From Thermoanaerobaculia bacterium (GTDB taxonomy: Bacteria; Acidobacteriota; Thermoanaerobaculia; Multivoradales; Multivoraceae): a DNA stretch of 64,000 nucleotides. The stretch is from assembly GCA_963666565.1 (NCBI GenBank), contig OY762911.1:1376001-1440000 (forward strand), in the 5' to 3' direction. The translations under genes and the position numbers were made by a program. This document shows, in pieces, positions 1 through 64,000 of the stretch; within the stretch, counting starts at the first letter, position 1; each line of letters starts with the position of its first letter. The notes below the pieces were generated by a model that was given only the letters and a program-made list of their open reading frames with translations, did no database searches and was not told where the DNA came from.

Positions 1-71
1 GGAGCAAGAATCGGGCCGGGGCGCGGCGGCATGGCGTCGCCGGCGGCCGCGATAGCTTCGGACTCGGCGCG

Positions 72-1244
72 ATGAGCGATCCATCTTCCAGATCCCCCGA
101 TGGTGCGCGCCGGTCCGCCGAGTTCGGCGACGGGCGGGGTCTGGAACCGCTCGCGCCGCTCGATCTGAACGCCGTCGACTCGTTCTCGGACCTGCTCGCG
201 GCGATGAAGTCGACGTCCTTCGGCGGTCGCCAGCTCGGCGAGGCGGCGGACGTGCTCCACGAGATGGCGGCGGACGAGGACTGCCTGGTCGTCGGCACCT
301 TCACCGGGGCGATGACGGCGGCCAAGCAGGGGCTGGTGCTGTGCGAGATGATCGACCACGGCCTGCTCGACGCGATCGTCTGCACCGGGGCGCTGATGGT
401 CCACGGCTTCGTCGAGTCCGCCGGGATGATCCACTTCAAGGCGCCGCCGGGCACGCTCGACGACCGCAGCGCGTACTACGCCGGCTACGACCGGATCTAC
501 GACACCCTGGAACTGGAGAGCAACCTGGACCGGGTGGAGCTCATCGTCCACTCGGTCCTGGAGGAGTGGCCGGAGGGCGAGGTCGCCTGTTCGCGTCTCC
601 TGAACGAGGCGTTCGGCCGGTGGCTGAGCGAAGCGGAGGGTGCGCCGCCGGTGAGCGGTCTGCCCGGAGAGCCGGCTGCCGGCTCGGATTCAGGCGTGCC
701 AGGAGCTTCCCCGGCGAGCGGACGGCCCGGAGACGCCACGCCGGTCCGTGGCGTCCTGTCTTCCGCCTGGCGCCGCGGCGTGCCGGTCTACGTGCCGGCG
801 TTCACGGACTCGGAGATCGGGCTCGACTTCGCTCTCTTCAACCGGGCGCGGGCGCGGCGCGGCCTGGCGCCGGTGCGGTTCGACCCGTTCCTCGACCTGG
901 AGCACTACACGGAGCTGGTCGCCGGGGCAAAGCGGCTCGGCATCTTCACGGTAGGCGGCGGCGTGCCGCGGAACTGGGCGCAGCAGGTTGCGCCGTACCT
1001 GGAGGCCGCTGCGCGCCGTGCCGGCGAGGACGCGCCGCCCCGGCGGTTCCGCTACGGCGTGCGGATCTGCCCCGAGCCGGAACACTGGGGCGGCCTCTCG
1101 GGCTGCGGCTACAGCGAGGGCGTGTCCTGGGGCAAGTTCGTCCCCGCCTCCGAGGGTGGCCGGTTCGCCGAGGTCCCAGCGGACGCGACCCTGGTGTGGC
1201 CGCTGCTTGTCGCCGGCGTACTGGAGCGGATGGGTCTGCGCTAG
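72..1244 (+). CDS. Deoxyhypusine synthase-like protein (DHS family; probable homospermidine synthase-type enzyme)
   Basis: Motifs TSFGGRQLGEA, TGAMT, GYDRIYD, PAFTDSEIG, GGGVPRNW, GGLSG..SEGVSWGK (catalytic Lys), DATLVWP; low-complexity insertion at about 630-745. Confidence 0.9.
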   Translation: MSDPSSRSPDGARRSAEFGDGRGLEPLAPLDLNAVDSFSDLLAAMKSTSFGGRQLGEAADVLHEMAADEDCLVVGTFTGAMTAAKQGLVLCEMIDHGLLDAIVCTGALMVHGFVESAGMIHFKAPPGTLDDRSAYYAGYDRIYDTLELESNLDRVELIVHSVLEEWPEGEVACSRLLNEAFGRWLSEAEGAPPVSGLPGEPAAGSDSGVPGASPASGRPGDATPVRGVLSSAWRRGVPVYVPAFTDSEIGLDFALFNRARARRGLAPVRFDPFLDLEHYTELVAGAKRLGIFTVGGGVPRNWAQQVAPYLEAAARRAGEDAPPRRFRYGVRICPEPEHWGGLSGCGYSEGVSWGKFVPASEGGRFAEVPADATLVWPLLVAGVLERMGLR

Positions 1245-1561
1245 AGGCGCTGCAGCTTCACTGCGGTCCCGACCGCCAGCAGTTCCGCGGCGCCGCTGGT
1301 GATCACCGAGGTCGTGAACCGCACCGCCACGACGGCGTCGGCGCCCAGGCTCTCCGCCTCGGCGATCATGCGGTCGAGCGCCTGCTCCCGGCTCTCGGCG
1401 ACCATCTTCGTGTACTCGGTGACCTCGCCGCCGACGAGGTTGCGGAGAGCCGCGGTGATGTCCCTCCCTACGTGACGGGCGCGGATCGTGTTGCCGCGCA
1501 CCAGGCCAAGCGTCTGCGCGATGTCGTGTCCTGCGATCGTCTCGGTGGTGGCAATCAGCAT
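1241..1561 (-). CDS. YbjQ/UPF0145 family protein (putative heavy-metal binding)
   Basis: LGLVRGNTIRARHVGRDI..LRNLVGGE..YT..R..A..RM...A..LGADAVV..RF...ELLAVGTAV. Confidence 0.9.
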   Translation of the reverse strand: MLIATTETIAGHDIAQTLGLVRGNTIRARHVGRDITAALRNLVGGEVTEYTKMVAESREQALDRMIAEAESLGADAVVAVRFTTSVITSGAAELLAVGTAVKLQRL

Positions 1562-1571
1562 CTCGGCCTCC

Positions 1572-1808
1572 TCACCTCTCGATGTCCCTGTACGGGTCCG
1601 TCTTGCGGGCGATCAACTGCTGCCGGAGCACGGACAGCAGCAGGAGCGCCAGGCCGCCGTAGAGCCCGCCGACGCCCAGCTTGATGTAGAGCGGCGTCTC
1701 GGCGTCGAAGACGAAGAAGTAGATGGCGACGCCGGCCAGGACCAGAACGCCGCCGGCGAAGAGCAGCCAGCCGAGGCCGCGCGCGATTCCGACTGTCGTG
1801 TCCGCCAT
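1572..1808 (-). CDS. Small two-TM membrane protein
   Basis: Two hydrophobic segments, C-terminal KTDPYRDIER, GGAG RBS; lies between msrA and the ybjQ-like gene. Confidence 0.7.
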   Translation of the reverse strand: MADTTVGIARGLGWLLFAGGVLVLAGVAIYFFVFDAETPLYIKLGVGGLYGGLALLLLSVLRQQLIARKTDPYRDIER

Positions 1809-1832
1809 CTTCGTTTCTCCTGTCCGCGGCGC

Positions 1833-2498
1833 TCAGACCGCCTGTCGGGCCGGCGCCTCGAGGCCGGTCGGGCAAGCGACGCCGGTGCCGCCCAGGCCGC
1901 AGTAGCCGCCGGGGTTCTTGGCCAGGTACTGCTGGTGGTAGTCCTCGGCGAAGTAGAAGTCGGGAGCGTCGAGGATCTCCGTCGTGATCGGACCGTACCC
2001 GGCGGCCGCCAGACGCTGCTGGTAAAGCGCCAGGGAGTCCCGGGCGGCGCGCCGCTGGGCCTTCGAGCAGGCGTAGATGCCCGAGCGGTACTGGGTGCCG
2101 ACGTCGTTCCCCTGCCGCATGCCCTGGGTCGGGTCGTGGCTCTCCCAGAAGATGCGGAGCAGCTCGTCGTAGGAGATGCGCTCCGGATCGAACACGACGC
2201 GGACCACCTCATTGTGGCCGGTCAGCCCGCTGCAGACCTCCTGGTAGGTCGGATTCGGGGTAGCGCCGGCGGCGTATCCGACCGCGGTCGTGATCACTCC
2301 CTGGGCTTCCCAGAACTTGCGCTCGGCGCCCCAGAAGCAGCCGAGTCCGAACATCGCGAGTTCGCTGCCTTCCGGGTAGGGCGGCGCGATCGGAGCGTCG
2401 AGGACGTAGTGGCGCGGCGGCACGGGCATCGTCTCGTCCCGGCCGGGCAGCGCTTCGCCCGGTTCCGGCATGCGGACCTTGTTGAAGAACCAGCTCAT
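1833..2498 (-). CDS. msrA: Peptide methionine sulfoxide reductase MsrA
   Basis: [61 protein letters not shown]; start at ATG 2498 (MSWFFNK). Confidence 0.97.
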
Positions 2499-2519
2499 CG
2501 AACCGATTGTAACGCCAGA

Positions 2520-2594
2520 TCGGAGCCGGCCTCCGGCCGGCGCTGTTCTCCGGCCGCCTGCGGCGGCAGCGGGTCGGAAGCCCCGCGCACCCAG
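2520..2594 (-). repeat. REP-like three-hairpin element copy
   Basis: Reverse complement reads CTGGGTGC-GCGGGGC-TTCC-GACCCGC-T-GCCGCC-GCA-GGCGGC...GCCGGCC-GGA-GGCCGGC. Confidence 0.85.
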
Positions 2595-2681
2595 GGGACG
2601 GCCTTGTTCCCCGCGCGACAGCGCGGGCGAAGCGCCGGCTGCTACCGTTCCAAGATCGGCAGGGCATCGAAGGAGCCAACG

Positions 2682-3980
2682 ATGAAGGAACGGACGCGCG
2701 GCATTCACGAGGTCTTCGCCGCCGACCCGGAACGGGCCGACCGGGAAGTCTGGGGCCGGCGTGCCGACCCTCGCACCCGGCGGGGCTTCCTCAAGGGTCT
2801 CGGCGCGATGTCGGCCCTGCTCGGCGCCAGGATCGTCTTCCACGACCTCATGCCCGCGGGCCTGATCCCGGCGGCGTTCGCGAATCAGGCCGAGCCCTTC
2901 GCCATCGAAGGCAAGGACGGCCTGACCGTCCTGAACGACCGGCCGCTGTGCGCCGAGACGCCGGCGCACCTGCTGAACGACGACGTCACGCCGGCGAACC
3001 GCCTGTTCGTCCGCAACAACGGGGTCCCGCCGGAGCAAGTCGACACGCGGAACTGGACCCTGACCGTCGACGGCGAGTCGGCGGCCCGCGCGAAGACCTA
3101 CGCGCTGGGCGACCTGAAGCGGCGCTTCGAGAACGTCAGCCGGCAACTCGTCATGGAGTGCGGCGGCAACGGCCGCTCGGAGTACGACCCGCCGGCCTCC
3201 GGCAACCAGTGGACCGTCGGCGCGGTGGGGTGTCCGCGCTGGGACGGCCTCCGCCTGCGCGACGTGCTCGAGGACTGCGGCTACCGCGACGACGCCGTGT
3301 ACGTCGCGTACTACGGCGCCGACACGGCGGCGGGCGGCGAGGGAGTCCCGATCTCAAGGGGCGTGCCGCTCGCCAAGGCCCTGGAAGCCGAGTCGATGAT
3401 CGCGTGGGGCATGAACGGCGAACCGCTCCACCCGATGAACGGCCATCCGCTCCGCCTCGTCTTCGGCGGCTGGCCGGGGTCCACCTCGGGCAAGTGGCTC
3501 ACCCGGGTCGCCGTCCGCGACATCGTCCACGACGGACCGAAGATGACCGGCATGTCCTACAGCGTGCCGCGCCAGCCGGTGGCGCCGGGCGCCGAAGTGG
3601 CCGAAGAGGACATGCGGATCATCGAGGCGATGCCGGTCAAGTCGCTCATCACGTCTCCGCGGAGCGGCTTCCAGCACCGGCTCGGCGAGGCGCTGCCCCT
3701 CCACGGCCATGCCTGGACCGGCGACAACCGGGTCGAACGGCTGGACGTCTCCATCGACTTCGGCCGGACCTGGTCCCGCGCCGATCTGCAGCCGCCGGCG
3801 AACCGCCTCGCCTGGCAGAACTGGGACCTGGATCTGGCGTTCCCCGAGGCCGGCTACTACGAGGTTTGGGCCCGGGCCGCCGACGCCAACGGCGAGGTGC
3901 AGCCGGTGGTCCTGCCTGGCTGGAACCCGCGGGGCTACCTGAACAACGCCTGCCACCGGATCGCCGTCTATGTGGCGTAG
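2682..3980 (+). CDS. Tat-exported sulfite oxidase-family molybdoenzyme (SorA/SoxC-like)
   Basis: AGGAG RBS; Tat motif RRGFLKGLG; AETP, LFVRNNG, Mo-ligating [31 protein letters not shown]...GKWL; C-terminal dimerisation domain, WNPRGYLNN. Confidence 0.9.
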
Positions 3981-4506
3981 GCGCCAGCGCGTCAGGAACC
4001 GGGGTGGGGCCGCTGCAGCGAGCGTCGGTGCGCCGACCTTCTGGCCAGCCCTGCTTGTCACGCTTGCGTCCGCTGGGTGCGCGGGTCTTCCGACCCGCAT
4101 CGAGCGCGAGGCTGCGAAGCAGCGAGCGCGAGTCGTGCTCCATGCCGGGCTCGGCCTGGTCCTCCTGATGGCCTTGGACACCGCTGCCGTGGCACAGGCA
4201 CCGCTTACCGACCCCGAGACCGGCCTGGTCCAGGACGCCGCCGGCGTCTGGAAGACGGTGCGCGCTCGCTGCACCGAATGCCACTCCGCCACGTTGCTGC
4301 AGCAGAACCGTACGAGCCGCGACGGCTGGATCCGCATCATCCGGCGCATGGAGAAGGACGAGGGTCTCGAGCCGCTCGGTGACCTGGAGAAGCCGATCCT
4401 CGACTACCTGGCCGCAGCTTACGGCGTGCAGGTCAAGCCGACCGAACTGAGGCGAAGGCGGGCGCCGCTGCGACAACCGCCGGTCGAAGGGGAAGCCGGC
4501 CGGTGA
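3970..4506 (+). CDS. Monoheme cytochrome c (SorB-like partner); start uncertain (ATG 3970 or GTG 4135)
   Basis: CTECHS heme motif, W...IR.M, ILDYLA..YG, RR.PL tail; signal-like segment ending AVAQA; directly follows the molybdoenzyme. Confidence 0.8.
   Translation: MWRRRQRVRNRGGAAAASVGAPTFWPALLVTLASAGCAGLPTRIEREAAKQRARVVLHAGLGLVLLMALDTAAVAQAPLTDPETGLVQDAAGVWKTVRARCTECHSATLLQQNRTSRDGWIRIIRRMEKDEGLEPLGDLEKPILDYLAAAYGVQVKPTELRRRRAPLRQPPVEGEAGR
4073..4098 (+). repeat. REP-like element copy (hairpin 1)
   Basis: CTGGGTGC GCGGGTC TTCC GACCCGC, followed by GCTGC-GAA-GCAGC. Confidence 0.85.
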
Positions 4507-4594
4507 AACCGCGGTGCAAGCGGTCGTCGGCTGCCGCTGGGCGAACGAGCGATGAACATCGACAGGGCGCTCGGAGAGGCCGGCGCTCCGGACG

Positions 4595-6493
4595 ATGACC
4601 GCATCCACTGGCCTGACCGACAGCGACGATCGCGTAGACGCGCTCGAAGGGCAGGTGCGGGCGCTGAGGGAGGAGGTAGCGGAGCTGCGGCGCGCGGTCG
4701 CGGGAGAGGGTTCCGCGACGGCGGCGCCCCGGGAAGCGGCCGACGCGCCGTCGCCGTCACCCATGGCGGCTCGCCGATCTCAAGGGGCCGACCTGCCAGG
4801 TTCCGAGGCGAGTCGCCGGCCGGCGGAGGCCGCCCCGCCGCCCCGACGACCCGCGCGCGCCGCCTGGCGCGACATCGACTTCGAGTCGCTGATCGGCGGC
4901 CGCTGGCTGAACCGGATCGGCATTCTCACGCTTCTCATCGCGGCCGCGTTCTTCCTGCGCTACGCGTTCGAGAACGAGTGGATCGGGCCGATGGGGCGCG
5001 TCCTGATCGGGCTCGTGAGCGGCCTTGCCCTGGCCGGTTACGGCGAGTGGCTGGCGGCGCGGGGCATGCGCTACTTCGCCGAGGGGATGACGGCGCTCGG
5101 CGCCGGCATCGTCTACCTCTCCGGCTATGCCGCTTGGGACTTCTACGCCCTCGTGCCGCAGCCGGCGGCGTTCGCGTTCCTCGCCCTCGTCACCGCGGCC
5201 GTCATCGGTCTGTCTGTGCGGCGCGACTCGCAGCGGCTGGCGGCGCTCGCGCTCGCCGGCGGCTACCTGACGCCCGCGCTGCTCAGCACCGGCGCGGACG
5301 CCCAGGTCGTGCTCTTCAGCTACCTCGCGCTGCTCAGCGCGAGCCTCCTCGCGTTGGCCCTGCTGCGCGGCTTCCGGGTCCTGGCGCCGGCCGCCCTGGT
5401 GGCGACTGCCGTCTACTTCATCGCCTGGTACGTCGAGTTCTACGCCGGCGAGCGACTCCTCTCGACCGCTCTCTTCGGCACGCTCCTCTACGTCATCTAC
5501 TTCGCCCTGCCCGTCGCCAGGGCGCGCATGGCTCGACTTGCGGCAAGTTCTTCCGACGCCTGGACTTCGAGCCTCCGGGCGGGCAGGCCCCGGCGGCTGC
5601 ACCCGACCGAGATCGGTGTGCTGGTTCTGTCGCTCGGCCTCTACGTCGTGCTGCTGCAGCAGCTCCTCTACGAGGACCGGCGGTGGTGGCTGACCGGCGC
5701 CGTTCTGGCCCTGGCGGCGGTCCACCTTGCCGTGTCCCGGGCGCTCGGGCGCTGGAGCGCCGGAGTAGAGCGAAGAAGCCGCCAACTGCGGGTCCTGTTC
5801 GCCGTCCTCGGCGCGTTGCTGGCCACGATCGCTTTCCCCATCCGGCTCGAAGGCGACTGGATCACTCTGGCCTGGACCGCGGAGGCCGTGGCGCTGGCGG
5901 TCGCCGGAACACGGCTGCCGTCGATCTGGATGCGCGCCTTCTCCGTCGCGCTCTTCGGCGTCGTCCTGCTGATGACGCCTGCCGCCTTCGGCGGAGAGCG
6001 CGAGGTCCTCTTCGTCAACCTGCGCTTCCTGACCCTGGCCGCCGTGGCGGCCAGCCTGGTCGTCGCCGGCCTCTACGCGCGGCGGCGCCTGAAGACCCCG
6101 GTCCGAATGGAGGCCCCGGTGTGGACCGCGGCGCTTGGCATCGCCAACCTGGTCGCTCTCGTCGCCGTCTCGGCCGAGATGTGGGACGTTGTCCAGGGGC
6201 TCGACGTCGACCTCGACCTCGATCTGGCCGCCCAGGTCGTCCTGTCGGCCGTGTGGCTCCTCTGGGCGGCAGCCCTGATCGCCGCCGGCATCCGCGGCCA
6301 CGCCCCGGGCCTTCGCTGGCAGGGCCTGGCCCTGCTGCTGGTCGTGGTCGGCAAGACCTTCCTCATCGACCTGTCGTTCCTCGAACAGGGCTACCGGATC
6401 CTGTCCTTCCTGATCGTCGGCGTCCTGCTGGTGGCGGTGTCGTTCCTGTACCAGCGAAGTCAACGTGGCGGCGAGAACTCCGAAGCCAGTTAG
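4595..6493 (+). CDS. DUF2339-like polytopic membrane protein
   Basis: N-terminal coiled coil, then FESLIGGRWLNRIG..., WIGP.GRV.IG, GGYLTP, K.FLIDL..L...YRILSF...G; many TM helices. Confidence 0.85.
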   Translation: MTASTGLTDSDDRVDALEGQVRALREEVAELRRAVAGEGSATAAPREAADAPSPSPMAARRSQGADLPGSEASRRPAEAAPPPRRPARAAWRDIDFESLIGGRWLNRIGILTLLIAAAFFLRYAFENEWIGPMGRVLIGLVSGLALAGYGEWLAARGMRYFAEGMTALGAGIVYLSGYAAWDFYALVPQPAAFAFLALVTAAVIGLSVRRDSQRLAALALAGGYLTPALLSTGADAQVVLFSYLALLSASLLALALLRGFRVLAPAALVATAVYFIAWYVEFYAGERLLSTALFGTLLYVIYFALPVARARMARLAASSSDAWTSSLRAGRPRRLHPTEIGVLVLSLGLYVVLLQQLLYEDRRWWLTGAVLALAAVHLAVSRALGRWSAGVERRSRQLRVLFAVLGALLATIAFPIRLEGDWITLAWTAEAVALAVAGTRLPSIWMRAFSVALFGVVLLMTPAAFGGEREVLFVNLRFLTLAAVAASLVVAGLYARRRLKTPVRMEAPVWTAALGIANLVALVAVSAEMWDVVQGLDVDLDLDLAAQVVLSAVWLLWAAALIAAGIRGHAPGLRWQGLALLLVVVGKTFLIDLSFLEQGYRILSFLIVGVLLVAVSFLYQRSQRGGENSEAS

Positions 6494-6619
6494 CACACTT
6501 GGCGTTTAGCCCCATGCCCTATACTCAGGCGGCTACCGATCGGCGGGTGCCGAGAGAACGGTGCCGGACGGACTCGCGACGATCCCGTAGCGTCGGGATG
6601 TACGGAGAAGGACCGCCTC

Positions 6620-8374
6620 ATGAACTCAGTCCCAACGTCGAAAGGCCTCAAGCGTTGGCCGTTCACTGCTCTGGTGGCCCTCTTCTTGGCCGCCCCGGCT
6701 CTCTTGGCGCAGGAACCAAGCACGTCATCGGGCCAGCTAGACCTCACGGTCATTGTCGTGGCAGGGGACCTGACGTTGAAGCCGGTACCCAAGTGGGCTT
6801 TCGAGACGCGCTCAAGGAACACGAACGCGACGTACAGCCTGACTACGGGCTTTGATGGTCGGGCTCAACTCGATCTTCCTCCTGGTTCCTACGAGATCAC
6901 CGCCACCAGACCGCTGACGTTCGAGGGTCAGGAGTTCACCTGGAGTGTCTCCTTCGATGTAGCTGAAGGTAGGGTGACGACTCTGGAGTTGTCCAACGAC
7001 AACGTCGTTAGCCGGCCGGGCTCTGCACCTGCTGCAGGGGCAGCCGCGAATCTCAGTGAAGGCGAACTCTATCGGAAGATCCAGCACAGCGTGTTCAAGG
7101 TGATATCAGAGACTGGACACGGAAGCGGCTTCTTGGTGTATCCGTGGGCCGGCGTCATCTTGACGAACCACCATGTTGTCGCGAACTCGGACTATCTGGC
7201 CGTCCTCCTGTCACCCGGAAACAAGCACTCCGCTCATGTACTCGCCTTTGACGAGATCAACGACTTGGCAGTTCTTCAAGTACATCCTCGACTTGTTGAG
7301 AGTCTCCTCGCTCCGCCACTCGCGGAGGACGAGCCGGCTGCTGCTCCTGTCGAGGTCGGAGACACGGTCGTTGCCGTCGGAAGTCCACTTGCCACGGAGA
7401 CGATCTTGACGAGTGGTCTGGTCAGCAAACTGGAAGATGGGGCGATCTACAGCGATGTCAGCATCAACCCGGGAAACTCGGGAGGGCCGCTCTTCAACCT
7501 CCGTGGCGAGGTCGTGGGTATCAGTACGTTTGGGCTGAGTAGCGGTGGAGTCTCCCCCGGCTTGGCGGGAATCGTGCGCGTTCACTTGGCCAAAGCCGTG
7601 GTGGACCGAGCGCTTGAGTCGCCGCGCCTGAACTCGCCTCCGACTGACCGAAGATTGGCAGTTGCGTCGGAAACGCCGTTTCCAGCCGAAGTTCTCAGAG
7701 AACTGGTCGCTTCCGGTTCGTTCACTTCGGCTCGTCAGGCCAGAGTCACGGGCCGGCAGGTCAAGGAGTACCAGGTCGAAGCCGGCAAGTTCGATGTGCA
7801 GTTGATCACGCCGGTCCTGACAGCAGCGCTTGAAGTGGCCGAGGAGCGTGAGGCGGCCGGCGGTCGCACGAAGAGGAACAGAAGAAAGCAGGCCAAGGAT
7901 TACGCCGTAGGCGACCACTTCTACGAGTGGCGGAGATACGCCGGCGACTATCGAGCGGTGGTCACAGTCCAAGCTGTTCCTGAGATTCGACTGACGACCG
8001 GTTCGATCTTCGGCGCTGTCGCTGGTGGACTTGCGGGAGTGGCAACGCCACAGAAGTACCGCTTCAAGACTGACTTCGACAGGATGGCCCTTCTTCGCGA
8101 CGGGGTCGAAGTGGAGCCGATTTGGCCGGGTCGGGTTGCCAATGTTGTGCACGAAGAGGGCTTCGTGAGCATGAAGGACGTGGGCTACTACGGGATCTAC
8201 GAGTATCCACCCGAGGCGTTCGAGCCGCCCGCGGAACTCACCTTGAAGATCTGGAAGCAGGGTGTGGAGCAGCCGATCATCAAGGTGATTCCACAGCAAA
8301 AGCAGTGGCAAGTTTGGGAGGACTTTCGTCTCTACTTCGGCGCGGTCGAGAAACAGGGATCTTCCGGTCGATAG
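6620..8374 (+). CDS. Secreted trypsin-like (S1C) serine protease with N-terminal Ig/carboxypeptidase-regulatory-like domain and unrecognised C-terminal domain
   Basis: Signal peptide; LPPGSYEITA beta-sandwich; GSGF, LTNHHVV (His), NDLAVL (Asp), INPGNSGGPL (Ser); no PDZ recognised; visibly lower GC. Confidence 0.85.
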   Translation: MNSVPTSKGLKRWPFTALVALFLAAPALLAQEPSTSSGQLDLTVIVVAGDLTLKPVPKWAFETRSRNTNATYSLTTGFDGRAQLDLPPGSYEITATRPLTFEGQEFTWSVSFDVAEGRVTTLELSNDNVVSRPGSAPAAGAAANLSEGELYRKIQHSVFKVISETGHGSGFLVYPWAGVILTNHHVVANSDYLAVLLSPGNKHSAHVLAFDEINDLAVLQVHPRLVESLLAPPLAEDEPAAAPVEVGDTVVAVGSPLATETILTSGLVSKLEDGAIYSDVSINPGNSGGPLFNLRGEVVGISTFGLSSGGVSPGLAGIVRVHLAKAVVDRALESPRLNSPPTDRRLAVASETPFPAEVLRELVASGSFTSARQARVTGRQVKEYQVEAGKFDVQLITPVLTAALEVAEEREAAGGRTKRNRRKQAKDYAVGDHFYEWRRYAGDYRAVVTVQAVPEIRLTTGSIFGAVAGGLAGVATPQKYRFKTDFDRMALLRDGVEVEPIWPGRVANVVHEEGFVSMKDVGYYGIYEYPPEAFEPPAELTLKIWKQGVEQPIIKVIPQQKQWQVWEDFRLYFGAVEKQGSSGR

Positions 8375-8442
8375 CGCTCGCAGTGCAGCCCTGCTGGCTT
8401 GGGATTTGTCGCGTCGAGAGACGACGTGGTCGATAGAATCGG

Positions 8443-8751
8443 ATGATGCGGTTCCCCGAAACGGTCGAACGTCTACTCTGGGAGTACGACCTCGAAGCGC
8501 TGAGGGCGGCGCCCGAGTTGCCCGAGGTCGTGATCGAGCGCGTGATGGCACGCGGCGGCTGGGAGCCGATGCGCTGGCTGCTGTCGACATGCAGTCCGGA
8601 ACGGCGACGGCGTTTCCTGGAGGAACGCGGCTGGAAGGTGCTGCCGCCCCGGGAGCTCAGTTTCTGGGCTTTTGCCAGTTCCGTCTCTGAGGAACGGACG
8701 GCCGAGTGGGTGCGAGAGGCGCGCAAGCGCGAAGCCGCGTGGCGGGGATGA
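8443..8751 (+). CDS. DUF6922-like small protein, putative antitoxin of AbiE-type pair
   Basis: LLWEYD....VIERVM.RG...MRWL pattern; ATGA overlap with the downstream nucleotidyltransferase gene. Confidence 0.7.
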   Translation: MMRFPETVERLLWEYDLEALRAAPELPEVVIERVMARGGWEPMRWLLSTCSPERRRRFLEERGWKVLPPRELSFWAFASSVSEERTAEWVREARKREAAWRG

Positions 8752-9404
8752 GTTCGCTTGACTGGGAGGCTCTGGAGCCGAACGCGCGCGAGGCCTTCGC
8801 CGCCGTCTCGCTGGCGTTGGCCGGGGGCGACTTCTACCTGGCGGGGGGAACCGCACTTGCCCTCATGGAGGGGCATCGAGTTTCGGTGGACCTGGATGTC
8901 TTCGCCGAGCGGCTGCGGAGCACTGAGGACGTGCTGGGCCGTCTACGCGCCCAGATCCCGGAGTTTTCGGTCACGTCGGTGAGCGCGGGCACGGTCTACG
9001 TCGAGATCCTGGGGGTTCAGGTTTCGGTGATCGAGTACAGGTATCCGCTTCTCGGTCCTACCGTGTCCTCTGGTGCTGACGGCCTGGAACTGGCAAGCCG
9101 AGACGACATCGCGGCGATGAAGCTCTCGGCGATCGCGAATCGCGGCAGCCGGAAGGACTTCGTCGACCTCTGGATCCTGTTGAGTCGCCATCGGTCTCTG
9201 GCGGAGTACCTGGGGATCTACCTGAAGAAGTTCGAAGTACGGGACGCGGGCCACGTCGTTCGCAGTCTCGTTCACTTCGACGACGCGGAACGCGATCCGC
9301 CGCTTCGTCTCCTGATCGATCTCGACTGGCAGGAGCTCAAGACCGACTTCCGGTCGCACGTTGAGAGTCTGCTGGAGGATTGCCGAACCGCCAAGCGGGA
9401 CTGA
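8748..9404 (+). CDS. AbiEii/AbiGii-family nucleotidyltransferase toxin
   Basis: FYLAGGTALAL..GHRVSVDLDVF, MKL.AI..RG.RKDFVDL. Confidence 0.88.
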   Translation: MSSLDWEALEPNAREAFAAVSLALAGGDFYLAGGTALALMEGHRVSVDLDVFAERLRSTEDVLGRLRAQIPEFSVTSVSAGTVYVEILGVQVSVIEYRYPLLGPTVSSGADGLELASRDDIAAMKLSAIANRGSRKDFVDLWILLSRHRSLAEYLGIYLKKFEVRDAGHVVRSLVHFDDAERDPPLRLLIDLDWQELKTDFRSHVESLLEDCRTAKRD

Positions 9405-9489
9405 CGCAACGAGCCCGCCGGAGGCTTCGAGGATGCGCCGGCGGACCAGCCTCGCGGGTGATCCTGTTGCGATGTCCGCCACCCCCGGG

Positions 9490-10914
9490 TCACGGCCTCA
9501 CGTTGGGCGCCGCTTCAAGGGGCCCGAAGTCCGTGCCGAGCACTCGGTCCGCATGGCGGTAGGCCTGCGCCGCGTGCGGCGCCGCGGAGGCGCCGGGTTC
9601 GTTGCGGTCCGGGTTCAGCGAGAACCGCAGGAAGCCGCCCATCGGGCCCGGCCCGAACCGGATCGTGATCGCGGCGTCTTCGCCGGCTTCAGCCTCGCGG
9701 TAGTCGTCGCCGTCCCGCACCAGGGCGATCTTGCCGGCGCCGGCGAGCGGGAGGGGCGTCGTCCGGCCGCCGCCACAGACGCGGTTGGCGTCGGCCGTCT
9801 CGACCACCGCGCGTTCGAGCAGGTCCGGCCGGTAGTCGAGCGGCTCGCCTTCGGAGATGGCCATGCAGAGCGGAACGAGCGGAAAGTCGCCGAGCGCCAG
9901 GGCCAGCGTGGCGATGCCCGCGCCGGGGCGCGGGTTGAGTTCCGTCGGCAGGAACCCTTCCTCGGTCAGGACGCCGTCGATCGAGAAGGCGCCGCGATAG
10001 TCGATCCGTTCGCGGAGCGCCGCGCCGACGCGGCGGGCGAGTCGGCGCATGGTCTCGCGGTCGTCCGGCCTCGGGTCGAACCAGGTCGAGCAGCCGACAT
10101 AGAAGAAGCGGTCGCCCGTCGTGGGACGGAGGACGAGCATCTCGACCGGCCGCAAAGCCGCCACCGCGTCCGGGAACACGATGCCGTGAATGCTCGCCGG
10201 GATTCCCTCCAGGAACGGCATGACGCGCACCCGGTCGGCGGACCGGGCGAGAGACGCCGCCGCCTCGCTTCCGTCGTCGCCGGGGCGTACCCAGCGCAGG
10301 CCCTCGCCGCCGCCGTTGGGACCGTCGCGGCTGTCCGCCGCCCAGACGGTGCCGTGGCCGCGGTCCACGGCGTCGGCGGCGGCGCGGAGCGCTCCGAGCT
10401 CCGCCGGGACGACCCGGGACGGCGCTCGCGGCACGCCGGCCGCGTCCCAGAAGGCGTCGATCACGATCTTGTCTTCGAGGGCGATCCACTCGGGCTGCCG
10501 CGGGGCGTAGGCGGCCCGGCCGGCCACCGGCTGGGGCTCGGCGATCGGGTCCGTGTGGAGGGTCCGCGCCGAGCCGTCCGGATCCCAGGCGTCGACCGCG
10601 TCCTGCACCGCGGACGGCAGGTCGGCCAGGGCACGGTGGACGGTGCGGTTGTAGTCCAGAGGGTCCGTCCCGCGGAGGTCGAGTACTTCCAGGGCCGCTT
10701 CGTCCTCGGTCGGCGGCGCGCCGGTTCCCAGGCTGCCGGCGATCAGGAAGGGCCGCGCCGCGCCCAGGGAGCGGAGTTCGCGCGCCACGCGCCCGAGCAC
10801 CGGGGCGACGTTGCCGGGCAGCAGCAACTTCCGGCCTTCGAAGACGGGCCGCAGCAGTTGCCTGTAGTACGCGGTGGCTTCTTCCAGAAGCGGTGAAGTC
10901 GGCGTGTCGCTCAC
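9490..10914 (-). CDS. Hypothetical protein, probable ATP-grasp fold
   Basis: LEDK, RVMPFLEG.PASIHG, YRGAFSIDGV....FLPTELNPR motifs; GC-typical codon usage. Confidence 0.65.
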   Translation of the reverse strand: MSDTPTSPLLEEATAYYRQLLRPVFEGRKLLLPGNVAPVLGRVARELRSLGAARPFLIAGSLGTGAPPTEDEAALEVLDLRGTDPLDYNRTVHRALADLPSAVQDAVDAWDPDGSARTLHTDPIAEPQPVAGRAAYAPRQPEWIALEDKIVIDAFWDAAGVPRAPSRVVPAELGALRAAADAVDRGHGTVWAADSRDGPNGGGEGLRWVRPGDDGSEAAASLARSADRVRVMPFLEGIPASIHGIVFPDAVAALRPVEMLVLRPTTGDRFFYVGCSTWFDPRPDDRETMRRLARRVGAALRERIDYRGAFSIDGVLTEEGFLPTELNPRPGAGIATLALALGDFPLVPLCMAISEGEPLDYRPDLLERAVVETADANRVCGGGRTTPLPLAGAGKIALVRDGDDYREAEAGEDAAITIRFGPGPMGGFLRFSLNPDRNEPGASAAPHAAQAYRHADRVLGTDFGPLEAAPNVRP

Positions 10915-10991
10915 GGTGAGATGTCCGTGTTGCCGGAGTCCGCCGCCGGGCGCTATCTTCGACGGATCGTGCCCTTCTACCCTATCCGCAG

Positions 10992-12341
10992 GTGACTCGG
11001 CAGCCCGCCAGCGCCGGCCTGTTCGACGACGCCGCGGCGACGAGCGCCGTTTCTGCGGCCGCGCCGCTCGCCGAGCGGATGCGCCCGGCCTCGTTCGACG
11101 AGTTCGTCGGCCAGGAGCACATCCTCGCCGAAGACAAGGTCCTGCGCCGGTCCATCGACGCGGACCGGGTGCCGTCGCTCCTGTTCTGGGGACCGCCCGG
11201 GTCCGGCAAGACGACCCTCGCGCGGCTGATCGCCACCGTCACGCGCGCCCACTTCGAGCCGGTCAGCGCCGTCTCGGCCGGCGTGGCGGACCTGCGCCGC
11301 GCCGTCAAGGGCGCCGGGGATCTCCGCTCCCTCTACGGCCGCCCGACGATCCTGTTCGTCGACGAGATCCACCGCTTCAACAAAGGTCAGCAGGACGTCA
11401 TCCTGCCGCACGTCGAGGACGGCACGATCACCTTCATCGGCGCGACGACGGAAAATCCGTCCTTCGAGGTCAACGCGCCGCTTCTCTCGCGCTGCCGCGT
11501 GTTCACGCTGCACGCCCTGGACGAGGACGCCATGACGGGAATCGTCCGGCGGGCGCTGGAGGACGAAGAGCGGGGTCTCGGCCTGCTGGCCCCGGAACTG
11601 GAGGAAGACGCGTTGGCGCACCTCGTCAACATCGCGAACGGCGACGCCCGCGTGGCGCTGAACGCCCTGGAGATGGCCGTCGTCACCGCCGAGCCGGGGG
11701 AGGACGGCGTGCGCCGGATCGGCGTCGAGGCGATATCGGACGCTTTGCAGCGACGCACGCCCCAGTACGACAAGGCCGGCGACAGCCACTACGACACGAT
11801 CTCGGCCTTCATCAAGTCCGTGCGCGGCTCCTCGCCCGACGGCGCCCTCTACTGGCTCGCCCGAATGCTGGAGGCCGGCGAGGACCCGCTGTTCATCGCC
11901 CGCCGGCTGGTCATCCTGGCCGCCGAGGACATCGGACTCGCCAACCCGGGGGCCCTGCCGGTCGCCGTCGCGGCCCAGCAGGCCGTCCACTTCATCGGAC
12001 TGCCCGAGGGCCGCATCCCTCTGGCCGAGGCGACGGTGTACCTGGCGACGTCGGCGAAGAGCAACGCCGCCTACGTGGCGCTGGGCCGCGCGACGGAGGA
12101 CGTGCGGAACGCGCCTCACGAACCGGTGCCGCTGCACCTGCGTAACGCGGTCACGGGCCTCATGCGCGGCATGGGCTACGGCAAGGGTTACAAGTACGGC
12201 CACGACTTCGAGGGCCACTTCGAGAAGCAGGAGTACCTGCCGCCCGGCCTGTCGGGCCGCCGTTACTACGAGCCGTCGGACCAGGGCGCCGAGGCCAGGA
12301 TCGCCGAACGCCTGCGTAGCTGGTGGGGCGACGACGACTGA
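10992..12341 (+). CDS. rarA: Replication-associated recombination protein A (RarA/MgsA) AAA+ ATPase
   Basis: PLAERMRP, WGPPGSGKTT, FVDEIHRFNK.QQD, GATTENPSF, HYD.ISAFIKS.RGS, KSN, VPLHLRNA. Confidence 0.97.
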   Translation: MTRQPASAGLFDDAAATSAVSAAAPLAERMRPASFDEFVGQEHILAEDKVLRRSIDADRVPSLLFWGPPGSGKTTLARLIATVTRAHFEPVSAVSAGVADLRRAVKGAGDLRSLYGRPTILFVDEIHRFNKGQQDVILPHVEDGTITFIGATTENPSFEVNAPLLSRCRVFTLHALDEDAMTGIVRRALEDEERGLGLLAPELEEDALAHLVNIANGDARVALNALEMAVVTAEPGEDGVRRIGVEAISDALQRRTPQYDKAGDSHYDTISAFIKSVRGSSPDGALYWLARMLEAGEDPLFIARRLVILAAEDIGLANPGALPVAVAAQQAVHFIGLPEGRIPLAEATVYLATSAKSNAAYVALGRATEDVRNAPHEPVPLHLRNAVTGLMRGMGYGKGYKYGHDFEGHFEKQEYLPPGLSGRRYYEPSDQGAEARIAERLRSWWGDDD

Positions 12342-12523
12342 CCGCACCAGCCGGAGCGGCCGCTGAAGGCGGCTGATCGTTCAGGGAGACCGTTGGAGGA
12401 TCTGGCCTGGTCTCGGGCCTGGGCAAGCTGTGCAGAATCTGCACAGGTTCGGTGGGGAACGCGCCGGCGAGCCGCCCGCCGGGTCGGGGACTTGTATTCT
12501 GCGCCGTGGGCGGAACGCAGCGT

Positions 12524-14110
<1,587 letters not shown>

Positions 14111-14132
14111 GCCCAAGACAGGCCCGCTGCCC

Positions 14133-14561
14133 ATGATTGGCGCCGATACGACCTTCTTCAGGGAGTGTCTGGACCGGCTGGAGAGCTACTGCCGATTTCT
14201 GGACCGCGACCGCGAAGATGAAACCGACCGCCGATTCGGGCGGGAGATGTGCATCGAGCGGTTCGAGGTCGCTCTCGAACAGAGCGGCAAGCTGCTGAAG
14301 AAGACGTTGCGCCCGTGGTTCCCAAGCAACCGCGCGGTCGACCGACTGACGTTCCGGGACGCGTTCCGGCACGCGGCCAAGCACGGCCTGATCGACATCG
14401 AGGCGGCGGAGCGCTGGCTGACCTACCGTGACAGCCTGAACGGCACGGGCGATCCCGACGGCGACGACCCCGTCGTAATGGCGGCCGTCCAGCGGATGCC
14501 GGCCTTCGTCGCCGACGCCCGGGCGCTGGCCTCGATCATCGACCAGGCGCCCGATGACTGA
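14133..14561 (+). CDS. HEPN / nucleotidyltransferase substrate-binding (HI0074-like) protein with degenerate RNase motif
   Basis: [33 protein letters not shown]; the expected RNxxAHxY reads LNGTGDPD; overlaps MNT-hsdS start. Confidence 0.8.
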
Positions 14562-16122
14562 ACATCTCCACCTGCTTCCGCGCCACCGGGCGCAACTCGA
14601 AGCCCTCTTGAGCCAGCATCTCCCCGGCGTGGAGGTGTGGGCCTACGGCAGCCGCGTGAAGGGCCAGAGCCACGACGGCAGCGACCTGGATCTCGTGCTG
14701 CGGGGCTCCGGATTGCAGGAGATCGACCTCGATGCGCTCGCCGACTTCAGTCACGCGCTGCACGATTCGACGATTCCGTTCCTGGTCGAGGCCCGGGACT
14801 GGGCGCGGCTGCCGGAGCGGTTTCATCGGGAGATCGAGCGGGAGTATGTGGTGGTCAGAGAACCGACCAAGCATCGACCGGAACCCGCGGAGTGGCTGGA
14901 ACGCACTTGGGGCGATCTGGCGACGCTTGAGTACGGCAAGTCTCTTCGGGGCTACCGAGAAGGCACCGGTACCTGTCGGGTCTTCGGAACCAACGGGCCA
15001 ATCGGTTGGCATACCGACGCACTTGCCGACGGCCCAGGCGTGGTGATCGGCAGAAAGGGCGCCTATCGCGGAGTTCACTACTCGCCTGAGCCGTTCTTCG
15101 TAATTGATACCGCCTTCTACCTGAAGCCCAAGACGGACGATGACTTCGAGATGCGGTGGGCCTACTACGAGCTTCTTTCGCAGGACATCAATGGCCTGGA
15201 CAGCGGTTCGGCGATTCCGTCAACCAGCAGGGACTCCTTCTACTCGATGCCGGTGCAACTGCCGCCACCCCGCGACCAGCGCGCCATCGCCCACATCCTC
15301 GGCACGCTGGACGACAAGATCGAGCTGAACCGACGGATGAACGAGACGCTGGAGGCGATGGTGCGGGCGCTGTTCAAGTCCTGGTTCATCGACTTCGACC
15401 CGGTTCGCGCGAAGATCGAGGGTTGGGACACCGGATTGCCGCAAGACATCGCCGCCCTGTTCCCTGATCGGCTCGCGGACTCCGAGATCGGCGAGATACC
15501 CGAGGGGTGGGCGGTCGCAGGACTTGCCGAGTTGATTGAAATCAATCCGAGACGAGTGTTACGGCGAGGGGAAGTCGCTCCGTATCTCCCCATGGCGACC
15601 ATGCCGACTCGCGGACATGTGCCGACTTCGGTTGATCGTCGACCCTTCGGCTCGGGCATGCGCTTCGCGAACGGTGACACGCTGGTGGCTCGCATCACTC
15701 CATGTCTGGAGAACGGAAAAACAGCCTACGTCGATTTCTTGAGACAAGGTGAGGTTGGCTGGGGCTCTACGGAGTACATCGTCTTGAAGCCGAAACCGCC
15801 TCTTCCTGACCAGTTCGCCTACTGTCTTGCGCGCAGTGCAGCGTTCCGGGAGTTCGCGATCCGGAACATGAGCGGTACGAGCGGGCGTCAGCGGGTATCG
15901 GCAGCCGCGGTGAGCGGGCTCCTGACGGTCTCTCCTCCGGTGCGGCTCGTGGCCGTGTTAGGAGAGGTCATTGAGCCACTCTTCAAGCGAGCCAGTAGGG
16001 CTGCTCGTGAGTCGCGCCTGCTCTCGGCTCTCCGCGACACCCTCCTCCCCAAGCTCATCTCGGGCGAGATCCGCGTGCCGGACGCGGAATCGCTCGCCTC
16101 AGCGGCCCTTTCGGTGCAATGA
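14554..16122 (+). CDS. hsdS: MNT nucleotidyltransferase - type I specificity subunit fusion
   Basis: aa 1-100: EVWAYGSRVKGQSHDGSDLDLV (GSX10DXD), IPFLVEARDW. Remainder: TRD1, QRAIAHILGTLDDKIELNRRMNETLE, DSEIGEIPEGW, TRD2, LRDTLLPKLISGEIRV; no stop between the parts. Confidence 0.92.
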   Translation: MTEHLHLLPRHRAQLEALLSQHLPGVEVWAYGSRVKGQSHDGSDLDLVLRGSGLQEIDLDALADFSHALHDSTIPFLVEARDWARLPERFHREIEREYVVVREPTKHRPEPAEWLERTWGDLATLEYGKSLRGYREGTGTCRVFGTNGPIGWHTDALADGPGVVIGRKGAYRGVHYSPEPFFVIDTAFYLKPKTDDDFEMRWAYYELLSQDINGLDSGSAIPSTSRDSFYSMPVQLPPPRDQRAIAHILGTLDDKIELNRRMNETLEAMVRALFKSWFIDFDPVRAKIEGWDTGLPQDIAALFPDRLADSEIGEIPEGWAVAGLAELIEINPRRVLRRGEVAPYLPMATMPTRGHVPTSVDRRPFGSGMRFANGDTLVARITPCLENGKTAYVDFLRQGEVGWGSTEYIVLKPKPPLPDQFAYCLARSAAFREFAIRNMSGTSGRQRVSAAAVSGLLTVSPPVRLVAVLGEVIEPLFKRASRAARESRLLSALRDTLLPKLISGEIRVPDAESLASAALSVQ

Positions 16123-16602
16123 GCGAGAAGATGAGCCAGGCGACAGACCACGGCGAGGCAGTGCCGGGCGGCGGGCTCGTCGTCTACGAGGCCGCGGAGG
16201 GCGGGCTCGAACGGGCCGCAACTACCGAGAATTCCTCGGTGGTTCGATCCGAGGCCGCGGGTTCGACGCTGGGTTCTCGGGCGACGAGTCGGAGCAGGCG
16301 GCAACTGCGAAGGATCTCTTCGTAGTTCGATCCGAGAGAGTCCTTGGGTTCGACGTGCGGTGACCCACTACAACCTCGACGCGATCATCTCGGTCGGCTA
16401 CCGGGTGAGCTCGAGGCGTGCGGTCCGCTTCCGCCAGTCGGCGACCCGCACGCTCCGGGAGCACTTGGTGAGCGGCTACACCCTCAACCAGCGACGGCTG
16501 GCCGAGCGCGGACTGCGGGAGGCCCGAGAGACGCTCGACCTGCTTGCCCGGACCCTGCGCGGCCGGGTGCTGACCTTGGAGGTGGACGAGGTGACATACT
16601 GA
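16119..16602 (+). pseudogene. Fragmented RhuM-like (virulence RhuM family) gene
   Basis: GGLVVYEA.. / ATTENSSVVRSE / HYNLDAIISVGYRVSSRRA.RFRQ.AT.TLREHL..GYTLN split across frames, with internal deletion and duplication. Confidence 0.8.
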
Positions 16603-16635
16603 CTTCGCTCGAGGTGAGCTGCAACCGGAGGCGAC

Positions 16636-16821
16636 ATGGACCATACCTACTTCGTGGAGATCTCCTGGGACGAGGAGGCAGGCGTGTGGCACGTGTCGGA
16701 TACGGACTTCCCCGGCTTGGTCGCCGAGGCGGCATCGGAACGCGACTTGGTGGAGAAGATCCGAGCACTCCTGCCGGAACTGTACGATCTCAACCGGAGT
16801 TTCTTCGATGATCGGCGCTGA
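16636..16821 (+). CDS. DUF1902-like (HicB-like fold) small protein
   Basis: WDEEAGVW...D.PGLVAEA.S...L.EK....LPEL; GGAGG RBS. Confidence 0.75.
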   Translation: MDHTYFVEISWDEEAGVWHVSDTDFPGLVAEAASERDLVEKIRALLPELYDLNRSFFDDRR

Positions 16822-16866
16822 AGCGACTCCGATGCAGATGACGGCGAACAGGCTGGAGGCGATCCC

Positions 16867-18090
16867 GTGAAGGCGCCAGTACCACCCCGCGTCACGTGGC
16901 TGAAGGTGAGGAACTACAGGGCGCTGCGAGATGTGACGCTCTCGAACCTGACTCCGCTGACCGTGCTGCTGGGCCCGAACGGGAGCGGCAAGTCAACGGT
17001 CTTCGATGTCTTCGCCTTCCTGTCGGAGTGCTTCTCGGAGGGCATTCGCCGGCCGTGGGACCGACGTGGTCGGTTCCGTGAGCTAAGGAGTCGAGACCGC
17101 GGCGGTCCGATCATGATCGAGTTGAAGTACCGCGAGCGTCCCAAGACTCCGCTCATCACGTACCACCTGGAAATCGACGAGGAAAGGGGCCGTCCCGTCG
17201 TTACCCACGAGTGGTTGCGGTGGACACGCGGAAGCGGTGCCGGGCGGCCGTTCAACTTCATGGAGTACCGGCTCGGAGAAGGCGTAGTCATCACCGGGGA
17301 GGCGCCGGAGAGAAACGACAAACGGGTGCCCCGCAGCCTCGCGGGGCCCGATGTGCTGGCTGTCAGCACTCTCGGCATGCTGGCCGAGAATCCGCGGGTG
17401 ATCGCACTTCGCGACTTCGTGACGAGTTGGCATCTCTCCTACCTTTCTGCAGATGCCGCCAGAGGCAACCCGGAGGCGGGCGGGGAGGAGAGGCTGTCGC
17501 CGACGGGTGACAACTTGGCGAACGTTGTGCAGCACCTGAAGGAGGAGCATCCGGATCGCCTGGAGGAGGTGTTCGGGATCTTGCGTCGTCGCGTGCCCCG
17601 GATCGAAGAGGTCCAGGCCGAGAGCATGGCGGATGGACGACTCCTGCTTCGGCTCAAGGATGCGCCATTCGCAACGCCGGTGCTGTCTCGGTTCGCCTCT
17701 GACGGCACCCTGAAGATGTTGGCGTACCTGACGCTTCTCTACGATCCCGACCCGCCCAGACTGATCGGCATCGAAGAGCCGGAGAACTTCCTTCACCCTC
17801 GCCTCCTGCCGGAACTGGGCGAAGAGTGCCGCGCCGCTTCGGCTCGCACACAGTTGCTGATCACGACCCACTCGCCGTTCTTTCTGGACGCCCTGAGACC
17901 TCAGGAAGTGCGGGTGCTCTGGCGGGACGGAGACGGCTACACGCGTACCGAGTTGCTCTCGAAGATCAGGGGTGTCACGGAGTTCGTGAGGGAGGGCGCG
18001 AGACTCGGCGATCTCTGGATGGAAGGACACTTCGGCGTCGGGGACCCGTTGGTCAACGAGGGCGCCGCGGTCGGCGGGAGAAGCAGGTGA
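16867..18090 (+). CDS. ABC-type (AAA_21/OLD-like) ATPase
   Basis: Walker A GPNGSGKS, signature ASDGTLK, Walker B/D-loop [13 protein letters not shown]-loop ITTHSP, LGDLW..G. Confidence 0.9.
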
Positions 18091-18710
18091 CGGAGACGAG
18101 CGTGCGTCACTTCGAGTTTCTGGTCGAGGAACCGTCGATGGAAGCGTTCCTCCGTGTGCTGCTTCCACGTCTGCTGCCGCACGACCGTACGTTCCACGTT
18201 CACGCTTTCGGAGGCAAGCCTGATCTTCGGCGCAAGCTCGACGAACGCTTGCGCGGCTACTCAAAGTGGCTGCCGACGGACTGGCGAGTTGTCGTGATGG
18301 TGGACCGCGACGAGGACGATTGCCTGGTCCTCAAGGCAGAGATGGAAGCAGCGGCGGCAGCCGCGGGCCTCCGTACTCGAAGCGCGGTGTCGGCAGCGTC
18401 TTGGCAGGTGGCGAACCGCGTCGTGGTTGAGGAACTGGAGGCGTGGTTCTTCGGCGACTGGCGGGCGGTTCGCGGTGCGTACCCGCGTGTAGCGGCAAGT
18501 ACGCCGAAACAGAGGCGCTATCGCGACCCGGACTTGATCGTGGGTACCTGGGAGGCATTCGAGCGTATTCTGAGAGGGCATGGCTACTTCGTCACTGGCT
18601 TGCGCAAGACGGAGGCGGCGCGTGCCGTTGCCGCTTACATGGAGCCCTCGGTCAATCGGTCGCATAGTTTTTGCGTCTTCAGAGATCTGATTCTGGAGGC
18701 TGTGGCCTGA
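18087..18710 (+). CDS. DUF4276-like Toprim-fold protein
   Basis: [30 protein letters not shown]; GTGA overlap with ATPase stop. Confidence 0.82.
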
Positions 18711-18744
18711 CCGAGCCGCTTGTCCGGGTGGAATCGTTGGGCGC

Positions 18745-21918
<3,174 letters not shown>

Positions 21919-22061
21919 ACCCGGCGGCACCTGTACTTCGACCACTTTCCGATGATGTGCGAGTTTGAGTGAGGCGGAGTGGCTGTTCGCCATCGTCCAG
22001 CCAGGCCGGGAGCCTCCCCCTCGGGGCCCCGGACTGGCGGGTGCCGCCACCCGCCGCCGCG

Positions 22062-23402
22062 TCACCGAATCACCAGCACCCGCGCCTGCGGCGGATGCAG
22101 CCACTCGATGCCGCGGTCGGTGATCAACGCGTTCTCCTCGACGTTGATCGGTATCTTGTTGCCGTCCCACTCCTCGGCCGGCATGAAGACGATGTACTCG
22201 AGCGAGATGATCGAGTTGGGGCGGACGACGTACTTCGTGCGTTCCGGGTAGATCTCGAACAGGCTCGCGGCCATCTCGTGGCCGATGTTGCCGGCCCCGT
22301 GCATGCCGACGTTGACCTCGATGCCGGGGACGTCCTGGGCGGCCACTTCCAGCTCGGTGTAGACGTAGCCGGCGTCCCGGATGATCTGCTTCAGTTCGTC
22401 GAGCTGCTCGCGGCCGGTGCGGCCCGAGCGGACGTGCTTGCGGATGATCTCCTGCACCTTCTTCGATTCGGCGAACGTGTTCAGCACGCCGGCCGGCGGC
22501 TCGGTCTCGCCTTCGCGCAGGACGTAGGCGAAACGCTTGATGTCGGTCGAGAAGTGGTTCCGGCCGGTGCCCCAGTCGATCTGCAGGACATCGCCGCGCT
22601 GGATCACACGCTCGGTGCCGCCGATCTCGCCGCCGTCCGGGAGGTGGGTGTAGACGGTGGGAAACCAGCCGCGCAGCAGGTCGTGGTCGTGCAGCTTCTG
22701 CTCCAGCCAGCGGGCGACGTCGTTGTGCGTCGTCTTGCCCGGGGTGATGACCTCGTTGGACAGCGCTCGCTCCAGCAGCCGCCGCGTGAGGTCGCCGACC
22801 TTCGCGAACTCGACGATCTCGCCGGCGACCCGCTCTCCGCGAAAGTCGGCGATCAGGTGCTGGGCGGAGGTGAAGCGGGCCGCGTACTTCTCGCCGAGCT
22901 CGCTCGTGAGGAACTTGAAGTCCGTGTGCGTGAGTCCGTCCGCTACGTGGAGGCCTTCGGCGTTGTAGGGAACCGCGAGGTAGTTGAGACCGATGGTCCG
23001 GGGATCGCGCTCCTCGACGATCGACCGCAGCTCTTCGAACCGCCCGAACCGGTCGTAGGCGCCGCATTCCGCGGCCAGATCGTTCTCGCGGCCGAGTTGG
23101 ATCCGTTCGATGCGGTCGCCGCCGCGGTCGATGAAGATGAAGAAGCTCTGGCCGTTGACGGTCGAGATGCCGAAGTCGCGGGTCATCGGCTGGGTGCCGC
23201 GGCCCCGATCGGTCACGATCCACATGTCGATGCCGTTGCGCCGCATGGCGCCCGGCAGCACGTAGTCGAACTTGTCGTGCCGGATCATGCAGGAGGCTTC
23301 CCACCTCGAACGCACGTCGTCGGGTTCGGTGCTCGAAGCCGGCGCGGCGACTGCGACGGTCGTCAGGGCCGCGGCGAGAACGGTTGGCAGCACACGTTTC
23401 AT
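22062..23402 (-). CDS. Secreted M24 (Xaa-Pro aminopeptidase-family) metallopeptidase
   Basis: Signal peptide MKRVLPTVLAA; metal ligands in IDWG, TDIKR, HGAG..GH, SLEY, VEEN; AGGAG RBS. Confidence 0.85.
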   Translation of the reverse strand: MKRVLPTVLAAALTTVAVAAPASSTEPDDVRSRWEASCMIRHDKFDYVLPGAMRRNGIDMWIVTDRGRGTQPMTRDFGISTVNGQSFFIFIDRGGDRIERIQLGRENDLAAECGAYDRFGRFEELRSIVEERDPRTIGLNYLAVPYNAEGLHVADGLTHTDFKFLTSELGEKYAARFTSAQHLIADFRGERVAGEIVEFAKVGDLTRRLLERALSNEVITPGKTTHNDVARWLEQKLHDHDLLRGWFPTVYTHLPDGGEIGGTERVIQRGDVLQIDWGTGRNHFSTDIKRFAYVLREGETEPPAGVLNTFAESKKVQEIIRKHVRSGRTGREQLDELKQIIRDAGYVYTELEVAAQDVPGIEVNVGMHGAGNIGHEMAASLFEIYPERTKYVVRPNSIISLEYIVFMPAEEWDGNKIPINVEENALITDRGIEWLHPPQARVLVIR

Positions 23403-23416
23403 CTTGTTCTCCTGGA

Positions 23417-23490
23417 CTGGGTGCGCGGGTCTTCCGACCCGCTGCCGCCGGAGGCGGCCGGAAGGACTTGTGCCGGTCCTCAGGCCGCTG
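23417..23490 (+). repeat. REP-like element copy
   Basis: CTGGGTGCGCGGGTCTTCCGACCCGCTGCCGCCGGAGGCGGCC plus degenerate third hairpin. Confidence 0.9.
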
Positions 23491-23627
23491 CCGCCCCTGG
23501 CGGTCAGGTTTCGTGCAAGCTGAATCGAATCACTATAGCCCCGCCGCCGGCCGGCCGAGAGGGCGATAGCGTCGGGCGCCGGCCGGTACGGCCGGTGCGT
23601 CCCATCCGCACAACCTGGAGAGACCGA

Positions 23628-25637
23628 ATGACATCCGACCCACGCCGCCTCCTGCTGCCGTTCCTCGTGCTCGCCGTCCCCGCCTGCGCGGCGCCGGACG
23701 GCGACGGCGCCGCGAACGGGGCCATTCCAGGCGCCGCCGTCACCCGCACGGAAGACCGGCCCGCCTGCCTCGACGCCACGCCGCTCCGCCAGGCGCTGTT
23801 CGGCGACCTGCACGTCCACACCAGCTTCTCGTTCGACGCCGCGGCCAACAGCACCGGCGCGACGCCGGCGGACGCCTACCGCTTCGCGAAGGGCGAGTCG
23901 ATCCCGTTCTGGCCCATCGGCGCGGACGGCGCGCCCGAGGGCAGCATCGCGATCGACCGGCCGCTCGACTTCGTGGCGGTCACCGACCACGGCGAGTTTC
24001 TGGGCGAACGCCGCCTGTGCCGGGATCCGGAGTCGCCGCGTTACGGCTCGGAGTTCTGCACGACGTTCCGCTCGGACCAGCGCGTGGGAATGCAGATGCT
24101 CGGCGCCGTCATCACGACCGAGACGCCGAGCAGGACCGAGGAACTGTGCGGCGAGGACGGGTCGCTCTGCCGCGATTGGGCAATGAGCCCGTGGCAGGAG
24201 ATCATCGAAGCGGCCGAGGATGCCTACGACCGGACAGGCGCGTGCAGTTTCACCACCTTCGTGGGCTACGAGTACACCGGCACGCCGGGGATCTCGAATT
24301 ACCATCGAAACGTCGTCTTCCGGAGCGCGGACGTGCCGGAGCTGCCGGTTTCCTACATCGACGCGCCGACGGACAGCCTGCTCTGGGAGCGGCTCGATGA
24401 AGTCTGCGGCGACGGGTCGGCGCGGCCCGGTTGCGACTACCTGACGATCCCGCACAACAGCAATCTCGCGAACGGCCGGATGGCGCCGTACCGGGGACTG
24501 GACGGAACGCTCGAAGCGCGCCGCGCCTACGCGGAGAAGCGGCTGGAGCGCGAGCCGATCGTCGAGATCTTCCAGCACAAGGGCGGCTCCGAGTGCATCA
24601 ACGGCCTGGCCTCCGTGTTCGCCGAACCGGACGAACTGTGCGACGTGGAGGCGGTGCGGGTGCTGGGTCGCGAAGAGACGGTCCAGTCCCTCCTCCAGGG
24701 CGAACTCACCGAGATCACCGGGGAGTGCCCGGAGGGTGAGAACGGCAACCAGGGCATGCTCGGCGCCGGCTGCGTCGACCGGACCGACTTTGTTCGCTCC
24801 GCGCTCGTCGTCGGCCTGGAGGAGGAGATGGAGACCGGCCTCAATCCGGTCAAGCTCGGCATCGTCGCGTCCACGGACACGCACACGGCGACGCCGGGAG
24901 CCGTGGCGGAAGAGGACTGGCGCGGCGCGGTTTCCCTGGAGGCGACGCCGGCGGAGCGCCTTCAGCCCGGTCTCCTGACCAGCGGCATCGACGGCAACCC
25001 CGGCGGCCTGGCCGGCGTCTGGGCGGTCGAGAACTCCCGCGACGCGATCTTCGAGGCGATGGAGCGGCGCGAAGTGTTCGGCACCTCGGGTCCGCGGATC
25101 CGCCCGCGGTTCTTCGGCGGCTGGGGCTACGCCGGGAACCTGTGCGACCGGACCGATCTGCTCGATCAGGCCTACGCCGGCGGCGTGCCGATGGGCGCCG
25201 ACCTGCCGGCGTCCGCCGACGGCGCCGCGCCGACCTTCCTCGCCTTCGCCGCCCGGGACCCGGCGGACGGCGCCGGACTCCTGCAGCAGCTCCAGCTCGT
25301 CAAGGGCTGGGTCGACGCCGACGGCACGGGCCGCACCCAGGTCGTCCCGATCGCCGGATCGCCCGACAACGGAGCGAGCGTCGATCCGTTGACGGGCGAG
25401 CGGAGCGGCCAAGGCCACGACAGCCTCTGCGCCGTCTACCGCGACGAGGAGTTCGATGCCGGTCAGCACGCCTACTACTATCTGCGGGTGGTGGAGAACC
25501 CCAGCCTGCGCTGGAGCTGGTACGACTGCCAGCGCCTCGCCGAGGAAGACCGGCCCGCCGTGTGCTCGGACGGGTCCTACCTCGAGACGATCCAGGAGAT
25601 GGCCTGGACCTCGCCGATCTGGTACCGGCCGGAGTAG
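23628..25637 (+). CDS. DUF3604 family lipoprotein (PHP-like metallohydrolase)
   Basis: FGDLHVHTSFSFDA, PLDF.AVTDH, YEYT, HRNVVFR, IPHNSN, STDTH, GTSGPRI, YY.RV.ENP, QE.AWTSPIWY. Confidence 0.9.
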   Translation: MTSDPRRLLLPFLVLAVPACAAPDGDGAANGAIPGAAVTRTEDRPACLDATPLRQALFGDLHVHTSFSFDAAANSTGATPADAYRFAKGESIPFWPIGADGAPEGSIAIDRPLDFVAVTDHGEFLGERRLCRDPESPRYGSEFCTTFRSDQRVGMQMLGAVITTETPSRTEELCGEDGSLCRDWAMSPWQEIIEAAEDAYDRTGACSFTTFVGYEYTGTPGISNYHRNVVFRSADVPELPVSYIDAPTDSLLWERLDEVCGDGSARPGCDYLTIPHNSNLANGRMAPYRGLDGTLEARRAYAEKRLEREPIVEIFQHKGGSECINGLASVFAEPDELCDVEAVRVLGREETVQSLLQGELTEITGECPEGENGNQGMLGAGCVDRTDFVRSALVVGLEEEMETGLNPVKLGIVASTDTHTATPGAVAEEDWRGAVSLEATPAERLQPGLLTSGIDGNPGGLAGVWAVENSRDAIFEAMERREVFGTSGPRIRPRFFGGWGYAGNLCDRTDLLDQAYAGGVPMGADLPASADGAAPTFLAFAARDPADGAGLLQQLQLVKGWVDADGTGRTQVVPIAGSPDNGASVDPLTGERSGQGHDSLCAVYRDEEFDAGQHAYYYLRVVENPSLRWSWYDCQRLAEEDRPAVCSDGSYLETIQEMAWTSPIWYRPE

Positions 25638-25644
25638 GAACGAC

Positions 25645-27357
25645 GTGGCGGAAACCTCACGGAGGGCGTCGCTTCCGGGACCGGGTGCGCGGGTCTGCCA
25701 TCCGTGCGCCCGAATGACGGACGCACGGACTGGGTCACGGGTGGCGCGGTTCGCGCCACCCGGGTTCCGACCCGCATCCGGCGCGAAGCGCCGGTCTGAA
25801 AGACAACCAACCCATTGGGCGAGCAGCTTCGTCGCGTCACGGATCGCGGTCACCGCGGTTCTCCTCGCCGCCTGCGCCGACGCCGGCGGGAACCCGCCGC
25901 CGGCCGCCAGCCAGGAACCGACGCTCGGCGAGAGCCTGGTCGCCCGCGGCCAGGAACACGAACTCGACACCGTCCGCGTGCCGCCGCCGGGCGACTTCAT
26001 CGAGCACGAAGCCGCCGGCTTCGCCAAGGTCCTGTGCTCCGCCGTCTTCCTGACCGGACTCGACTTCGAGGGCGCCCAGACCTGGATCGGCGGGTTCACT
26101 TCCCGCCACCGCTACCGCGACCGGCTGCCGGGTCGTCAACTCGACCGTGAGAACCGGCGCGTGCACATCACGACCGACACGGGCGTCACCCGCACCGCGG
26201 TGCTCCACGGCGATCAGGGCTGCGTCGCCCTGCCCAGCGGGGAAGACGCCCCGTTCTACGAGACCGTTCCCGTCACCAGCACCCTCGACGAGAGCGCCCC
26301 CTGGCCGATGGGCGACGCGCTGCCCGACGAGCCGCTGCCCGACGACATCGACGCGGCGAAGCTCGCCGCGGCGGTGGACGCCGCCTTCGACCCGGACGCG
26401 ATGACCCTCGCCTTCGTCGTCCTCCACCGCGGCCGCCTGATCGCCGAGCGCTACCGCGAGGGGATCGACAAGGACACGCCGCTCGAGAGCTGGTCGATGA
26501 ACAAGAGCCTGTCGGCCACGCTGATGGGCGTCCTGATCGAGCAGGGCGCCTACGCGCTCGACCAGTTGGCGCCGGTCGACTCCTGGCACGAGGACCCGGA
26601 CGACGTTCGCGGCACGATCCGCATCCAGGACATCCTCCGCATGTCGAGCGGCCTGCGCTGCGTGAACGCCGGCGACCCGGAGTACGACGAGGCCGCGATG
26701 GGCTATCCGGACCACCTCTATCTCTACACCGGCACGGTGAACTCCCACCTCTGGGCCACCGAACGGCCGCCGCAATGGCCGCCGAACACGATCGGCCGCT
26801 ACCGGAACTGCGACCCGATCCTGACCAACCACCTGGTGCGTCTGGCCGTCGAGGGCCGCGGCGACAACTACCACCGGTTCCCCCAGAAGCACCTCTTCGA
26901 CCGGATCGGCGTCCGGCGCTTCGTCGCCGAGGCGGACCCCTACGGCAACTTCCTGCTGAACGGCTACGGCTTCGGGTCCGGCCGCACCTGGGCGCGTCTC
27001 GGCCAGCTCTACCTGGACGACGGCATCGCGCCCACGGGCGAGCGCGTGCTCCCCGAGAGCTTCGTCGAGTTCGTCAGCACCCCGGCGCCGGCCTGGGTCG
27101 CCGACGGCCGGCCGATCTACGGCGGCTTCTTCTGGATCAACAACCCGCCGCGCGGCGGCGGCAAGCGCTACCCGTCACTGCCGAACAGCGCGTTCAGCAT
27201 GCAGGGCGCCGGCGGCCAGAGCACGATCGTCGTGCCGTCGCACGAGATGGTGGTGGTGCGGCTCGGGCTCTACGAGGGGTCGTTCGGCGGGCATGCCGAT
27301 GCGTCGCTGCAGAGCGCACTGGCTCTGCTGGTCGAGGCGATTCCGGTGGCGCGCTGA
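25645..27357 (+). CDS. Serine hydrolase (beta-lactamase class C/NylB-like) lipoprotein; start uncertain
   Basis: SWSMNKS (SxxK), LRMSSGL, YRN, ARLGQLYL.DG, GAGGQ...VVP...VVVRLG; lipobox LLAAC; GTG 25645 has AGGA upstream. Confidence 0.85.
   Translation: MAETSRRASLPGPGARVCHPCARMTDARTGSRVARFAPPGFRPASGAKRRSERQPTHWASSFVASRIAVTAVLLAACADAGGNPPPAASQEPTLGESLVARGQEHELDTVRVPPPGDFIEHEAAGFAKVLCSAVFLTGLDFEGAQTWIGGFTSRHRYRDRLPGRQLDRENRRVHITTDTGVTRTAVLHGDQGCVALPSGEDAPFYETVPVTSTLDESAPWPMGDALPDEPLPDDIDAAKLAAAVDAAFDPDAMTLAFVVLHRGRLIAERYREGIDKDTPLESWSMNKSLSATLMGVLIEQGAYALDQLAPVDSWHEDPDDVRGTIRIQDILRMSSGLRCVNAGDPEYDEAAMGYPDHLYLYTGTVNSHLWATERPPQWPPNTIGRYRNCDPILTNHLVRLAVEGRGDNYHRFPQKHLFDRIGVRRFVAEADPYGNFLLNGYGFGSGRTWARLGQLYLDDGIAPTGERVLPESFVEFVSTPAPAWVADGRPIYGGFFWINNPPRGGGKRYPSLPNSAFSMQGAGGQSTIVVPSHEMVVVRLGLYEGSFGGHADASLQSALALLVEAIPVAR
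25681..25795 (+). repeat. Degenerate REP-like cluster inside 5' end of serine hydrolase ORF
   Basis: CCGGGTGCGCGGGTCTGCCATCCG and TTCCGACCCGCAT-CCGGCGC-GAA-GCGCCGG. Confidence 0.7.
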
Positions 27358-27536
27358 GCGTCCGCGGCGACTGCCTGCTCGAGTAGGTCAGACTTCGTCG
27401 CAAGATCGCGGTGGCCGCTTTGAATGGCGCCGATCAGATCGCCAGCCAGTTCGGCACAAGTCGGCGTTGCCGGCGGCCGCTTGACTGAGCGTGCGGGTAT
27501 GCGCTGGATCGTAGTACGATTCGCTGCTAGTGTGAT

Positions 27537-27553
27537 CTAGCTAGACTAGCTAG
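27537..27553. promoter_or_regulatory. Palindromic operator of Phd-VapC TA operon
   Basis: Perfect palindrome CTAGCTAG-A-CTAGCTAG abutting the AGGAGG RBS of the antitoxin. Confidence 0.7.
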
Positions 27554-27564
27554 GAGGAAGCAAG

Positions 27565-27795
27565 ATGCTCGTCAACATGCACGCCGCCAAGTCACAATTG
27601 TCGAAGCTCATCGTCGCCGCCGAAGCGGGCGACGACGTGATCATCGCCCGCAGGGGCAAGCCCGCGGTGAGGCTGGTTCCGGTGACGTCGAAGACGTTCC
27701 GTTTCGGCAGTTTGGCGCATCTCGTCAAGACCGTGCCTCACTTCGATGAAGCGATGGACGAGACCGAACTGGCTCTCTGGGAGGGAACGTCCTGA
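27565..27795 (+). CDS. Phd/YefM-family antitoxin
   Basis: VNMHAAKSQLSKLI..AEAGDDVIIARRGKP.VRLVP. Confidence 0.92.
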   Translation: MLVNMHAAKSQLSKLIVAAEAGDDVIIARRGKPAVRLVPVTSKTFRFGSLAHLVKTVPHFDEAMDETELALWEGTS

Positions 27796-28187
27796 GTTCG
27801 GTCCTGCTGGACACTCACGCGTGGATCTGGAGCCTCATGGCGCCGGACCGTCTCGCCGGCGCTGCGGAGGCCGCCGTGCTCGATGCCGACGTGGTCTATG
27901 TCAGCCCGATCAGCGTCTACGAGGTGACGAGAAAGGTGCGACTGGGCAAATGGCAGGAAATGGCGCCGCACGTCGACGCCTTGGTGACCGAGACCGAGAC
28001 CCTGGCTGCTCCCTTCACTCGGGCCATCGCAGCTCGGGCCGGAATGCTCGGCTGGGCGCATCGCGATCCGTTCGATCGTTTCATCGCCTCCTCCTCGATC
28101 GAACTGGGCTGCCCGCTGATCTCCAAGGACGCAGAGTTCGACGCACTCGAAGGGACGTCGGGCTGGCGGGGGCGGATCTGGTCCTGA
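27792..28187 (+). CDS. vapC: PIN-domain (VapC-like) toxin, apparently with CTG start
   Basis: VLLDTH.WIW, VSPIS.YE, HRDPFDR.I, LISKD..FD; the LLDTH motif lies upstream of the first ATG (27837); CTGA overlap with antitoxin stop. Confidence 0.88.
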   Translation: MSSVLLDTHAWIWSLMAPDRLAGAAEAAVLDADVVYVSPISVYEVTRKVRLGKWQEMAPHVDALVTETETLAAPFTRAIAARAGMLGWAHRDPFDRFIASSSIELGCPLISKDAEFDALEGTSGWRGRIWS

Positions 28188-28232
28188 CCGCCGAGTCGGC
28201 GCCGCTGTCGATGAGCGGCGCACTCAGTGGTG

Positions 28233-30209
28233 CTACGCGTCGGGTTCTTCAGTGATCAGGATGTTGCCCAGCGCGCCTGCGTCGAGTTCCCCGTCGCCGG
28301 CCGGGAACTCGTTCACCTGCAGCATGTAGGTGAGGATGTCGAGGTAGGTTTCCCGCGGCAGGCTGGCCGGATTGTCGGTCGGCATGGTGGTCCGGATCGC
28401 CTCATACAGTTCGTGCAGCGTTTTGTCTCCCCACAGGAACTGGAAGCTGACGCCGACGAGGCCGGGGGAGTTGCTGCCGCCGCCGAGATCTTCGCCGTGG
28501 CAGGTGGCGCAGTTCTGGACATACGGCCTGGTGCCTCGCTCCGCCTGCTCGACGGTGTAGACGCCGTCCCAGACGGTGAGGGAGGCGCCGGCCGTCGCCG
28601 CTGCTCCGCCGCGGTCCGCCGCCGTGGTGCGGGTTCGTTCGGCCGTCGCCTGCAAGTCGGCGGGCAGCGCGAAGACGTGGATCGAGTTGCCGTTGGTCGG
28701 GCGCCGCACGTGGGGGATGAGGTCCCGCGGCACCATCGTGGCCCAACTGGCGCCGCCCGTGCCCACAGGAATCGCCACGTACTGGCGGCCCCCGGCGAGA
28801 TAGGTCACCGGGAAGCCCTGGGCCGATGTGGGCAGCCGGGTCTGCCAGAGGATGCGGCCGGTCCGCGCCTCGTAGGCGTACACGTAGCGGTCGTAGTCGC
28901 CGGCGAAGACGACGCCGCCGCCGGTCGCCAGCGCGGCGGTGTTCATCGGCGACAGGGTCCGGTGCCGCCACATGATGTCGCCCTCCCTGACGTCGATCAC
29001 CATCAGCTCGCCGAGGTTGCCTCCCGAGTAGGGATGCAGCGTGTTGATGCGGCGTACCGGGCCGGCGCCGCCGCCGCCGAGGACGCGCTCGACGGGGCCG
29101 AAGGTGGCGAGTTCGCAGTTCATCGTCATCGGGATGTAGAGGGCGCCCGTGTTCGGGTCGTAGGACATGGCGCGCCAGCTCTTGAACCCGGATGTGCTCG
29201 GGCACATGTTGATCTCGACGCCGATCTCCGGGATCAGTTCCGGGCGGTAGGTCACCTCGCCCGTCTCGCGGTCGACGTCGACGAGGTTCTGGTAGCCGAC
29301 ATCGATCGCGTCCAGGAACTCACCCGTCTCCCGGTCTAGCTCCCACAGGATGCCGAGCTTGCCCATCTTGTAGAGCTTCTTCCGGCCCTCGACATCGATG
29401 AGGAGCGTCTCGAAGACTTCGTCCATGTCGTGGGTCTCGCCGGGCAGGTACTGGTAGTACCAGAGCAGCTCGCCGGTGTCGGGGTCGAGCGCAAGGCTGG
29501 AGTTCGTGTACAGCGCGTCGCCGTCCGTGCCGCGGACGGAGCGGGCCCACGGCTTGGCCTGGGAGGTGGCCCAGTAGACGATCCTGAGTTCCGGGTCGTA
29601 GCTGCCGGCGATCCAGGCGTCGCTGCCGGCACGGAAGCGGAGCGGCAGGTCGCCCCAGGTATCGCCGCCCGGCTCGCCGGGGCGCGCCACGGTCGAGGTG
29701 CGCCAGATCTCCTCGCCGGTGTCCGGATCGTGGCCGGTGATGAAGCAGACGTCGTCCTTGTAGCGGCCGCAGCCGGTGATGCCGGTGACCAGCTTGCCGT
29801 CGGCAACGATCGGGCCGGCGGTGTAGCGGTAGCCGAGAGCCGGGTCGGCGGTCCGCGTCTCCCAGATCGGCTTCCCGTCGCGGGCGTCCAGCGCGAAGAT
29901 CGTCGCCCAAGGGCTGGCGCCGAAGATGCGGTCGCCGAAGATCGCGATGTTCTTCTGCACGCCGCGGCCGAAGGCGCCCGATCCGTCGCCCACGGGTTCC
30001 GGCCGATACTCCCAGAGCAGATCCCCGGTGGCGGCGTCCAAGGCCTGGACCACCGCGCCGGGGTTGGGCAGGTACATGACGCCGTTGTGGATCAGCGGCG
30101 CGGCCTCCTGCGGGGCGGTCTCCTGAGCGGCCGTTTCCTGGGCGGCCGGGCCGGCGCTCAGGAACGACATCGCGGCCAGCGAGCAGGCGAGGCGCGTCAA
30201 CGACTTCAT
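28233..30209 (-). CDS. PQQ beta-propeller dehydrogenase with C-terminal cytochrome c domain
   Basis: ALDA.TG..LW repeats, GSYDPEL..VYW, YTNS.LALD..TG...WYYQ, GFPVTY..GGRQYVA; CATCHG and MP in C-terminal domain; N-terminal segment appears shortened. Confidence 0.88.
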   Translation of the reverse strand: MKSLTRLACSLAAMSFLSAGPAAQETAAQETAPQEAAPLIHNGVMYLPNPGAVVQALDAATGDLLWEYRPEPVGDGSGAFGRGVQKNIAIFGDRIFGASPWATIFALDARDGKPIWETRTADPALGYRYTAGPIVADGKLVTGITGCGRYKDDVCFITGHDPDTGEEIWRTSTVARPGEPGGDTWGDLPLRFRAGSDAWIAGSYDPELRIVYWATSQAKPWARSVRGTDGDALYTNSSLALDPDTGELLWYYQYLPGETHDMDEVFETLLIDVEGRKKLYKMGKLGILWELDRETGEFLDAIDVGYQNLVDVDRETGEVTYRPELIPEIGVEINMCPSTSGFKSWRAMSYDPNTGALYIPMTMNCELATFGPVERVLGGGGAGPVRRINTLHPYSGGNLGELMVIDVREGDIMWRHRTLSPMNTAALATGGGVVFAGDYDRYVYAYEARTGRILWQTRLPTSAQGFPVTYLAGGRQYVAIPVGTGGASWATMVPRDLIPHVRRPTNGNSIHVFALPADLQATAERTRTTAADRGGAAATAGASLTVWDGVYTVEQAERGTRPYVQNCATCHGEDLGGGSNSPGLVGVSFQFLWGDKTLHELYEAIRTTMPTDNPASLPRETYLDILTYMLQVNEFPAGDGELDAGALGNILITEEPDA

Positions 30210-30283
30210 GCGGAACGCGCGATGCTACTTCACCGCCGAAGCCCGCATCGCATCGGGGATCGCCGAACCGGTGGCGAAGCTCC

Positions 30284-30676
30284 TCAGCCCTTGAGGCGCT
30301 TGAAGACCCAGATCGCGCTCACGGCAGCTACGCCGGCGTAGAGAAAGATGCCGAGCCCGCCAAGCGTTCCGGTGAGCCCTTCTCCGATGTACGGGATGTG
30401 CGTAAGCACTCCGTGAGCGTGCGACGCGTGCCCATGCTCGTCCATGGCGTTGCTCCACCCGGGTTCCCGCCGGCTTGCGACGCCGACCGCGATGGCCAAT
30501 ACCAGGAATCCGGTCGCGTCCTCGACATCGACCTTCACCGCGGCGTACGCGATGCCGACGACGATCAGAAGGAGCGTGTCCATCGGCACCACTTCGGGTG
30601 CGAAGCCCCTCAGGAGCGCGAGTATCGCGGCCAAGGCCACGAGGATTCTGCCAGCCGTGTCTCTGCTACTAGGCAT
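30284..30676 (-). CDS. Small 4-TM membrane protein with His-rich loop
   Basis: Hydrophobic segments; loop DEHGHASHAHG; GGAGAG RBS. Confidence 0.7.
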   Translation of the reverse strand: MPSSRDTAGRILVALAAILALLRGFAPEVVPMDTLLLIVVGIAYAAVKVDVEDATGFLVLAIAVGVASRREPGWSNAMDEHGHASHAHGVLTHIPYIGEGLTGTLGGLGIFLYAGVAAVSAIWVFKRLKG

Positions 30677-30873
30677 GTCATCTCTCCCAGGGTCCGCTCT
30701 CGCCTGATCGCGAGAAACTCATGGAGAGATTACACCTTTGCTCGGTGTACTCGTGCTCGCCGCGGGCCACCTTCGTCCAGCCCGGTCCGCGGCCGTTCCG
30801 CGCGCGATGGCGTCGCGACAGCCTTGCTAGAGTCCCGGCCTTGGTTCCCGGTGCAGGAAACGGAGGCGATGCA

Positions 30874-32751
30874 GTGAAGAGTGCTCGCGCGCTCGGAGGC
30901 GGGTCGGCGGTGACGGTCCTTGCGCTGAGCATCGGATTCGGCGCCGTACTCCAGGCCCAGGACGCGGCATCGACCTTCGTGCCGGTTACGGACGAGATGC
31001 TCCGGAATCCGCCGGCGTCGGAGTGGCTCATGTTCCGGCGCACGTTCGACAGTTGGGGGTACAGCCCGCTCGACCGGGTCGACCGCGAGAATGTCCACCG
31101 GTTGAGCCTGGTCTGGTCGCGGGAGATCGAGGTCGGCACCTCCGAGATCACGCCCTTGGCCTACGACGGCGTCCTCTACATCCCCTCCTTCGAGGACACG
31201 ATCGAGGCGTTCGACTCGACCACCGGCGCGTTCATCTGGCGCTACACGCGGGAGCAGCCCGAGGACCTCTACGCGCAGGTCGGCTTCAACGCGAAGAACA
31301 ACCGGAACATCGCGATCTACGACCGCCTGATCCTGAACAACAGCGACGACAACCACGCCTTCGCCCTCGACGCCGAGACCGGCGAGCTGGTCTGGGAGAC
31401 GCGGATCCTGGACTGGCAGGTGAATCCCGCCACCCACAGCTCGGGCCCGATCGTCGCGGACGGCCGCGTCGTCTCGGGAAGGAGCTGCCGCCCCTGGGGC
31501 GGGCCGGAGTCCTGCATCATGATCGCGCTCGACGCGCTGACCGGCGAGGAACTCTGGCGGACGCGGACCATGCCGGCCCCGGGCGAGCCGGGCGACGAGA
31601 CCTGGGGCGACGTGCCGTTCGAGAAGCGGCACCACGTCGGCACCTGGATGGTGCCGAGCTACGACCCGGAACTCGAACTCATCTACTTCGGCACCGCCGT
31701 CACCTCGCCGGCGCCGAAGTTCATGCTGGGCGGCACGGAACTCACGCACCTGTACCACAACTCGACCCTGGCGCTCGACGCGGAAACGGGCGAGATCCGT
31801 TGGTACTTCCAGCACCTGAACGACCACTGGGACCTGGACCATCCGTTCGAACGCATCCTCGTCGACCTTCCGGTTTCGCCCGACCCGGAGGCGGTGCGCT
31901 GGATCCGGGAGGGCCTCGAACCGGGAGAGACGCGCAAGGTGATGACGGGCATCCCCGGCAAGACCGGCTTCGTCTACACGCTGGACCGTGAGACCGGCGA
32001 GTTCCTGTGGGCGCGGCCGACCGTGCCGCAGAACGTCGTCGTCGACATCGATGAGACGACGGGGCGGGCGGTCGAGAACACCGAGATCGTCTTCACGGAG
32101 CTGGACCAGGAGATGCTCGTGTGCCCGACCTGGATCGGCGGCAAGGACTGGGAGGCCGGTTCCTACAGCCCGCTGACCCGGACGATGTACTACCCGCTGC
32201 GCAACATGTGCGCGCGGATGCTGGTGACGGGCGACACGAACAGCCCGCGGGCGCAGGCGTTCGAACAGCAGGTCGCGATCTACAACCTGGCCGCCGACCA
32301 CATCCAGGCGCCGGGCGAGGAGTTCCTCGGCACGGTGTACGCGATCTCGGCCGTGACCGGCGAAACGAAGTGGCTGTTCGAGACCGAAGGCGCGACCTAC
32401 TCGGTCGTTGCGACCGGCGGCGGCCTGATCTTCGGCGGCGATTCGAGCGGCAGCTTCCGCGCCTTCGACCACGAGACCGGCGACGTGCTGTGGGAGGTGA
32501 ACCTCGGCGCTCCGGCGATGGGCTACCCGATCTCCTACGCCGTGGACGGGCGGCAGTACGTCGCCATCTCGACCGGACCGGGCAGCCTCAGGCACACGCC
32601 CGAGGGCGCCGCGAGAGCCAGGGGCGGCAACCTGTACGTCTTCGCCCTGCCGGAACGCCGCCAGGAGCTTGCGCGGCAGAAACCGGGTGCGCCGGCGTCC
32701 TCGCCGGCATCCGGCGCGGAGCGCCGGCTTCAGGGCCTCCTGCCGCGCTAG
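30874..32751 (+). CDS. PQQ beta-propeller dehydrogenase
   Basis: VTDEML.NPP..EWL..RRT...GYSPL, TPL.YDGVLY, SYDPEL..IYFG, DHWDLDH, YP.SY.VDGRQYVA; GGAGG RBS before GTG 30874. Confidence 0.9.
   Translation: MKSARALGGGSAVTVLALSIGFGAVLQAQDAASTFVPVTDEMLRNPPASEWLMFRRTFDSWGYSPLDRVDRENVHRLSLVWSREIEVGTSEITPLAYDGVLYIPSFEDTIEAFDSTTGAFIWRYTREQPEDLYAQVGFNAKNNRNIAIYDRLILNNSDDNHAFALDAETGELVWETRILDWQVNPATHSSGPIVADGRVVSGRSCRPWGGPESCIMIALDALTGEELWRTRTMPAPGEPGDETWGDVPFEKRHHVGTWMVPSYDPELELIYFGTAVTSPAPKFMLGGTELTHLYHNSTLALDAETGEIRWYFQHLNDHWDLDHPFERILVDLPVSPDPEAVRWIREGLEPGETRKVMTGIPGKTGFVYTLDRETGEFLWARPTVPQNVVVDIDETTGRAVENTEIVFTELDQEMLVCPTWIGGKDWEAGSYSPLTRTMYYPLRNMCARMLVTGDTNSPRAQAFEQQVAIYNLAADHIQAPGEEFLGTVYAISAVTGETKWLFETEGATYSVVATGGGLIFGGDSSGSFRAFDHETGDVLWEVNLGAPAMGYPISYAVDGRQYVAISTGPGSLRHTPEGAARARGGNLYVFALPERRQELARQKPGAPASSPASGAERRLQGLLPR
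32664..32730 (+). repeat. REP-like element (hairpin-1 variant B) in frame at gene 3' end
   Basis: GGGTGC GCCGGCG TCCT CGCCGGC AT CCGGCGC GGA GCGCCGG; near-identical to the reverse complement of 42085-42152. Confidence 0.85.
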
Positions 32752-33359
32752 CGGCCGCTCGGCCGCAGCCCCTCCAGCAGCGTCCGCGTCGTCTGCCGGG
32801 TCAGTTCGTCGACGTCGACGTTCGGGTCGATCTGCCCCTCGATCAGCAGGGAGGCCAGGCCGTGGACCGCGCTCCACGCCACGTAGGCCCGGGTGCGCGG
32901 GTCTCCGGGCGCGATCTCGCCGCTCTCCTGGTGCGATTCGATGATTCCCGCCAGGTGCTCCAGCAGGGCGCCGGCCGCCTCGCGGAGTTCCGGTTCGCCC
33001 TGGCGGGCGATCGCCTCCTTGCCCCACATCAGGCGGTAGTGGGCCGGATGCTCCAGGGCGAAGCGGACGTACTCCTCGCCCATGCGGAGGAGCCGGTCCA
33101 CGCGGGACGGGGCGCCGGCGCCGGCGAGCGACTCCAGGCGCAGGCGGAGACGGTCGAAGCCCTGAACCGCCACCGCGACGAGCAGCGCCGTCTTGTCCGG
33201 GAAGTGCCGGTAGGGGGCCGCTCGCGACACGCCGAGACGGCCGCCGATCGCCCGCATCGTCACGCTGGCGGCGCCCCCCTCGGAGATCATGGCCGCCGCC
33301 GCCTCGACGAGGGCGGCCCGGAGGTCTCCGTGGTGGTAGGCGTGGACCCGCTCGGCCAT
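32748..33359 (-). CDS. TetR-family transcriptional regulator (WHG-type C-terminus)
   Basis: YHHGDLR.AL, TMR.I...LGVSRAAPYRHF.DK..LL, AWS.VHGLASL. Confidence 0.93.
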   Translation of the reverse strand: MAERVHAYHHGDLRAALVEAAAAMISEGGAASVTMRAIGGRLGVSRAAPYRHFPDKTALLVAVAVQGFDRLRLRLESLAGAGAPSRVDRLLRMGEEYVRFALEHPAHYRLMWGKEAIARQGEPELREAAGALLEHLAGIIESHQESGEIAPGDPRTRAYVAWSAVHGLASLLIEGQIDPNVDVDELTRQTTRTLLEGLRPSGR

Positions 33360-33385
33360 GGGCGATTATGGGCCAGGGCCGCGGG

Positions 33386-33430
33386 TGTTGACAATGTCAA
33401 CGGAGGCGTGTATGTTGACGATGTCAACAT
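33386..33430. promoter_or_regulatory. Tandem TetR-type operators overlapping a sigma70-like promoter
   Basis: GTTGAC-AAT-GTCAAC (33387-33401) and ATGTTGAC-GAT-GTCAACAT (33412-33430); TTGACA (33388) - 17 bp - TATGTT (33411). Confidence 0.85.
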
Positions 33431-33463
33431 TCCCCGGGACCGGAGAACGGGAGAGGAGGCATC

Positions 33464-35062
33464 GTGAAGAACGGACCGAAGAACCAAGGCGCCAGGCGCC
33501 ATCGACCGAGCCGGATCTCGTGGCTGGCCCTGAGGATCTGCCTGACCGGATGCGTGATGCCCGGTCTCGGGCAGGCGGGTTCGGCGACGCCGCCGGCCTA
33601 CGTCCCGGCGCGCCACGAGGTCGTCTTCGGCGCCGCCGAACGGCTGACAATGCTTGCCGGGTTCCTCTGGGGCGGCCCGGTAGCCGACCTCGTCGCCCTG
33701 AACGTCGACGTCGACGGCGACCGCCGGCTGCGGATCTTCCGGTTCGCGGACGGCGCGTGGTCGCCGGCCGTCGAGACGTCGCTGCGGCGCGACGTCTCGT
33801 TCGTGGACATCGCGAGCATCGACGGTCGGGACCGGCTGATCGCTTACGGCGGCGGCCGGCTGACCTGGTTCGATCCGGTTTCCGGGGAGGAACGGGAACT
33901 CGTCGCCGTGACCTCCGACTTCAGGGCGTCGCCGAGACGCGAGGTTCTCCACGTGGACGTCGCCCGCGACCTGAACGGGGACGGTCGCGACGACCTGGCG
34001 GTGCCGCACGGCCACGGATTCCAGGTCCTCGTTCAGGAGAGCGGCGGCTCGTTCTCGGAACCGCTGGCGATCGGCCCGTCCACGGGCCTGGACCGGGTCT
34101 ACGGGGCCGACGGGTACCGCTACGCGCCCTGGGAAGAAGGCGGCCGGATCCACGAGATGGACTACGACCTGGACGGCCGCACCGACCTCGCGTTCTGGAA
34201 CGAGGACAGGTTCGTCGTCCATCTCCAGGACGGGAGCGGTCGGTTCCGCGCGGAGGCCGAGACGTTCACTACCGCGATCCCCTTCGACTCCGACCAGATC
34301 GCCTCGCTGGCCGCGCCGGCGGGCATCCGCAACCGGCGGATGGACCACATGCCGGAAGGCGAGAGCACCGGCAGAGTGCTCCACTCGCTGACCGACATGA
34401 ACGGCGACGGCGTCGCCGACCTCGTCGTCTTCTCGCTGAAGGGTTCGAGCCTGTGGAAGATGCACTCCTCGTACGAGGTGTACTTCGGCGCTCGGGGGCC
34501 AGGGGGAAACGTGGAGTTCTCGGCGGACGCCGGAGCCGTCGTGGAGTCCCAAGGCATCATCGCCGGAATCGACCGGCACGACTTCGACCGCGACGGCCAG
34601 GTCGACGTGATGGTGACCGCCTTCGAGCCGACGGTCCTGAGCGCGGCCCGCGTCCTCATCATGTCGCTCTTCACCGGCGCCGGATCGTTCGACCTCGAGT
34701 TCTTCCGCATGGAGGACGGCCGCTTCGCACGGCGCCCCGCCGCGGTACGGGAGATCAGGCCGCGGTCGCCCAGGAAGTCGGGGGAGAGGTCCTTCTGGCC
34801 GGCGGTCCGGCTGGGAGACCTGAACGGCGACGGACGTTCGGACCTCGTCGTGGCGCGAAACCGCAAGCGGCTGCATGTCCATCTCGGCGTGCCGGGACCG
34901 GACCTGTTCGCGAGAAAGCCCCAGCGGATCGCGGTCGCAGTCCCCGAAGACGAGGAGTACACCTGGCTGGCCGACCTGAACCGGGACGGCAAGGACGACG
35001 TGCTGATGCACCACGCGTCGGAGGCGGCGCCTCACCGGCTGACGGTGCTGATGTCCCGGTAG
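33464..35062 (+). CDS. Secreted FG-GAP/VCBS-repeat protein
   Basis: Repeated D(L/M/F/Y)NGDGxxDL motifs (DLNGDGRDDL, DYDLDGRTDL, DMNGDGVADL, DFDRDGQVDV, DLNGDGRSDL, DLNRDGKDDV); GGAGG RBS. Confidence 0.88.
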   Translation: MKNGPKNQGARRHRPSRISWLALRICLTGCVMPGLGQAGSATPPAYVPARHEVVFGAAERLTMLAGFLWGGPVADLVALNVDVDGDRRLRIFRFADGAWSPAVETSLRRDVSFVDIASIDGRDRLIAYGGGRLTWFDPVSGEERELVAVTSDFRASPRREVLHVDVARDLNGDGRDDLAVPHGHGFQVLVQESGGSFSEPLAIGPSTGLDRVYGADGYRYAPWEEGGRIHEMDYDLDGRTDLAFWNEDRFVVHLQDGSGRFRAEAETFTTAIPFDSDQIASLAAPAGIRNRRMDHMPEGESTGRVLHSLTDMNGDGVADLVVFSLKGSSLWKMHSSYEVYFGARGPGGNVEFSADAGAVVESQGIIAGIDRHDFDRDGQVDVMVTAFEPTVLSAARVLIMSLFTGAGSFDLEFFRMEDGRFARRPAAVREIRPRSPRKSGERSFWPAVRLGDLNGDGRSDLVVARNRKRLHVHLGVPGPDLFARKPQRIAVAVPEDEEYTWLADLNRDGKDDVLMHHASEAAPHRLTVLMSR

Positions 35063-35077
35063 CGCAAAGGTGAGGTC

Positions 35078-35187
35078 GCCGCTTCGCGGCGCGCTTTCCT
35101 CGGAAGCCGGCGGGGACGCCGGCGCACCCAGTGTGCAGCGTCTGCTGGGTGCGCGGGTCTTCCGACCCGCTGCCGCCGGAGGCGGCC
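35078..35187. repeat. Foot-to-foot pair of REP-like elements between convergent genes
   Basis: Variant B on minus (35106-35131) and variant A on plus (35145-35187). Confidence 0.88.
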
Positions 35188-35206
35188 AGGGACCGCGCCG
35201 CCCTTC

Positions 35207-37753
35207 TCACAACCGAAACAGCCGCGTGACCTTCACGATCAGCGCCCGGTTCTCGAGCCCCGGGAAGCCCTCCGCCAGGGTGTCCCGCTGCTCGTTGTAG
35301 ACGACGAACAGCTCGCTGCCGGGCGTGTACTCCCAGCGCAACCGCACGTTCGCGGCCAGTCCGCGGCTCTCGGAGTCGTACTGAAAGAGCGCGGTCACGA
35401 ACATGCGCGGGTTCATCGTGTAGACCGCGCGCAGGTCGACAAGTTCCACATCGAAGTCGCCCTCGGGCAACTCCACGCGGTTGAACGAGATGCCGGGTTC
35501 GAGCAGGAACCGTGAACTCAGGTTCACGCGCCCCCAGCCCCAGCCGAAGGACGTCTTGCGGCCGCTGTAGAAGTCGCCGTACTCGATGAAGAACTCGCCG
35601 GAGATCCGCCGCTGCTGGCCGAGTTGATACTCGGCTTGCACGTAGTCGAAGTCGTAGCCGCCGACGCCGAGCGTGATGTCCGAGGCGATGGGGAACGGAT
35701 AGGGGAGGAACTCGTAGGTCCGCGCGTACGTCAGCCCGAACTCGTCCCCGCTGTGGAACTCGATCTCCAGCTCCCACTCGGACTCGCGGGTCTCGACCAC
35801 GCCGGCGCCGTTCTCGATGTAGGCCATCGACCCGGACCACGAGTACTTGCGCACCAGCCTGCTATCGGCCGGGCGCGGGCTGAACCGGAACTGGCCGAAG
35901 GAACGGCGCATGTCGTGGCGGCGGACGAAGCCGATGCCTGGGTTGAAGTGGCCGCCCACTCGCAGGCGCTCCAGTTGGACTCCGTAGCGGTCGCCGTTGA
36001 AGTCCATCTGGAAGCGATAGCTGGCGTCGTCGTCCTTGAGTCCGGGCGTGCTCGTCTCGGCCCAGTAGGCGTTGAACGTGAGGTTGTCGAAGAAGGCGAA
36101 CGTCCCGTCGACGCCGTAGGCCTCGTTGCGTCCGGCGCCTGTCAGGTCGATCGAGCGGCGCGTGTAGATGACGCCGACGCTGCTCCGGCGCAGGATGTCC
36201 CGCTTGAGCCGCAGCACGCCGAAGTTCGTCGCGACCGCGCCGGACAGCGGTTCGTCGTCCGCCTGGATGTTCAGCAGGCCGAGCGTGTAGCGGCCGGCCC
36301 GTCCGGTCAGCCGGGCGCCGGCCTCGATGGGTACCGCCCGTCCCTCGTGCAGGCCGATGCGCCGGCTGTAGAAAAGGGTCGGCGTGTCCCAGGACCCCCC
36401 GAACGGGCCGCCTCCGGCCCCGCCGAAGGCGAAGGTTCCCTGGTTCTCGAGGAAGAAGTCGCGCTTCTCGGGGAAGAAGAGGCTGAAGCGCGTCAGATCG
36501 ACCTGCTGCTGGTCGGCTTCGACCTGGGCGAAGTCGGTGTTGACCGTGAAGTCGGCCGTGAGGTTCTGGCTGAGTCCGTACTTGACGTCGATGCCGAGGT
36601 CGGCGCTGACCTCGTTCGAGATCTCCGGGTCGACCAGGCGGTCGCTCGCCATGTCGGCCACCATGTAGGGCTTGAACTCGAGGTTCCTCGATGCCGGCGG
36701 CGCTTCCAGTCCGACCAGCTTCGCCGCCAGCGACATCTGCATGATGCCCATGGTGCCCCGCGCCTCCGGCATGCGGGTCAACGTGGAGCTCTCGTTCTTC
36801 CACTGCGTGTAGCGCTGGAAGTTGACGCCCCAGATCTGCGTCGCGCCGGGGCGATACCGGAGCGACCGGAACGGGATGGCGGCTTCCGCCGTCCAGCCGC
36901 CCTCGAACCGGCCCGTTCTGAGGTCCCATACCGGGTTCCAGTCCATGTTCATCTGGCTCTCGTCGGTGATCTGCGCGTCGAAGCGGCCGCCCGAGGCGTA
37001 GACGGTGAAGATGGCGGCGTTGCGGTGGTCGTGGAACGTGTCGAGAGCGATGTCGACGTAGTCGTCCTCGCTGAACGAGTCGCGCCTCATGTCGTTGGCG
37101 GCGATCCGGTCGGGGTCCTGCCAGCAGCGGAACGAGACGAAGACCGTGGCGTCGTCGAACGCGACCCAGACGTCCGTCCTGTCGGTGGCCGGCTCACCCG
37201 GCCGGGGTTCGACCTGGAGGAAGTCCGAAATCGGCGGCACGGCATCGTAGAGGACCTCGTCGAGCCGGCCGTCGATACGGAGCGGCGTAGCGAGGCGCAC
37301 GGCTCGAACCGTGGCCTCGCCCGAGTCGTTCCGGTTCATCACGGCAGGCGGCACGGGTGGAGGCGGCCCGTCGAAGTTGGGGGGAAGGTCCAGCGGCGCC
37401 GTTCGCGGCGCGGGCGAGCCGGGCGGAAGCGAGGCCGGTGCCGGCTCCGGCGCCTGTGCCGCGACGTCCGGCGCCAGGAAGAGGGCGCCCACGAGCAACC
37501 AGCGGAAAGTCGCCTGCCGGGTGCGCGGGTCTTCCGACCCGCTGCCGCCGGAGGCGGCCGGAAGGACAGACCGGCCGTTAGGCCGGCTCCGCTCGGGCTG
37601 GCGCCTCGTTTGGTGCGGTCGCCGGCCTTCGGCCGGCGGTCCTGTCGTCCGGGCAGCGCCGCTCCGCGGCACAGGCCGTGGGCGGGTCAGAAGACCCGCG
37701 CACCCAGTGGGCTGGCTTCGCCGGCCGCCGGTTCCATGCAAGCGGTTCGTCAT
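35207..37753 (-). CDS. CBM9-like / DUF5916 domain protein (probable outer-membrane or secreted)
   Basis: [68 protein letters not shown]; ATGA coupling to upstream gene. Confidence 0.88.
37517..37707. repeat. Inverted pair of REP-like elements (REPIN-like) within 5' coding region
   Basis: Plus copy 37517-37593 and minus copy 37682-37707. Confidence 0.88.
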
Positions 37754-40119
37754 CCGATCCGGTTCCTGCCGACGTTCTCGTCCTGATGCACGGTCACCGG
37801 CCAGCCGGGGAACTGGGCATCCTCGCCGTCCGCGTCTCCGGCAGTGCTCAGGAAACGGAACGCCTCGATCCGGTAGGTCTTCGCCTCGGTGTCGATCGTG
37901 ATCAGGCCGAAGCCGCTGCTCTTCTGGTGCGCCCGCTCGTACGGGTCGGGCGCGGTGCCCACCTCCGGGTTGCCGATCGCGTAGACGTAGACGCGGTTGC
38001 CCAGCGGATCGAGGAACTCGCCGGTGTGCTCCCGGCCGTGCCGGGGCCGGTTCCGGTGGGGGATGCCGACCTCGTCGGGCCGCCACCAGCGCGGATAGCC
38101 GGCGCTGATCGCCGGCGTGCAGAACGCCCAGCAGCCGTCGCGCTGGGCGTCGGCCCCGTACTGGACGAGCGAGGGCAGGTGCTGGTCGCCGCAGACGTGC
38201 AGGCACTTCGCCTTCCGGAGGATGCGGACGAGCCGGTTGCGCGGCGTCTGCGGCCAGCCGCCGCAGTCGAGATCGGCGATCAGGTAGTCGTCGTAACCGC
38301 CGTGGTGCGTAGCGACGCCCGCGAACACCGTCTGGCTGAGCAGCACCTTCATCGTGTGGCCCCGCCAGTCGCCGGCCCACTGCTCCAGGAACGCTTCCTG
38401 CCGGTCGCCGAGCAGCGCGAGGCCGGGCCGGTCGAGCGCGGAGGTGTCGACGCTTTCGTCCAGCACGTGGTCGGCCCGGCCGGGCCCGGTGTCCACGTGC
38501 TCCGGGCCGCTCTTGAACTGCCGGTCGGCGAGGATCGCGAACCCCACGCCGCCGTAGACCATGTCGCCGTAGTAGACGCCGATGTCCTGGTCCACAGGCG
38601 CCGGGTCGAACGGGTCCGGGTGATGCGATGCGTTCGTGCGGTGGACGACGTTCACCATCCGCGCCGGCTCCCGGTAGCCGCCGAGCGAGGAGGTGCCCCG
38701 GCCGGCATCCATCGCCTTGCCGCCCTCGCCCCAGATGTTGCCCTGGAACACGTCGTGATCATCCGGAACACACAACGTCGGCCGGTCCCGCATGGTTTCC
38801 CGGAACGCCCAGCCGAACATGTAGTACTTGCGCAGGTAGTTCAGGATCGCGGGCCCGGCCGGCTCGCGGATCAGGCCGTAGCCGCCGTGGTTCTCGTAGA
38901 GCTGGTCGCCGGAGAAGAAGAGCAGGTCGGGGTCGCGCGCCAGAACGTGGTCCGCGACCGGGGCGTACGGGAAGGAGTAGTCGTTCTGGCAGGTGAGACC
39001 GGCCAGCCGCAGCGGCCGCCCGGCCGGATTGGCGCGGATCGTGCCGCGCCACTCGTGCTCCGTCTCGCCGCCGTCCGTGTGCCGCTCGCGGTAGACAAGC
39101 CGGAACGGCGCCGCCTCGCCCTCGTTCCAGTTGGGCAGCCGGAACGTCGCCGTCCAAGCGTCCGGGTCGAGTTCGGCGAAGCCGTGGGAGCGCCATTCCC
39201 CGTCCCGCTCCGTCAGCAACTCGACCCGCCGGTCGTCGTCCGCGCCCAGCGGCGGCAGCAGCGCCGTCATCTTGACGACGAACCCCTCGTCGCCGCGGAA
39301 GTCGCTCATCGAGTACATCGTCCACAGGATCGGCCCGAACCGGTGGCCCTCGTCGACCTCTAAGGCGTCGCCGTCCGCCGTCCACTCGCCGAAGCGGTAC
39401 CGGGTGCCCTCGCCCTTCGGGATCTCCCGATCGAAGTTGCTGACGATGGCAACGTTTCCCTCGATCTCGGCCGCCTGCACCGTGTGAGTGAGGCTGCCCA
39501 GTTCAGTTCCGGAGGCGGTCCGGGCCGTCAGGCTGAGTTCACAGTCCTGGCCCTCGGTTCTGCCCTCAAGAACCAGGATGATCCCCTTGGCCGCCACGCC
39601 GTCGCCGTCGGCCGCCTCCGCGCTGGCTCCTCCAAGCACAAGCCGCCCATCGATCAGCCCCGCATCGACCCCGACGCCGCGCGCGAAGCAGTTGCTGCGA
39701 TGGTCATCGATCCGGTTGCGAATACCAATCCGGAACCCCGCGCCGCCGTCCCGCTCGCCGACTTCCACCTGCCGGCAACGCACCGACATCCGGAACCGCC
39801 CCGGCCCGCCGGTCAGTCGGTGCGTGATCAGGTGAACGTTCCGGTCGCCGCCCGATGTCTGCGCCTCGGCGGCGCCGTCCACCACCCGCCAGTCCTCCAT
39901 CGGATTGGCCCAGAACCGCTCGCCGAGCCAGACTCGGTCGTGCGTCCGGTGCCAGCGGTCGACCCGGGTGCCAGAGACCCGATCGCTTCCCTGCTGTCGT
40001 GCCTCGGCCCGTCCGATCCGCCTTGGCAGGGAAACCACAGCGGCCAGGAATCCCAGGAGTCCGCGTCGCGTGAAACCGTCCCTTGAATCGGAACCGCTAT
40101 CGCCACCTCGCCGGGCCAT
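37750..40119 (-). CDS. Tat-exported PhoD-like (alkaline phosphatase D family) metallophosphoesterase
   Basis: TRRGLLG Tat motif; [43 protein letters not shown]. Confidence 0.85.
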
Positions 40120-40262
40120 GACCGCAGTATCGCACCACAAAGTTGCGCTCGGACGCCGTACCAGGGCTCGCCACTACGCGGCATCGCGCTACAGCCGGCC
40201 AGAAGGCCGGCTCACCGGCACTCGGACAGCGATCGGATGCCGCCACGCACCGATGATGTCCA

Positions 40263-40441
40263 GCCCGCAGCGGGTCCGAGGGGGGAGGGCCCCAGCGGGC
40301 TCGGAGCGAGCGACTTCCGGTGACCTGACCGTAGGCACCGACCACCCGAAGCGAGCGGAGTGAAGTGAACGCCAGCTTTCCCCTCTTCCGAGAAGGCGTG
40401 AACGTCCGGTGGGACCCTCCCCCCTCGGACCCGCTGCGGGC
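40263..40441. repeat. 31-bp inverted repeat pair (MITE/REPIN-like)
   Basis: GCCCGCAGCGGGTCCGAGGGGGGAGGGCCCC (40263-40293) versus reverse complement of 40411-40441; one mismatch. Confidence 0.8.
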
Positions 40442-40468
40442 GGGTGCTACCGACGCGTCGCCGCGGCG

Positions 40469-40918
40469 CTACTCGCCGTGCCGTTCCTCCGCGGTCTGCT
40501 TGAGCGCCCTGCCGACGGCCGCGAAGCCGCGGTGCATGGCGCCGCCGAACAGGAGGCGGGCCACGGGCGCCAGCGGCCCTTCGAGGGTGTCGGTGTTGAA
40601 GTAGGTGCAGCTCGTCTCGCTTCGCTTCTCGAGTCGCTGGACACGGAGCGCCTTGACGAGTCCGAGGGCGACGTTCGTGGTCCAGGCCAGGCGGGTCGGC
40701 GGTTCGACGATGGCGATGCGCTCGGTCTGCTTCCGGTTGTAGCGGTCGAGCTTGACGTCGAAGTGGATCGTGGAGCCCACGCGGACATCGGTCTTCCTGC
40801 AGGTCCGGGCGAAGGGGTTCCACTCGTGGTAGCCGTCGAGGTCGGCGAGGAGGTCCCAGGCCACCTCGATGGGAGCGTCGATCTCTACCGGTTCCGAATC
40901 GATGGAGCGCTTGAACAT
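40469..40918 (-). CDS. SRPBCC (START/polyketide cyclase-like) domain protein
   Basis: VEIDAP.E..WD.L.DL..Y.EWNPF, ..PPTRLAW, F..V..ALK..AE; GGAGG RBS. Confidence 0.85.
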   Translation of the reverse strand: MFKRSIDSEPVEIDAPIEVAWDLLADLDGYHEWNPFARTCRKTDVRVGSTIHFDVKLDRYNRKQTERIAIVEPPTRLAWTTNVALGLVKALRVQRLEKRSETSCTYFNTDTLEGPLAPVARLLFGGAMHRGFAAVGRALKQTAEERHGE

Positions 40919-40940
40919 CTGAGCCTCCTCCTGCTCGCTT

Positions 40941-42056
40941 CTACTCCTGGCCGAGCGACCGGAACCAGCGGTCCGAATCTTCCCAGAGGCGTCGCGACGC
41001 GCCTTCGTCGCGGGCGTCGGGGATGGGCTCGGCCTGCGCGCAGCGCTCATGGTAGTGGCCGCCTTCCAGGTGGGGATCCGTCGCGCACCGGATCGTCGTC
41101 TGGGCGGCCTGGGCCGGCGTCAGGAGGATCAGCGGCGCCAGCGGCACGATCAGGCGCTTCATCCGTCTGAGCAGCCGGGGTTCGTCCTGCCAGCCGAACG
41201 TCATGTTCGAGTAGGCCGACCCCGGATGCAGGGCGGCCGCCCGGAGGTTGCCGTCCGCGGCGTAGCGGCGGTGCAGCTCGAAGGCGTGGTGGATCAGCGC
41301 CAGCTTGGACACGCCGTAGGCGGTCCAGGAGTCCGGGGGCTTCATCCCCGCGCCGGGCGGTCGCGCGGAACGGTCGGCGGCCGGCGCGCGAGCGTGCCGC
41401 TCGGGTGTCGTCCGCGTACCCGATGGCGGGCGCGCGGACGGGTCCACCGCCGGTTCGCGAACGGGCGCGAAGAGACGGTCGTTGCTGCCCTTGTCGTGCT
41501 GGTGCGAGGAGACGTTGATCACGCGCGCGTCGCCGGTTCGTCGACCGGACTCGAGCAGCATCGGCAGCAGCAGGCGGGTCAGGTGGAACGTGCCGAGGTA
41601 GTTCGTCCGCCAGTGGATCTCGAAGCCGTCGGCGGATAACCGGGGCTTTCGCCAGCGCCAGAGCACGTCGCGGAGGATGCCGGCGTTGTTGATCAGGACG
41701 TCCAGGCGCGCGCCGGACGTCTCGCGGTACCAGGCGGCGAAGGCCGCGACGCTGGCCGCGTCGGCGAGGTCGAGCCGGTGGGCTTCGATTCCGGCCTGAC
41801 GCTCGCCGCTGTCCCGCAGGTCGCGCAACAGGGCCTCGCGGGCGGCGCCGCTGTCGCGCGGGTCGGTGACGGCGACGTCGGCGCCCCAGGCGGCCAGCGT
41901 CCGGGCGACCTGGTAGCCGATCGATCCCGGCGTTGCGCCCGTGACGATCGCCTTGCGGCCCGACATGTCCACCCGCTCGGCCATCGGCTTGCGGGAGCAG
42001 AGCTCCCAAAGGTGGTGGAAGGCCTTGGAGACCGCTGATCCGGGTCGGTAAGCCAT
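40941..42056 (-). CDS. SDR oxidoreductase (retinol dehydrogenase/WWOX-like)
   Basis: IVTGA..GSIG, LDLAD, LINNAGI, DGFE....TNYLG.F.LT, NVSS..H, YGVSKLA, HPG; about 40-aa internal insertion. Confidence 0.88.
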   Translation of the reverse strand: MAYRPGSAVSKAFHHLWELCSRKPMAERVDMSGRKAIVTGATPGSIGYQVARTLAAWGADVAVTDPRDSGAAREALLRDLRDSGERQAGIEAHRLDLADAASVAAFAAWYRETSGARLDVLINNAGILRDVLWRWRKPRLSADGFEIHWRTNYLGTFHLTRLLLPMLLESGRRTGDARVINVSSHQHDKGSNDRLFAPVREPAVDPSARPPSGTRTTPERHARAPAADRSARPPGAGMKPPDSWTAYGVSKLALIHHAFELHRRYAADGNLRAAALHPGSAYSNMTFGWQDEPRLLRRMKRLIVPLAPLILLTPAQAAQTTIRCATDPHLEGGHYHERCAQAEPIPDARDEGASRRLWEDSDRWFRSLGQE

Positions 42057-42082
42057 GAAGTTGGTGGCGCGCGACGGACCGT

Positions 42083-43129
42083 TCAGAGCCGGCGCTTCGC
42101 GCCGGATGCCGGCGGGGACGCCGGCGCACCAAGTTTCTGCCCTGCGAGCTCCCAGCTCGGCGGCAACTGCGTCTCAAGCAACGCCTCGCTGGCCCGCCAC
42201 AACCTGGCGCCGTTGGCCGGGTCCGCGGCGTGCCGGGACGGCCGCTTCTCGCGCAGCATGTGCAGGTAGATGCCGCTGCGCTTGCCGGCCTCGCCGGCGC
42301 AGCACAGGTAGCTCACGGGCCGGGCGGCCTTCTCCGGCGTCAGGAAGAACAGCTTCATCATCGGGACCACGAGCGGCTTGAGGAACCACGGCGCATCCCG
42401 CGCGATCGCCGTGTTCACGGGGCCGGGACAGAGCGAATGGACGACCACGTGCTCTTCGCCGTCGCGGTTCAGGCGCCGCGATAGCTCGGTCGCGTAGGTG
42501 CAGACGACGAGCTTGCTCGCGCCGTAGTGCCGGATCCCGTCCCGGACGCCGTAGTCCGTGAACTCGCCGAAGCGGTCGAAGTCGATCGGCTCGGCGGAGC
42601 GGTGCGCGTCGGAGGAGACGAGGACGATCCGGGGCGCCTCTTCGATCCGGGTCGCCGGGCGGACCGTTCCGTCCTTCAGCCAGCGATCCACCAGGACCCG
42701 GTTGGCCAGGAAGTGGACGGCGAACATCGTCTCGAAGCCCTGCGGCGTCCGGCGGGCGCGGCGCGGCACGACGCCGGCGTTGAGGATCGCGATGTCGAGC
42801 CGGGCGTCCCGTTCGCGCAGTTCGTCGCAGAGCGCATGTACCGAGCGCAGGTCGGAGAGGTCGACCCGAAGCATCTCGACCCGGTCGGAACCGGAGGCGT
42901 CCCTGACCTCTTCGCCGGCCTCGGGGTGGCCGCTCCGGCAGGCCATCAGGACGTGGCCGCCGCGCCTGGCGAGGTCGATGGCGACGGCCTTGCCGAGACC
43001 GCTGTTGGCCCCGGTCACCAGGCAGGTCCTGCCGTCGATCCGAACGGAATCGGCAAGCGGCTCGATCTCCGGCCGCTCGGCCGCCCGGTCCCGGACCGCC
43101 TTGCGGAGCACCTTGAAGAGCTTCTTCAT
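42083..43129 (-). CDS. SDR oxidoreductase (retinol dehydrogenase-like)
   Basis: VTGANSGLG, VDLSDL.SV, LNAG, YGASKL, CPGPVNT; C-terminal tail derived from the REP-like element. Confidence 0.9.
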   Translation of the reverse strand: MKKLFKVLRKAVRDRAAERPEIEPLADSVRIDGRTCLVTGANSGLGKAVAIDLARRGGHVLMACRSGHPEAGEEVRDASGSDRVEMLRVDLSDLRSVHALCDELRERDARLDIAILNAGVVPRRARRTPQGFETMFAVHFLANRVLVDRWLKDGTVRPATRIEEAPRIVLVSSDAHRSAEPIDFDRFGEFTDYGVRDGIRHYGASKLVVCTYATELSRRLNRDGEEHVVVHSLCPGPVNTAIARDAPWFLKPLVVPMMKLFFLTPEKAARPVSYLCCAGEAGKRSGIYLHMLREKRPSRHAADPANGARLWRASEALLETQLPPSWELAGQKLGAPASPPASGAKRRL

Positions 43130-43186
43130 GCGAGGTCGTCGCGCGGCCGGGAAAGCGGAAGAGCTCGACGGGCGCGGGGCGCGAGC

Positions 43187-44566
43187 TTACTCGCGCGGGA
43201 TGCCGTGGCGCTTCCGGTAGGCCGCCATGCGCGTCTCGATGGCCTCGCGGCTCAGTCCGAAGCTCTCCGGTTCGTAGACGTGCCGCCCGTAGCGGTGCTG
43301 CACGTTGCGGCTCGCGGTCCGCTCGGCGGCTCGGAGCGCGTCCGGTCCGAAGGGGATGCCGGTCCGCTCGCAGACCTGGTGCAGCACCGCCATCGGTTCG
43401 CGGACCAGGTCGTAGTAGGAGACGTCGACGAACCGCCGCGGATCCGCGGACGCCCGGACGCTCGCGGCGCGCTCGACCAGGCGGCACGTCTTGGCGAACC
43501 AGTGCGCGCCGATCTCCCGCGAGTCGACCCGGTCGCTGAACAGTCCGCGGGCGTGCGCGACCATGCTGCAGAAGGAGGGGATGGACTTCCGCGGATCGCG
43601 GTGGGTGCGAACGATCGTGGCGGTCGGGAAGACGTCGAGAGCGACGTCCAGGTACTCCATGTGATGCGGCGTCTTGAGCACCCAGTGAAGGCGAGGCCGT
43701 TGCCATTGCAGGATCTGGAGCAGGGTGCGGAACTCCTCGTATGCGCGTGCATGGTCCGGCCAGGATCTGCCTGAGGGGGCTTGTGTGCGGGTGGCCTCGT
43801 ACGCGCGCGCATGGTCCCGGCTTGATGCCGGCGGGGACGCGGGCGCGCCCTGGGCCTCGTGCGCGTGCGTACGATCCCGGCCTTCCAGCCAGCGGGCGTA
43901 GGCGGGCACGTGCATCGTCGCCTCCGCCGACTGGCTCATGAAGGACACGTCGAGCAGCAGCACGTCCTCCTCCGGTGCGTCGTGTTCGGCGGGATGGACG
44001 GCGAAGAAGGCGGGCGCCAGGTAGGCGACGGCCCGCTCGGCGATCAGGGCCTGCCGGATCCGGGCGTGAGGATCGCCCGGTTCCTCGCGCGGCAGGGGCA
44101 GCGGGTTCAGACCCTCCCAGGCCGCGATGGCGCGCATCTCCGGGAGCGAGGCGAGCAACCGGTGCAACGTGGTGGTGCCGGTCCGCTGCAGGCCGGCGAT
44201 GAGGACGATCGGGCCGAGTTCGATGTCCCGAATCTCCGGCCGGCGGCGGAGGAGTTCCTCGACCCGCAGGCGCGTCGCCAGCGCTCCCTCGATCCGCCGC
44301 CGCTGGATCAGCCGGCCGAGGAGCGTGAGGTCGGCTTCCTCGTCGATGGAGCGGACGAGGACGGAGAGCGGTTCCATGAACCAGTCGTCGCCGAAGCTGG
44401 ACAGGCCGGTCTTCCTTCGGGCCTTCGCGACCATCGAGTCGACGTCGAGCCGCCCGCTTGCGCCGAGGCGTCCCGCGGCGCGACCGGCCGCGTTCAACAG
44501 CGCGACGGGGAGCGGCCGGTAGGGCCGCTCGTAGTCGGTCGGCGTCTCGCTTACCCGCTTCGCCAT
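43187..44566 (-). CDS. Sulfotransferase (Sulfotransfer_3 / Stf-like)
   Basis: PAPS-binding GLQRTGTT.LH.LL, WVLKTP.H, THRDP....S..S, Y.DLV..P; 40-aa tandem-duplication insertion. Confidence 0.9.
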   Translation of the reverse strand: MAKRVSETPTDYERPYRPLPVALLNAAGRAAGRLGASGRLDVDSMVAKARRKTGLSSFGDDWFMEPLSVLVRSIDEEADLTLLGRLIQRRRIEGALATRLRVEELLRRRPEIRDIELGPIVLIAGLQRTGTTTLHRLLASLPEMRAIAAWEGLNPLPLPREEPGDPHARIRQALIAERAVAYLAPAFFAVHPAEHDAPEEDVLLLDVSFMSQSAEATMHVPAYARWLEGRDRTHAHEAQGAPASPPASSRDHARAYEATRTQAPSGRSWPDHARAYEEFRTLLQILQWQRPRLHWVLKTPHHMEYLDVALDVFPTATIVRTHRDPRKSIPSFCSMVAHARGLFSDRVDSREIGAHWFAKTCRLVERAASVRASADPRRFVDVSYYDLVREPMAVLHQVCERTGIPFGPDALRAAERTASRNVQHRYGRHVYEPESFGLSREAIETRMAAYRKRHGIPRE

Positions 44567-44621
44567 CGGTCCGAGCCGTGGCCGGCGCATCCAGCAGGGC
44601 GGAACCCGGTCCGGCGCACGG

Positions 44622-45815
44622 TCAACCGCGGGAAGCCTTCAGGTCGGCCAGCTTGACGACCCGGGTCGCCGGCTCCGGGTGCTCCTCGGCGCGGATCCAC
44701 CGGAAGCACATGGTCCCCGAGGAGTGGCCGGCCGTGTCGAGCCAGTTCGGGAATCCGGGATCCTCGTGTGCTACCACCAAGCGCACGGAACCGTCGGGCT
44801 CGTACTCCGCCAGATGCTTGTTCGTGTGGATCGTGTGGTAGCGGTAGTCCAGCGACTCCATCCAGTAGTTGTTGAGCTGGAAGTTCCAGTGCTCGCATTC
44901 CGGCGGCGTGGCCTCGATGACCAGCGCCTCGTCCTCGGCCAGCCGCCAGTGCGAGTGGTAGTAGGCGATGTTCGGGTCGCCGCCGGCCTGGTTCGACGTC
45001 TCCTGGTCGAAGCGGGGCAGCCTGTTCGAGTGCTTCTGGAAGTCGCGCGCCCACTTCGCGAACAGGAGCGAGGCGCCGGCGACCAGGGTGCTCGCCGAGC
45101 GCAGCCCCTCGTCGACCTGGGCCGGCGTCAGGGGCGCCGGACGCTTCTCTTCAGGAGCGCAGTCGATCCGCTCGATGCGGAGCTCGGCCGGGACCTCCGT
45201 TCGCCGGTCGAGAAAGGTCTGGCGCACGATGAGCATGCCCGTGTCGGGCTTCATCGGCAGCCAGTTGCCCTCCTGCTGTTCGCAACTGAGGATCAGCTCG
45301 AATCCGCCCTCGTCGTCCATCTCGAGTTCCGCGGCCTCGACGTAACCGGTCGGCGGCAGGCCGCCGCCCTGGCCGTAGTGGCCGGCCTGGGTGCCGAAGC
45401 CGAGGTAGGCGACCGTGTTGCGGCGTCCGACGATCCGGTACTCGTACTCGCCCGAGAGCGCGGCCGTCAGGTAGTGGTTGTCCGGGTTGTCGGCGCCGAG
45501 CTTGACCGTCTCGTGCGCGACCCGGTGAAGGACCGGCGCCCGCGGGTCGGCGTGCTCGACGAAGGCCATCAGGCCGGCGCGCGCCAGCCGGCTGAGATAG
45601 CGGTAGCCCTCGGCCTGGTTGAAGGCGTCGCGCGGCGTTCCCGGGAAGTTCAGCGACGCGCCGGCGGCCTTCAAGGTGTCGCAGAACTCGTCCCAGGCGC
45701 GGCCGGAGACCACCCGCTGCGCCGCGACATCGTCCTCGGACTGGCCGCGGAGCTTCCGGATCGCCAGCGATACACGGCGAAACAGCGCAAGCAGGGCGAT
45801 CGCGAGCTTTCTCAT
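44622..45815 (-). CDS. DUF1214-like protein
   Basis: AEGYRYL.R, DNPD..Y, EY.I.G.R, W.L..DEALVI, WNFQL.N.W.ESLDY, VVAH.DPG.PNWLDT.GH..G...RW. Confidence 0.85.
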   Translation of the reverse strand: MRKLAIALLALFRRVSLAIRKLRGQSEDDVAAQRVVSGRAWDEFCDTLKAAGASLNFPGTPRDAFNQAEGYRYLSRLARAGLMAFVEHADPRAPVLHRVAHETVKLGADNPDNHYLTAALSGEYEYRIVGRRNTVAYLGFGTQAGHYGQGGGLPPTGYVEAAELEMDDEGGFELILSCEQQEGNWLPMKPDTGMLIVRQTFLDRRTEVPAELRIERIDCAPEEKRPAPLTPAQVDEGLRSASTLVAGASLLFAKWARDFQKHSNRLPRFDQETSNQAGGDPNIAYYHSHWRLAEDEALVIEATPPECEHWNFQLNNYWMESLDYRYHTIHTNKHLAEYEPDGSVRLVVAHEDPGFPNWLDTAGHSSGTMCFRWIRAEEHPEPATRVVKLADLKASRG

Positions 45816-45832
45816 CGTTCCTTCTCCCGCCG

Positions 45833-46306
45833 TCAGTCGGCGGGACCGACCGGCGTGCCGTAGGGAACCGGCGGTTCGCGCTCGTGCGTCGGGCCGAGGG
45901 CAACGATGCGCCAGCGTCCGCGGAAGACGCGCAGGTCGAGGTCCTGCGTCTCGTAGCTCGCTTCCCGCACGTACTCGACGTCGAGCCGCACGGTGTCGCC
46001 CAGGTCCTCCTTGCCGGTCACGGCGACCCCCTTGAGGCCGGCGACGCGCTGGCGGAGGTACTGCCGGAAGGCGGCATCCCCCATCTCGTCGCGCACCGTC
46101 TCCAGTTGTTCGCGGACCTCGCCGGTGAAGAGGTCGAGGTAGGCACCGGCCTCTCCCTCGCGGCTGACGTCGATCATCTGCCAGAAGACGTCGCTCGGAT
46201 CGCCCGCATCCGTCCCGCGCTCCGGCAGCCGGTCGCGCAGCGCCGCGAGCAGGCCGGCCGCGAGCACCGCGACGGTCAGCGCGGTCGCGCCCAGGTTGCG
46301 GCTCAT
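45833..46306 (-). CDS. Small membrane-anchored hypothetical protein (NTF2/DUF4878-like fold suspected)
   Basis: N-terminal TM; AYLDLFTG, GRWRIV; starts 2 nt after the hflK stop. Confidence 0.7.
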   Translation of the reverse strand: MSRNLGATALTVAVLAAGLLAALRDRLPERGTDAGDPSDVFWQMIDVSREGEAGAYLDLFTGEVREQLETVRDEMGDAAFRQYLRQRVAGLKGVAVTGKEDLGDTVRLDVEYVREASYETQDLDLRVFRGRWRIVALGPTHEREPPVPYGTPVGPAD

Positions 46307-46308
46307 CT

Positions 46309-47241
46309 TCACGGCTGGCCGTTCGCCCCGGGCGTCAGCTCCCGGCGGAGGAAGTCGATGTCGATCGTGCTCTGGCCGGGCTCCAGGATCGTCTTCCGCA
46401 TGCGGGGAAGGACCCGCTCCATCGTCTCGAGATAGGTGCGCGTGCGGATCTCGGCGCGCGCCCCCTGGTCGGCGTTCGCGATCGAGCGGAACCGGTCGGC
46501 TTCGCCGGTCGCCCGCTCGACTTCGGCGGTGCGGAAGCTCTCGGCTTCGGCCGTGAGGGCGCGCGCTTGGCCCCGCGCCACCGGCACGACCTCGTTGCGG
46601 TAGCTCTCGGCCTCGCGGATCAGCCGGTCGCGGTCCTCGCGCGCGCTGGCGACGTCGTTGAACGCCTCCCGCACGAGACTCGGCGGGCTGACGCCCTCGA
46701 GGCTCGCGGAGAGGACGGTGACGCCGGTCCCGAAACGATCGAACAGCTCCTGCGAGGCGGCCTGGACGCTCTGCTGCACCGCGACCTTGCCGGTCGTCAG
46801 CAGCTCGTCGACGCCCATGCCGGCGACCACTTGGAGCAGGGCGCTGCGCCCGCTGGTCTCGAGCAGCGAGTCTGTGTCCGCGAAGCGCAGCGAGTAGGCA
46901 AGCGGATCGTGGATCGCGTAGAGGACGACGAGCCGCACGTGGACGACGTTGCGGTCGCCGGTCAGCCAGCGCGCCTCGGCCGGCGTCGCGTCGCCGCCCA
47001 GCACGCGGTCGGCCGCGGCGAAGCCGAGGGTCAGCCGCTTCGCTTCGCGCACCTTCAGCTTGTCCACCCGGCCGACGGGCCGCGGCCAGTTCCAGTGCAG
47101 GCCCGGCCCCGCCGGGGTCGCGCCGGCCCGACCGAGAACGCGCACGACGGCCTCCTCGTCCGGCGCGACGAAGTAGACGCCCCAGGCCAGCCACATCAGC
47201 GCCAGGGTCAGCGCCGCGGCCGGGACGGCTCGGAACTTCAC
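46309..47241 (-). CDS. hflK: HflK-like SPFH protein
   Basis: GVYFV.PDE.AVV, GPGLHW.WP.PV, LTGD.N.V, PP..V.EAF.DV.SARED..R.I.EAE.Y.N, R.YLETME.VL. Confidence 0.88.
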   Translation of the reverse strand: MKFRAVPAAALTLALMWLAWGVYFVAPDEEAVVRVLGRAGATPAGPGLHWNWPRPVGRVDKLKVREAKRLTLGFAAADRVLGGDATPAEARWLTGDRNVVHVRLVVLYAIHDPLAYSLRFADTDSLLETSGRSALLQVVAGMGVDELLTTGKVAVQQSVQAASQELFDRFGTGVTVLSASLEGVSPPSLVREAFNDVASAREDRDRLIREAESYRNEVVPVARGQARALTAEAESFRTAEVERATGEADRFRSIANADQGARAEIRTRTYLETMERVLPRMRKTILEPGQSTIDIDFLRRELTPGANGQP

Positions 47242-47377
47242 TCGGCGGCTCCGTCCAGCCGGATCGGCGTCATCGTCGGCACGGCGGCTTGAATGGCGCG
47301 ACGCCTCACTCGGCGCCTCCGTCCAGCCACATCGGCGCCAGTGTCGGCACGGCGGCTTGGATGGCTCGGAACTTCAT
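47238..47377 (-). repeat. Two 68-bp tandem duplications of the hflC/hflK junction, each a 23-aa mini-ORF
   Basis: ATG 47377-TGA 47306 (MKFRAIQAAVPTLAPMWLDGGAE); GTG 47309-TGA 47238 (MRRRAIQAAVPTMTPIRLDGAAE); both resemble the hflK start and hflC end. Confidence 0.85.
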
Positions 47378-48444
47378 TCGGCGCCTCCGCCCAGCAGGGA
47401 GAAGAGTTCCGAGTCCGCCGACAGGATGACCGTCGTCTGGTCGTCGAGGATCGACTCGTAGGACTCGAGAGTCCGCAGGAACCGGTAGAGGGACGGGTCC
47501 TGCCGGTAGGCGTCGCCGTAGATGCCGGCCGCCTCGGCGTCGCCCTGGCCGCGGAGGATCTCGGACTCGCGGTAGGCGCCGGCGAGGATCAGTTCCCGGT
47601 CCCGGTCGGCTTCGGCGCGGATGATCATCGCCTGTTCCTCGCCCTGGGCCCGGTACTCTTTGGCGATCCGTTCGCGCTCGGCCCTCATGCGCGCGAAGAC
47701 GGACTCCAGGTTCTGCTCCGGGAAGCTCAGGCGGGTGAGTTGGACTTCGAGGATCTCGACCCCGAGCTGGGGGAGGGAGACGGCGACCGCGGACTCTCGG
47801 ACCTCGGCCGAGACCTTCTCGATCCGCAGTTTCTTCGGCTCGGTCGACACGAGTTGGGAGAGCTCCGTGCGGCCGAGCGCAGCCGCGAGGCCGGCCCAGA
47901 CCACGTCGTGAAGCCGCATCTCGGCGCCGGAGCGGTCGCCGATCGTCTCCAGGAACCGCGCCGGATCGGCGATCCGCCAGACGACCGCGGTGTCGACGAC
48001 CAGGTTCTTCTTGTCCTGGGTCAGGAACTCGGCCGGCGCCGGATCGTAGAGGAGCACCCGGTTGTCGAAGCGGAGCCGCCGGTCGATCGGCCACTTGAGC
48101 TTGAGGCCCGGCTCCTCGATCGTGCGGACCGGCTTGCCGAACCGGGTGACGATCGCGCTCTCGGTCTCCGGCACGACGAAGACGGACCGGGCCAGCGCGA
48201 CGATCGCCAGTACGGCCAGGCCGGCGTGCCACCAGGCGGTTCGGCGCGGCGAAGGCTCGTGCCCGTTGCCGCCGTCGCGAGGCTGGGCCTCGTTGTGGCG
48301 GCGCGTTCCGTCGTGGCGGTTCGCTCCGTCGTGGCGGCGTGTTCCGTCGTCGCTGTTCGCGCCGGCGGATCTGGGCGCGCGGGCATCCTTGCCCGCGTCC
48401 GCGTGGTGAGGGTCGTGGTGCTGATGATGGTCGTCGTGGGTCAT
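47374..48444 (-). CDS. hflC: HflC-like SPFH protein with His-rich N-terminus
   Basis: FVV.ETE.AIVTRFGKP, EPGL..KWP, FLT.DKKNL.VD, WRI.DP..F, RM.AERER.A..YRA.G.E, RG.GDAEA, F.RTLESY; N-terminus MTHDDHHQHHDPHH. Confidence 0.92.
   Translation of the reverse strand: MTHDDHHQHHDPHHADAGKDARAPRSAGANSDDGTRRHDGANRHDGTRRHNEAQPRDGGNGHEPSPRRTAWWHAGLAVLAIVALARSVFVVPETESAIVTRFGKPVRTIEEPGLKLKWPIDRRLRFDNRVLLYDPAPAEFLTQDKKNLVVDTAVVWRIADPARFLETIGDRSGAEMRLHDVVWAGLAAALGRTELSQLVSTEPKKLRIEKVSAEVRESAVAVSLPQLGVEILEVQLTRLSFPEQNLESVFARMRAERERIAKEYRAQGEEQAMIIRAEADRDRELILAGAYRESEILRGQGDAEAAGIYGDAYRQDPSLYRFLRTLESYESILDDQTTVILSADSELFSLLGGGAE
48371..48396 (+). repeat. REP-like element (hairpin-1 variant C) inside hflC 5' region
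   Basis: CTGGGCGC GCGGGCA TCCT TGCCCGC. Confidence 0.7.
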
Positions 48445-51400
48445 TGCTCTACCTCGTTCTGGCCCGAGCCCGGTGGAGGAACGAAGACATCGAGGAGGCG
48501 GTTCGGCGTTTCGTCGACGAAGACGAAGCGCTTGCGGCCGCCGGTCGCGTCGGTGATCAGTTTCGGTTTGCCGGCAAGCGAGCCTTCGATCGTCCGGAGC
48601 TGGAGCCGGAACCGGTGCAGGTCGTTCGCACGCCGGTAGGCTGCGGCGCGCAGCGCGAAGCGTTCGCTCTCGCCGCGGCCGGCCTCTACGCGCCGGTTCC
48701 GGTAGGCCTCGGCTTCGAGGAGTTGCCGGCGCGCTTCCCCGCGGGCGATCGGCAGGCGCTCGAGCGCGTAGCCCTCGGCCTCGTCGATCAGGGTCTCCCG
48801 CTCCTCGAGCGCGCTGGCCGCGTCACGGAAGGCGTCGACGACGTCGAGCGGCGGGTGGGCGTCCTGCACGGTCGCGCTCACCACCTCGACGCCCGCGCCG
48901 AGGCTCTCGAGCATCGCTTCGAGATGCCCGTGCCAAGCGTCTTCGATGCCGTCGCGCCTGCCGGTCAGCACGTCGTCGAGTGAGTGGCCGGCGAGCACGG
49001 TGCGCAGCGACCGCTCGGCGCTCGTCTCGACCAGTCGCGCCGGATCGGCCGCGGCGAAGGCGAAGGCGGCGGTGTCGGCGACCCGGTAGTGGATCCGGGC
49101 CGCGACCTCGACCAGGTTCTCGTCGCCGGTCAGCATCAGGCGTTCGAGCGGCGGCGTCTCGTCGAAGCCGGCGTGACGCACGTTCCACTCGTAGCTCGGC
49201 GCCGCGTCGCCGTCGGCGGATGCGGCGTCTCGCGGCGAACCGACCGCCGCCATCCGCAGGCGATTCGGTTCGACGCGGGTCATCCGGTCCACCGGCCAGG
49301 GGAAGCGCCAGTGCAGGCCGGGTCCGAGTTCGCCACCGACGTGGCGGCCGAAGCGCTGCACGAGTCCGACTTCCCGGGGCTCGATCGTGCGAAGGCCGGT
49401 CGCTGCCCAGAGTGCGACCAGCGCGAACGGCGCCGCGCGCAGCAGCCGCGGTGCCGCGGACCGGATCCGCGCCGGGCTGTCTTCGAGCGCGTGTTCGAGG
49501 CGGTGGACCGCCGTGCGCCGGCCGGCGTTCCAGGCGTTCCAGCCGGCGGCCAAGCCGTCCACCGGACCCGCGAGAACCGGGAAGCGGCGCCAGCCGTGGC
49601 CCTCTCGCGCGGCCACCGCCCGCCCCTCGTAGAGGAGGCGGACGCAGTTCAGGATGACGAGCAGCGACGCCGCCTGGTGGACGATCGCCGCCGCGGCCGG
49701 GGGCAGCCAGCCGAAGGCGGCAAAGCCGACGGCGACGAAGTTGATGCCGAAGGCGAAGATCAGGATGCTGCTGCGGATGCGGGCGACGACGCGGCGGGCG
49801 TAGCGGAGCAGGGGCGCCAGATAGTCGAGCCGGTCGGGCAGCAGCACGACCTGGGCCGCCTCGGCCGAGAGGTCGGCGGCGCCGTGGCCGAATGCGGCGC
49901 CGACGGACGCGGCGGCGAGGGACGGCGCGTCGTTGATCCCGTCGCCGACCATGAGGACGTTGCGGCCGCCGCGGGAGAGCTCGCCGAGCCGGCCTACCTT
50001 GTCTTCGGGCAACAGTTCCGCCTGGACCTGGTCGATGCCGGCCCGGCGGCCGATCGTGCGTGCCGTTCCCGCGGCGTCGCCGGTCAGCATGACGATCGGA
50101 TCGACTCCGGCCTGCCGCAGGTCGGCGACGGCGCAGGTCGCTTCGTCCCGGAGCGGATCGGCGAGGGCAAGCGCGCCGCCGATCGCGCCGTCGATGGCGA
50201 CGGCCAGCCGCGTCTCGCCGCTTCCCGGAGTCGGCACGACGCTCTCGGCCACGGCTTCCATCCCGTCTTCGCCGACGACCTCCGCCAGCAACGCCTGGTT
50301 GCCGACCGCGATCTCGTGCCCGTCGACGGTGGCCGTCACGCCGCGGCCGGGATGGAGTCTGAAGCTCTCGGGCTCGGCGAGATCGAGCCGCCGCTCGCGG
50401 GCCTCGGCGACCAGCGCCCGGCCGAGCAGGTGCTCGGACGTCAGTTCGGCGCTCGCGGCGAGCCGGAGCAGGCGATTCTCGGCCATGTCGCCGGCGGGCG
50501 CGATCGCGGTCAGCGCCGGCCGTCCGCAGGTCAGCGTGCCCGTCTTGTCCAGCACGCAGGCGTCGATGCGCGACAGCGACTCGATCACGTCGCCGCCCTT
50601 GACCAGCGCGCCCTCGCGCGCCAGCCGGGCGATCGCCGAGGCCATCGCCGCCGGCGTCGCCAGCACCAGGGCGCACGGGCAGGCGACGATCAGCGCCGCC
50701 ACCGTGCGCATCATCTCGCCGGTGAAGAGGTAGATGCCGCCGGCGGCGACCAGCACCGCGGGCAGGAAGTAGCGGGCCAGCTTGTCCGCCGTGCGCACGA
50801 CCCGGGCGCGGCGGCTCTGCGCGTCCTCGATCAGGCTCGCGATCCGGGCGACGGTCGTGTCGCTGCCGGTCCGCTCGGAGCGGATGTCGAGGACGCCGTA
50901 CTCGTTCAGGCTGCCGCTCCACACCGCGTCGCCGACGGCGAGCTGGGCGGGCAGCGGCTCGCCGGTGACGCTGCTCTGGTCGACGGACGACGTGCCGCGC
51001 TCGATCGTCCCGTCCACCGGCACGCGCTCGCCGGCGAGCACGCGCACGAGGTCCCCGATCTCGACCTCGCCGAGCGCCACGAGCTCTGCGGTTTCCCCGG
51101 TGCCGTCGCGCAGCACACGCGCCTGCTCGGGCTGGCTGGCGACGAAGCCGGCGATCGCCCCCTTGGCGCGGTCGACCGTCCAGTGCTCGATGCCCTCGCC
51201 GATCAGCATGATGAACATGACCTCGGCGGCGGCGAAGTACTCGCCGATCCACACCGCGGCGCCCGCCGCGATCGCGATCGTCAGGTGCGACGAGAAGTGC
51301 CCCTGGAGCAGGTCGAGGATCGCGTGGCGGATGAGCGGATAGCCAGCGACCAGGGTGAGGACGAGCGCCAGGTCGATGCCGGCGACGGTGCGGACGACCC

Positions 51401-51536
51401 CGAGCAGGTAGAGCAGCAGCAGGACGCCGACGGCGACGCAGAGCGCGACGTAGCCGATCCGCTGCAGCAGCCCGTGGCTGTGCGAGTGGCCGTGGCCGTC
51501 GTCGTGGCCGTGAACCTGGAAATTGGGCGCGCCCAT
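48441..51536 (-). CDS. P1B-type heavy-metal ATPase fused to C-terminal HflK-like SPFH domain
   Basis: His-rich N-terminus; TGE, ACPCALVLATP, DKTGTLT, SEH, MLTGD, GDGINDAP; then TM + GLVQRFG, GPGLHWRFPWPV, MLTGDENLV, HPP.DVVDAFRD..SA.E, EAE.Y; single ORF of 1031 aa. Confidence 0.92.
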   Translation of the reverse strand: MGAPNFQVHGHDDGHGHSHSHGLLQRIGYVALCVAVGVLLLLYLLGVVRTVAGIDLALVLTLVAGYPLIRHAILDLLQGHFSSHLTIAIAAGAAVWIGEYFAAAEVMFIMLIGEGIEHWTVDRAKGAIAGFVASQPEQARVLRDGTGETAELVALGEVEIGDLVRVLAGERVPVDGTIERGTSSVDQSSVTGEPLPAQLAVGDAVWSGSLNEYGVLDIRSERTGSDTTVARIASLIEDAQSRRARVVRTADKLARYFLPAVLVAAGGIYLFTGEMMRTVAALIVACPCALVLATPAAMASAIARLAREGALVKGGDVIESLSRIDACVLDKTGTLTCGRPALTAIAPAGDMAENRLLRLAASAELTSEHLLGRALVAEARERRLDLAEPESFRLHPGRGVTATVDGHEIAVGNQALLAEVVGEDGMEAVAESVVPTPGSGETRLAVAIDGAIGGALALADPLRDEATCAVADLRQAGVDPIVMLTGDAAGTARTIGRRAGIDQVQAELLPEDKVGRLGELSRGGRNVLMVGDGINDAPSLAAASVGAAFGHGAADLSAEAAQVVLLPDRLDYLAPLLRYARRVVARIRSSILIFAFGINFVAVGFAAFGWLPPAAAAIVHQAASLLVILNCVRLLYEGRAVAAREGHGWRRFPVLAGPVDGLAAGWNAWNAGRRTAVHRLEHALEDSPARIRSAAPRLLRAAPFALVALWAATGLRTIEPREVGLVQRFGRHVGGELGPGLHWRFPWPVDRMTRVEPNRLRMAAVGSPRDAASADGDAAPSYEWNVRHAGFDETPPLERLMLTGDENLVEVAARIHYRVADTAAFAFAAADPARLVETSAERSLRTVLAGHSLDDVLTGRRDGIEDAWHGHLEAMLESLGAGVEVVSATVQDAHPPLDVVDAFRDAASALEERETLIDEAEGYALERLPIARGEARRQLLEAEAYRNRRVEAGRGESERFALRAAAYRRANDLHRFRLQLRTIEGSLAGKPKLITDATGGRKRFVFVDETPNRLLDVFVPPPGSGQNEVEQ

Positions 51537-51552
51537 CAGGAGGGTGCGGCGC

Positions 51553-52308
51553 TCACACCGCGAACAGCATGATGGCGAGGCCCGAGCCGGCGATCGCGAG
51601 GCCGCTCAGCGTGTGCGCGTGCGCGCGCAGGCCCGGGAAGCGCACGAAGTCGAGGCCGCGGTAGGCGAGCGTCACGACGCCGGCCATCGTCGCGATGGTG
51701 GTCGCGCCGAAGGCAACGGTCACCGGGACCACCGCCCACAAGCCGACCTGAAAGGCCGGCACCATGAGGATGGGGATCAGCGGCTCGCAGGGGCCGAGCA
51801 CGAAGATGACGAAGAGGCTCCAGGCGGTGAGACCGGCCACTCCGGCGGCGTTGCCGGACGGATGCTCGTGGCTTCCGGCCGCCGGATGGTCGTGCGAATG
51901 GACGAGGCCGCTTGCGTGGGCGTGGGCGTGGCGCTGCCGCCTGCGATTGCGGGCCAGCGACCAGCCGGCATAGGTAAGGCCGAAGGCGATGAGGGCCCAC
52001 GAAGCGAGGTCGCCGCGGACCGCCTCGATCGACTCGAAGACGCCGACGCGGCCCTCCATCCAATGGTGCCCTTCGCGGAGGTCCAGCCCGGTCGCGAAGA
52101 TCGCCAGCCCGATGCCGGCGCCGCCGAGCAGAACCGACGACGCGACATGCCCGCCGCCGCACAGTCCGGTGATCCACAGCGTCCGGCGCAGCGACCATCC
52201 GCGGGCCTTGCCGAGGACAACGAACGGCAGCGTGTGGTCGATGCCGATCAGCGTGTGGACGAAGCCGATGCCGACCGCGGCGCCGACCAGGACCCAGACC
52301 GCGTCCAT
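51553..52308 (-). CDS. UreH/NiCoT-like (DsbD_2-type) putative Ni/Co permease
   Basis: GFVHTLIGIDH (HX4DH), GHV.SS, His-rich loop HAHAH...HSHDH..HEH, GPCEP.IP; about 6 TM. Confidence 0.75.
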   Translation of the reverse strand: MDAVWVLVGAAVGIGFVHTLIGIDHTLPFVVLGKARGWSLRRTLWITGLCGGGHVASSVLLGGAGIGLAIFATGLDLREGHHWMEGRVGVFESIEAVRGDLASWALIAFGLTYAGWSLARNRRRQRHAHAHASGLVHSHDHPAAGSHEHPSGNAAGVAGLTAWSLFVIFVLGPCEPLIPILMVPAFQVGLWAVVPVTVAFGATTIATMAGVVTLAYRGLDFVRFPGLRAHAHTLSGLAIAGSGLAIMLFAV

Positions 52309-52417
52309 CTTCTAGGACCTCGCGCCGCAAAACGCGGCGAGGCGAGGGCCGCGGCGCGAGGTCGTGGAGAGGTGGGGGCTGGGGCCGAACATGGAGCTTG
52401 CGACAGGTTCGGCGGCG

Positions 52418-55267
52418 CTACTCGACCGTCACCCAGATCGGCGACGACCAGGCGATCTCCCTGTTCTTCTGGATCACCCGCACATAGTAGTAGTGCTCGC
52501 CGGGCTCGACGTCGCTGTCGACGAAGGTCAGGTCGACTTCCCGGTCCAGGTTCTGGCGGTTGTAGAGGAAGGTCCGGTCGCGGATGATGTCGATTTGCTC
52601 GATGCGGGCGGTGCCGATCGCCTTGACCACCAGCTCGAAACGGCCCGAGACGGCGGGGACGATGTCGCCCTGCAGGTACTCCCGGCCGTTCGCGCGCATC
52701 CGGTAGTCGAGGATGATGTTGTCCGTCGCGGCGTACGAGTGGCGCCGCTTCATCGCGTCCAGGAGGCCTTCGGTGGTGAAGTCCTCGGCGATCGTGGCGG
52801 CGTAGGAGATGTGGGTCGAGATGTGGTCGGACGCGGCCTGCACGCCCAGCTTGTAGCCCTTGGCCCAGGCGTTCCAGACGAAGCCGGCGGGCTGGAAGCC
52901 TCCCTGCTGGCCCATCGGCTTCTCCGCCGTCGGGGCGCGCGGGGCGCCCTCGTACTCCGCCGACGTGCGGTCCCCCTGGTAGATCTCGACGAGCGGTTCG
53001 ACTTCCGGGTCGTTGTCCCGCCAGTCGGTGCCCATGCCGGTGGCCGAGGTATGGGGGATCGAGATCGCGTCGTGCTCCCGGAGGTACGCGAACAGCCGCG
53101 CCGCGCCCTTCTCGTGCCGCCGTTCGGCCTCGGTGATCTCGAGGGTCGGGATGCCGCGCCGGGGCGAGAGGATGTTGCGGTGACCGTCCGGGTAGCCGAT
53201 GCTGCGCTCGTAGGTGTAGACCGGCACGAAGCTTCCCGGCAGGCGGAAGATGTCGGCGATCTGCGGGTGCAGCCAGTTGACGTACTCGATGTCCTGGCCG
53301 CCCCGGTTGTTGTGCTCGCTGACGCCGAGGAAGTCGAGCTCGGCGGCGTCCAGAGCGTAGCGGTAGGCCTCCATCAGCGAGCCGTCGTTCAGGCCGTCGT
53401 GCGAGAACTCCGTGTGGCGGTGGGTGTCGCCCCGGTAGATGCGGTAGGTGCGGCCCTCCGACTCGATCGTGTACGCCCGGATGCGGGCGACGTCCTCGGC
53501 CTCGTTGGGATGGACCGGGTAGGTGTGGTACTCGCGGACGTCGGGGTCGACGAGCCGGGGCGGCGCGGCTTCGCCGGTCAGTGCGGGCAGTCTCGCCGCG
53601 TTGATCGAGGAGTGCTCGAAGAGGTACTCCTCGGAGTCGCGGTTGTCCGTCGGCCAGGCCGCGAACAGGTTGCCGCGGCCGTCGGCGGCCAGTTCCCAGC
53701 GCACGTCCTGGCGGCCGCGGCTGAAGGGCAAGTGGAGCGGCCGCGTCCATTCGCCGCCGGCGTAGGCGGTGCCGAAGATCTGCCAGGCGGCGCGGTGAGC
53801 GGGCGTGAAGTCCGGCGTGTCGCGGGCCCGGATCGTGCGGTGGCGGAAGAAGAGCCACATCCGGCCGTCGCCGTCGGCCTGGAGCACGGGCAGGTCGTTG
53901 AAGCCGGGGATGTACTCGGGAAGTTCGCGCTCGAGCGTCTCGTTCACGTCGGCCGCGGGAACCTGCCAGCGGCCGCCGTCCCACACCGCCACGGCCAGCG
54001 TGCGCCATTCGTAGAGGCGGGTCGCCTCCTTGTAGATCTCGAAGCCGGAGTCCTTGCCCCACTGGAAGCCGCTCTCGTTCCAGGCCGCCCAGAGGCGGTC
54101 CCGGGAGTCGCACGCGACCGAGACGTGGGCCTCGAACTTCGGCGTGCCGGCGACCGGCGCGACGTCCCCCCAGGCGCCGTCCGCGAAGCGCCGCGTCAGC
54201 ACGTCGTAGTTGCCCCGGTCGTAGGTGTCCCAGGCGACGTGGACGGAACCGTCGCCGCAGGCCGCGACCGCCGGCGTCCAGTCGTTGGCGGGAGAGGCCG
54301 AGACGGTTTCCTCGGCCGACCAGCGCGAGCCGTCGTGGCGGCGGGCGAGGATGTCCGAGCGGCCGCCGCGGAAGCCCTGCCAGACGAGCCAGAGGTTGCC
54401 TTCGGCGTCGGTGGCGAGTTCGTGCTCGATGTCCGCCTGGGGCGCCGAGGTCAGGCGTTCCGTCGCCGACCAGACGCCGTCGTCGGCGTTCTCCAGGTAG
54501 CGGCCGTAGAGGTCGAAGTTGCCGTCCGCCTGCTCGGACCAGACCGCCCAGAGCCGTCCCCGGCCGTCGCGCCCGAGCTTCGGCATCAGGCGATCGCCCG
54601 GTTCGCCGGTCACGGCGACGGCCGGTTGCCAGGTCGAACCGTCGAAGCGGCGGGCCACGATGGAAACGCCGCCGTCCCGGTAGGCGGTCCAGGCGGCCCA
54701 GACTTCGCCGTCCTCGCCGCTCGTCATCGTCGCGAAGTCGCTCTCATGGTCCGGCGACGACAGCGGTTCGGCCGGCGCGACCCGGTCGGCCAGTACGGCG
54801 CCGTCGAGGAATGCGAGTTCCTCGCCGACCCGGAGGTCGTGCGGCCGCAGGTCGAAGTCGCCGCGAAGAGTCGAGAAGGCGAGCCGGGTCCCCGACCGGG
54901 CCGCGACATCGACGACGACTCCCGGGTGGTGGAGGTAGGTCACCGTGCCCTTCGGGTCCTCCCACTGGTAGACCCGCCGCGGGTAGTTCATCCCCGGCCT
55001 GGTTGCCATCGTCCAGCTCGCGCCGTCGACTGACTCCGACGGGTGAACGCTCCAGTTCCGCAGAGCCAGCAGGTCGCCGCCCGAGACCTCGACCGAGCCG
55101 TCCCAGGACCGCGGCTCCGTGTCGGTGATCCCGAAACGGACTCGCACGGAGACGACGTCGTCGCCCGTGAGAGGAGGAACCGCCTGTGCGGCGAGCGTCC
55201 CGGTCAGGAGGAGAGTGCAGGCTAGACCGCTGACGGCGGCATGGAGCAGGGCGGGTCTTCGGGCCAT
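52418..55267 (-). CDS. Large secreted protein: N-terminal beta-propeller-like repeats plus C-terminal DUF3604/PHP-like domain
   Basis: Signal peptide; W.(A/V)W repeats; GDTHRHT..S.DG, LDF..VSEH, GHRN, IPHT, LVEIYQG, ASDH, YYYVRV.Q...AWSSPIWV. Confidence 0.78.
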   Translation of the reverse strand: MARRPALLHAAVSGLACTLLLTGTLAAQAVPPLTGDDVVSVRVRFGITDTEPRSWDGSVEVSGGDLLALRNWSVHPSESVDGASWTMATRPGMNYPRRVYQWEDPKGTVTYLHHPGVVVDVAARSGTRLAFSTLRGDFDLRPHDLRVGEELAFLDGAVLADRVAPAEPLSSPDHESDFATMTSGEDGEVWAAWTAYRDGGVSIVARRFDGSTWQPAVAVTGEPGDRLMPKLGRDGRGRLWAVWSEQADGNFDLYGRYLENADDGVWSATERLTSAPQADIEHELATDAEGNLWLVWQGFRGGRSDILARRHDGSRWSAEETVSASPANDWTPAVAACGDGSVHVAWDTYDRGNYDVLTRRFADGAWGDVAPVAGTPKFEAHVSVACDSRDRLWAAWNESGFQWGKDSGFEIYKEATRLYEWRTLAVAVWDGGRWQVPAADVNETLERELPEYIPGFNDLPVLQADGDGRMWLFFRHRTIRARDTPDFTPAHRAAWQIFGTAYAGGEWTRPLHLPFSRGRQDVRWELAADGRGNLFAAWPTDNRDSEEYLFEHSSINAARLPALTGEAAPPRLVDPDVREYHTYPVHPNEAEDVARIRAYTIESEGRTYRIYRGDTHRHTEFSHDGLNDGSLMEAYRYALDAAELDFLGVSEHNNRGGQDIEYVNWLHPQIADIFRLPGSFVPVYTYERSIGYPDGHRNILSPRRGIPTLEITEAERRHEKGAARLFAYLREHDAISIPHTSATGMGTDWRDNDPEVEPLVEIYQGDRTSAEYEGAPRAPTAEKPMGQQGGFQPAGFVWNAWAKGYKLGVQAASDHISTHISYAATIAEDFTTEGLLDAMKRRHSYAATDNIILDYRMRANGREYLQGDIVPAVSGRFELVVKAIGTARIEQIDIIRDRTFLYNRQNLDREVDLTFVDSDVEPGEHYYYVRVIQKNREIAWSSPIWVTVE

Positions 55268-55352
55268 GGCTCCTCCAAACGAGGCCAACAGGAACGAGGT
55301 TAGCGGTTCATCCTAGCGAGGAGTCTGCGCCGCACAACGTCGACGGTCCAGA

Positions 55353-55430
55353 CTGGGTGCGCGGGTCTTCTGACCCGCTGCCGCCGAAGGCGGCCGTAAG
55401 ACCGCGCCGGCCGCAAAGGCCGGCTCCGCT
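55353..55430 (+). repeat. REP-like three-hairpin element copy
   Basis: CTGGGTGCGCGGGTCTTCTGACCCGC-T-GCCGCC-GAA-GGCGGC...GCCGGCC-GCAAA-GGCCGGC. Confidence 0.88.
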
Positions 55431-55510
55431 AGCCGCACTCGCCTTCGCCGCCGCTACACTGAGTCCATATCCGTCCGAAGGCAGAACTCACCGTCCGAAG
55501 GGAGATCGCC

Positions 55511-57448
55511 GTGCAGCGACTGGCCGTTTCGATCCTGACCCTGGCCGCACTCGTGGCGTTCGGCTGCGCCACCGACGACTCCGCCGACCCGGCCGCGACC
55601 CCGGCCGGCGACATCGCGCAAGGCACCGGCAACCCGGCCGACCGCCAGGCCTTCTACGGCGACCTGCACGTCCACACGAAGTACTCCTACGACGCCTTCG
55701 TGTTCGCGACCCGCGCCGGACCGGACGAGGCCTACGAGTTCGCCAAAGGGAACCCGATCGAGCACCCGGCCGGGTTCGAACTGAAGCTCGACCGGCCGCT
55801 CGATTTCCAGGGCGTCTCGGACCACGCGAACTATCTCGGCATGCTGCCGGCGATGGTCGACCCCGACCAGCCAGCCTACAATCACCCTGCGGCCGAGACG
55901 GTGCGGAACGCCGAAACCGTCCAGGAGCGGCGAGGCATCTTCGCCGCCTTGCAGCCCTACGTGCGCTACATGGCCGACGCCGATCCGAGCATCCGGGAGC
56001 ATCTCGACAAGAACGTCGTCCGTTCCGCCTGGAGCGAGATCGCGGCTTCGGCCAACCGCCACTACGAGCCGGGCGTCTTCACCACCTTCATCGCCTACGA
56101 GTACACCTCGGCCGGCGCCGGCGGCATCTACGAGAACCTGCACCGCAACGTCGTCTTCCGCGGCGCCGAGGCGCCGGACATCCCCTTCTCGCGCCTCGAC
56201 TCCTACAACCCGGAGGACCTCTGGGCGCGGATGGACGAGTGGCGAGCCGACGGCTTCGAGGCGATCGCGATCCCCCACAACACGAACGGCTCGGGCGGGC
56301 GGATGTTCGAGTACGAGTACTTCGAGGGCGGCGCCATCGACCAAGCCTACTCGGATCTCCGCAGCCGCAACGAGCCGATCGTCGAGATCACCCAGACCAA
56401 GGGGACATCCGAGACCCACCCGGCGCTGTCGCCGAACGACGAGTGGGCGGGCTTCGAGATCATGCCGTATCGGGTCTCCACGAGCATCCTGAGCGAGCCG
56501 CCCGGCAGCTACGTGCGGGACGCCTACCGCCGCGGCCTGACGATCGAGGCCGGAGGCGTGTCGAACCCGTACAAGCTCGGCGTCATCGGCTCGTCCGACA
56601 CCCACGTCGCCGCCGGCTCGTTCGACGAGGCCAACTACTGGGGCGCCTCGGGCCTGATGCAGCAGACCGCCGAGCAGCGCGGTTCGGTGCCCAGCGAACC
56701 CGCGGCCGGAGCAGACTTGCAGAACCCCACCGCCGCGGCAGAACCGATCGACGACGGGACCGGCCGCATCTACCCGTTCACGACGGCGATCACGAACGGC
56801 GCCTCGGGCCTCGCCGCGGTCTGGGCCGACGCCAACACCCGCGAGGCGATCTTCGACGCCATGCGCCGCAAGGAGACGTTCGCCACCAGCGGTACTCGCA
56901 TGAAGGTTCGCTTCTTCGGCGGTGCCGGACTGGGCGACCTCGACCTCGACGACCCGGAATTGGTCGCCGCGGCATACGAGGCCGGCGTCCCGATGGGCGG
57001 CGACCTCACCGGCGACGACGACGACGAGGCGCCGAGCTTCCTCGTCTGGGCAATGCAGGACACGATGGCCGCATCGCTCCAGCGCGTCCAGATCGTCAAG
57101 GGCTGGGAATCCGGCGGCGAGACGGCGGAGATGGTCTACGACGTCGCCTGTTCAGACGGCCTCGAGGTCGATCCGGCAACCAACCGCTGCCCCGACAACG
57201 GCGCCACCGTCGACCTCAACGACTGCTCAACCAGCGCCGACGTCGGTGCCGCCGAACTCAAGACGATCTGGACCGACCCCGACTTCGACCCGGACCAGCG
57301 CGCCTTCTACTACGCGCGGGTGCTGGAGAACCCGACCTGCCGCTGGTCGTCCTGGGACGCACTGCGAGCCGGTACCGCGCCGCGCCAGGACTTCCCGGCA
57401 ACCATCCAGGAACGCGCCTGGTCGTCGCCCATCTGGTACACCCCCTGA
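55511..57448 (+). CDS. DUF3604 family lipoprotein
   Basis: Lipobox AFGC; FYGDLHVHT..S.DA, PLDF..VSDH, NLHRNVVFR, IPHN.NGS.G, VEITQ.KG.SE.HP, SSDTH, QERAWSSPIWY. Confidence 0.92.
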   Translation: MQRLAVSILTLAALVAFGCATDDSADPAATPAGDIAQGTGNPADRQAFYGDLHVHTKYSYDAFVFATRAGPDEAYEFAKGNPIEHPAGFELKLDRPLDFQGVSDHANYLGMLPAMVDPDQPAYNHPAAETVRNAETVQERRGIFAALQPYVRYMADADPSIREHLDKNVVRSAWSEIAASANRHYEPGVFTTFIAYEYTSAGAGGIYENLHRNVVFRGAEAPDIPFSRLDSYNPEDLWARMDEWRADGFEAIAIPHNTNGSGGRMFEYEYFEGGAIDQAYSDLRSRNEPIVEITQTKGTSETHPALSPNDEWAGFEIMPYRVSTSILSEPPGSYVRDAYRRGLTIEAGGVSNPYKLGVIGSSDTHVAAGSFDEANYWGASGLMQQTAEQRGSVPSEPAAGADLQNPTAAAEPIDDGTGRIYPFTTAITNGASGLAAVWADANTREAIFDAMRRKETFATSGTRMKVRFFGGAGLGDLDLDDPELVAAAYEAGVPMGGDLTGDDDDEAPSFLVWAMQDTMAASLQRVQIVKGWESGGETAEMVYDVACSDGLEVDPATNRCPDNGATVDLNDCSTSADVGAAELKTIWTDPDFDPDQRAFYYARVLENPTCRWSSWDALRAGTAPRQDFPATIQERAWSSPIWYTP

Positions 57449-57450
57449 GC

Positions 57451-57521
57451 CTGGGTGCGCGGGTCTTCCGACCCGCTGCCGCCGCAGGCGGCGTTCAGCA
57501 GCGTCGCGGGCCTGCGGCCGG
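57451..57521 (+). repeat. REP-like element copy directly after stop codon
   Basis: CTGGGTGCGCGGGTCTTCCGACCCGCTGCCGCCGCAGGCGGC. Confidence 0.9.
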
Positions 57522-57526
57522 TGACC

Positions 57527-57739
57527 TCATTGTCCGGACTGCGCCTTCCCGGCCCGCCGACGGGCCTGAAGGAGATAGACGACGAGCCCCATCGCGCCGC
57601 CGAGCAGCGCGAGCGCCGGCGTGTCGGCGCCCCTGTCGCCGAGCATGGCGTTGAATCCGGCCCCGGCGAGGAAGCCGATCAGCACGGCGAGCAGAGCCTT
57701 GCCCACACCGATGGAGCGTGCTTTGGTGCGGGAATTCAC
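57527..57739 (-). CDS. Small two-TM hypothetical protein
   Basis: Two hydrophobic helices with basic tail; flanked by inverted REP-like copies. Confidence 0.5.
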   Translation of the reverse strand: MNSRTKARSIGVGKALLAVLIGFLAGAGFNAMLGDRGADTPALALLGGAMGLVVYLLQARRRAGKAQSGQ

Positions 57740-57800
57740 GGTGACCTGGCCCGAGCGACGGAGCGGAGCCTATCGAGGCTTGCATGGAGCTGGCCGCCAA

Positions 57801-57877
57801 AGCGGTGCCGGCCTTGCGGCCGGCGCGTGCTCCTGACCGCCTGCGGCGGTAGCGGGTCGGAAGACCCGCGCGCCCAG
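57801..57877 (-). repeat. REP-like three-hairpin element copy
   Basis: Reverse complement CTGGGCGC-GCGGGTC-TTCC-GACCCGC-T-ACCGCC-GCA-GGCGGT...GCCGGCC-GCAA-GGCCGGC (compensatory A-T pair). Confidence 0.88.
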
Positions 57878-57981
57878 CGGGCGGCCAGTTCCATGCGCGT
57901 CAGCGCTGCGCGGACGCAGCGCCTGCTGCTAGCTTGGCCGTCCGGCGGCGACCGCCGGCACTTCGACGGAGACGCGCACCC

Positions 57982-59097
57982 ATGAAGATCGACGATCTCA
58001 GAATCACCCTCTTCGCCTGGAACGACATCCCGCCCCACTCCTACCTGGGCCGGGGTCCGTTCGACCCGGCGGGCAAGCCGAACCGGGTCGGCGAACTGGC
58101 TCTGGTGACGATCCGTACCGACGACGGGATCGAGGGCCACTCCTTCCTCGGCATGGGGGCGAGCATCGGCGCCAAGCAGTTGCTGCAGATGTTGAAGCCG
58201 ATGCTGATGGGCCGCGATCCGCTAGCCCGCGAGCGGATCTACCAGCAGATGCTGGAGCGGCGGCTGGTGGTTCAGCCCTGGGTGGTCGGCGCCGTCGACG
58301 TCGCCCTTTGGGACCTTGGCGGCAAGGCGGCGGGGGAGCCGATCCACCGGTTGCTCGGGACGTACCGGGAGAAGCTGCCGGCGTACGCGAGCTCCGAACA
58401 GCAGCCCAGCGTCGAGGCGTACGTCGAGCAGGCGCTCTCCTACCAGGGCAACGGCTGGCGAGGCTACAAGATCCACCCGTTTCGCGTATGGCGGGACGAC
58501 ATGAAGATCTGCCGGGCCGTGCGCGAGGCGGTGGGAGACGGCTTTCCGCTGATGCTCGACTCGACCTGGGGCTACGACTACCCGCAGGCCCTGCGGGTAG
58601 GCAAGCTGATCGAAGAACTCGACTTCGAGTGGTACGAGGACCCGCTCGGCGACCAGGACATCTACAACTACACGAAGCTCCGCCAGCAGCTACGGATCCC
58701 GATCCTGGCCACCGAGTTCCCGGGCGCCTGGTACGACTCGTTCGCGCCGTGGATCTACAACCGGGCAACCGACTACCTGCGCGGCGACGTCGCGCTCAAG
58801 GGCGGCATCACGGGCTGCCTGAAGGCGGCCCACCTGGCCGAGGGTTTCGGGATGAACTTCGAGATCCACCACGGCGGCAACTCGCTGAACAACGTCGCGC
58901 ACCTGCACCTGAGCGCCGCGATCCGAAACTGCGAGTGGTTCGAGGTTCTGCTGCCGGCGGGAGCGCAGAAGTACGGCCTGGTCGAGGACATCGAGGTCGA
59001 CTCGGAGGGCTACGTCCACGCCCCGACGGGCCCCGGCCTCGGCGTCGAGATCGACTTCGACCTGATCGAGCGGAACAAGACCGCCGAGCTCCGGTAG
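57982..59097 (+). CDS. Mandelate racemase / muconate lactonising enzyme (enolase superfamily)
   Basis: VDVALWDL.GK, PAYAS, GYKIHP, LMLD, WYEDP, ATE, GGITG..K.AHLAE.F, PGLG. Confidence 0.9.
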   Translation: MKIDDLRITLFAWNDIPPHSYLGRGPFDPAGKPNRVGELALVTIRTDDGIEGHSFLGMGASIGAKQLLQMLKPMLMGRDPLARERIYQQMLERRLVVQPWVVGAVDVALWDLGGKAAGEPIHRLLGTYREKLPAYASSEQQPSVEAYVEQALSYQGNGWRGYKIHPFRVWRDDMKICRAVREAVGDGFPLMLDSTWGYDYPQALRVGKLIEELDFEWYEDPLGDQDIYNYTKLRQQLRIPILATEFPGAWYDSFAPWIYNRATDYLRGDVALKGGITGCLKAAHLAEGFGMNFEIHHGGNSLNNVAHLHLSAAIRNCEWFEVLLPAGAQKYGLVEDIEVDSEGYVHAPTGPGLGVEIDFDLIERNKTAELR

Positions 59098-59101
59098 CCC
59101 G

Positions 59102-59238
59102 CTGGGTGCGCGGGTCTTCCGACCCGCTCGCGGGCGAAAGCCGCGGAGCGGCGCAGTCCGCACAAATCAGGCCGCCGGCCGGCGACGATGCTGGACGCCG
59201 CCTCCGGCGGCAGCGGGTCGGAAGACCCGCGCACCCAG
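59102..59238. repeat. Inverted pair of REP-like elements (REPIN-like) filling a convergent intergenic gap
   Basis: Plus copy 59102-59127 and minus copy about 59168-59238. Confidence 0.9.
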
Positions 59239-59245
59239 TGCGTTG

Positions 59246-59977
59246 CTACTTGCCGGTCAGCTCTGTCTTCAGCCACCCGATCAGCGTCGGCTCGAGGTCC
59301 GCGTTCTTCGCGAACATCGGCAGGCCGTGCTCGGGGCCGTCGTAGATCTTCGCCGTCGAGTTCGGATGCTTCGAACCCTTGACGGCGCCCTTGAGCTGCT
59401 TGTCGACACCGGCCGTGATCGTGTCGCCGGTCGCCGCGGCGGCGAAGACCGCCAGGTCGGACCTGGCCGCCATGTTCTTGACGGCCGCCTCGCTCGGCGG
59501 GCCGGACAGCAGCATCAGCGCCTTGACCGGCCGGCGCGCGGCCAGGTCGGCCGTCAGCATCGCGCCACAACTGGCGCCGCCCGCGCCCATCCGGCCCGTG
59601 TCGACGCCTTCCTGCTTGCTCAGATAGTCGAACGCCATGTCGACGTCGCCGGACGCCGTCTTCAGGAACGGCGGGAACCCGCCGGCCTCACGAATGCCGG
59701 CGCCGCCGCTCTCGCCGAAGCCGCGCAGGTCCATCGTCAGCACGTGGACGCCCGCGTCGACGAGCTGCGAGGCGATTCCCTTCCAGGACTTCCGGTCTAG
59801 GTTGCACTGGTGGATCAGCAGCATCGCCGGGCCAGGCTTGCCGGGCGACATGTAGGTCGCCTTCAGCATCGTGCCGTCGGACGCCTCGAGATCGACGTCC
59901 ATCGATCCGGCCGCCGCCGGCATGGCCGCCAGCGCCAGGAGCGCCGCCGCCGCAAGAAGGGAAGTGGTGTACCGCAT
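59246..59977 (-). CDS. Secreted alpha/beta hydrolase
   Basis: Signal peptide; LLIH, DLRGFGES, nucleophile GASCG, C-terminal HG; GGAG RBS. Confidence 0.85.
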   Translation of the reverse strand: MRYTTSLLAAAALLALAAMPAAAGSMDVDLEASDGTMLKATYMSPGKPGPAMLLIHQCNLDRKSWKGIASQLVDAGVHVLTMDLRGFGESGGAGIREAGGFPPFLKTASGDVDMAFDYLSKQEGVDTGRMGAGGASCGAMLTADLAARRPVKALMLLSGPPSEAAVKNMAARSDLAVFAAAATGDTITAGVDKQLKGAVKGSKHPNSTAKIYDGPEHGLPMFAKNADLEPTLIGWLKTELTGK

Positions 59978-60064
59978 GAGTGTCTCCTCGTGGTTCGACG
60001 CGGCTGCCCGCATCGCTGGTTCCGGCGTGCCGGCTGTTGAGTCGTGGTTGCGAGGCGGACTCTA

Positions 60065-61012
60065 CTACCGCGGAACGAGCGCCACGATCCGCACCGGCGC
60101 GCCGGTGCCGTTTTCAATCTTCATCGGGAGGGCCGCGAGCAGGAAGCCCGCCTCGGGCACTTCGGACAGGTCGCCGACGTTCTCCAGGTTGGGGATGCCG
60201 GCGGCGCCGCCGATCTGGTGGACGATGAAGTCGGTCGACTGGCCGTAGTCGATGCTGGCCGTGTCGATGCCGAGAAGGCCGATGGCCCGCTCCTCGATGA
60301 GCAGGCGGGCCGCGTCTTCGCCGACGCCGGGGAAGTGGAGGTTGCTGGCGTCGCCGGGAGTGTCGTCGCCGAGGTAGGCGAGGGCGTCGGGCCAGCGGGC
60401 GGCCCAGCCGGTGCGGATCAGCACGGCCGACGCGGCCGGCACCGGGCCGTGCTTCTCTTCCCAGGCGAGGACGTCTTCGGCGGTCACGAGGTAGTCCGGG
60501 TCGGCCGCCGCCGATTCCGTGACGTCGACGACGATGCCGGGCAGGATCAGGCGGTCGAGCGGGATCGACGCGACGTCGTCGCCGCCTTCCGCGAAGTGGA
60601 CGGGCGCGTCGAGGTGGGTGCCGCCGTGCTCGGCGGTCGCAAACTCCTTGGCGGCATAGAAGTAGCCGGCCTCCGTCATGCCCTCGGCGAGCGTCTCGAG
60701 CGCGAAGCCCTTGGTGTCGGTGGGCCAGTAGAGGGTGTCGCCGCCGTAGGCGTGGCTGAGGTCGATCATCCGCCAGTTGGCAACGTCTTCCACGCCGACT
60801 GGCGCGGCCGCTTGCTCGGGCGGCGGTGCTGCGCAGGCAGCGAGGTGCAACGCGCAGAACAGGCTGACCAGGACAAAGGAAGGCGGCTTCAGACTGGGTG
60901 CGCCGGCGTCCTCGCCGGCTGCCGCCGGAGGCGGCCAGGTAGTTGCGCCGGTCGCAAGGCCGGTGTCCGCTTCAGGGCGGGGTCGATGCAAATCGAGTGG
61001 TTGGCGGATCAT
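60065..61012 (-). CDS. Cyclase family (kynurenine formamidase KynB-like) lipoprotein
   Basis: IDLSH, EHGGTHLDAP.HF, LIRTGW, FPG, GIDT.SID, ENV..L, ALPMKI..GTGAP.R; lipobox LAAC; GAGGAGG RBS at ATG 61012. Confidence 0.9.
   Translation of the reverse strand: MIRQPLDLHRPRPEADTGLATGATTWPPPAAAGEDAGAPSLKPPSFVLVSLFCALHLAACAAPPPEQAAAPVGVEDVANWRMIDLSHAYGGDTLYWPTDTKGFALETLAEGMTEAGYFYAAKEFATAEHGGTHLDAPVHFAEGGDDVASIPLDRLILPGIVVDVTESAAADPDYLVTAEDVLAWEEKHGPVPAASAVLIRTGWAARWPDALAYLGDDTPGDASNLHFPGVGEDAARLLIEERAIGLLGIDTASIDYGQSTDFIVHQIGGAAGIPNLENVGDLSEVPEAGFLLAALPMKIENGTGAPVRIVALVPR
60894..60970 (+). repeat. REP-like three-hairpin element (variant B) within cyclase 5' coding region
   Basis: CTGGGTGC-GCCGGCG-TCCT-CGCCGGC-T-GCCGCC-GGA-GGCGGC...GCCGGTC-GCAA-GGCCGGT. 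Confidence 0.88.
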
Positions 61013-61038
61013 GGCGTTCCTCCTCTCAGCAGTCCTCC

Positions 61039-62084
61039 CTACAATGCCAGCGCGGTCGAGAAGTCCGGCACTCCCTCCCAGCGCCCCGGATTGCTGGCCC
61101 GCATCACCGCGATCGTCTTGATCGCTTCCGGGTTCGCGATCCCGTGGGCATCTGGCCGGTGAGCACCCGGATCACGTTCTCGGCCTGGCGGATCGGGCAC
61201 TCGCCCAGGAACACGGGCGAGAAGCCGGCGATGTGCGGGGTCACGATGCAGTTGGGCAGCTTCAGCAGCGGGTCGTCCGGGTCGATCGGTTCCTTCTCCG
61301 TGACGTCGAGCGCGGCGGCCTCGATCCGGCCTTCGGCGAGCGCTTCGGCCAGCGCCGCGCCGTCGACGATCTTCCCGCGTGCCGCGTTGACCAGCAACGC
61401 CGTCGGCTTCATCAGCGCCAGGGTGTCCCTGTCGATCAGGTGGTGTGTCTCCTCGGTCATCGAGCAGTGGATCGTCACGTAGTCGGCCTCGGCGAGCAGC
61501 TCCTCGAGCGGCACGATCCGGACGCCGTAGAGGTCGGCCGCGACCTGGTCGACGTACGGGTCGGCGGCGATGATCCGCGCCGGGCCGAAGCCACGGACGC
61601 GGGTGGCGAAGGCGCGGCCGATGTTGCCGAAGCCGACGATGCCGACGGTGTGGCCGGCGATCCGGCGGGCGCGGGTGAGGAGTCCGATCATCGTTTCCCG
61701 ATGGCCCCAGCGGCCGTCGCGGGTCGTGCCGGCGGCGTCGACCACGCACCGCGTCAACGCGAGCATCAGCGCCATCGCGTGGTCGGCCACCTCGGTCGTG
61801 TTGGAACCGGGCACGTTGGTCGCCAGGATCCCGAGCTCGGTGGCGGCGTCGAGGTCGATCGAGTCGACGCCGACGCCCAGCCGGCTGACCACCTTGAGCT
61901 TCGGACAGCGCTCGAGCACCGAGCGCGACGTCAGCGGCATGACGCCGATCAGCGCGCCGTCGGCGTCGCCGAGGAGATCGGCCAGGTCGTCCTCGCTCCG
62001 GCAGACGCCCTCCACGACCTGGAAGCCCTGCGCTTCGAACAGATCCCCACGGTTGAAGGGGCTCTTCTGCATCGCTACTTTCAC
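61039..62084 (-). CDS. D-isomer-specific 2-hydroxyacid dehydrogenase (SerA/CtBP-like); apparent 1-nt frameshift near 61146
   Basis: GVGVD.ID, NVPG, VGFGNIG, LVN.ARG, ALDV...EP, TPH.A; a natural-looking C-terminus (PHGIANPEAIK...) continues in another frame to 61039, while the annotated frame stops at 61104. Confidence 0.85.
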
Positions 62085-62169
62085 GTTTCGCTCCTTGGGC
62101 CGGGGTCCTGGCGGCCGGGTTCGCGATGGGGTGTCCGGCCGGGGACGATACCGGTCGTCGGACTGGTCA

Positions 62170-62949
62170 TCACACGACGGGACAGAGTCCGCCGTCCAGG
62201 TTGATGGCGGTGCCGGTGATGTAGGCGCCGCGCTCCGAGACGAGGAACGCGATCAGGTCGGCGTACTCCTCGGCCTCGCCGACGCGGCCCAGGGGGACGC
62301 GCTTGCCCATCGCCTCGTAGACCGACTCGACGTCGACGCCCTGGCCTTCCGCCCGGCGCACCCACTGCTCGCTCTTGATCAGGCCGATGCAGATCGTGTT
62401 GACGCGGATGTTGTCGGCGGCGAGTTCGTTGGCGAGCGACTTCGTCAGGTTGATTCCGGCGGCCCGGGTGACGCTGGTCGGCAGCGCCCGCGCCGGCGCC
62501 GCCTTGCCGCCGCCGATCGTCGCGTTGACGATCGCGCCGCCGCCGCGTTCCCGCATCGACGGCACGACGCCCCGGCAGAAGCGCACCGCGCCCATCACCT
62601 TGAGCTGGATGTCCGCCATCCAGGCGTCGTCGTCCAGGGCTTCGAGCCCCTGGGCGGCCGAGGCGCCGGCGTTGTTGATCAGGATGTCGACGCCGCCGAA
62701 CTCGGCCGTCACCGCGTCGATGAAGCGGTCGACGTCGCTGCCCGACGTGACGTCGGCGGGCCGGGCGAAGACGTCGCCGCCGCCTCCCGCGCGCAACTGG
62801 GCCGCCGCCCGCTCCAGGTTCTCCGCCCGCCGCGCGCAGATCGCGACGTGGGCCCCCTCGCCCGCGAGCCGTCGCGCCGTCGCGAGCCCCATCCCATCGC
62901 TGCCGCCGGTGACGATCGCCACCTTGCCGTCAAGACCGAGTTCCAGCAT
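62170..62949 (-). CDS. SDR oxidoreductase (atypical active site)
   Basis: VTGGSDGMG, ILINNAG, NIRVN, PLGRVG..EE.A..I.FL.S....YITG.AI..DGG; SxxxR in place of YxxxK. Confidence 0.9.
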   Translation of the reverse strand: MLELGLDGKVAIVTGGSDGMGLATARRLAGEGAHVAICARRAENLERAAAQLRAGGGGDVFARPADVTSGSDVDRFIDAVTAEFGGVDILINNAGASAAQGLEALDDDAWMADIQLKVMGAVRFCRGVVPSMRERGGGAIVNATIGGGKAAPARALPTSVTRAAGINLTKSLANELAADNIRVNTICIGLIKSEQWVRRAEGQGVDVESVYEAMGKRVPLGRVGEAEEYADLIAFLVSERGAYITGTAINLDGGLCPVV

Positions 62950-63170
62950 TCGTTCCTTCCTCCGAGTTGTCCGCGTGAACCGCGAGTGTGCCTGCCACGA
63001 ACGGGTCGCGCAAGGCGGGGCGTCGCAGGCGGCGTCCGGCCTGGTCGCCGTCATCGGGGCGACGCGCTGTGCGGGCCGCCCATCGCCGAGTGATAGCCTC
63101 GCCTCGTCTGCGAGCGACCTCGGTCCATCGCCCCTTCCGAGGGAGGATCCTTCGTGGCGGCGGTGAGAGC

Positions 63171-63377
63171 ATGAACGGACGGGAGTTCATCAGACGAACC
63201 AGGCGATATGCGCGGAGGACGGAGCAGGACTTCCGTTTGGACACCCGCAGAGGGAAAGGAAGCCACGCGTTGCTCCGTCTGGGCAGCCGTCGGACCACCG
63301 TGCCGCAGGGGGAGATCGGCCGAGGGCTGCTGGCTTCCATGTTGAAGGACCTGAGTATCGACAGAGGAGAGTTCTGA
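63171..63377 (+). CDS. hicA: HicA-family mRNA interferase toxin
   Basis: GKGSH, TTVP..EI..GLL..M.KDL.I; directly upstream of hicB. Confidence 0.85.
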   Translation: MNGREFIRRTRRYARRTEQDFRLDTRRGKGSHALLRLGSRRTTVPQGEIGRGLLASMLKDLSIDRGEF

Positions 63378-63380
63378 CCG

Positions 63381-63809
63381 ATGCGCTACGCCTATCCCTG
63401 TGTTCTCAACCCTGAGGAGGATGGTGGCTTCTATGTTGTCTTTCCCGACGTTCCGGGCGCGCTGACGTGCGGCGACGACCGAGCCGAAGCGCTGGAAATG
63501 GCGGTGGACGCCCTTGTAGCCATACTCGCCAGTCACGTCCACAACGGAGAGGACCTTCCGACCCCAAGCGCCGTTGTGGATGGCCAGGAGGTCGTGGCCG
63601 TTCCGCCCGTTCCCGCCGCCAAGCTGGCGCTCTACTCGGCGATGCGGGAACAGGGTCTCAGCGAGGCGGCTCTGGCCAAGCAGCTCGGCTTGGACGAGGC
63701 TTCGGTCGGCAAGCTGCTCGATCCGGACCGCTACTCCCACATCAGCAGAGTCACGAACGCCCTTAGAGCCGTCGGGCGCAGTCTCGTGGTCGAAGACAGG
63801 GTGGCTTAG
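63381..63809 (+). CDS. hicB: HicB-family antitoxin with C-terminal HTH
   Basis: YP..L.PEEDGGF.V.FPD.PGA.T.G....EA..MA.DAL, P.PS, AAKLALY..M, LA..LG. Confidence 0.92.
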   Translation: MRYAYPCVLNPEEDGGFYVVFPDVPGALTCGDDRAEALEMAVDALVAILASHVHNGEDLPTPSAVVDGQEVVAVPPVPAAKLALYSAMREQGLSEAALAKQLGLDEASVGKLLDPDRYSHISRVTNALRAVGRSLVVEDRVA

Positions 63810-63853
63810 CGCCGCCAGTTCGACGTGGCGGTCGTTGACAGGCAGCGAGCGGC

Positions 63854-64000
63854 TTGAGTGATGGCCTGAACCTGGCGATCCTCGCCGCCGGCCGTTCGGC
63901 GAGGTTCGGCCGACCGAAGACGCTCGAGCCGGTGGGGCCGAGCGGCGAGGTGCTGTTCGAGTATGCGATCTGCGAAGCGATCCGCGCCGGCTGCGGGAAG
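63854..64000 (+). CDS. Nucleotidyltransferase (NTP_transf_3 / sugar-phosphate NTase-like), 5' partial
   Basis: LAILAAG.S.RFG.PK.LEPVGPSGE.L.EY.I..AIRAG; runs off the window end. Confidence 0.8.
   Translation, partial: MSDGLNLAILAAGRSARFGRPKTLEPVGPSGEVLFEYAICEAIRAGCGK

Follow-up and report, generated by a model that had tools for sequence, protein, structure and literature searches.

Within the window, the whole 64,000-nucleotide stretch of Thermoanaerobaculia DNA analysed here, a type I R-M operon spans positions 12452-21918 and comprises hsdM, a HEPN gene, a gene that fuses an MNT nucleotidyltransferase to the specificity subunit (MNT::HsdS), a RhuM fragment, a DUF1902 gene, HEC-01 and hsdR (Table 1). 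A sequence-only reading of this DNA had described the order hsdM, HEPN, MNT::HsdS, with closely spaced or overlapping genes, and this order is borne out: the HEPN gene sits between hsdM and hsdS, and its stop codon overlaps the start of the fusion. The specificity subunit is accompanied by both hsdM and hsdR, all on the same strand. The HEPN product scores above the PF08780 cut-off but falls short of that of TIGR01987 (26.5 bits against 55.8), and PADLOC assigned no family to its gene.

Table 1. Coordinates, strand and supporting evidence for the genes and sequence features of the operon (window positions).
Feature	Position	Strand	Evidence
hsdM (552 aa), type I methyltransferase subunit	12452..14110	+	Pfam N6_Mtase E 4e-105, HsdM_N E 6e-29; PADLOC MTase_I E 2e-222
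HEPN-fold gene, HI0074 / NTase_sub_bind type (142 aa)	14133..14561	+	Pfam PF08780 38.7 bits (cut-off 31.8); PDB 1jog E 2.5e-4
Site of the lost R-x4-H-x-Y: L102, D107, D109 (LNGTGDPD)	14436..14459	+	Alignments with 31 relatives and HI0074 (RNITSHTY)
Overlap of HEPN stop with MNT::hsdS start, 8 nt, ATGACTGA	14554..14561	+	HEPN TGA over ATG of the fusion
MNT::HsdS fusion ORF, 522 aa, no internal stop	14554..16122	+	
MNT domain, HI0073-like, fusion residues 1-102	14554..14859	+	PDB 1no5 E 1.3e-13 by sequence; Foldseek TM 0.92; Pfam NTP_transf_2
Catalytic motif G32-S33-x10-D44-x-D46	14647..14691	+	Exact in sequence
In-frame GTG GTG (V99, V100), candidate internal start	14848..14853	+	GGGAG at 14840-14844
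Linker, residues 103-113, variable in length and sequence	14860..14892	+	pLDDT <50 at 106-111; junction columns of the alignment gapped, unconserved
HsdS part, residues 114-522: TRD1, central helix, TRD2, C-terminal helix	14893..16122	+	AlphaFold2, Foldseek, PADLOC
RhuM-family fragment	16348..16512	+	Pfam PF13310 E 7e-18 on frame 16135..16602; profile positions 17-71 of 252 only
DUF1902 small protein (61 aa)	16636..16821	+	Pfam PF08972 E 4e-13
HEC-01A-type ABC/AAA_21 ATPase	16867..18090	+	Pfam AAA_21 E 1.5e-33; PADLOC HEC-01A E 6e-156
HEC-01B-type DUF4276 (TOPRIM-like) protein	18108..18710, start approximate, inside ORF 17826..18710	+	Pfam DUF4276 E 4e-28 (ORF residues 100-288); PADLOC HEC-01B E 8e-82
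hsdR (1057 aa)	18745..21918	+	Pfam HSDR_N, SWI2_SNF2, T1RH-like_C; PADLOC REase_I E 0

Domain structure of the MNT::HsdS protein

Pfam divides the fusion ORF into an NTP_transf_2/Polbeta domain at residues 12-100, which passes only marginally (21.9 bits against a cut-off of 21), and a Methylase_S domain at residues 113-267 (55 bits against 22), while PADLOC matches residues 159-516 to Specificity_I (E 6e-107). The AlphaFold2 model, with a mean pLDDT of 86.5, places an alpha/beta domain at residues 1-102, a low-confidence linker after it, and then TRD1 (115-236), a long helix (239-278), TRD2 (307-460) and a second long helix (463-503). Two TRDs parted by two long conserved helices are the layout of an HsdS, and Foldseek matches the fusion to the HsdS structures 1ydx (E 4e-15), 1yf2 and EcoKI 2y7c. 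The N-terminal domain superposes on HI0073 (1no5) over 100 residues with an rmsd of 1.3 (TM 0.92), a match in fold to the MNT family beside the marginal score; its sequence also fits the pattern G-[GS]-x9-13-D-x-[DE] followed by a later acidic residue, here E79 in FLVEA. The exact GSX10DXD motif reported in the sequence-only reading is G32-S33-x10-D44-L45-D46, and the stop-free run from MNT into a complete two-TRD HsdS that it described is confirmed by the ORF and by the structural matches.

Distribution and maintenance of the fusion

The sequence-only reading left room for the fusion to be a singleton, with a stop between MNT and hsdS in the close relatives. Instead, the frame is open in 102 of the 119 listed homologues, drawn from many phyla (95 with MNT+HsdS and 7 with HEPN+MNT+HsdS), in 17 of the best 80 HsdS genome loci, from several phyla, a share that is inflated because tblastn with the fused protein as query set their ranking, and in seven of the eight R-M-embedded copies from the same genus. 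Fusion to HsdS is also seen in at least 61 of the 150 closest representatives of MNT clusters, and Pfam detects Methylase_S in 6 or 7 of 40 further proteins with unassigned tails; among the closest relatives of the MNT, the fused form is more frequent than any other architecture. On the MNT tree the fused or free state changes 18 times, against 32.8 +/- 2.0 times for shuffled labels, and at least four of these changes are forced by well-supported branches. The databases label the MNT::HsdS proteins only as 'restriction endonuclease subunit S'.

The surrounding gene order is also kept. A HEPN ORF lies directly upstream of the fusion in all 25 fused loci compared, and the HEPN stop and MNT start overlap by 1-10 nt in 22 of them; of 17 fused loci, 16 have hsdM on the upstream side and 14 have hsdR on the downstream side. 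HsdM::HEPN fusions had seemed possible from open frames of 620-722 aa that terminate in HEPN, but were rejected: HsdM is encoded in another frame that overlaps these, and their extra length is read-through of GC-rich sequence ahead of the genuine start of HEPN. In the alignment of MNT domains, G32, S33, R34, S43, D44, L45 and D46 are invariant (32/32), and G-S-x10-D-x-D is intact in 99 of 102 fused proteins.

The fusion might nevertheless be incidental, a lost stop having joined MNT to hsdS, with the working HsdS coming from internal initiation and the MNT-HEPN pair surviving as a decaying passenger. Decay does occur, since D-x-D is damaged in three of the 102 proteins (P0034, P0045, P0099) and one same-genus copy, L095, is frameshifted exactly at the MNT/HsdS junction; in another locus, L010, MNT and HsdS are adjacent but separate genes, and the catalytic motif of the window HEPN has been lost (see below). 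The junction in the window, moreover, does carry the in-frame GTG codons preceded by GGGAG to which the sequence-only reading had drawn attention as a possible source of unfused HsdS. This GGGAG, however, derives from conserved E-R-E codons of the MNT domain. A Shine-Dalgarno-like site together with a start codon is found at the junction in only 8 of 25 fused genes, the other 17 lacking the combination and 6 having no start codon there at all, and the closest intact relative (L096) has no start at the VVV position. Internal initiation as a conserved feature is therefore not supported; in the window itself, unfused HsdS may be made in addition to the fusion, because both the Shine-Dalgarno-like site and GTG are present at the junction.

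An incidental fusion is also difficult to reconcile with a frame that stays open across phyla and across different TRD1 types, with the predominance of the fused form, and with dN/dS values well below 1 for both partners. By a simple Nei-Gojobori count over 141 codons in a GC-rich genome, dN/dS is 0.04-0.48 in pairs of HEPNs that lack the motif, as against 0.12-0.32 in motif-bearing pairs, and 0.08-0.30 for the MNT domains encoded beside motif-less HEPNs. Judged by these counts, the motif-less HEPN is under purifying selection. We consider an incidental fusion highly improbable, and conclude that an HI0073-type MNT, a short disordered linker and a complete two-TRD HsdS are genuinely fused in the 522-aa ORF and that evolution has maintained this arrangement.

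Loss of the catalytic motif in the HEPN partner

In the window HEPN, L102 and D107 stand in place of the R and H of the R-x4-6-H RNase motif, and D109 in place of the AMP-acceptor tyrosine. In R-x4-H-x-Y, RNase site and NMP acceptor coincide (PMC11586414, in excerpt). R and H are both kept in 24 of 32 locus HEPNs, and R, H and Y in 22 of 32; the motif is missing in seven, all of them in the genus of the window and all encoded beside MNT::HsdS. In a wider set of the nearest HEPN sequences, made up of that of the window and those of the 120 listed clusters, 36 of 121 are of the motif-less form. The loop that replaces the motif is acidic and differs between two motif-less clades (LNGxGxPDG versus VDGLVDRE). 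A frameshift was rejected as the cause, as both flanks align in frame, and the motif was therefore lost by substitution. This loss is a detail that the sequence-only reading did not contain.

The HEPN would still bind MNT. The predicted HEPN-MNT complex scores 0.72, against 0.48 for the best control; among 157 solved complexes 116 attained this mark, as did 2 of 215 mismatched pairs, although the score may reflect memory of the solved HEPN-MNT complexes 8XEH and 5YEP and the alignments supplied were outside the calibration of the tool. At least 97% of contacts are shared between runs, and the partner has a pLDDT of 84. The predicted interface pairs MNT residues 8, 40-44 and 70-77 with HEPN residues 73-100, a conserved FRHAAKHGL...ERW segment. 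Despite the loss of the motif, binding to MNT is thus predicted to persist in the window.

These observations bear on the sequence-only reading of the tether as a guard or addiction device, in which an MntA-type MNT silences a HEPN RNase by AMPylation and this silencing is coupled to the integrity of the R-M system. For the wider family this is a reasonable hypothesis, with 22 of 32 HEPNs keeping R, H and Y. In the window, silencing by AMPylation is unsupported: the MntA-type model does not fit because the RNase residues and the acceptor tyrosine are replaced by L, D and D. A guard could still be active here if the HEPN were toxic through another site, or non-catalytically, and the HsdS-tethered MNT neutralised it, whether through binding or through modification at a different residue; growth arrest or abortive infection would then follow when the R-M complex is damaged or lost. 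The intact MNT motif, maintained by purifying selection beside motif-less HEPNs that are themselves so maintained, would be in keeping with this, as would the predicted retention of the interface; PrrC/EcoprrI also offers a precedent for a type I R-M enzyme that holds a toxin (PMC3506569 and bioRxiv 10.1101/2024.01.29.577857, both in part). Moreover, the loss of R, H and Y does not prove a loss of toxicity, because motif-less HEPN proteins still scored as toxins in a genome-scale screen (PMC3710099, in excerpt). Against a still-active guard stand the replacement of all three residues, the divergence of the acidic loop between the two clades and the failure to see any other conserved catalytic residues in the motif-less HEPNs. 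The segment RHAAKH (HEPN residues 79-84) fits R-x4-H, but was rejected as a substitute: its H is unconserved outside the closest subgroup, and the segment lies in the predicted interface. On balance, we think it unlikely that a guard still operates in the window; most likely the pair no longer acts as RNase toxin and AMPylating antitoxin.

Relation to known systems

The closest solved relatives of both partners are HI0073 and HI0074 of Haemophilus influenzae (1NO5, 1JOG). HI0073 has the same G-S-x10-D-x-D, but it is a free protein of 114 residues whereas the window MNT forms one chain with HsdS; the RNITSHTY of HI0074 corresponds to LNGTGDPD in the window HEPN. The type VII HepT/MntA pairs (Shewanella; Aphanizomenon; the Legionella HEPN-MNT, 8XEH) likewise combine a HEPN partner with an MNT bearing G-S-x10-D-x-D, and the fold of the window MNT matches 8xeo, 7bxo and 6m6u in Foldseek. 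Motif-bearing relatives of the window HEPN share R-x4-H-x-Y with this type, while the window HEPN itself is without R, H and Y. The HEPN families differ too, DUF86 for HepT and PF08780 for the window HEPN; type VII MntA is not fused to HsdS as here, and the fusion scores 21.6 bits with the NCBIfam MntA_antitoxin equivalog (NF047752), below its cut-off of 60. The order of the genes also differs, since MNT usually lies 5' of HEPN in type VII loci (PMC3710099, in the part covered) and HEPN lies 5' in all 25 fused loci.

Might the module never have been a toxin-antitoxin system? In that case it would be, throughout the family, a two-protein nucleotidyltransferase that aids or regulates the R-M enzyme, with HEPN as the substrate-binding subunit; HsdM, HsdR, DNA ends and a phage protein are conceivable substrates. 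The homology to HI0073/HI0074, titled 'two protein nucleotidyl transferase' in the PDB entry and its cited paper, agrees with this, as do the NCBI name of a HEPN relative ('nucleotidyltransferase substrate binding protein'), the HEPN-first order, and the seven clusters with triple HEPN::MNT::HsdS fusions. However, a full RNase and acceptor motif in 22 of 32 HEPN partners is not readily explained in this way, nor are three free HEPN-MNT pairs of the same subfamily (L093, L099, L100), HEPN first, which stand without any R-M genes, as mobile toxin-antitoxin pairs do. In addition, toxin-antitoxin function has been demonstrated for related HEPN-MNT pairs (PMC7641770 and PMC11586414, both in excerpt). 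We regard such an origin as quite improbable, and the family is best read as an R-M-embedded HEPN/MNT module related to the type VII toxin-antitoxin pairs, in which MNT is tethered to HsdS.

PrrC of EcoprrI is likewise the product of a HEPN-superfamily gene in an hsdMSR operon, and its tie to the R-M enzyme is its proposed control (PMC3506569 and bioRxiv 10.1101/2024.01.29.577857, in the parts covered). PrrC, however, is an ABC-ATPase fused to an anticodon-nuclease HEPN that sits non-covalently on the R-M enzyme and has no MNT, whereas here MNT and HsdS are tied covalently and the HEPN, a small protein of 142 aa, is made separately, with no ATPase and no PADLOC match. FhepTA (NAR 2026, PMC13000451, main text in part), KNTase and GlnE/GlnD share the same two domain families, and in them tethering alters the regulation of the pair; in these proteins MNT is fused to HEPN, whereas here it is carried on HsdS and the HEPN is separate, except in the triple-fusion clusters. 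The words 'restriction' and 'HsdS' are absent from the portion of the PMC13000451 main text covered. In excerpts of PMC3710099, MNT-fused HEPN domains are typically without catalytic residues and are interpreted as units for substrate binding that have been domesticated, and MNT-associated HEPN families are said to cluster with R-M operons and to be fused occasionally to MNT and methylase domains. The HEPN plus MNT::HsdS design is widespread, and is undescribed in the literature searched, which took in PMC3710099 and bioRxiv 10.1101/2024.01.29.577857 in part; the supplements of these two may list such architectures.

Proposed mechanism

Carried covalently by the DNA-recognition subunit, one MNT, docking a HEPN, would be present per M2S1 or R2M2S1 complex. 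In the motif-bearing relatives, we infer that MNT nucleotidylylates the tyrosine of R-x4-H-x-Y and thereby holds the RNase inactive; the RNase would then be released when the operon is lost or the S subunit is interfered with, resulting in addiction or abortive infection, on the principle of PrrC. In the window clade, the pair has probably become a domesticated two-part nucleotidyltransferase, its HEPN acting as a non-catalytic binding or regulatory subunit that rides on the R-M enzyme. Overall, then, this is probably a HEPN/MNT module that is embedded in an R-M operon and anchored to HsdS through its MNT, and that in the window clade has ceased to be a canonical RNase toxin with its AMPylating antitoxin.

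A more speculative extension, possible but doubtful at present, is that HEPN plus MNT::HsdS forms a widespread second layer within type I R-M systems, in which the state of the R-M complex sets the activity of the HEPN effector and from which the MNT of the window clade has been retargeted. The state of the complex would set this activity directly, because the partner that controls HEPN is part of the specificity subunit, and could be changed by assembly, by DNA mimics such as Ocr, by proteolysis or by loss of the operon. That an acidic loop has replaced the RNase site while the MNT enzyme has been kept suggests that in the window clade the tethered nucleotidyltransferase has gained a new substrate, on the R-M enzyme or on the invader; no result of this analysis points to a particular MNT target other than HEPN.

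Significance

Toxins lodged in R-M operons, for which PrrC is the model, are the classic example of a defence that backs up another and, to our knowledge, communication between the R-M and the embedded toxin layers is known for very few cases. A toxin-controlling enzyme placed covalently on HsdS would be the most direct coupling of the two layers possible, and MNT::HsdS is common enough for this to be a general design, since it is carried by most of the closest listed homologues (102 of 119), across many phyla. The system also offers a test bed of four components, M2S1 with or without the MNT domain and HEPN with or without the motif, that could show whether the integrity of the R-M enzyme gates the RNase. 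The motif-less clade, to which the window belongs, provides a natural contrast for what MNT does once the toxin has been disarmed.

A nucleotidyltransferase built into the type I specificity subunit

The specificity subunit HsdS of a type I restriction-modification (R-M) operon contains a minimal nucleotidyltransferase (MNT) enzyme as part of its own chain. The HEPN partner of the MNT is encoded immediately ahead of it and co-translated with it, and both are conserved. The anatomy seen in the sequence-only reading, an MNT running without a stop into a complete two-TRD HsdS behind hsdM and a HEPN gene, was confirmed in every detail by Pfam, PADLOC, AlphaFold2 and Foldseek; the HEPN stop overlaps the ATG of MNT::hsdS by 8 nt. 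The catalytic motif reads G32-S33-x10-D44-x-D46, profile matches place NTP_transf_2/Polbeta at residues 12-100 and Methylase_S at residues 113-267, and PADLOC assigns residues 159-516 to a type I specificity subunit (E 6e-107). The AlphaFold2 model (pLDDT 86.5) has a compact alpha/beta domain at residues 1-102, a disordered linker (pLDDT <50 at 106-111) and, C-terminal to it, two TRDs and two long HsdS helices. Foldseek matches HsdS structures (1ydx, E 4e-15; 1yf2; EcoKI 2y7c) and, with the first 100 residues, HI0073 (1no5; TM 0.92, rmsd 1.3) and the MNT antitoxins 8xeo and 7bxo. By sequence, the MNT matches HI0073 (E 1.3e-13) and the HEPN protein HI0074 (E 2.5e-4). One PADLOC 'Specificity_I' profile, PDLC03138, aligns from residue 10 and thus spans the MNT domain; a curated S-subunit model therefore already includes fused proteins without recognising them.

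Features of the operon and its surroundings (window coordinates)
Feature	Position	Strand	Remarks
AbiEii-type nucleotidyltransferase toxin domain	8706..9404		PF08843, E 1e-17
Small ORF 5' of the AbiEii-type domain	region 8443-9404		weak DUF6922 match, 23.5 bits, below cut-off 27
hsdM	12452..14110	+	
HEPN-fold gene	14133..14561	+	NTase_sub_bind / HI0074 branch, 142 aa
MNT::hsdS ORF	14554..16122	+	522 aa
Short decayed stretch		+	between MNT::hsdS and AAA_21 ATPase gene
RhuM-family fragment	16135-16602		match about 16348-16512; profile positions 17-71 of 252 only, E 7e-18
DUF1902 protein	16636-16821		61 aa, E 4e-13; just 5' of HEC-01 ATPase
AAA_21/ABC ATPase + DUF4276 (TOPRIM-like) protein	16867-18710	+	PADLOC HEC-01A E 6e-156, HEC-01B E 8e-82
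hsdR	18745..21918	+	

The HEC-01 pair is a second embedded module, between hsdS and hsdR, and occurs also in the relative L098; HEC-01 is described as giving no protection against the phages tested (bioRxiv 10.1101/2024.01.29.577857). The RhuM fragment resembles what is left of a RhuM-like gene, a kind common in R-M operons. The AbiEii-type domain and its DUF6922-like ORF, 3 kb 5' of hsdM, may form a further TA/Abi pair.

The fusion is recurrent and keeps a fixed gene order

The fusion is real and recurrent, not a singleton. Of 119 further proteins in the homologue listing, 102 carry MNT+HsdS (95) or HEPN+MNT+HsdS (7) and 17 HsdS alone, as scored with our own HMMs, which were built from our alignment A1 and are tuned to this protein's HsdS family; those that bear a name in their source are called 'restriction endonuclease subunit S'. 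Of 600 pattern matches in the genome collection, 593 were confirmed, and the 80 best were retained; MNT and HsdS share one open frame in 17 of these 80. This share is an overestimate, since the ranking of loci used tblastn with the fused query. ORF lengths read from stop to stop come out too long in GC-rich DNA. By record title the 17 loci belong to Zixibacteria, Gamma- and Betaproteobacteria, Vicinamibacteria, Thermodesulfobacteriota, Dehalococcoidia, Nitrospirota and Acidimicrobiia. The MNT domain alone gave 2288 matches at E <= 0.001 against 1.84 billion cluster representatives, the best 150 comprising 61 with HsdS, 45 free MNTs, 4 HEPN+MNT and 40 with unassigned tails (6 or 7 of the 40 match Pfam Methylase_S). 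A quick ML tree built from 154 MNT domains, on a short alignment and with most forks unresolved, shows 18 changes of the fused/free label (shuffled labels, 32.8 +/- 2.0), at least 4 of them forced by well-supported branches. TRD1 type varies between fused proteins while the MNT is constant.

The window's own genus has hsdM-HEPN-MNT::hsdS-hsdR in 7 further places, and free HEPN-MNT pairs without R-M genes in three genomes. One same-genus copy, L095 (G004, 6815-9064), is frameshifted directly behind the MNT domain and carries a stop codon within HsdS; its specificity gene is broken, yet the HEPN and MNT frames remain open.

A HEPN ORF lies directly 5' of MNT::hsdS in all 25 distinct fused loci, and in 22 the start codon overlaps the HEPN stop by 1-10 nt; within 6-kb flanks, hsdM is 5' in 16/17 and hsdR 3' in 14/17. 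The usual dyad order is the reverse, MNT then HEPN (PMC3710099), and only with HEPN first can the MNT read on into hsdS. In two loci (L003, 4475-7614; L062, 5832-8300) an extra free HEPN-MNT pair, or remnant, stands immediately 5' of HEPN-MNT::HsdS, giving tandem modules of different subtypes.

A conserved internal HsdS start is not supported. The in-frame GTGs (V99, V100) behind GGGAG are present, although GGGAG falls in the codons for the conserved E-R-E of the MNT domain and the site is not conserved as a start: in the span from 6 residues before to 15 after the end of the MNT, an SD-like site plus start occurs in 8/25 fused genes, and no start codon at all in 6/25. L096, the closest intact relative, has no start at the GTG position. 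The full-length protein is thus the conserved product; a second, shorter HsdS may be made in this genome.

Other architectures occur among the relatives. Seven clusters are HEPN::MNT::HsdS triple fusions of 666-676 aa (P0064, P0076, P0078, P0080, P0082, P0089, P0101), whose HEPN portion retains R and in most cases H, with D for the acceptor Y (RNDTAHDDG; P0064, RNDTAR). In the HsdS relatives P0011, P0031, P0043, P0058 and P0188 (685-743 aa, one 414 aa) there is a Vsr-like endonuclease domain (DUF559/MTES_1575), and some of them have the N-terminal MNT as well. D-x-D is substituted in 3/102 fused proteins (P0034, P0045, P0099; DLG, ALD, NLD), whose MNT domains may be inactive. HEPN toxins in R-M operons, HEPN/MNT type VII TA systems and HI0073/HI0074 are already known, as are MNT-HEPN fusions (PMC13000451). 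Full-text literature searches, which covered the text of articles, found neither MNT fused to HsdS nor a motif-less HEPN clade beside MNT::HsdS.

The HEPN partner has lost its motif yet is under purifying selection

Where relatives and HI0074 have R-x4-H-x-Y (RNDTAHDYG, RNITSHTY), the window HEPN reads LNGTGDPDG, with flanks aligned in the same frame; so aligned, its RNase residues and acceptor tyrosine are gone. Among 32 locus HEPNs, R, H and Y are kept in 22, R and H only in 2, H is N in 1, and none is kept in 7, all of the window's genus and each beside MNT::HsdS. In the set of the window HEPN plus 120 listed homologue clusters, the loop is of L type in 19 and of V/A type (AVDGLVDRE) in 17; 6 keep R without H, 75 keep R and H, and 4 are other. 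One V-type cluster comes, by its NCBI name, from a Chloroflexi MAG, and the replaced loop is strongly acidic in both motif-less clades (GDPDGDD; VDGLVDREDDG; window 14430-14475 and relatives).

The motif-less genes show no decay, with pairwise dN/dS at 0.04-0.48; the range is 0.12-0.32 for motif-bearing ones from the same genus, and 0.20-0.28 for the window HEPN against 79%-identical relatives. The MNT domains beside motif-less HEPNs (dN/dS 0.08-0.30) keep G-S-x10-D-x-D. In structure prediction, MNT(1-110) with the window HEPN scores 0.72 (best control 0.48), a mark reached by 116/157 solved complexes and 2/215 mismatches; because similar complexes are solved (8XEH, 5YEP), it shows likeness, not binding by the window copy. 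At least 97% of contacts recur between runs (partner pLDDT 84), and the predicted interface joins MNT 8, 40-44 and 70-77 to HEPN 73-100, where HEPN conservation is highest.

Two readings of the pair

In motif-bearing members, the MNT would dock on HEPN and nucleotidylylate the motif tyrosine, as MntA is described to do (PMC7641770; PMC11586414). Since the MNT exists solely within HsdS, silencing would depend on the continued supply and integrity of the specificity subunit, and could make for operon addiction or a PrrC-like back-up (PMC3506569; bioRxiv 10.1101/2024.01.29.577857). For the window, the sequence-only reading had proposed this same guard, with a toxic HEPN RNase silenced by AMPylation. 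AMPylation of that kind is not supported here, with R, H and the acceptor Y replaced; toxicity is described as possible in motif-less HEPNs (PMC3710099), and the guard is the less probable reading. Because the window HEPN lacks the RNase residues and the tyrosine, we read the pair as domesticated: most likely HEPN has no catalytic activity and is bound to a nucleotidyltransferase that is active and tethered to the R-M enzyme. Domestication of this sort is described for MNT-HEPN fusions (PMC3710099).

Follow-up and report, generated by a model that had tools for sequence, protein, structure and literature searches.

To our knowledge no client of HflK/HflC other than FtsH is well defined, and the role of bacterial SPFH cages is a long-standing question. 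The locus presented here asks whether a metal pump can be a further client of such proteins. In an earlier note made from the DNA letters it was described as a metal-transport system comprising a P1B ATPase fused to HflK, HflC, a free HflK, a Ni/Co-permease-like protein and a small membrane-anchored protein. In our best explanation the metal transporter encoded by the locus is an integral part of an SPFH scaffold of its own, the pump most likely exporting a Zn-type ion, and we give this reading about even chances of being right.

Gene order of the locus

The five genes were all confirmed on the minus strand, at positions 45833-52308 of the window, i.e. the whole analysed stretch of 64,000 nucleotides (Table 1). 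Their tight spacing is borne out: g1 and g2 lie 16 nt apart, g2 overlaps g3 by ATGA, and 2 nt separate g4 from g5. The relay of mini-ORFs is real as well: the end of hflC and the start of hflK form a tandem triplication (TRF: 68-nt period, 3.1 copies, 77% matches), and the two mini-ORFs at this g3/g4 junction are its product. In the close relatives L001-L004 the junction is single and the mini-ORFs are absent. GC3 of g1-g4 (0.91-0.94) is like that of real genes of the host genome. The co-directional array exceeds five genes, the DUF3604/propeller gene being located 109 nt upstream of g1 and a DUF1214 gene 17 nt downstream of the set in the same direction.

Table 1. Features of the locus with their positions in the window
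Feature	Positions	Strand	Description or basis
DUF3604/propeller gene	52418-55288	minus	956 aa, upstream of g1
g1	51553-52308	minus	251 aa, ~6 TM segments, His-rich loop in centre
g2	48441-51536	minus	1031 aa, P1B ATPase in frame with complete HflK module
g2 residues 1-636, P1B-type ATPase module	49629-51536	minus	TIGR01525, invariant columns, closest structure 7qbz
g2 residues 637-712, linker and ninth TM helix	49401-49628	minus	alignment, AF2
g2 residues 713-1031, HflK-type SPFH, coiled-coil helix and tail (K1)	48441-49400	minus	Band_7, TIGR01933
g3, HflC-type subunit (C)	47374-48444	minus	356 aa, TIGR01932
Two 23-codon mini-ORFs	47306-47377 and 47238-47309	minus	linked by ATGA, GTGA, GTGA
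g4, free HflK-type subunit (K2)	46309-47241	minus	310 aa, TIGR01933
g5	45833-46306	minus	157 aa, TM anchor at N-terminus

The fused ATPase and its class

The continuation of a complete P1B ATPase in frame into an HflK-type SPFH domain, as claimed for g2, is confirmed by Pfam (E1-E2_ATPase at residues 134-307, Hydrolase at 324-543, Band_7 at 717-923) and by two NCBIfam models, TIGR01525 for P1B ATPases (525.8 bits, cut-off 346.25) and TIGR01933 for hflK (residues 716-998, 176.5 bits, cut-off 159.4). The ATPase module has a His-rich N-terminus, eight TM segments, CPC in M4, DKTGT and GDGIND, and in the alignment LDKTGTLT, VTGEPLP, GDGINDAP and ACPCAL are invariant; the family HMM together with the DKTGT, TGE, GDGxND and M4 Cys-Pro motifs places it among the P1B-type enzymes. 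It is followed by a cytoplasmic linker of ~57 aa that is variable in the alignment and by a conserved hydrophobic stretch, and this ninth TM helix corresponds to the membrane anchor of HflK. The full-length AF2 model is a mediocre monomer model (mean pLDDT 68.5) in which residues 638-688 are of low confidence and a helix spans 656-712. K1, K2 and C share one layout, with the anchor at the N-terminus, the SPFH domain in the periplasm and a long helix. Among solved structures, HflK 7vhp matches the SPFH part with 116.5 bits.

The pump class of g2 shows CPC in M4 and H-Q/N/E in M6. In g2 itself the M5 and M6 residues are N599 and H620-Q621, M6 reading H-Q-A-A-S (HQAAS). Its best-scoring solved relative is sCoaT, a P1B-4 ATPase (PDB 7qbz, 330 bits over residues 8-635). 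Both have eight TM helices and the M6 histidine (H657 in sCoaT, where it is described as a built-in counter-ion), which is invariant here, but sCoaT differs from g2 in having SPC in M4 and HEGxT in M6. These two motifs are the P1B-4 signature according to the accessible part of PMC8880997, and membership in this subclass was rejected since only the His is common; the M6 Gln of g2 sits where P1B-4 exporters hold an ion-binding Glu. For P1B-2 (ZntA/CadA type) the criteria were CPC in M4, Lys in M5 and Asp in M6. Here g2 has the CPC and reaches 440.4 bits with TIGR01512 (cut-off 313.5), and the positions aligned by eye, rather than with a tool, to K693 and D714 of ZntA are occupied by N599 and H620. 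P1B-1 (CopA), judged by TIGR01511 and the M6 MxxSS motif, was rejected as well with 376.5 bits, which is below the cut-off of 397, and CopA-like loci carry AAMSxSS in M6 where the class of g2 carries H-Q/N. The combination of CPC in M4 with H-Q/N/E in M6 defines a P1B class that matches no M4/M6 signature in the literature examined.

Conservation of the fusion and its SPFH partners

Hundreds of independent assemblies contain the same in-frame fusion, with identities as low as 36%, so that an artefact of assembly or annotation (a lost stop codon) was discarded as virtually impossible. A search for homologues of the SPFH part gave 153 matches at E <= 1e-3, and of the 120 long ones listed 119 combine ATPase and Band_7 domains. 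The fusion is present in 42 of the best 150 representatives of 50%-identity clusters (987-1301 aa). Among 301 Acidobacteriota genomes, 15 show the K1 match as part of a reading frame that is open for 1000 aa or more, including 6/6 of the genus of the window. Loci with the H-class M6 motif number 23 among 80 P1B loci. In these 23 K1 occurs in 22, C in 21 and K2 in 22, the misses being contig ends, versus 0/57 for all three in the other P1B loci. The order fusion-C-K2-g5 with 4-nt overlaps is kept in 17-18 loci at ~40% identity, one of them from Planctomycetia, and both additional SPFH genes are inherited together with the fusion across four phyla. The genes thus show conserved co-occurrence, and the ATPase::HflK fusion is a conserved design, though unstudied.

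These data also bear on the view that there is no cage and the fused SPFH part acts in cis on its own pump, as a periplasmic regulatory or lipid-sensing domain, with the neighbouring HflC and HflK genes having a role apart from it. It would accord with the monomeric AF2 model of modest quality but appears quite improbable, because C and K2 accompany the fusion at the frequencies given above with 4-nt overlaps, pump and K1 co-occur perfectly even in the unfused sets of Pseudomonas (see below), the K and the C type have both been retained, which the alternating arrangement of the solved assembly requires, and His-rich tails move between the subunits.

Both separate SPFH genes are what they had been taken for. 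Scoring 217.3 bits with TIGR01932 (cut-off 134.4), g3 is a member of the HflC family and bears the reported N-terminal His cluster in a cytoplasmic tail of ~70 aa, and g4 is a free HflK with 189.1 bits, lying like the SPFH part of g2 above the TIGR01933 cut-off (159.4). In the tree the K clade and the C clade each have 100/100 support, the latter including the canonical HflC of the host genome; K1, K2 and C nest with the canonical pair of the host, and the deep orthology of K1 versus K2 is not separated. Across lineages the His-rich tails shift among pump, C and K2, being on HflK2 or HflC in relatives.

[quoted passage not shown] The solved HflK/HflC-FtsH complexes (7vhp, 7wi3, 9cz1/9cz2) are alike in that both types are present, but they contain two paralogues versus three here (K1, C, K2), of which one is fused to a transporter with no FtsH linked, and the client would be a metal pump instead of a protease.

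The set is indeed without FtsH, as ftsH was not found in the window or in loci L001-L082, and the proposed check of the genome revealed a separate canonical hflK-hflC pair (HflK 274.8 bits) and one ftsH elsewhere. Nevertheless, K1, K2 and C could be specialised paralogues that work via FtsH by bringing this single FtsH to the pump for turnover or quality control. In favour of this are their NCBIfam scores above the HflK/HflC cut-offs, their nesting with the canonical pair, the single FtsH of the host and the fact that hflKC and ftsH are unlinked in E. coli, too. We consider it unlikely, since ftsH is missing from all these loci, the canonical pair is kept separately, and the covalent client together with the client swap among three transporter families (see below) points to the transporter, rather than a protease, as partner. 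With a conserved fusion, co-inherited SPFH genes, no linked FtsH and separate canonical hflKC, a dedicated HflK/HflC-type scaffold is the best reading.

Similar unfused neighbourhoods, suspected in the earlier note, were found in Verrucomicrobiota (3 loci) and Pseudomonas violetae with the order K1long-C-K2-ATPase, K1long possessing another N-terminal membrane domain of ~300 aa without Pfam match. Pump orthologue and K1long occur in the same 71 of 121 Pseudomonas genomes, ~4 kb apart. The P. violetae pump has CPC in M4 and H-N in M6, and its HflC tail is His-rich like that of g3. Judged by published gene order and genus, not by sequence comparison, this unfused set would be the zinc-responsive hmtA locus. 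In the hmtA cluster of P. aeruginosa (PA2434-PA2439) the P1B ATPase adjoins three SPFH genes of HflK/HflC type (Table 2 of PMC4542158), which are one operon (PMC13086221; PaFlo5-7 in PA14). Clusters of this type differ from the window in being unfused with the SPFH genes first, in the extra membrane domain of K1 and in having no g5 homologue. The statement that no functional characterisation was known therefore holds only in part: HmtA has been studied and deletion of the three Pseudomonas SPFH genes has been phenotyped, the latter without metal assays (reviews).

In other Acidobacteriota the SO_0444 Cu/Zn efflux transporter is fused to HflK in three loci (L083-L085, ArsP_1 and Band_7; 358 bits with NF033936, cut-off 300, scored for L083), and a CDF is fused to HflK in one (L086). 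Each fusion is followed by overlapping HflC and HflK genes as in the window, K1 is the best match of the fused SPFH part, and K2 that of g4. In contrast with the window the client is a secondary transporter and not an ATPase, and no g5 homologue was found at L083-L086 (E <= 1e-5). The natural and widespread K1::pump fusion, the same K1 paralogue being tied elsewhere to a Cu/Zn efflux permease or a CDF, supplies Rosetta-stone evidence that HflK/HflC have a second class of client. Structurally, it offers a hypothesis for the three as yet unexplained SPFH genes beside hmtA, and the fused systems, being simple and purifiable, allow ATPase activity and metal flux to be compared between the pump with its scaffold and the pump alone.

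Our findings suggest that in bacteria metal transporters are given scaffolds or cages of their own. Comparable by description, not by sequence, are the effluxosomes formed by PacL proteins, which belong to the DUF1490 family, with CtpC, CtpG and CtpV in M. tuberculosis. According to the accessible part of PMC13460109 these small membrane scaffolds cluster and stabilise P1B ATPases and interact via a GxxG motif in the TM segment, and one of them carries a metal-binding His/Asp tail; they involve neither gene fusion nor HflK/HflC paralogues. This parallel suggests metal-pump scaffolding as a general principle that was reached more than once.

Scaffold, metal and accessory genes

In the mechanism we propose, the translationally coupled K1, C and K2 would form an alternating K/C ring or cage with periplasmic SPFH domains, by analogy with the canonical assembly. 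K1 joins its client covalently, the chain running from M6 of the pump via the cytoplasmic linker to the HflK anchor, and therefore, as the sequence shows, each K1 subunit tethers one pump to the proposed ring; the free K2 may occupy K positions too, which would reduce the number of pumps per ring. His-rich cytoplasmic tails are found on pump and HflC of this locus and might collect or buffer metal at the cytoplasmic face, and the pump would expel a divalent ion of Zn type (Zn, perhaps Cu, Co or Ni) from the cytoplasm. Of the dedicated HflK/C cage around an attached pump postulated earlier, conservation and co-inheritance bear out the scaffold tied to a metal pump, but not a closed cage. The earlier choice of Ni, Co or Zn from the His-rich segments can be narrowed: Zn (with Cu) is better supported than Ni/Co, because the Pseudomonas counterpart is zinc-responsive and the same scaffold also has Cu/Zn efflux and CDF transporters as fusion partners.

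Concerning direction, we consider export about twice as likely as import, since two efflux families are found fused to this scaffold and the host genome has no P1B ATPase other than g2. The genome also encodes two CzcA-type RND pumps and therefore the g2 ATPase is not its only metal exporter.

On the same scaffold the pump could also work inwards, like HmtA, and supply the cytoplasm with Zn (and Cu) on zinc shortage, the His-rich tails accepting the metal; this is possible but rather doubtful. HmtA of P. aeruginosa, the sole presumed relative that has been studied, was reported as importer of Zn and Cu, its overexpression leading to hypersensitivity and metal accumulation (reviews). A znuA mutant shows induction of PA2435 and PA2437-PA2439 (Table 2 of PMC4542158), the cluster is up 5.6- to 14.4-fold on zinc depletion and its proteins are raised in Zn-depleted cells (PMC4542158 and PMC11761036, as far as accessible). 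The importer reports and this induction speak against export. In addition, Gln or Asn is found where exporters have an acidic residue in M6, and no ZnuA-family binding protein was found in the host genome. On the other hand, the solved relatives are all exporters, the M6 His that serves the exporter sCoaT as counter-ion is invariant here, the K1-C-K2 trio is fused to the CDF and SO_0444 efflux families, and the host has a ZIP importer but neither a CDF (none was found in its genome) nor a second P1B pump. Moreover, the accessible part of PMC10393844 says of the claimed import that it "needs further analyses", and states that the hmtA promoter is not bound by Zur. We thus retain export from a scaffolded pump as the preferred reading.

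HX4DH is the signature of NiCoT/NicO nickel-cobalt transporters. The claim that g1 contains it was in error, the sequence reading H-x5-D-H (HTLIGIDH), and g1 gave no Pfam or NCBIfam match even at E <= 10. NiCoT/NicO membership was rejected on this motif and the lack of a PF03824 or related match. What is left of the Ni/Co-permease label is a language-model likeness to DsbD_2/UreH-like clusters and JGI homologues named "nickel/cobalt exporter" or "sulfite exporter TauE/SafE", some with PF13386. We describe g1 as a His-rich permease with several TM segments, from an unnamed family close to DsbD_2/NicO/TauE. Being present only in the four closest relatives (4/23 H-class loci), g1 is outside the conserved core and is a lineage-specific addition.

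The small membrane-anchored protein was confirmed as g5. It has an N-terminal TM anchor, a periplasmic NTF2-like domain (AF2 pLDDT 87.7; structure match to NTF2-like folds, E ~1e-4) and a conserved C-terminal PYGTP; it gave no Pfam or NCBIfam family match, while its homologues weakly match DUF4878, DUF3828 and SnoaL_3. NfeD, the usual SPFH operon partner, was rejected as its identity, since NfeD has an NfeD domain or OB-fold. With homologues in 17/23 H-class loci g5 is the conserved fourth gene of the ATPase-fused systems.

The DUF3604 gene lies directly upstream of the pump in 13/23 H-class loci versus 0/57 other P1B loci, and in five loci the gap is 0-22 nt and the signal peptides are of Sec type. 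Its exported product, with signal peptide, propeller-like region and DUF3604 region with HRH motif, has only one paralogue in the host genome. A more speculative view, to which we assign a low probability, is that K1-C-K2 represents a periplasmic metallation chamber: the pump would feed Zn-type metal into an SPFH vault in which Sec-exported apo-enzymes, with the DUF3604/propeller proteins as candidates, might fold and gain the right metal shielded from competing metals, the anchored g5 possibly acting as hand-over or docking factor. If true, this would make export compatible with the induction that the Pseudomonas cluster shows when zinc is scarce.

The fused pump–HflK gene

The five minus-strand genes that the earlier note had placed at 45833–52308 of the window (G+C content about 70%) were all found as open reading frames (ORFs), and the spacings read from them (16-nt gap, ATGA overlap and 2-nt gap) are right. 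The motif HX4DH of the permease-like protein has to be corrected to H-x5-D-H. In g1–g4 the GC3 values of 0.91–0.94 show the strong bias typical of real genes in this genome.

Features of the locus in window coordinates
Feature	Position	Strand	Description
g1, His-rich permease	51553-52308	minus	251 aa, multi-TM, His-rich loop in the centre
g2, P1B ATPase–HflK fusion	48441-51536	minus	1031 aa; E1-E2_ATPase, Hydrolase and Band_7 within a single frame
g3, HflC	47374-48444	minus	356 aa, hflC model passed
g4, free HflK	46309-47241	minus	310 aa, hflK model passed
g5, small anchored protein	45833-46306	minus	157 aa, anchor at N-terminus, without family match
Triplicated hflC/hflK junction	47187-47395		mini-ORFs 47306-47377 and 47238-47309
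956-aa protein	52418-55288	minus	signal peptide, propeller-like part, DUF3604 part with HRH motif
Second DUF3604 gene	55511-57448	plus	full-length, divergent
Hairpin	52318-52361		between the DUF3604/propeller gene and g1
Downstream gene array	37750-45815	minus	same direction, runs on downstream of g5

The proposed fusion of a P1B ATPase with an HflK-type SPFH domain is borne out by HMM searches, as g2 reaches 525.8 bits with the generic P1B model TIGR01525 and its residues 716–998 reach 176.5 bits with the hflK model, both above the cut-off. Nor is this architecture peculiar to one assembly. With the SPFH part alone as query, and limited to proteins of 567–1805 aa, the search gave 153 matches (E <= 1e-3), and in 119 of the 120 matches listed PF00122, PF00702 and PF01145 occur together at identities down to 36%, the sole exception being a fragment-like protein of 645 aa. 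In the databases fused homologues are named “FtsH protease activity modulator HflK” (NCBI) or “Cu+-exporting ATPase” (JGI). When the ATPase part by itself was searched exhaustively with phmmer, 42 of the best 150 cluster representatives at 50% identity proved to be fused proteins (987–1301 aa), 41 of them with CPC. Among 301 Acidobacteriota genomes, including the unpublished G153 and G050 with an unfused match only, 15 carry the SPFH match as part of an open reading frame of 1000 aa or more; in the genus of the window these are six of six genomes.

An alignment of 11 diverse fused proteins shows that the catalytic motifs, ACPCAL in M4, N599 in M5 and H620-Q621 in M6 are kept together with a hydrophobic ninth helix and the entire SPFH/coiled-coil part, and that the linker is variable. 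In the AF2 model of g2 (mean pLDDT 68.5) both modules are folded; the linker 638–688 is of low confidence, helix 656–712 enters the SPFH domain and a long helix (897–968) follows it. P-type ATPases have their C-terminal end in the cytoplasm and, with the extra helix added, the SPFH domain would come to lie in the periplasm, as in HflK.

Co-inherited SPFH subunits and further clients of the proposed scaffold

With patterns derived from the ATPase 80 loci were collected, 23 of which show H-Q or H-N in M6 (H-class pumps, with CPC in M4); the remaining 57 are mostly CopA-like with AAMSxSS. H-class loci contain a K1-type SPFH domain (the SPFH part of g2 and its counterparts) in 22 of 23 cases, the HflC type in 21, the K2 type represented by g4 in 22, a g5 homologue in 17, a homologue of the upstream 956-aa protein in 13 and g1 in 4, whereas each of these is found at 0 of the 57 other loci. 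The gene-neighbourhood survey thus confirms that SPFH genes co-occur with this pump. Where expected components are missing from H-class loci, the misses are contig ends. In 17 of 18 loci checked ORF by ORF a single ORF of 988–1117 aa spans pump and SPFH domain; the pump part of L027 has a frame break. Consecutive genes in these 18 loci mostly overlap by 4 nt. Fused loci occur in Thermoanaerobaculia, Bryobacterales, Terriglobia and one Planctomycetia MAG.

Four separate, unfused genes are present in three Verrucomicrobiota loci and in Pseudomonas violetae, in the order long HflK, HflC, second HflK and ATPase. The long HflK (624–655 aa) consists of a membrane domain of about 300 aa, without a Pfam match, followed by the SPFH domain. 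Gene starts overlap in the Pseudomonas locus. Of 121 sampled Pseudomonas genomes 71 hold a pump orthologue, and exactly these 71 also hold the long HflK, about 4 kb away. The match of the latter carries one in-frame TAA in many Pseudomonas genomes, and at G352:C1:934934-936888 it is present as two ORFs, first the membrane domain and then SPFH. The N-terminal membrane domain of the long HflK is thus a separable module, split off in some species and joined to SPFH in others. Reciprocal best tblastn scores suggest that the fused K1 part and the long HflK are orthologous. In the Verrucomicrobiota loci L024, L029 and L032 (about 10200–14700) the pump is followed by a gene for an ABC-transporter ATPase (Pfam-checked in L024) and two more conserved genes; these three trailing genes were not seen in other lineages.

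No ftsH homologue was detected in the window or in the comparison loci L001–L082. The genome has a separate canonical set, with hflK (274.8 bits) beside hflC and one ftsH. It also holds stomatin- and flotillin-size SPFH genes, each with a small adjoining ORF that looks NfeD-like by eye. A maximum-likelihood tree of 41 SPFH sequences splits HflC-type from HflK-type proteins (support 100/100), and the canonical HflC and HflK of the genome nest within the corresponding halves. Supported groups are formed by the K2 proteins from fused systems and by the K1 proteins from Acidobacteriota; the deep order of K1, K2 and canonical HflK is left open by this tree.

Other transporters are apparently carried by the same type of scaffold. 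From the tally of 301 genomes four Acidobacteriota loci (L083–L086) were chosen. In L083–L085 a K1-type SPFH domain is fused to an ArsP_1-type permease (ArsP_1 and Band_7); L083, the one scored with NCBIfam, reaches 358.1 (cut-off 300) with the SO_0444 family Cu/Zn efflux transporter model NF033936. In L086 the fusion partner is a CDF protein (PF01545, 63 bits, cut-off 26.6). Overlapping HflC and HflK2 genes come after each fusion, and in all four loci the highest score for the K1 part of the window is obtained with the fused gene and that for g4 with the last gene. These K1-type modules, fused to a permease or CDF with HflC and K2 behind, show K1 to be a client-carrying subunit, the known clients being metal transporters of efflux families.

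Cytoplasmic poly-His/Asp tails are found at the N-terminus of the pump (window lineage, L024, L032), on HflC (window, its closest relatives L001–L004, L007, L016 and Pseudomonas L082) and on HflK2 (L013, L027, L024, L032), and are absent from several loci. A tail moving between subunits is to be expected if these work together in a single complex on the cytoplasmic side, and its distribution would fit such a complex. A complex prediction for HflC (70–356), HflK2 and g5 as partner, run without controls and weighing neither for nor against an assembly, scored 0.01 compared to a mark of 0.32. Of the interpretation in the earlier note, an SPFH scaffold dedicated to a metal pump is supported; the closed cage and the specificity for Ni/Co stay hypothetical. 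Conceptually, the nearest system is that of the mycobacterial PacL/Ctp effluxosomes, in which scaffold proteins are described to cluster and stabilise P1B pumps (PMC13460109).

Class, metal and direction of the pump

The best solved relative of the pump is the P1B-4 exporter sCoaT (7qbz, 330 bits). It differs in M4 (SPC instead of CPC) and in M6 (HEGxT instead of HQAAS), where the histidine alone is common to both; in sCoaT this residue is described as a built-in counter-ion (PMC8880997). The pump passes the Cd/Zn-type model TIGR01512, and the positions of the ZntA Lys and Asp are occupied by Asn and His (aligned by eye). It falls short of the Cu model TIGR01511 (376.5, cut-off 397). According to the M4 signatures of seven published P1B subclasses CPC would fall into P1B-1 or P1B-2 (PMC13460109, section 5). 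As the pump lacks the other marks of P1B-1 and P1B-2 despite its CPC, we treat it as a putative distinct class, set apart by these signatures as summarised there. The metal with the best support is zinc, together with copper; nickel or cobalt would suit the His-rich tails equally well.

For the direction of transport published work on Pseudomonas has to be weighed. PA2435 is reported as the P-type ATPase importer HmtA, the families of PA2437, PA2438 and PA2439 are given as HflC, HflC and HflK, and in a znuA mutant the hmtA cluster, with a weak Zur site, was up 5.6- to 14.4-fold (Pederick et al., PMC4542158). A proteomics preprint of 2025 describes raised PA2435, PA2438 and PA2439 in Zn-depleted cells (PMC11761036), and reviews describe hypersensitivity to, and accumulation of, Zn and Cu upon HmtA overexpression (PMC8456098, PMC10393844), one of them adding that this “unusual characteristic” awaits confirmation and that the hmtA promoter is not bound by Zur. 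These findings, as well as an M6 that has lost its acidic residue, speak for an importer. However, the SO_0444-type and CDF clients on the same scaffold belong to efflux families, the solved relatives are all exporters and the M6 histidine is conserved. Import is also disfavoured by the genome, which has one P1B ATPase and one ZIP importer and gave no match for CDF (Cation_efflux) or ZnuA. We therefore lean towards export and regard import as the less probable direction. The genome further encodes two CzcA-type RND pumps. With a single P1B ATPase, no CopA-type pump and no match to CDF, ZnuA or the Fur family, its metal-homeostasis inventory is unusual for a complete-looking assembly (4.79 Mb in one contig, 97% complete).

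The studied loci are taken to correspond to PA2435–PA2439 from genus, gene order and annotation; the P. violetae pump homologues among the 120 matches listed all share at least 93% identity and none is named P. aeruginosa. A 2026 study on SPFH proteins in PA14 describes PaFlo5-7 as one operon of patchy distribution, with a triple deletion assayed for growth, motility, biofilm, oxidative stress and virulence; its text contains neither “ATPase” nor “transporter” (PMC13086221), and in Hinderhofer et al. 2009 (PMC2636767) an ATPase is likewise unmentioned. In the literature nothing was found on an SPFH–P-type ATPase fusion. The unfused arrangement is already in print as a co-regulated cluster, but within the searchable literature there is no account of the fusion, of the exchange of clients or of the physical coupling that these imply.

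Associated genes and local sequence elements

No model matches g1 even at E <= 10. Its language-model neighbours belong to “UreH-like” and DsbD_2 clusters, 12–32% of whose members carry the family, and JGI labels its homologues “nickel/cobalt exporter” or “sulfite exporter TauE/SafE”. A transporter of these kinds is a lead only, and g1 is confined to the closest relatives. The AF2 model of g5 (pLDDT 87.7) has an NTF2-like domain behind the TM anchor, with Foldseek matches to 4ovm and 3fka (E about 1e-4) and a conserved C-terminal PYGTP.

Homologues of the 956-aa protein lie immediately upstream of the pump or g1, with gaps of 0–22 nt, in L002, L003, L007, L017 and L026, and those from Bryobacterales have Sec-type signal peptides. 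The genome holds a single paralogue, with 60% identity (G000:C1:1463078-1465903), about 32 kb further on and just beyond the window. Two DUF3604-family genes flank the divergent intergenic region adjoining the pump operon. For a DUF3604 member a transition-metal site was predicted in a 2026 preprint, which states that none was reported so far. Because of this gene association, the signal peptides and the predicted metal site, a bolder reading is that the pump might feed metal to exported enzymes inside a periplasmic vault of the scaffold.

Between 44000 and 56500 an Rfam scan (E <= 1) revealed no riboswitch or other RNA family. A consensus scan gave no promoter-like site and a single terminator-like site, counts below those of shuffled sequences. 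No regulator gene proved to be conserved when all ORFs flanking 20 loci were clustered; nothing recurred apart from core genes, the shadow ORFs of these and the DUF3604/propeller family. No Fur-family regulator was matched in the genome, so regulation is not readable from a Zur box. The strong hairpin upstream of g1 (-39.9 kcal/mol, z -4.2, 0 of 200 shuffles as stable) contains GAGG in its 3' arm, 9 nt ahead of the g1 ATG; it is not conserved, since the corresponding gap is 0–3 nt in L002 and L003.

The mini-ORF relay noticed between g3 and g4 proved to be a tandem triplicate of their junction (68-nt period, 3.1 copies, 77% matches). It comprises two 23-codon mini-ORFs, each built from the first hflK and last hflC codons and chained through ATGA, GTGA and GTGA (4-nt stop/start overlaps). 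As L001–L004 have one junction each, the triplication is a local duplication in which these overlaps chanced to be preserved. The array downstream of g5 encodes DUF1214 (17-nt gap), a sulfotransferase, two short-chain dehydrogenases, a polyketide-cyclase-like protein and a PhoD-like phosphatase, of which the closest relatives keep only DUF1214.
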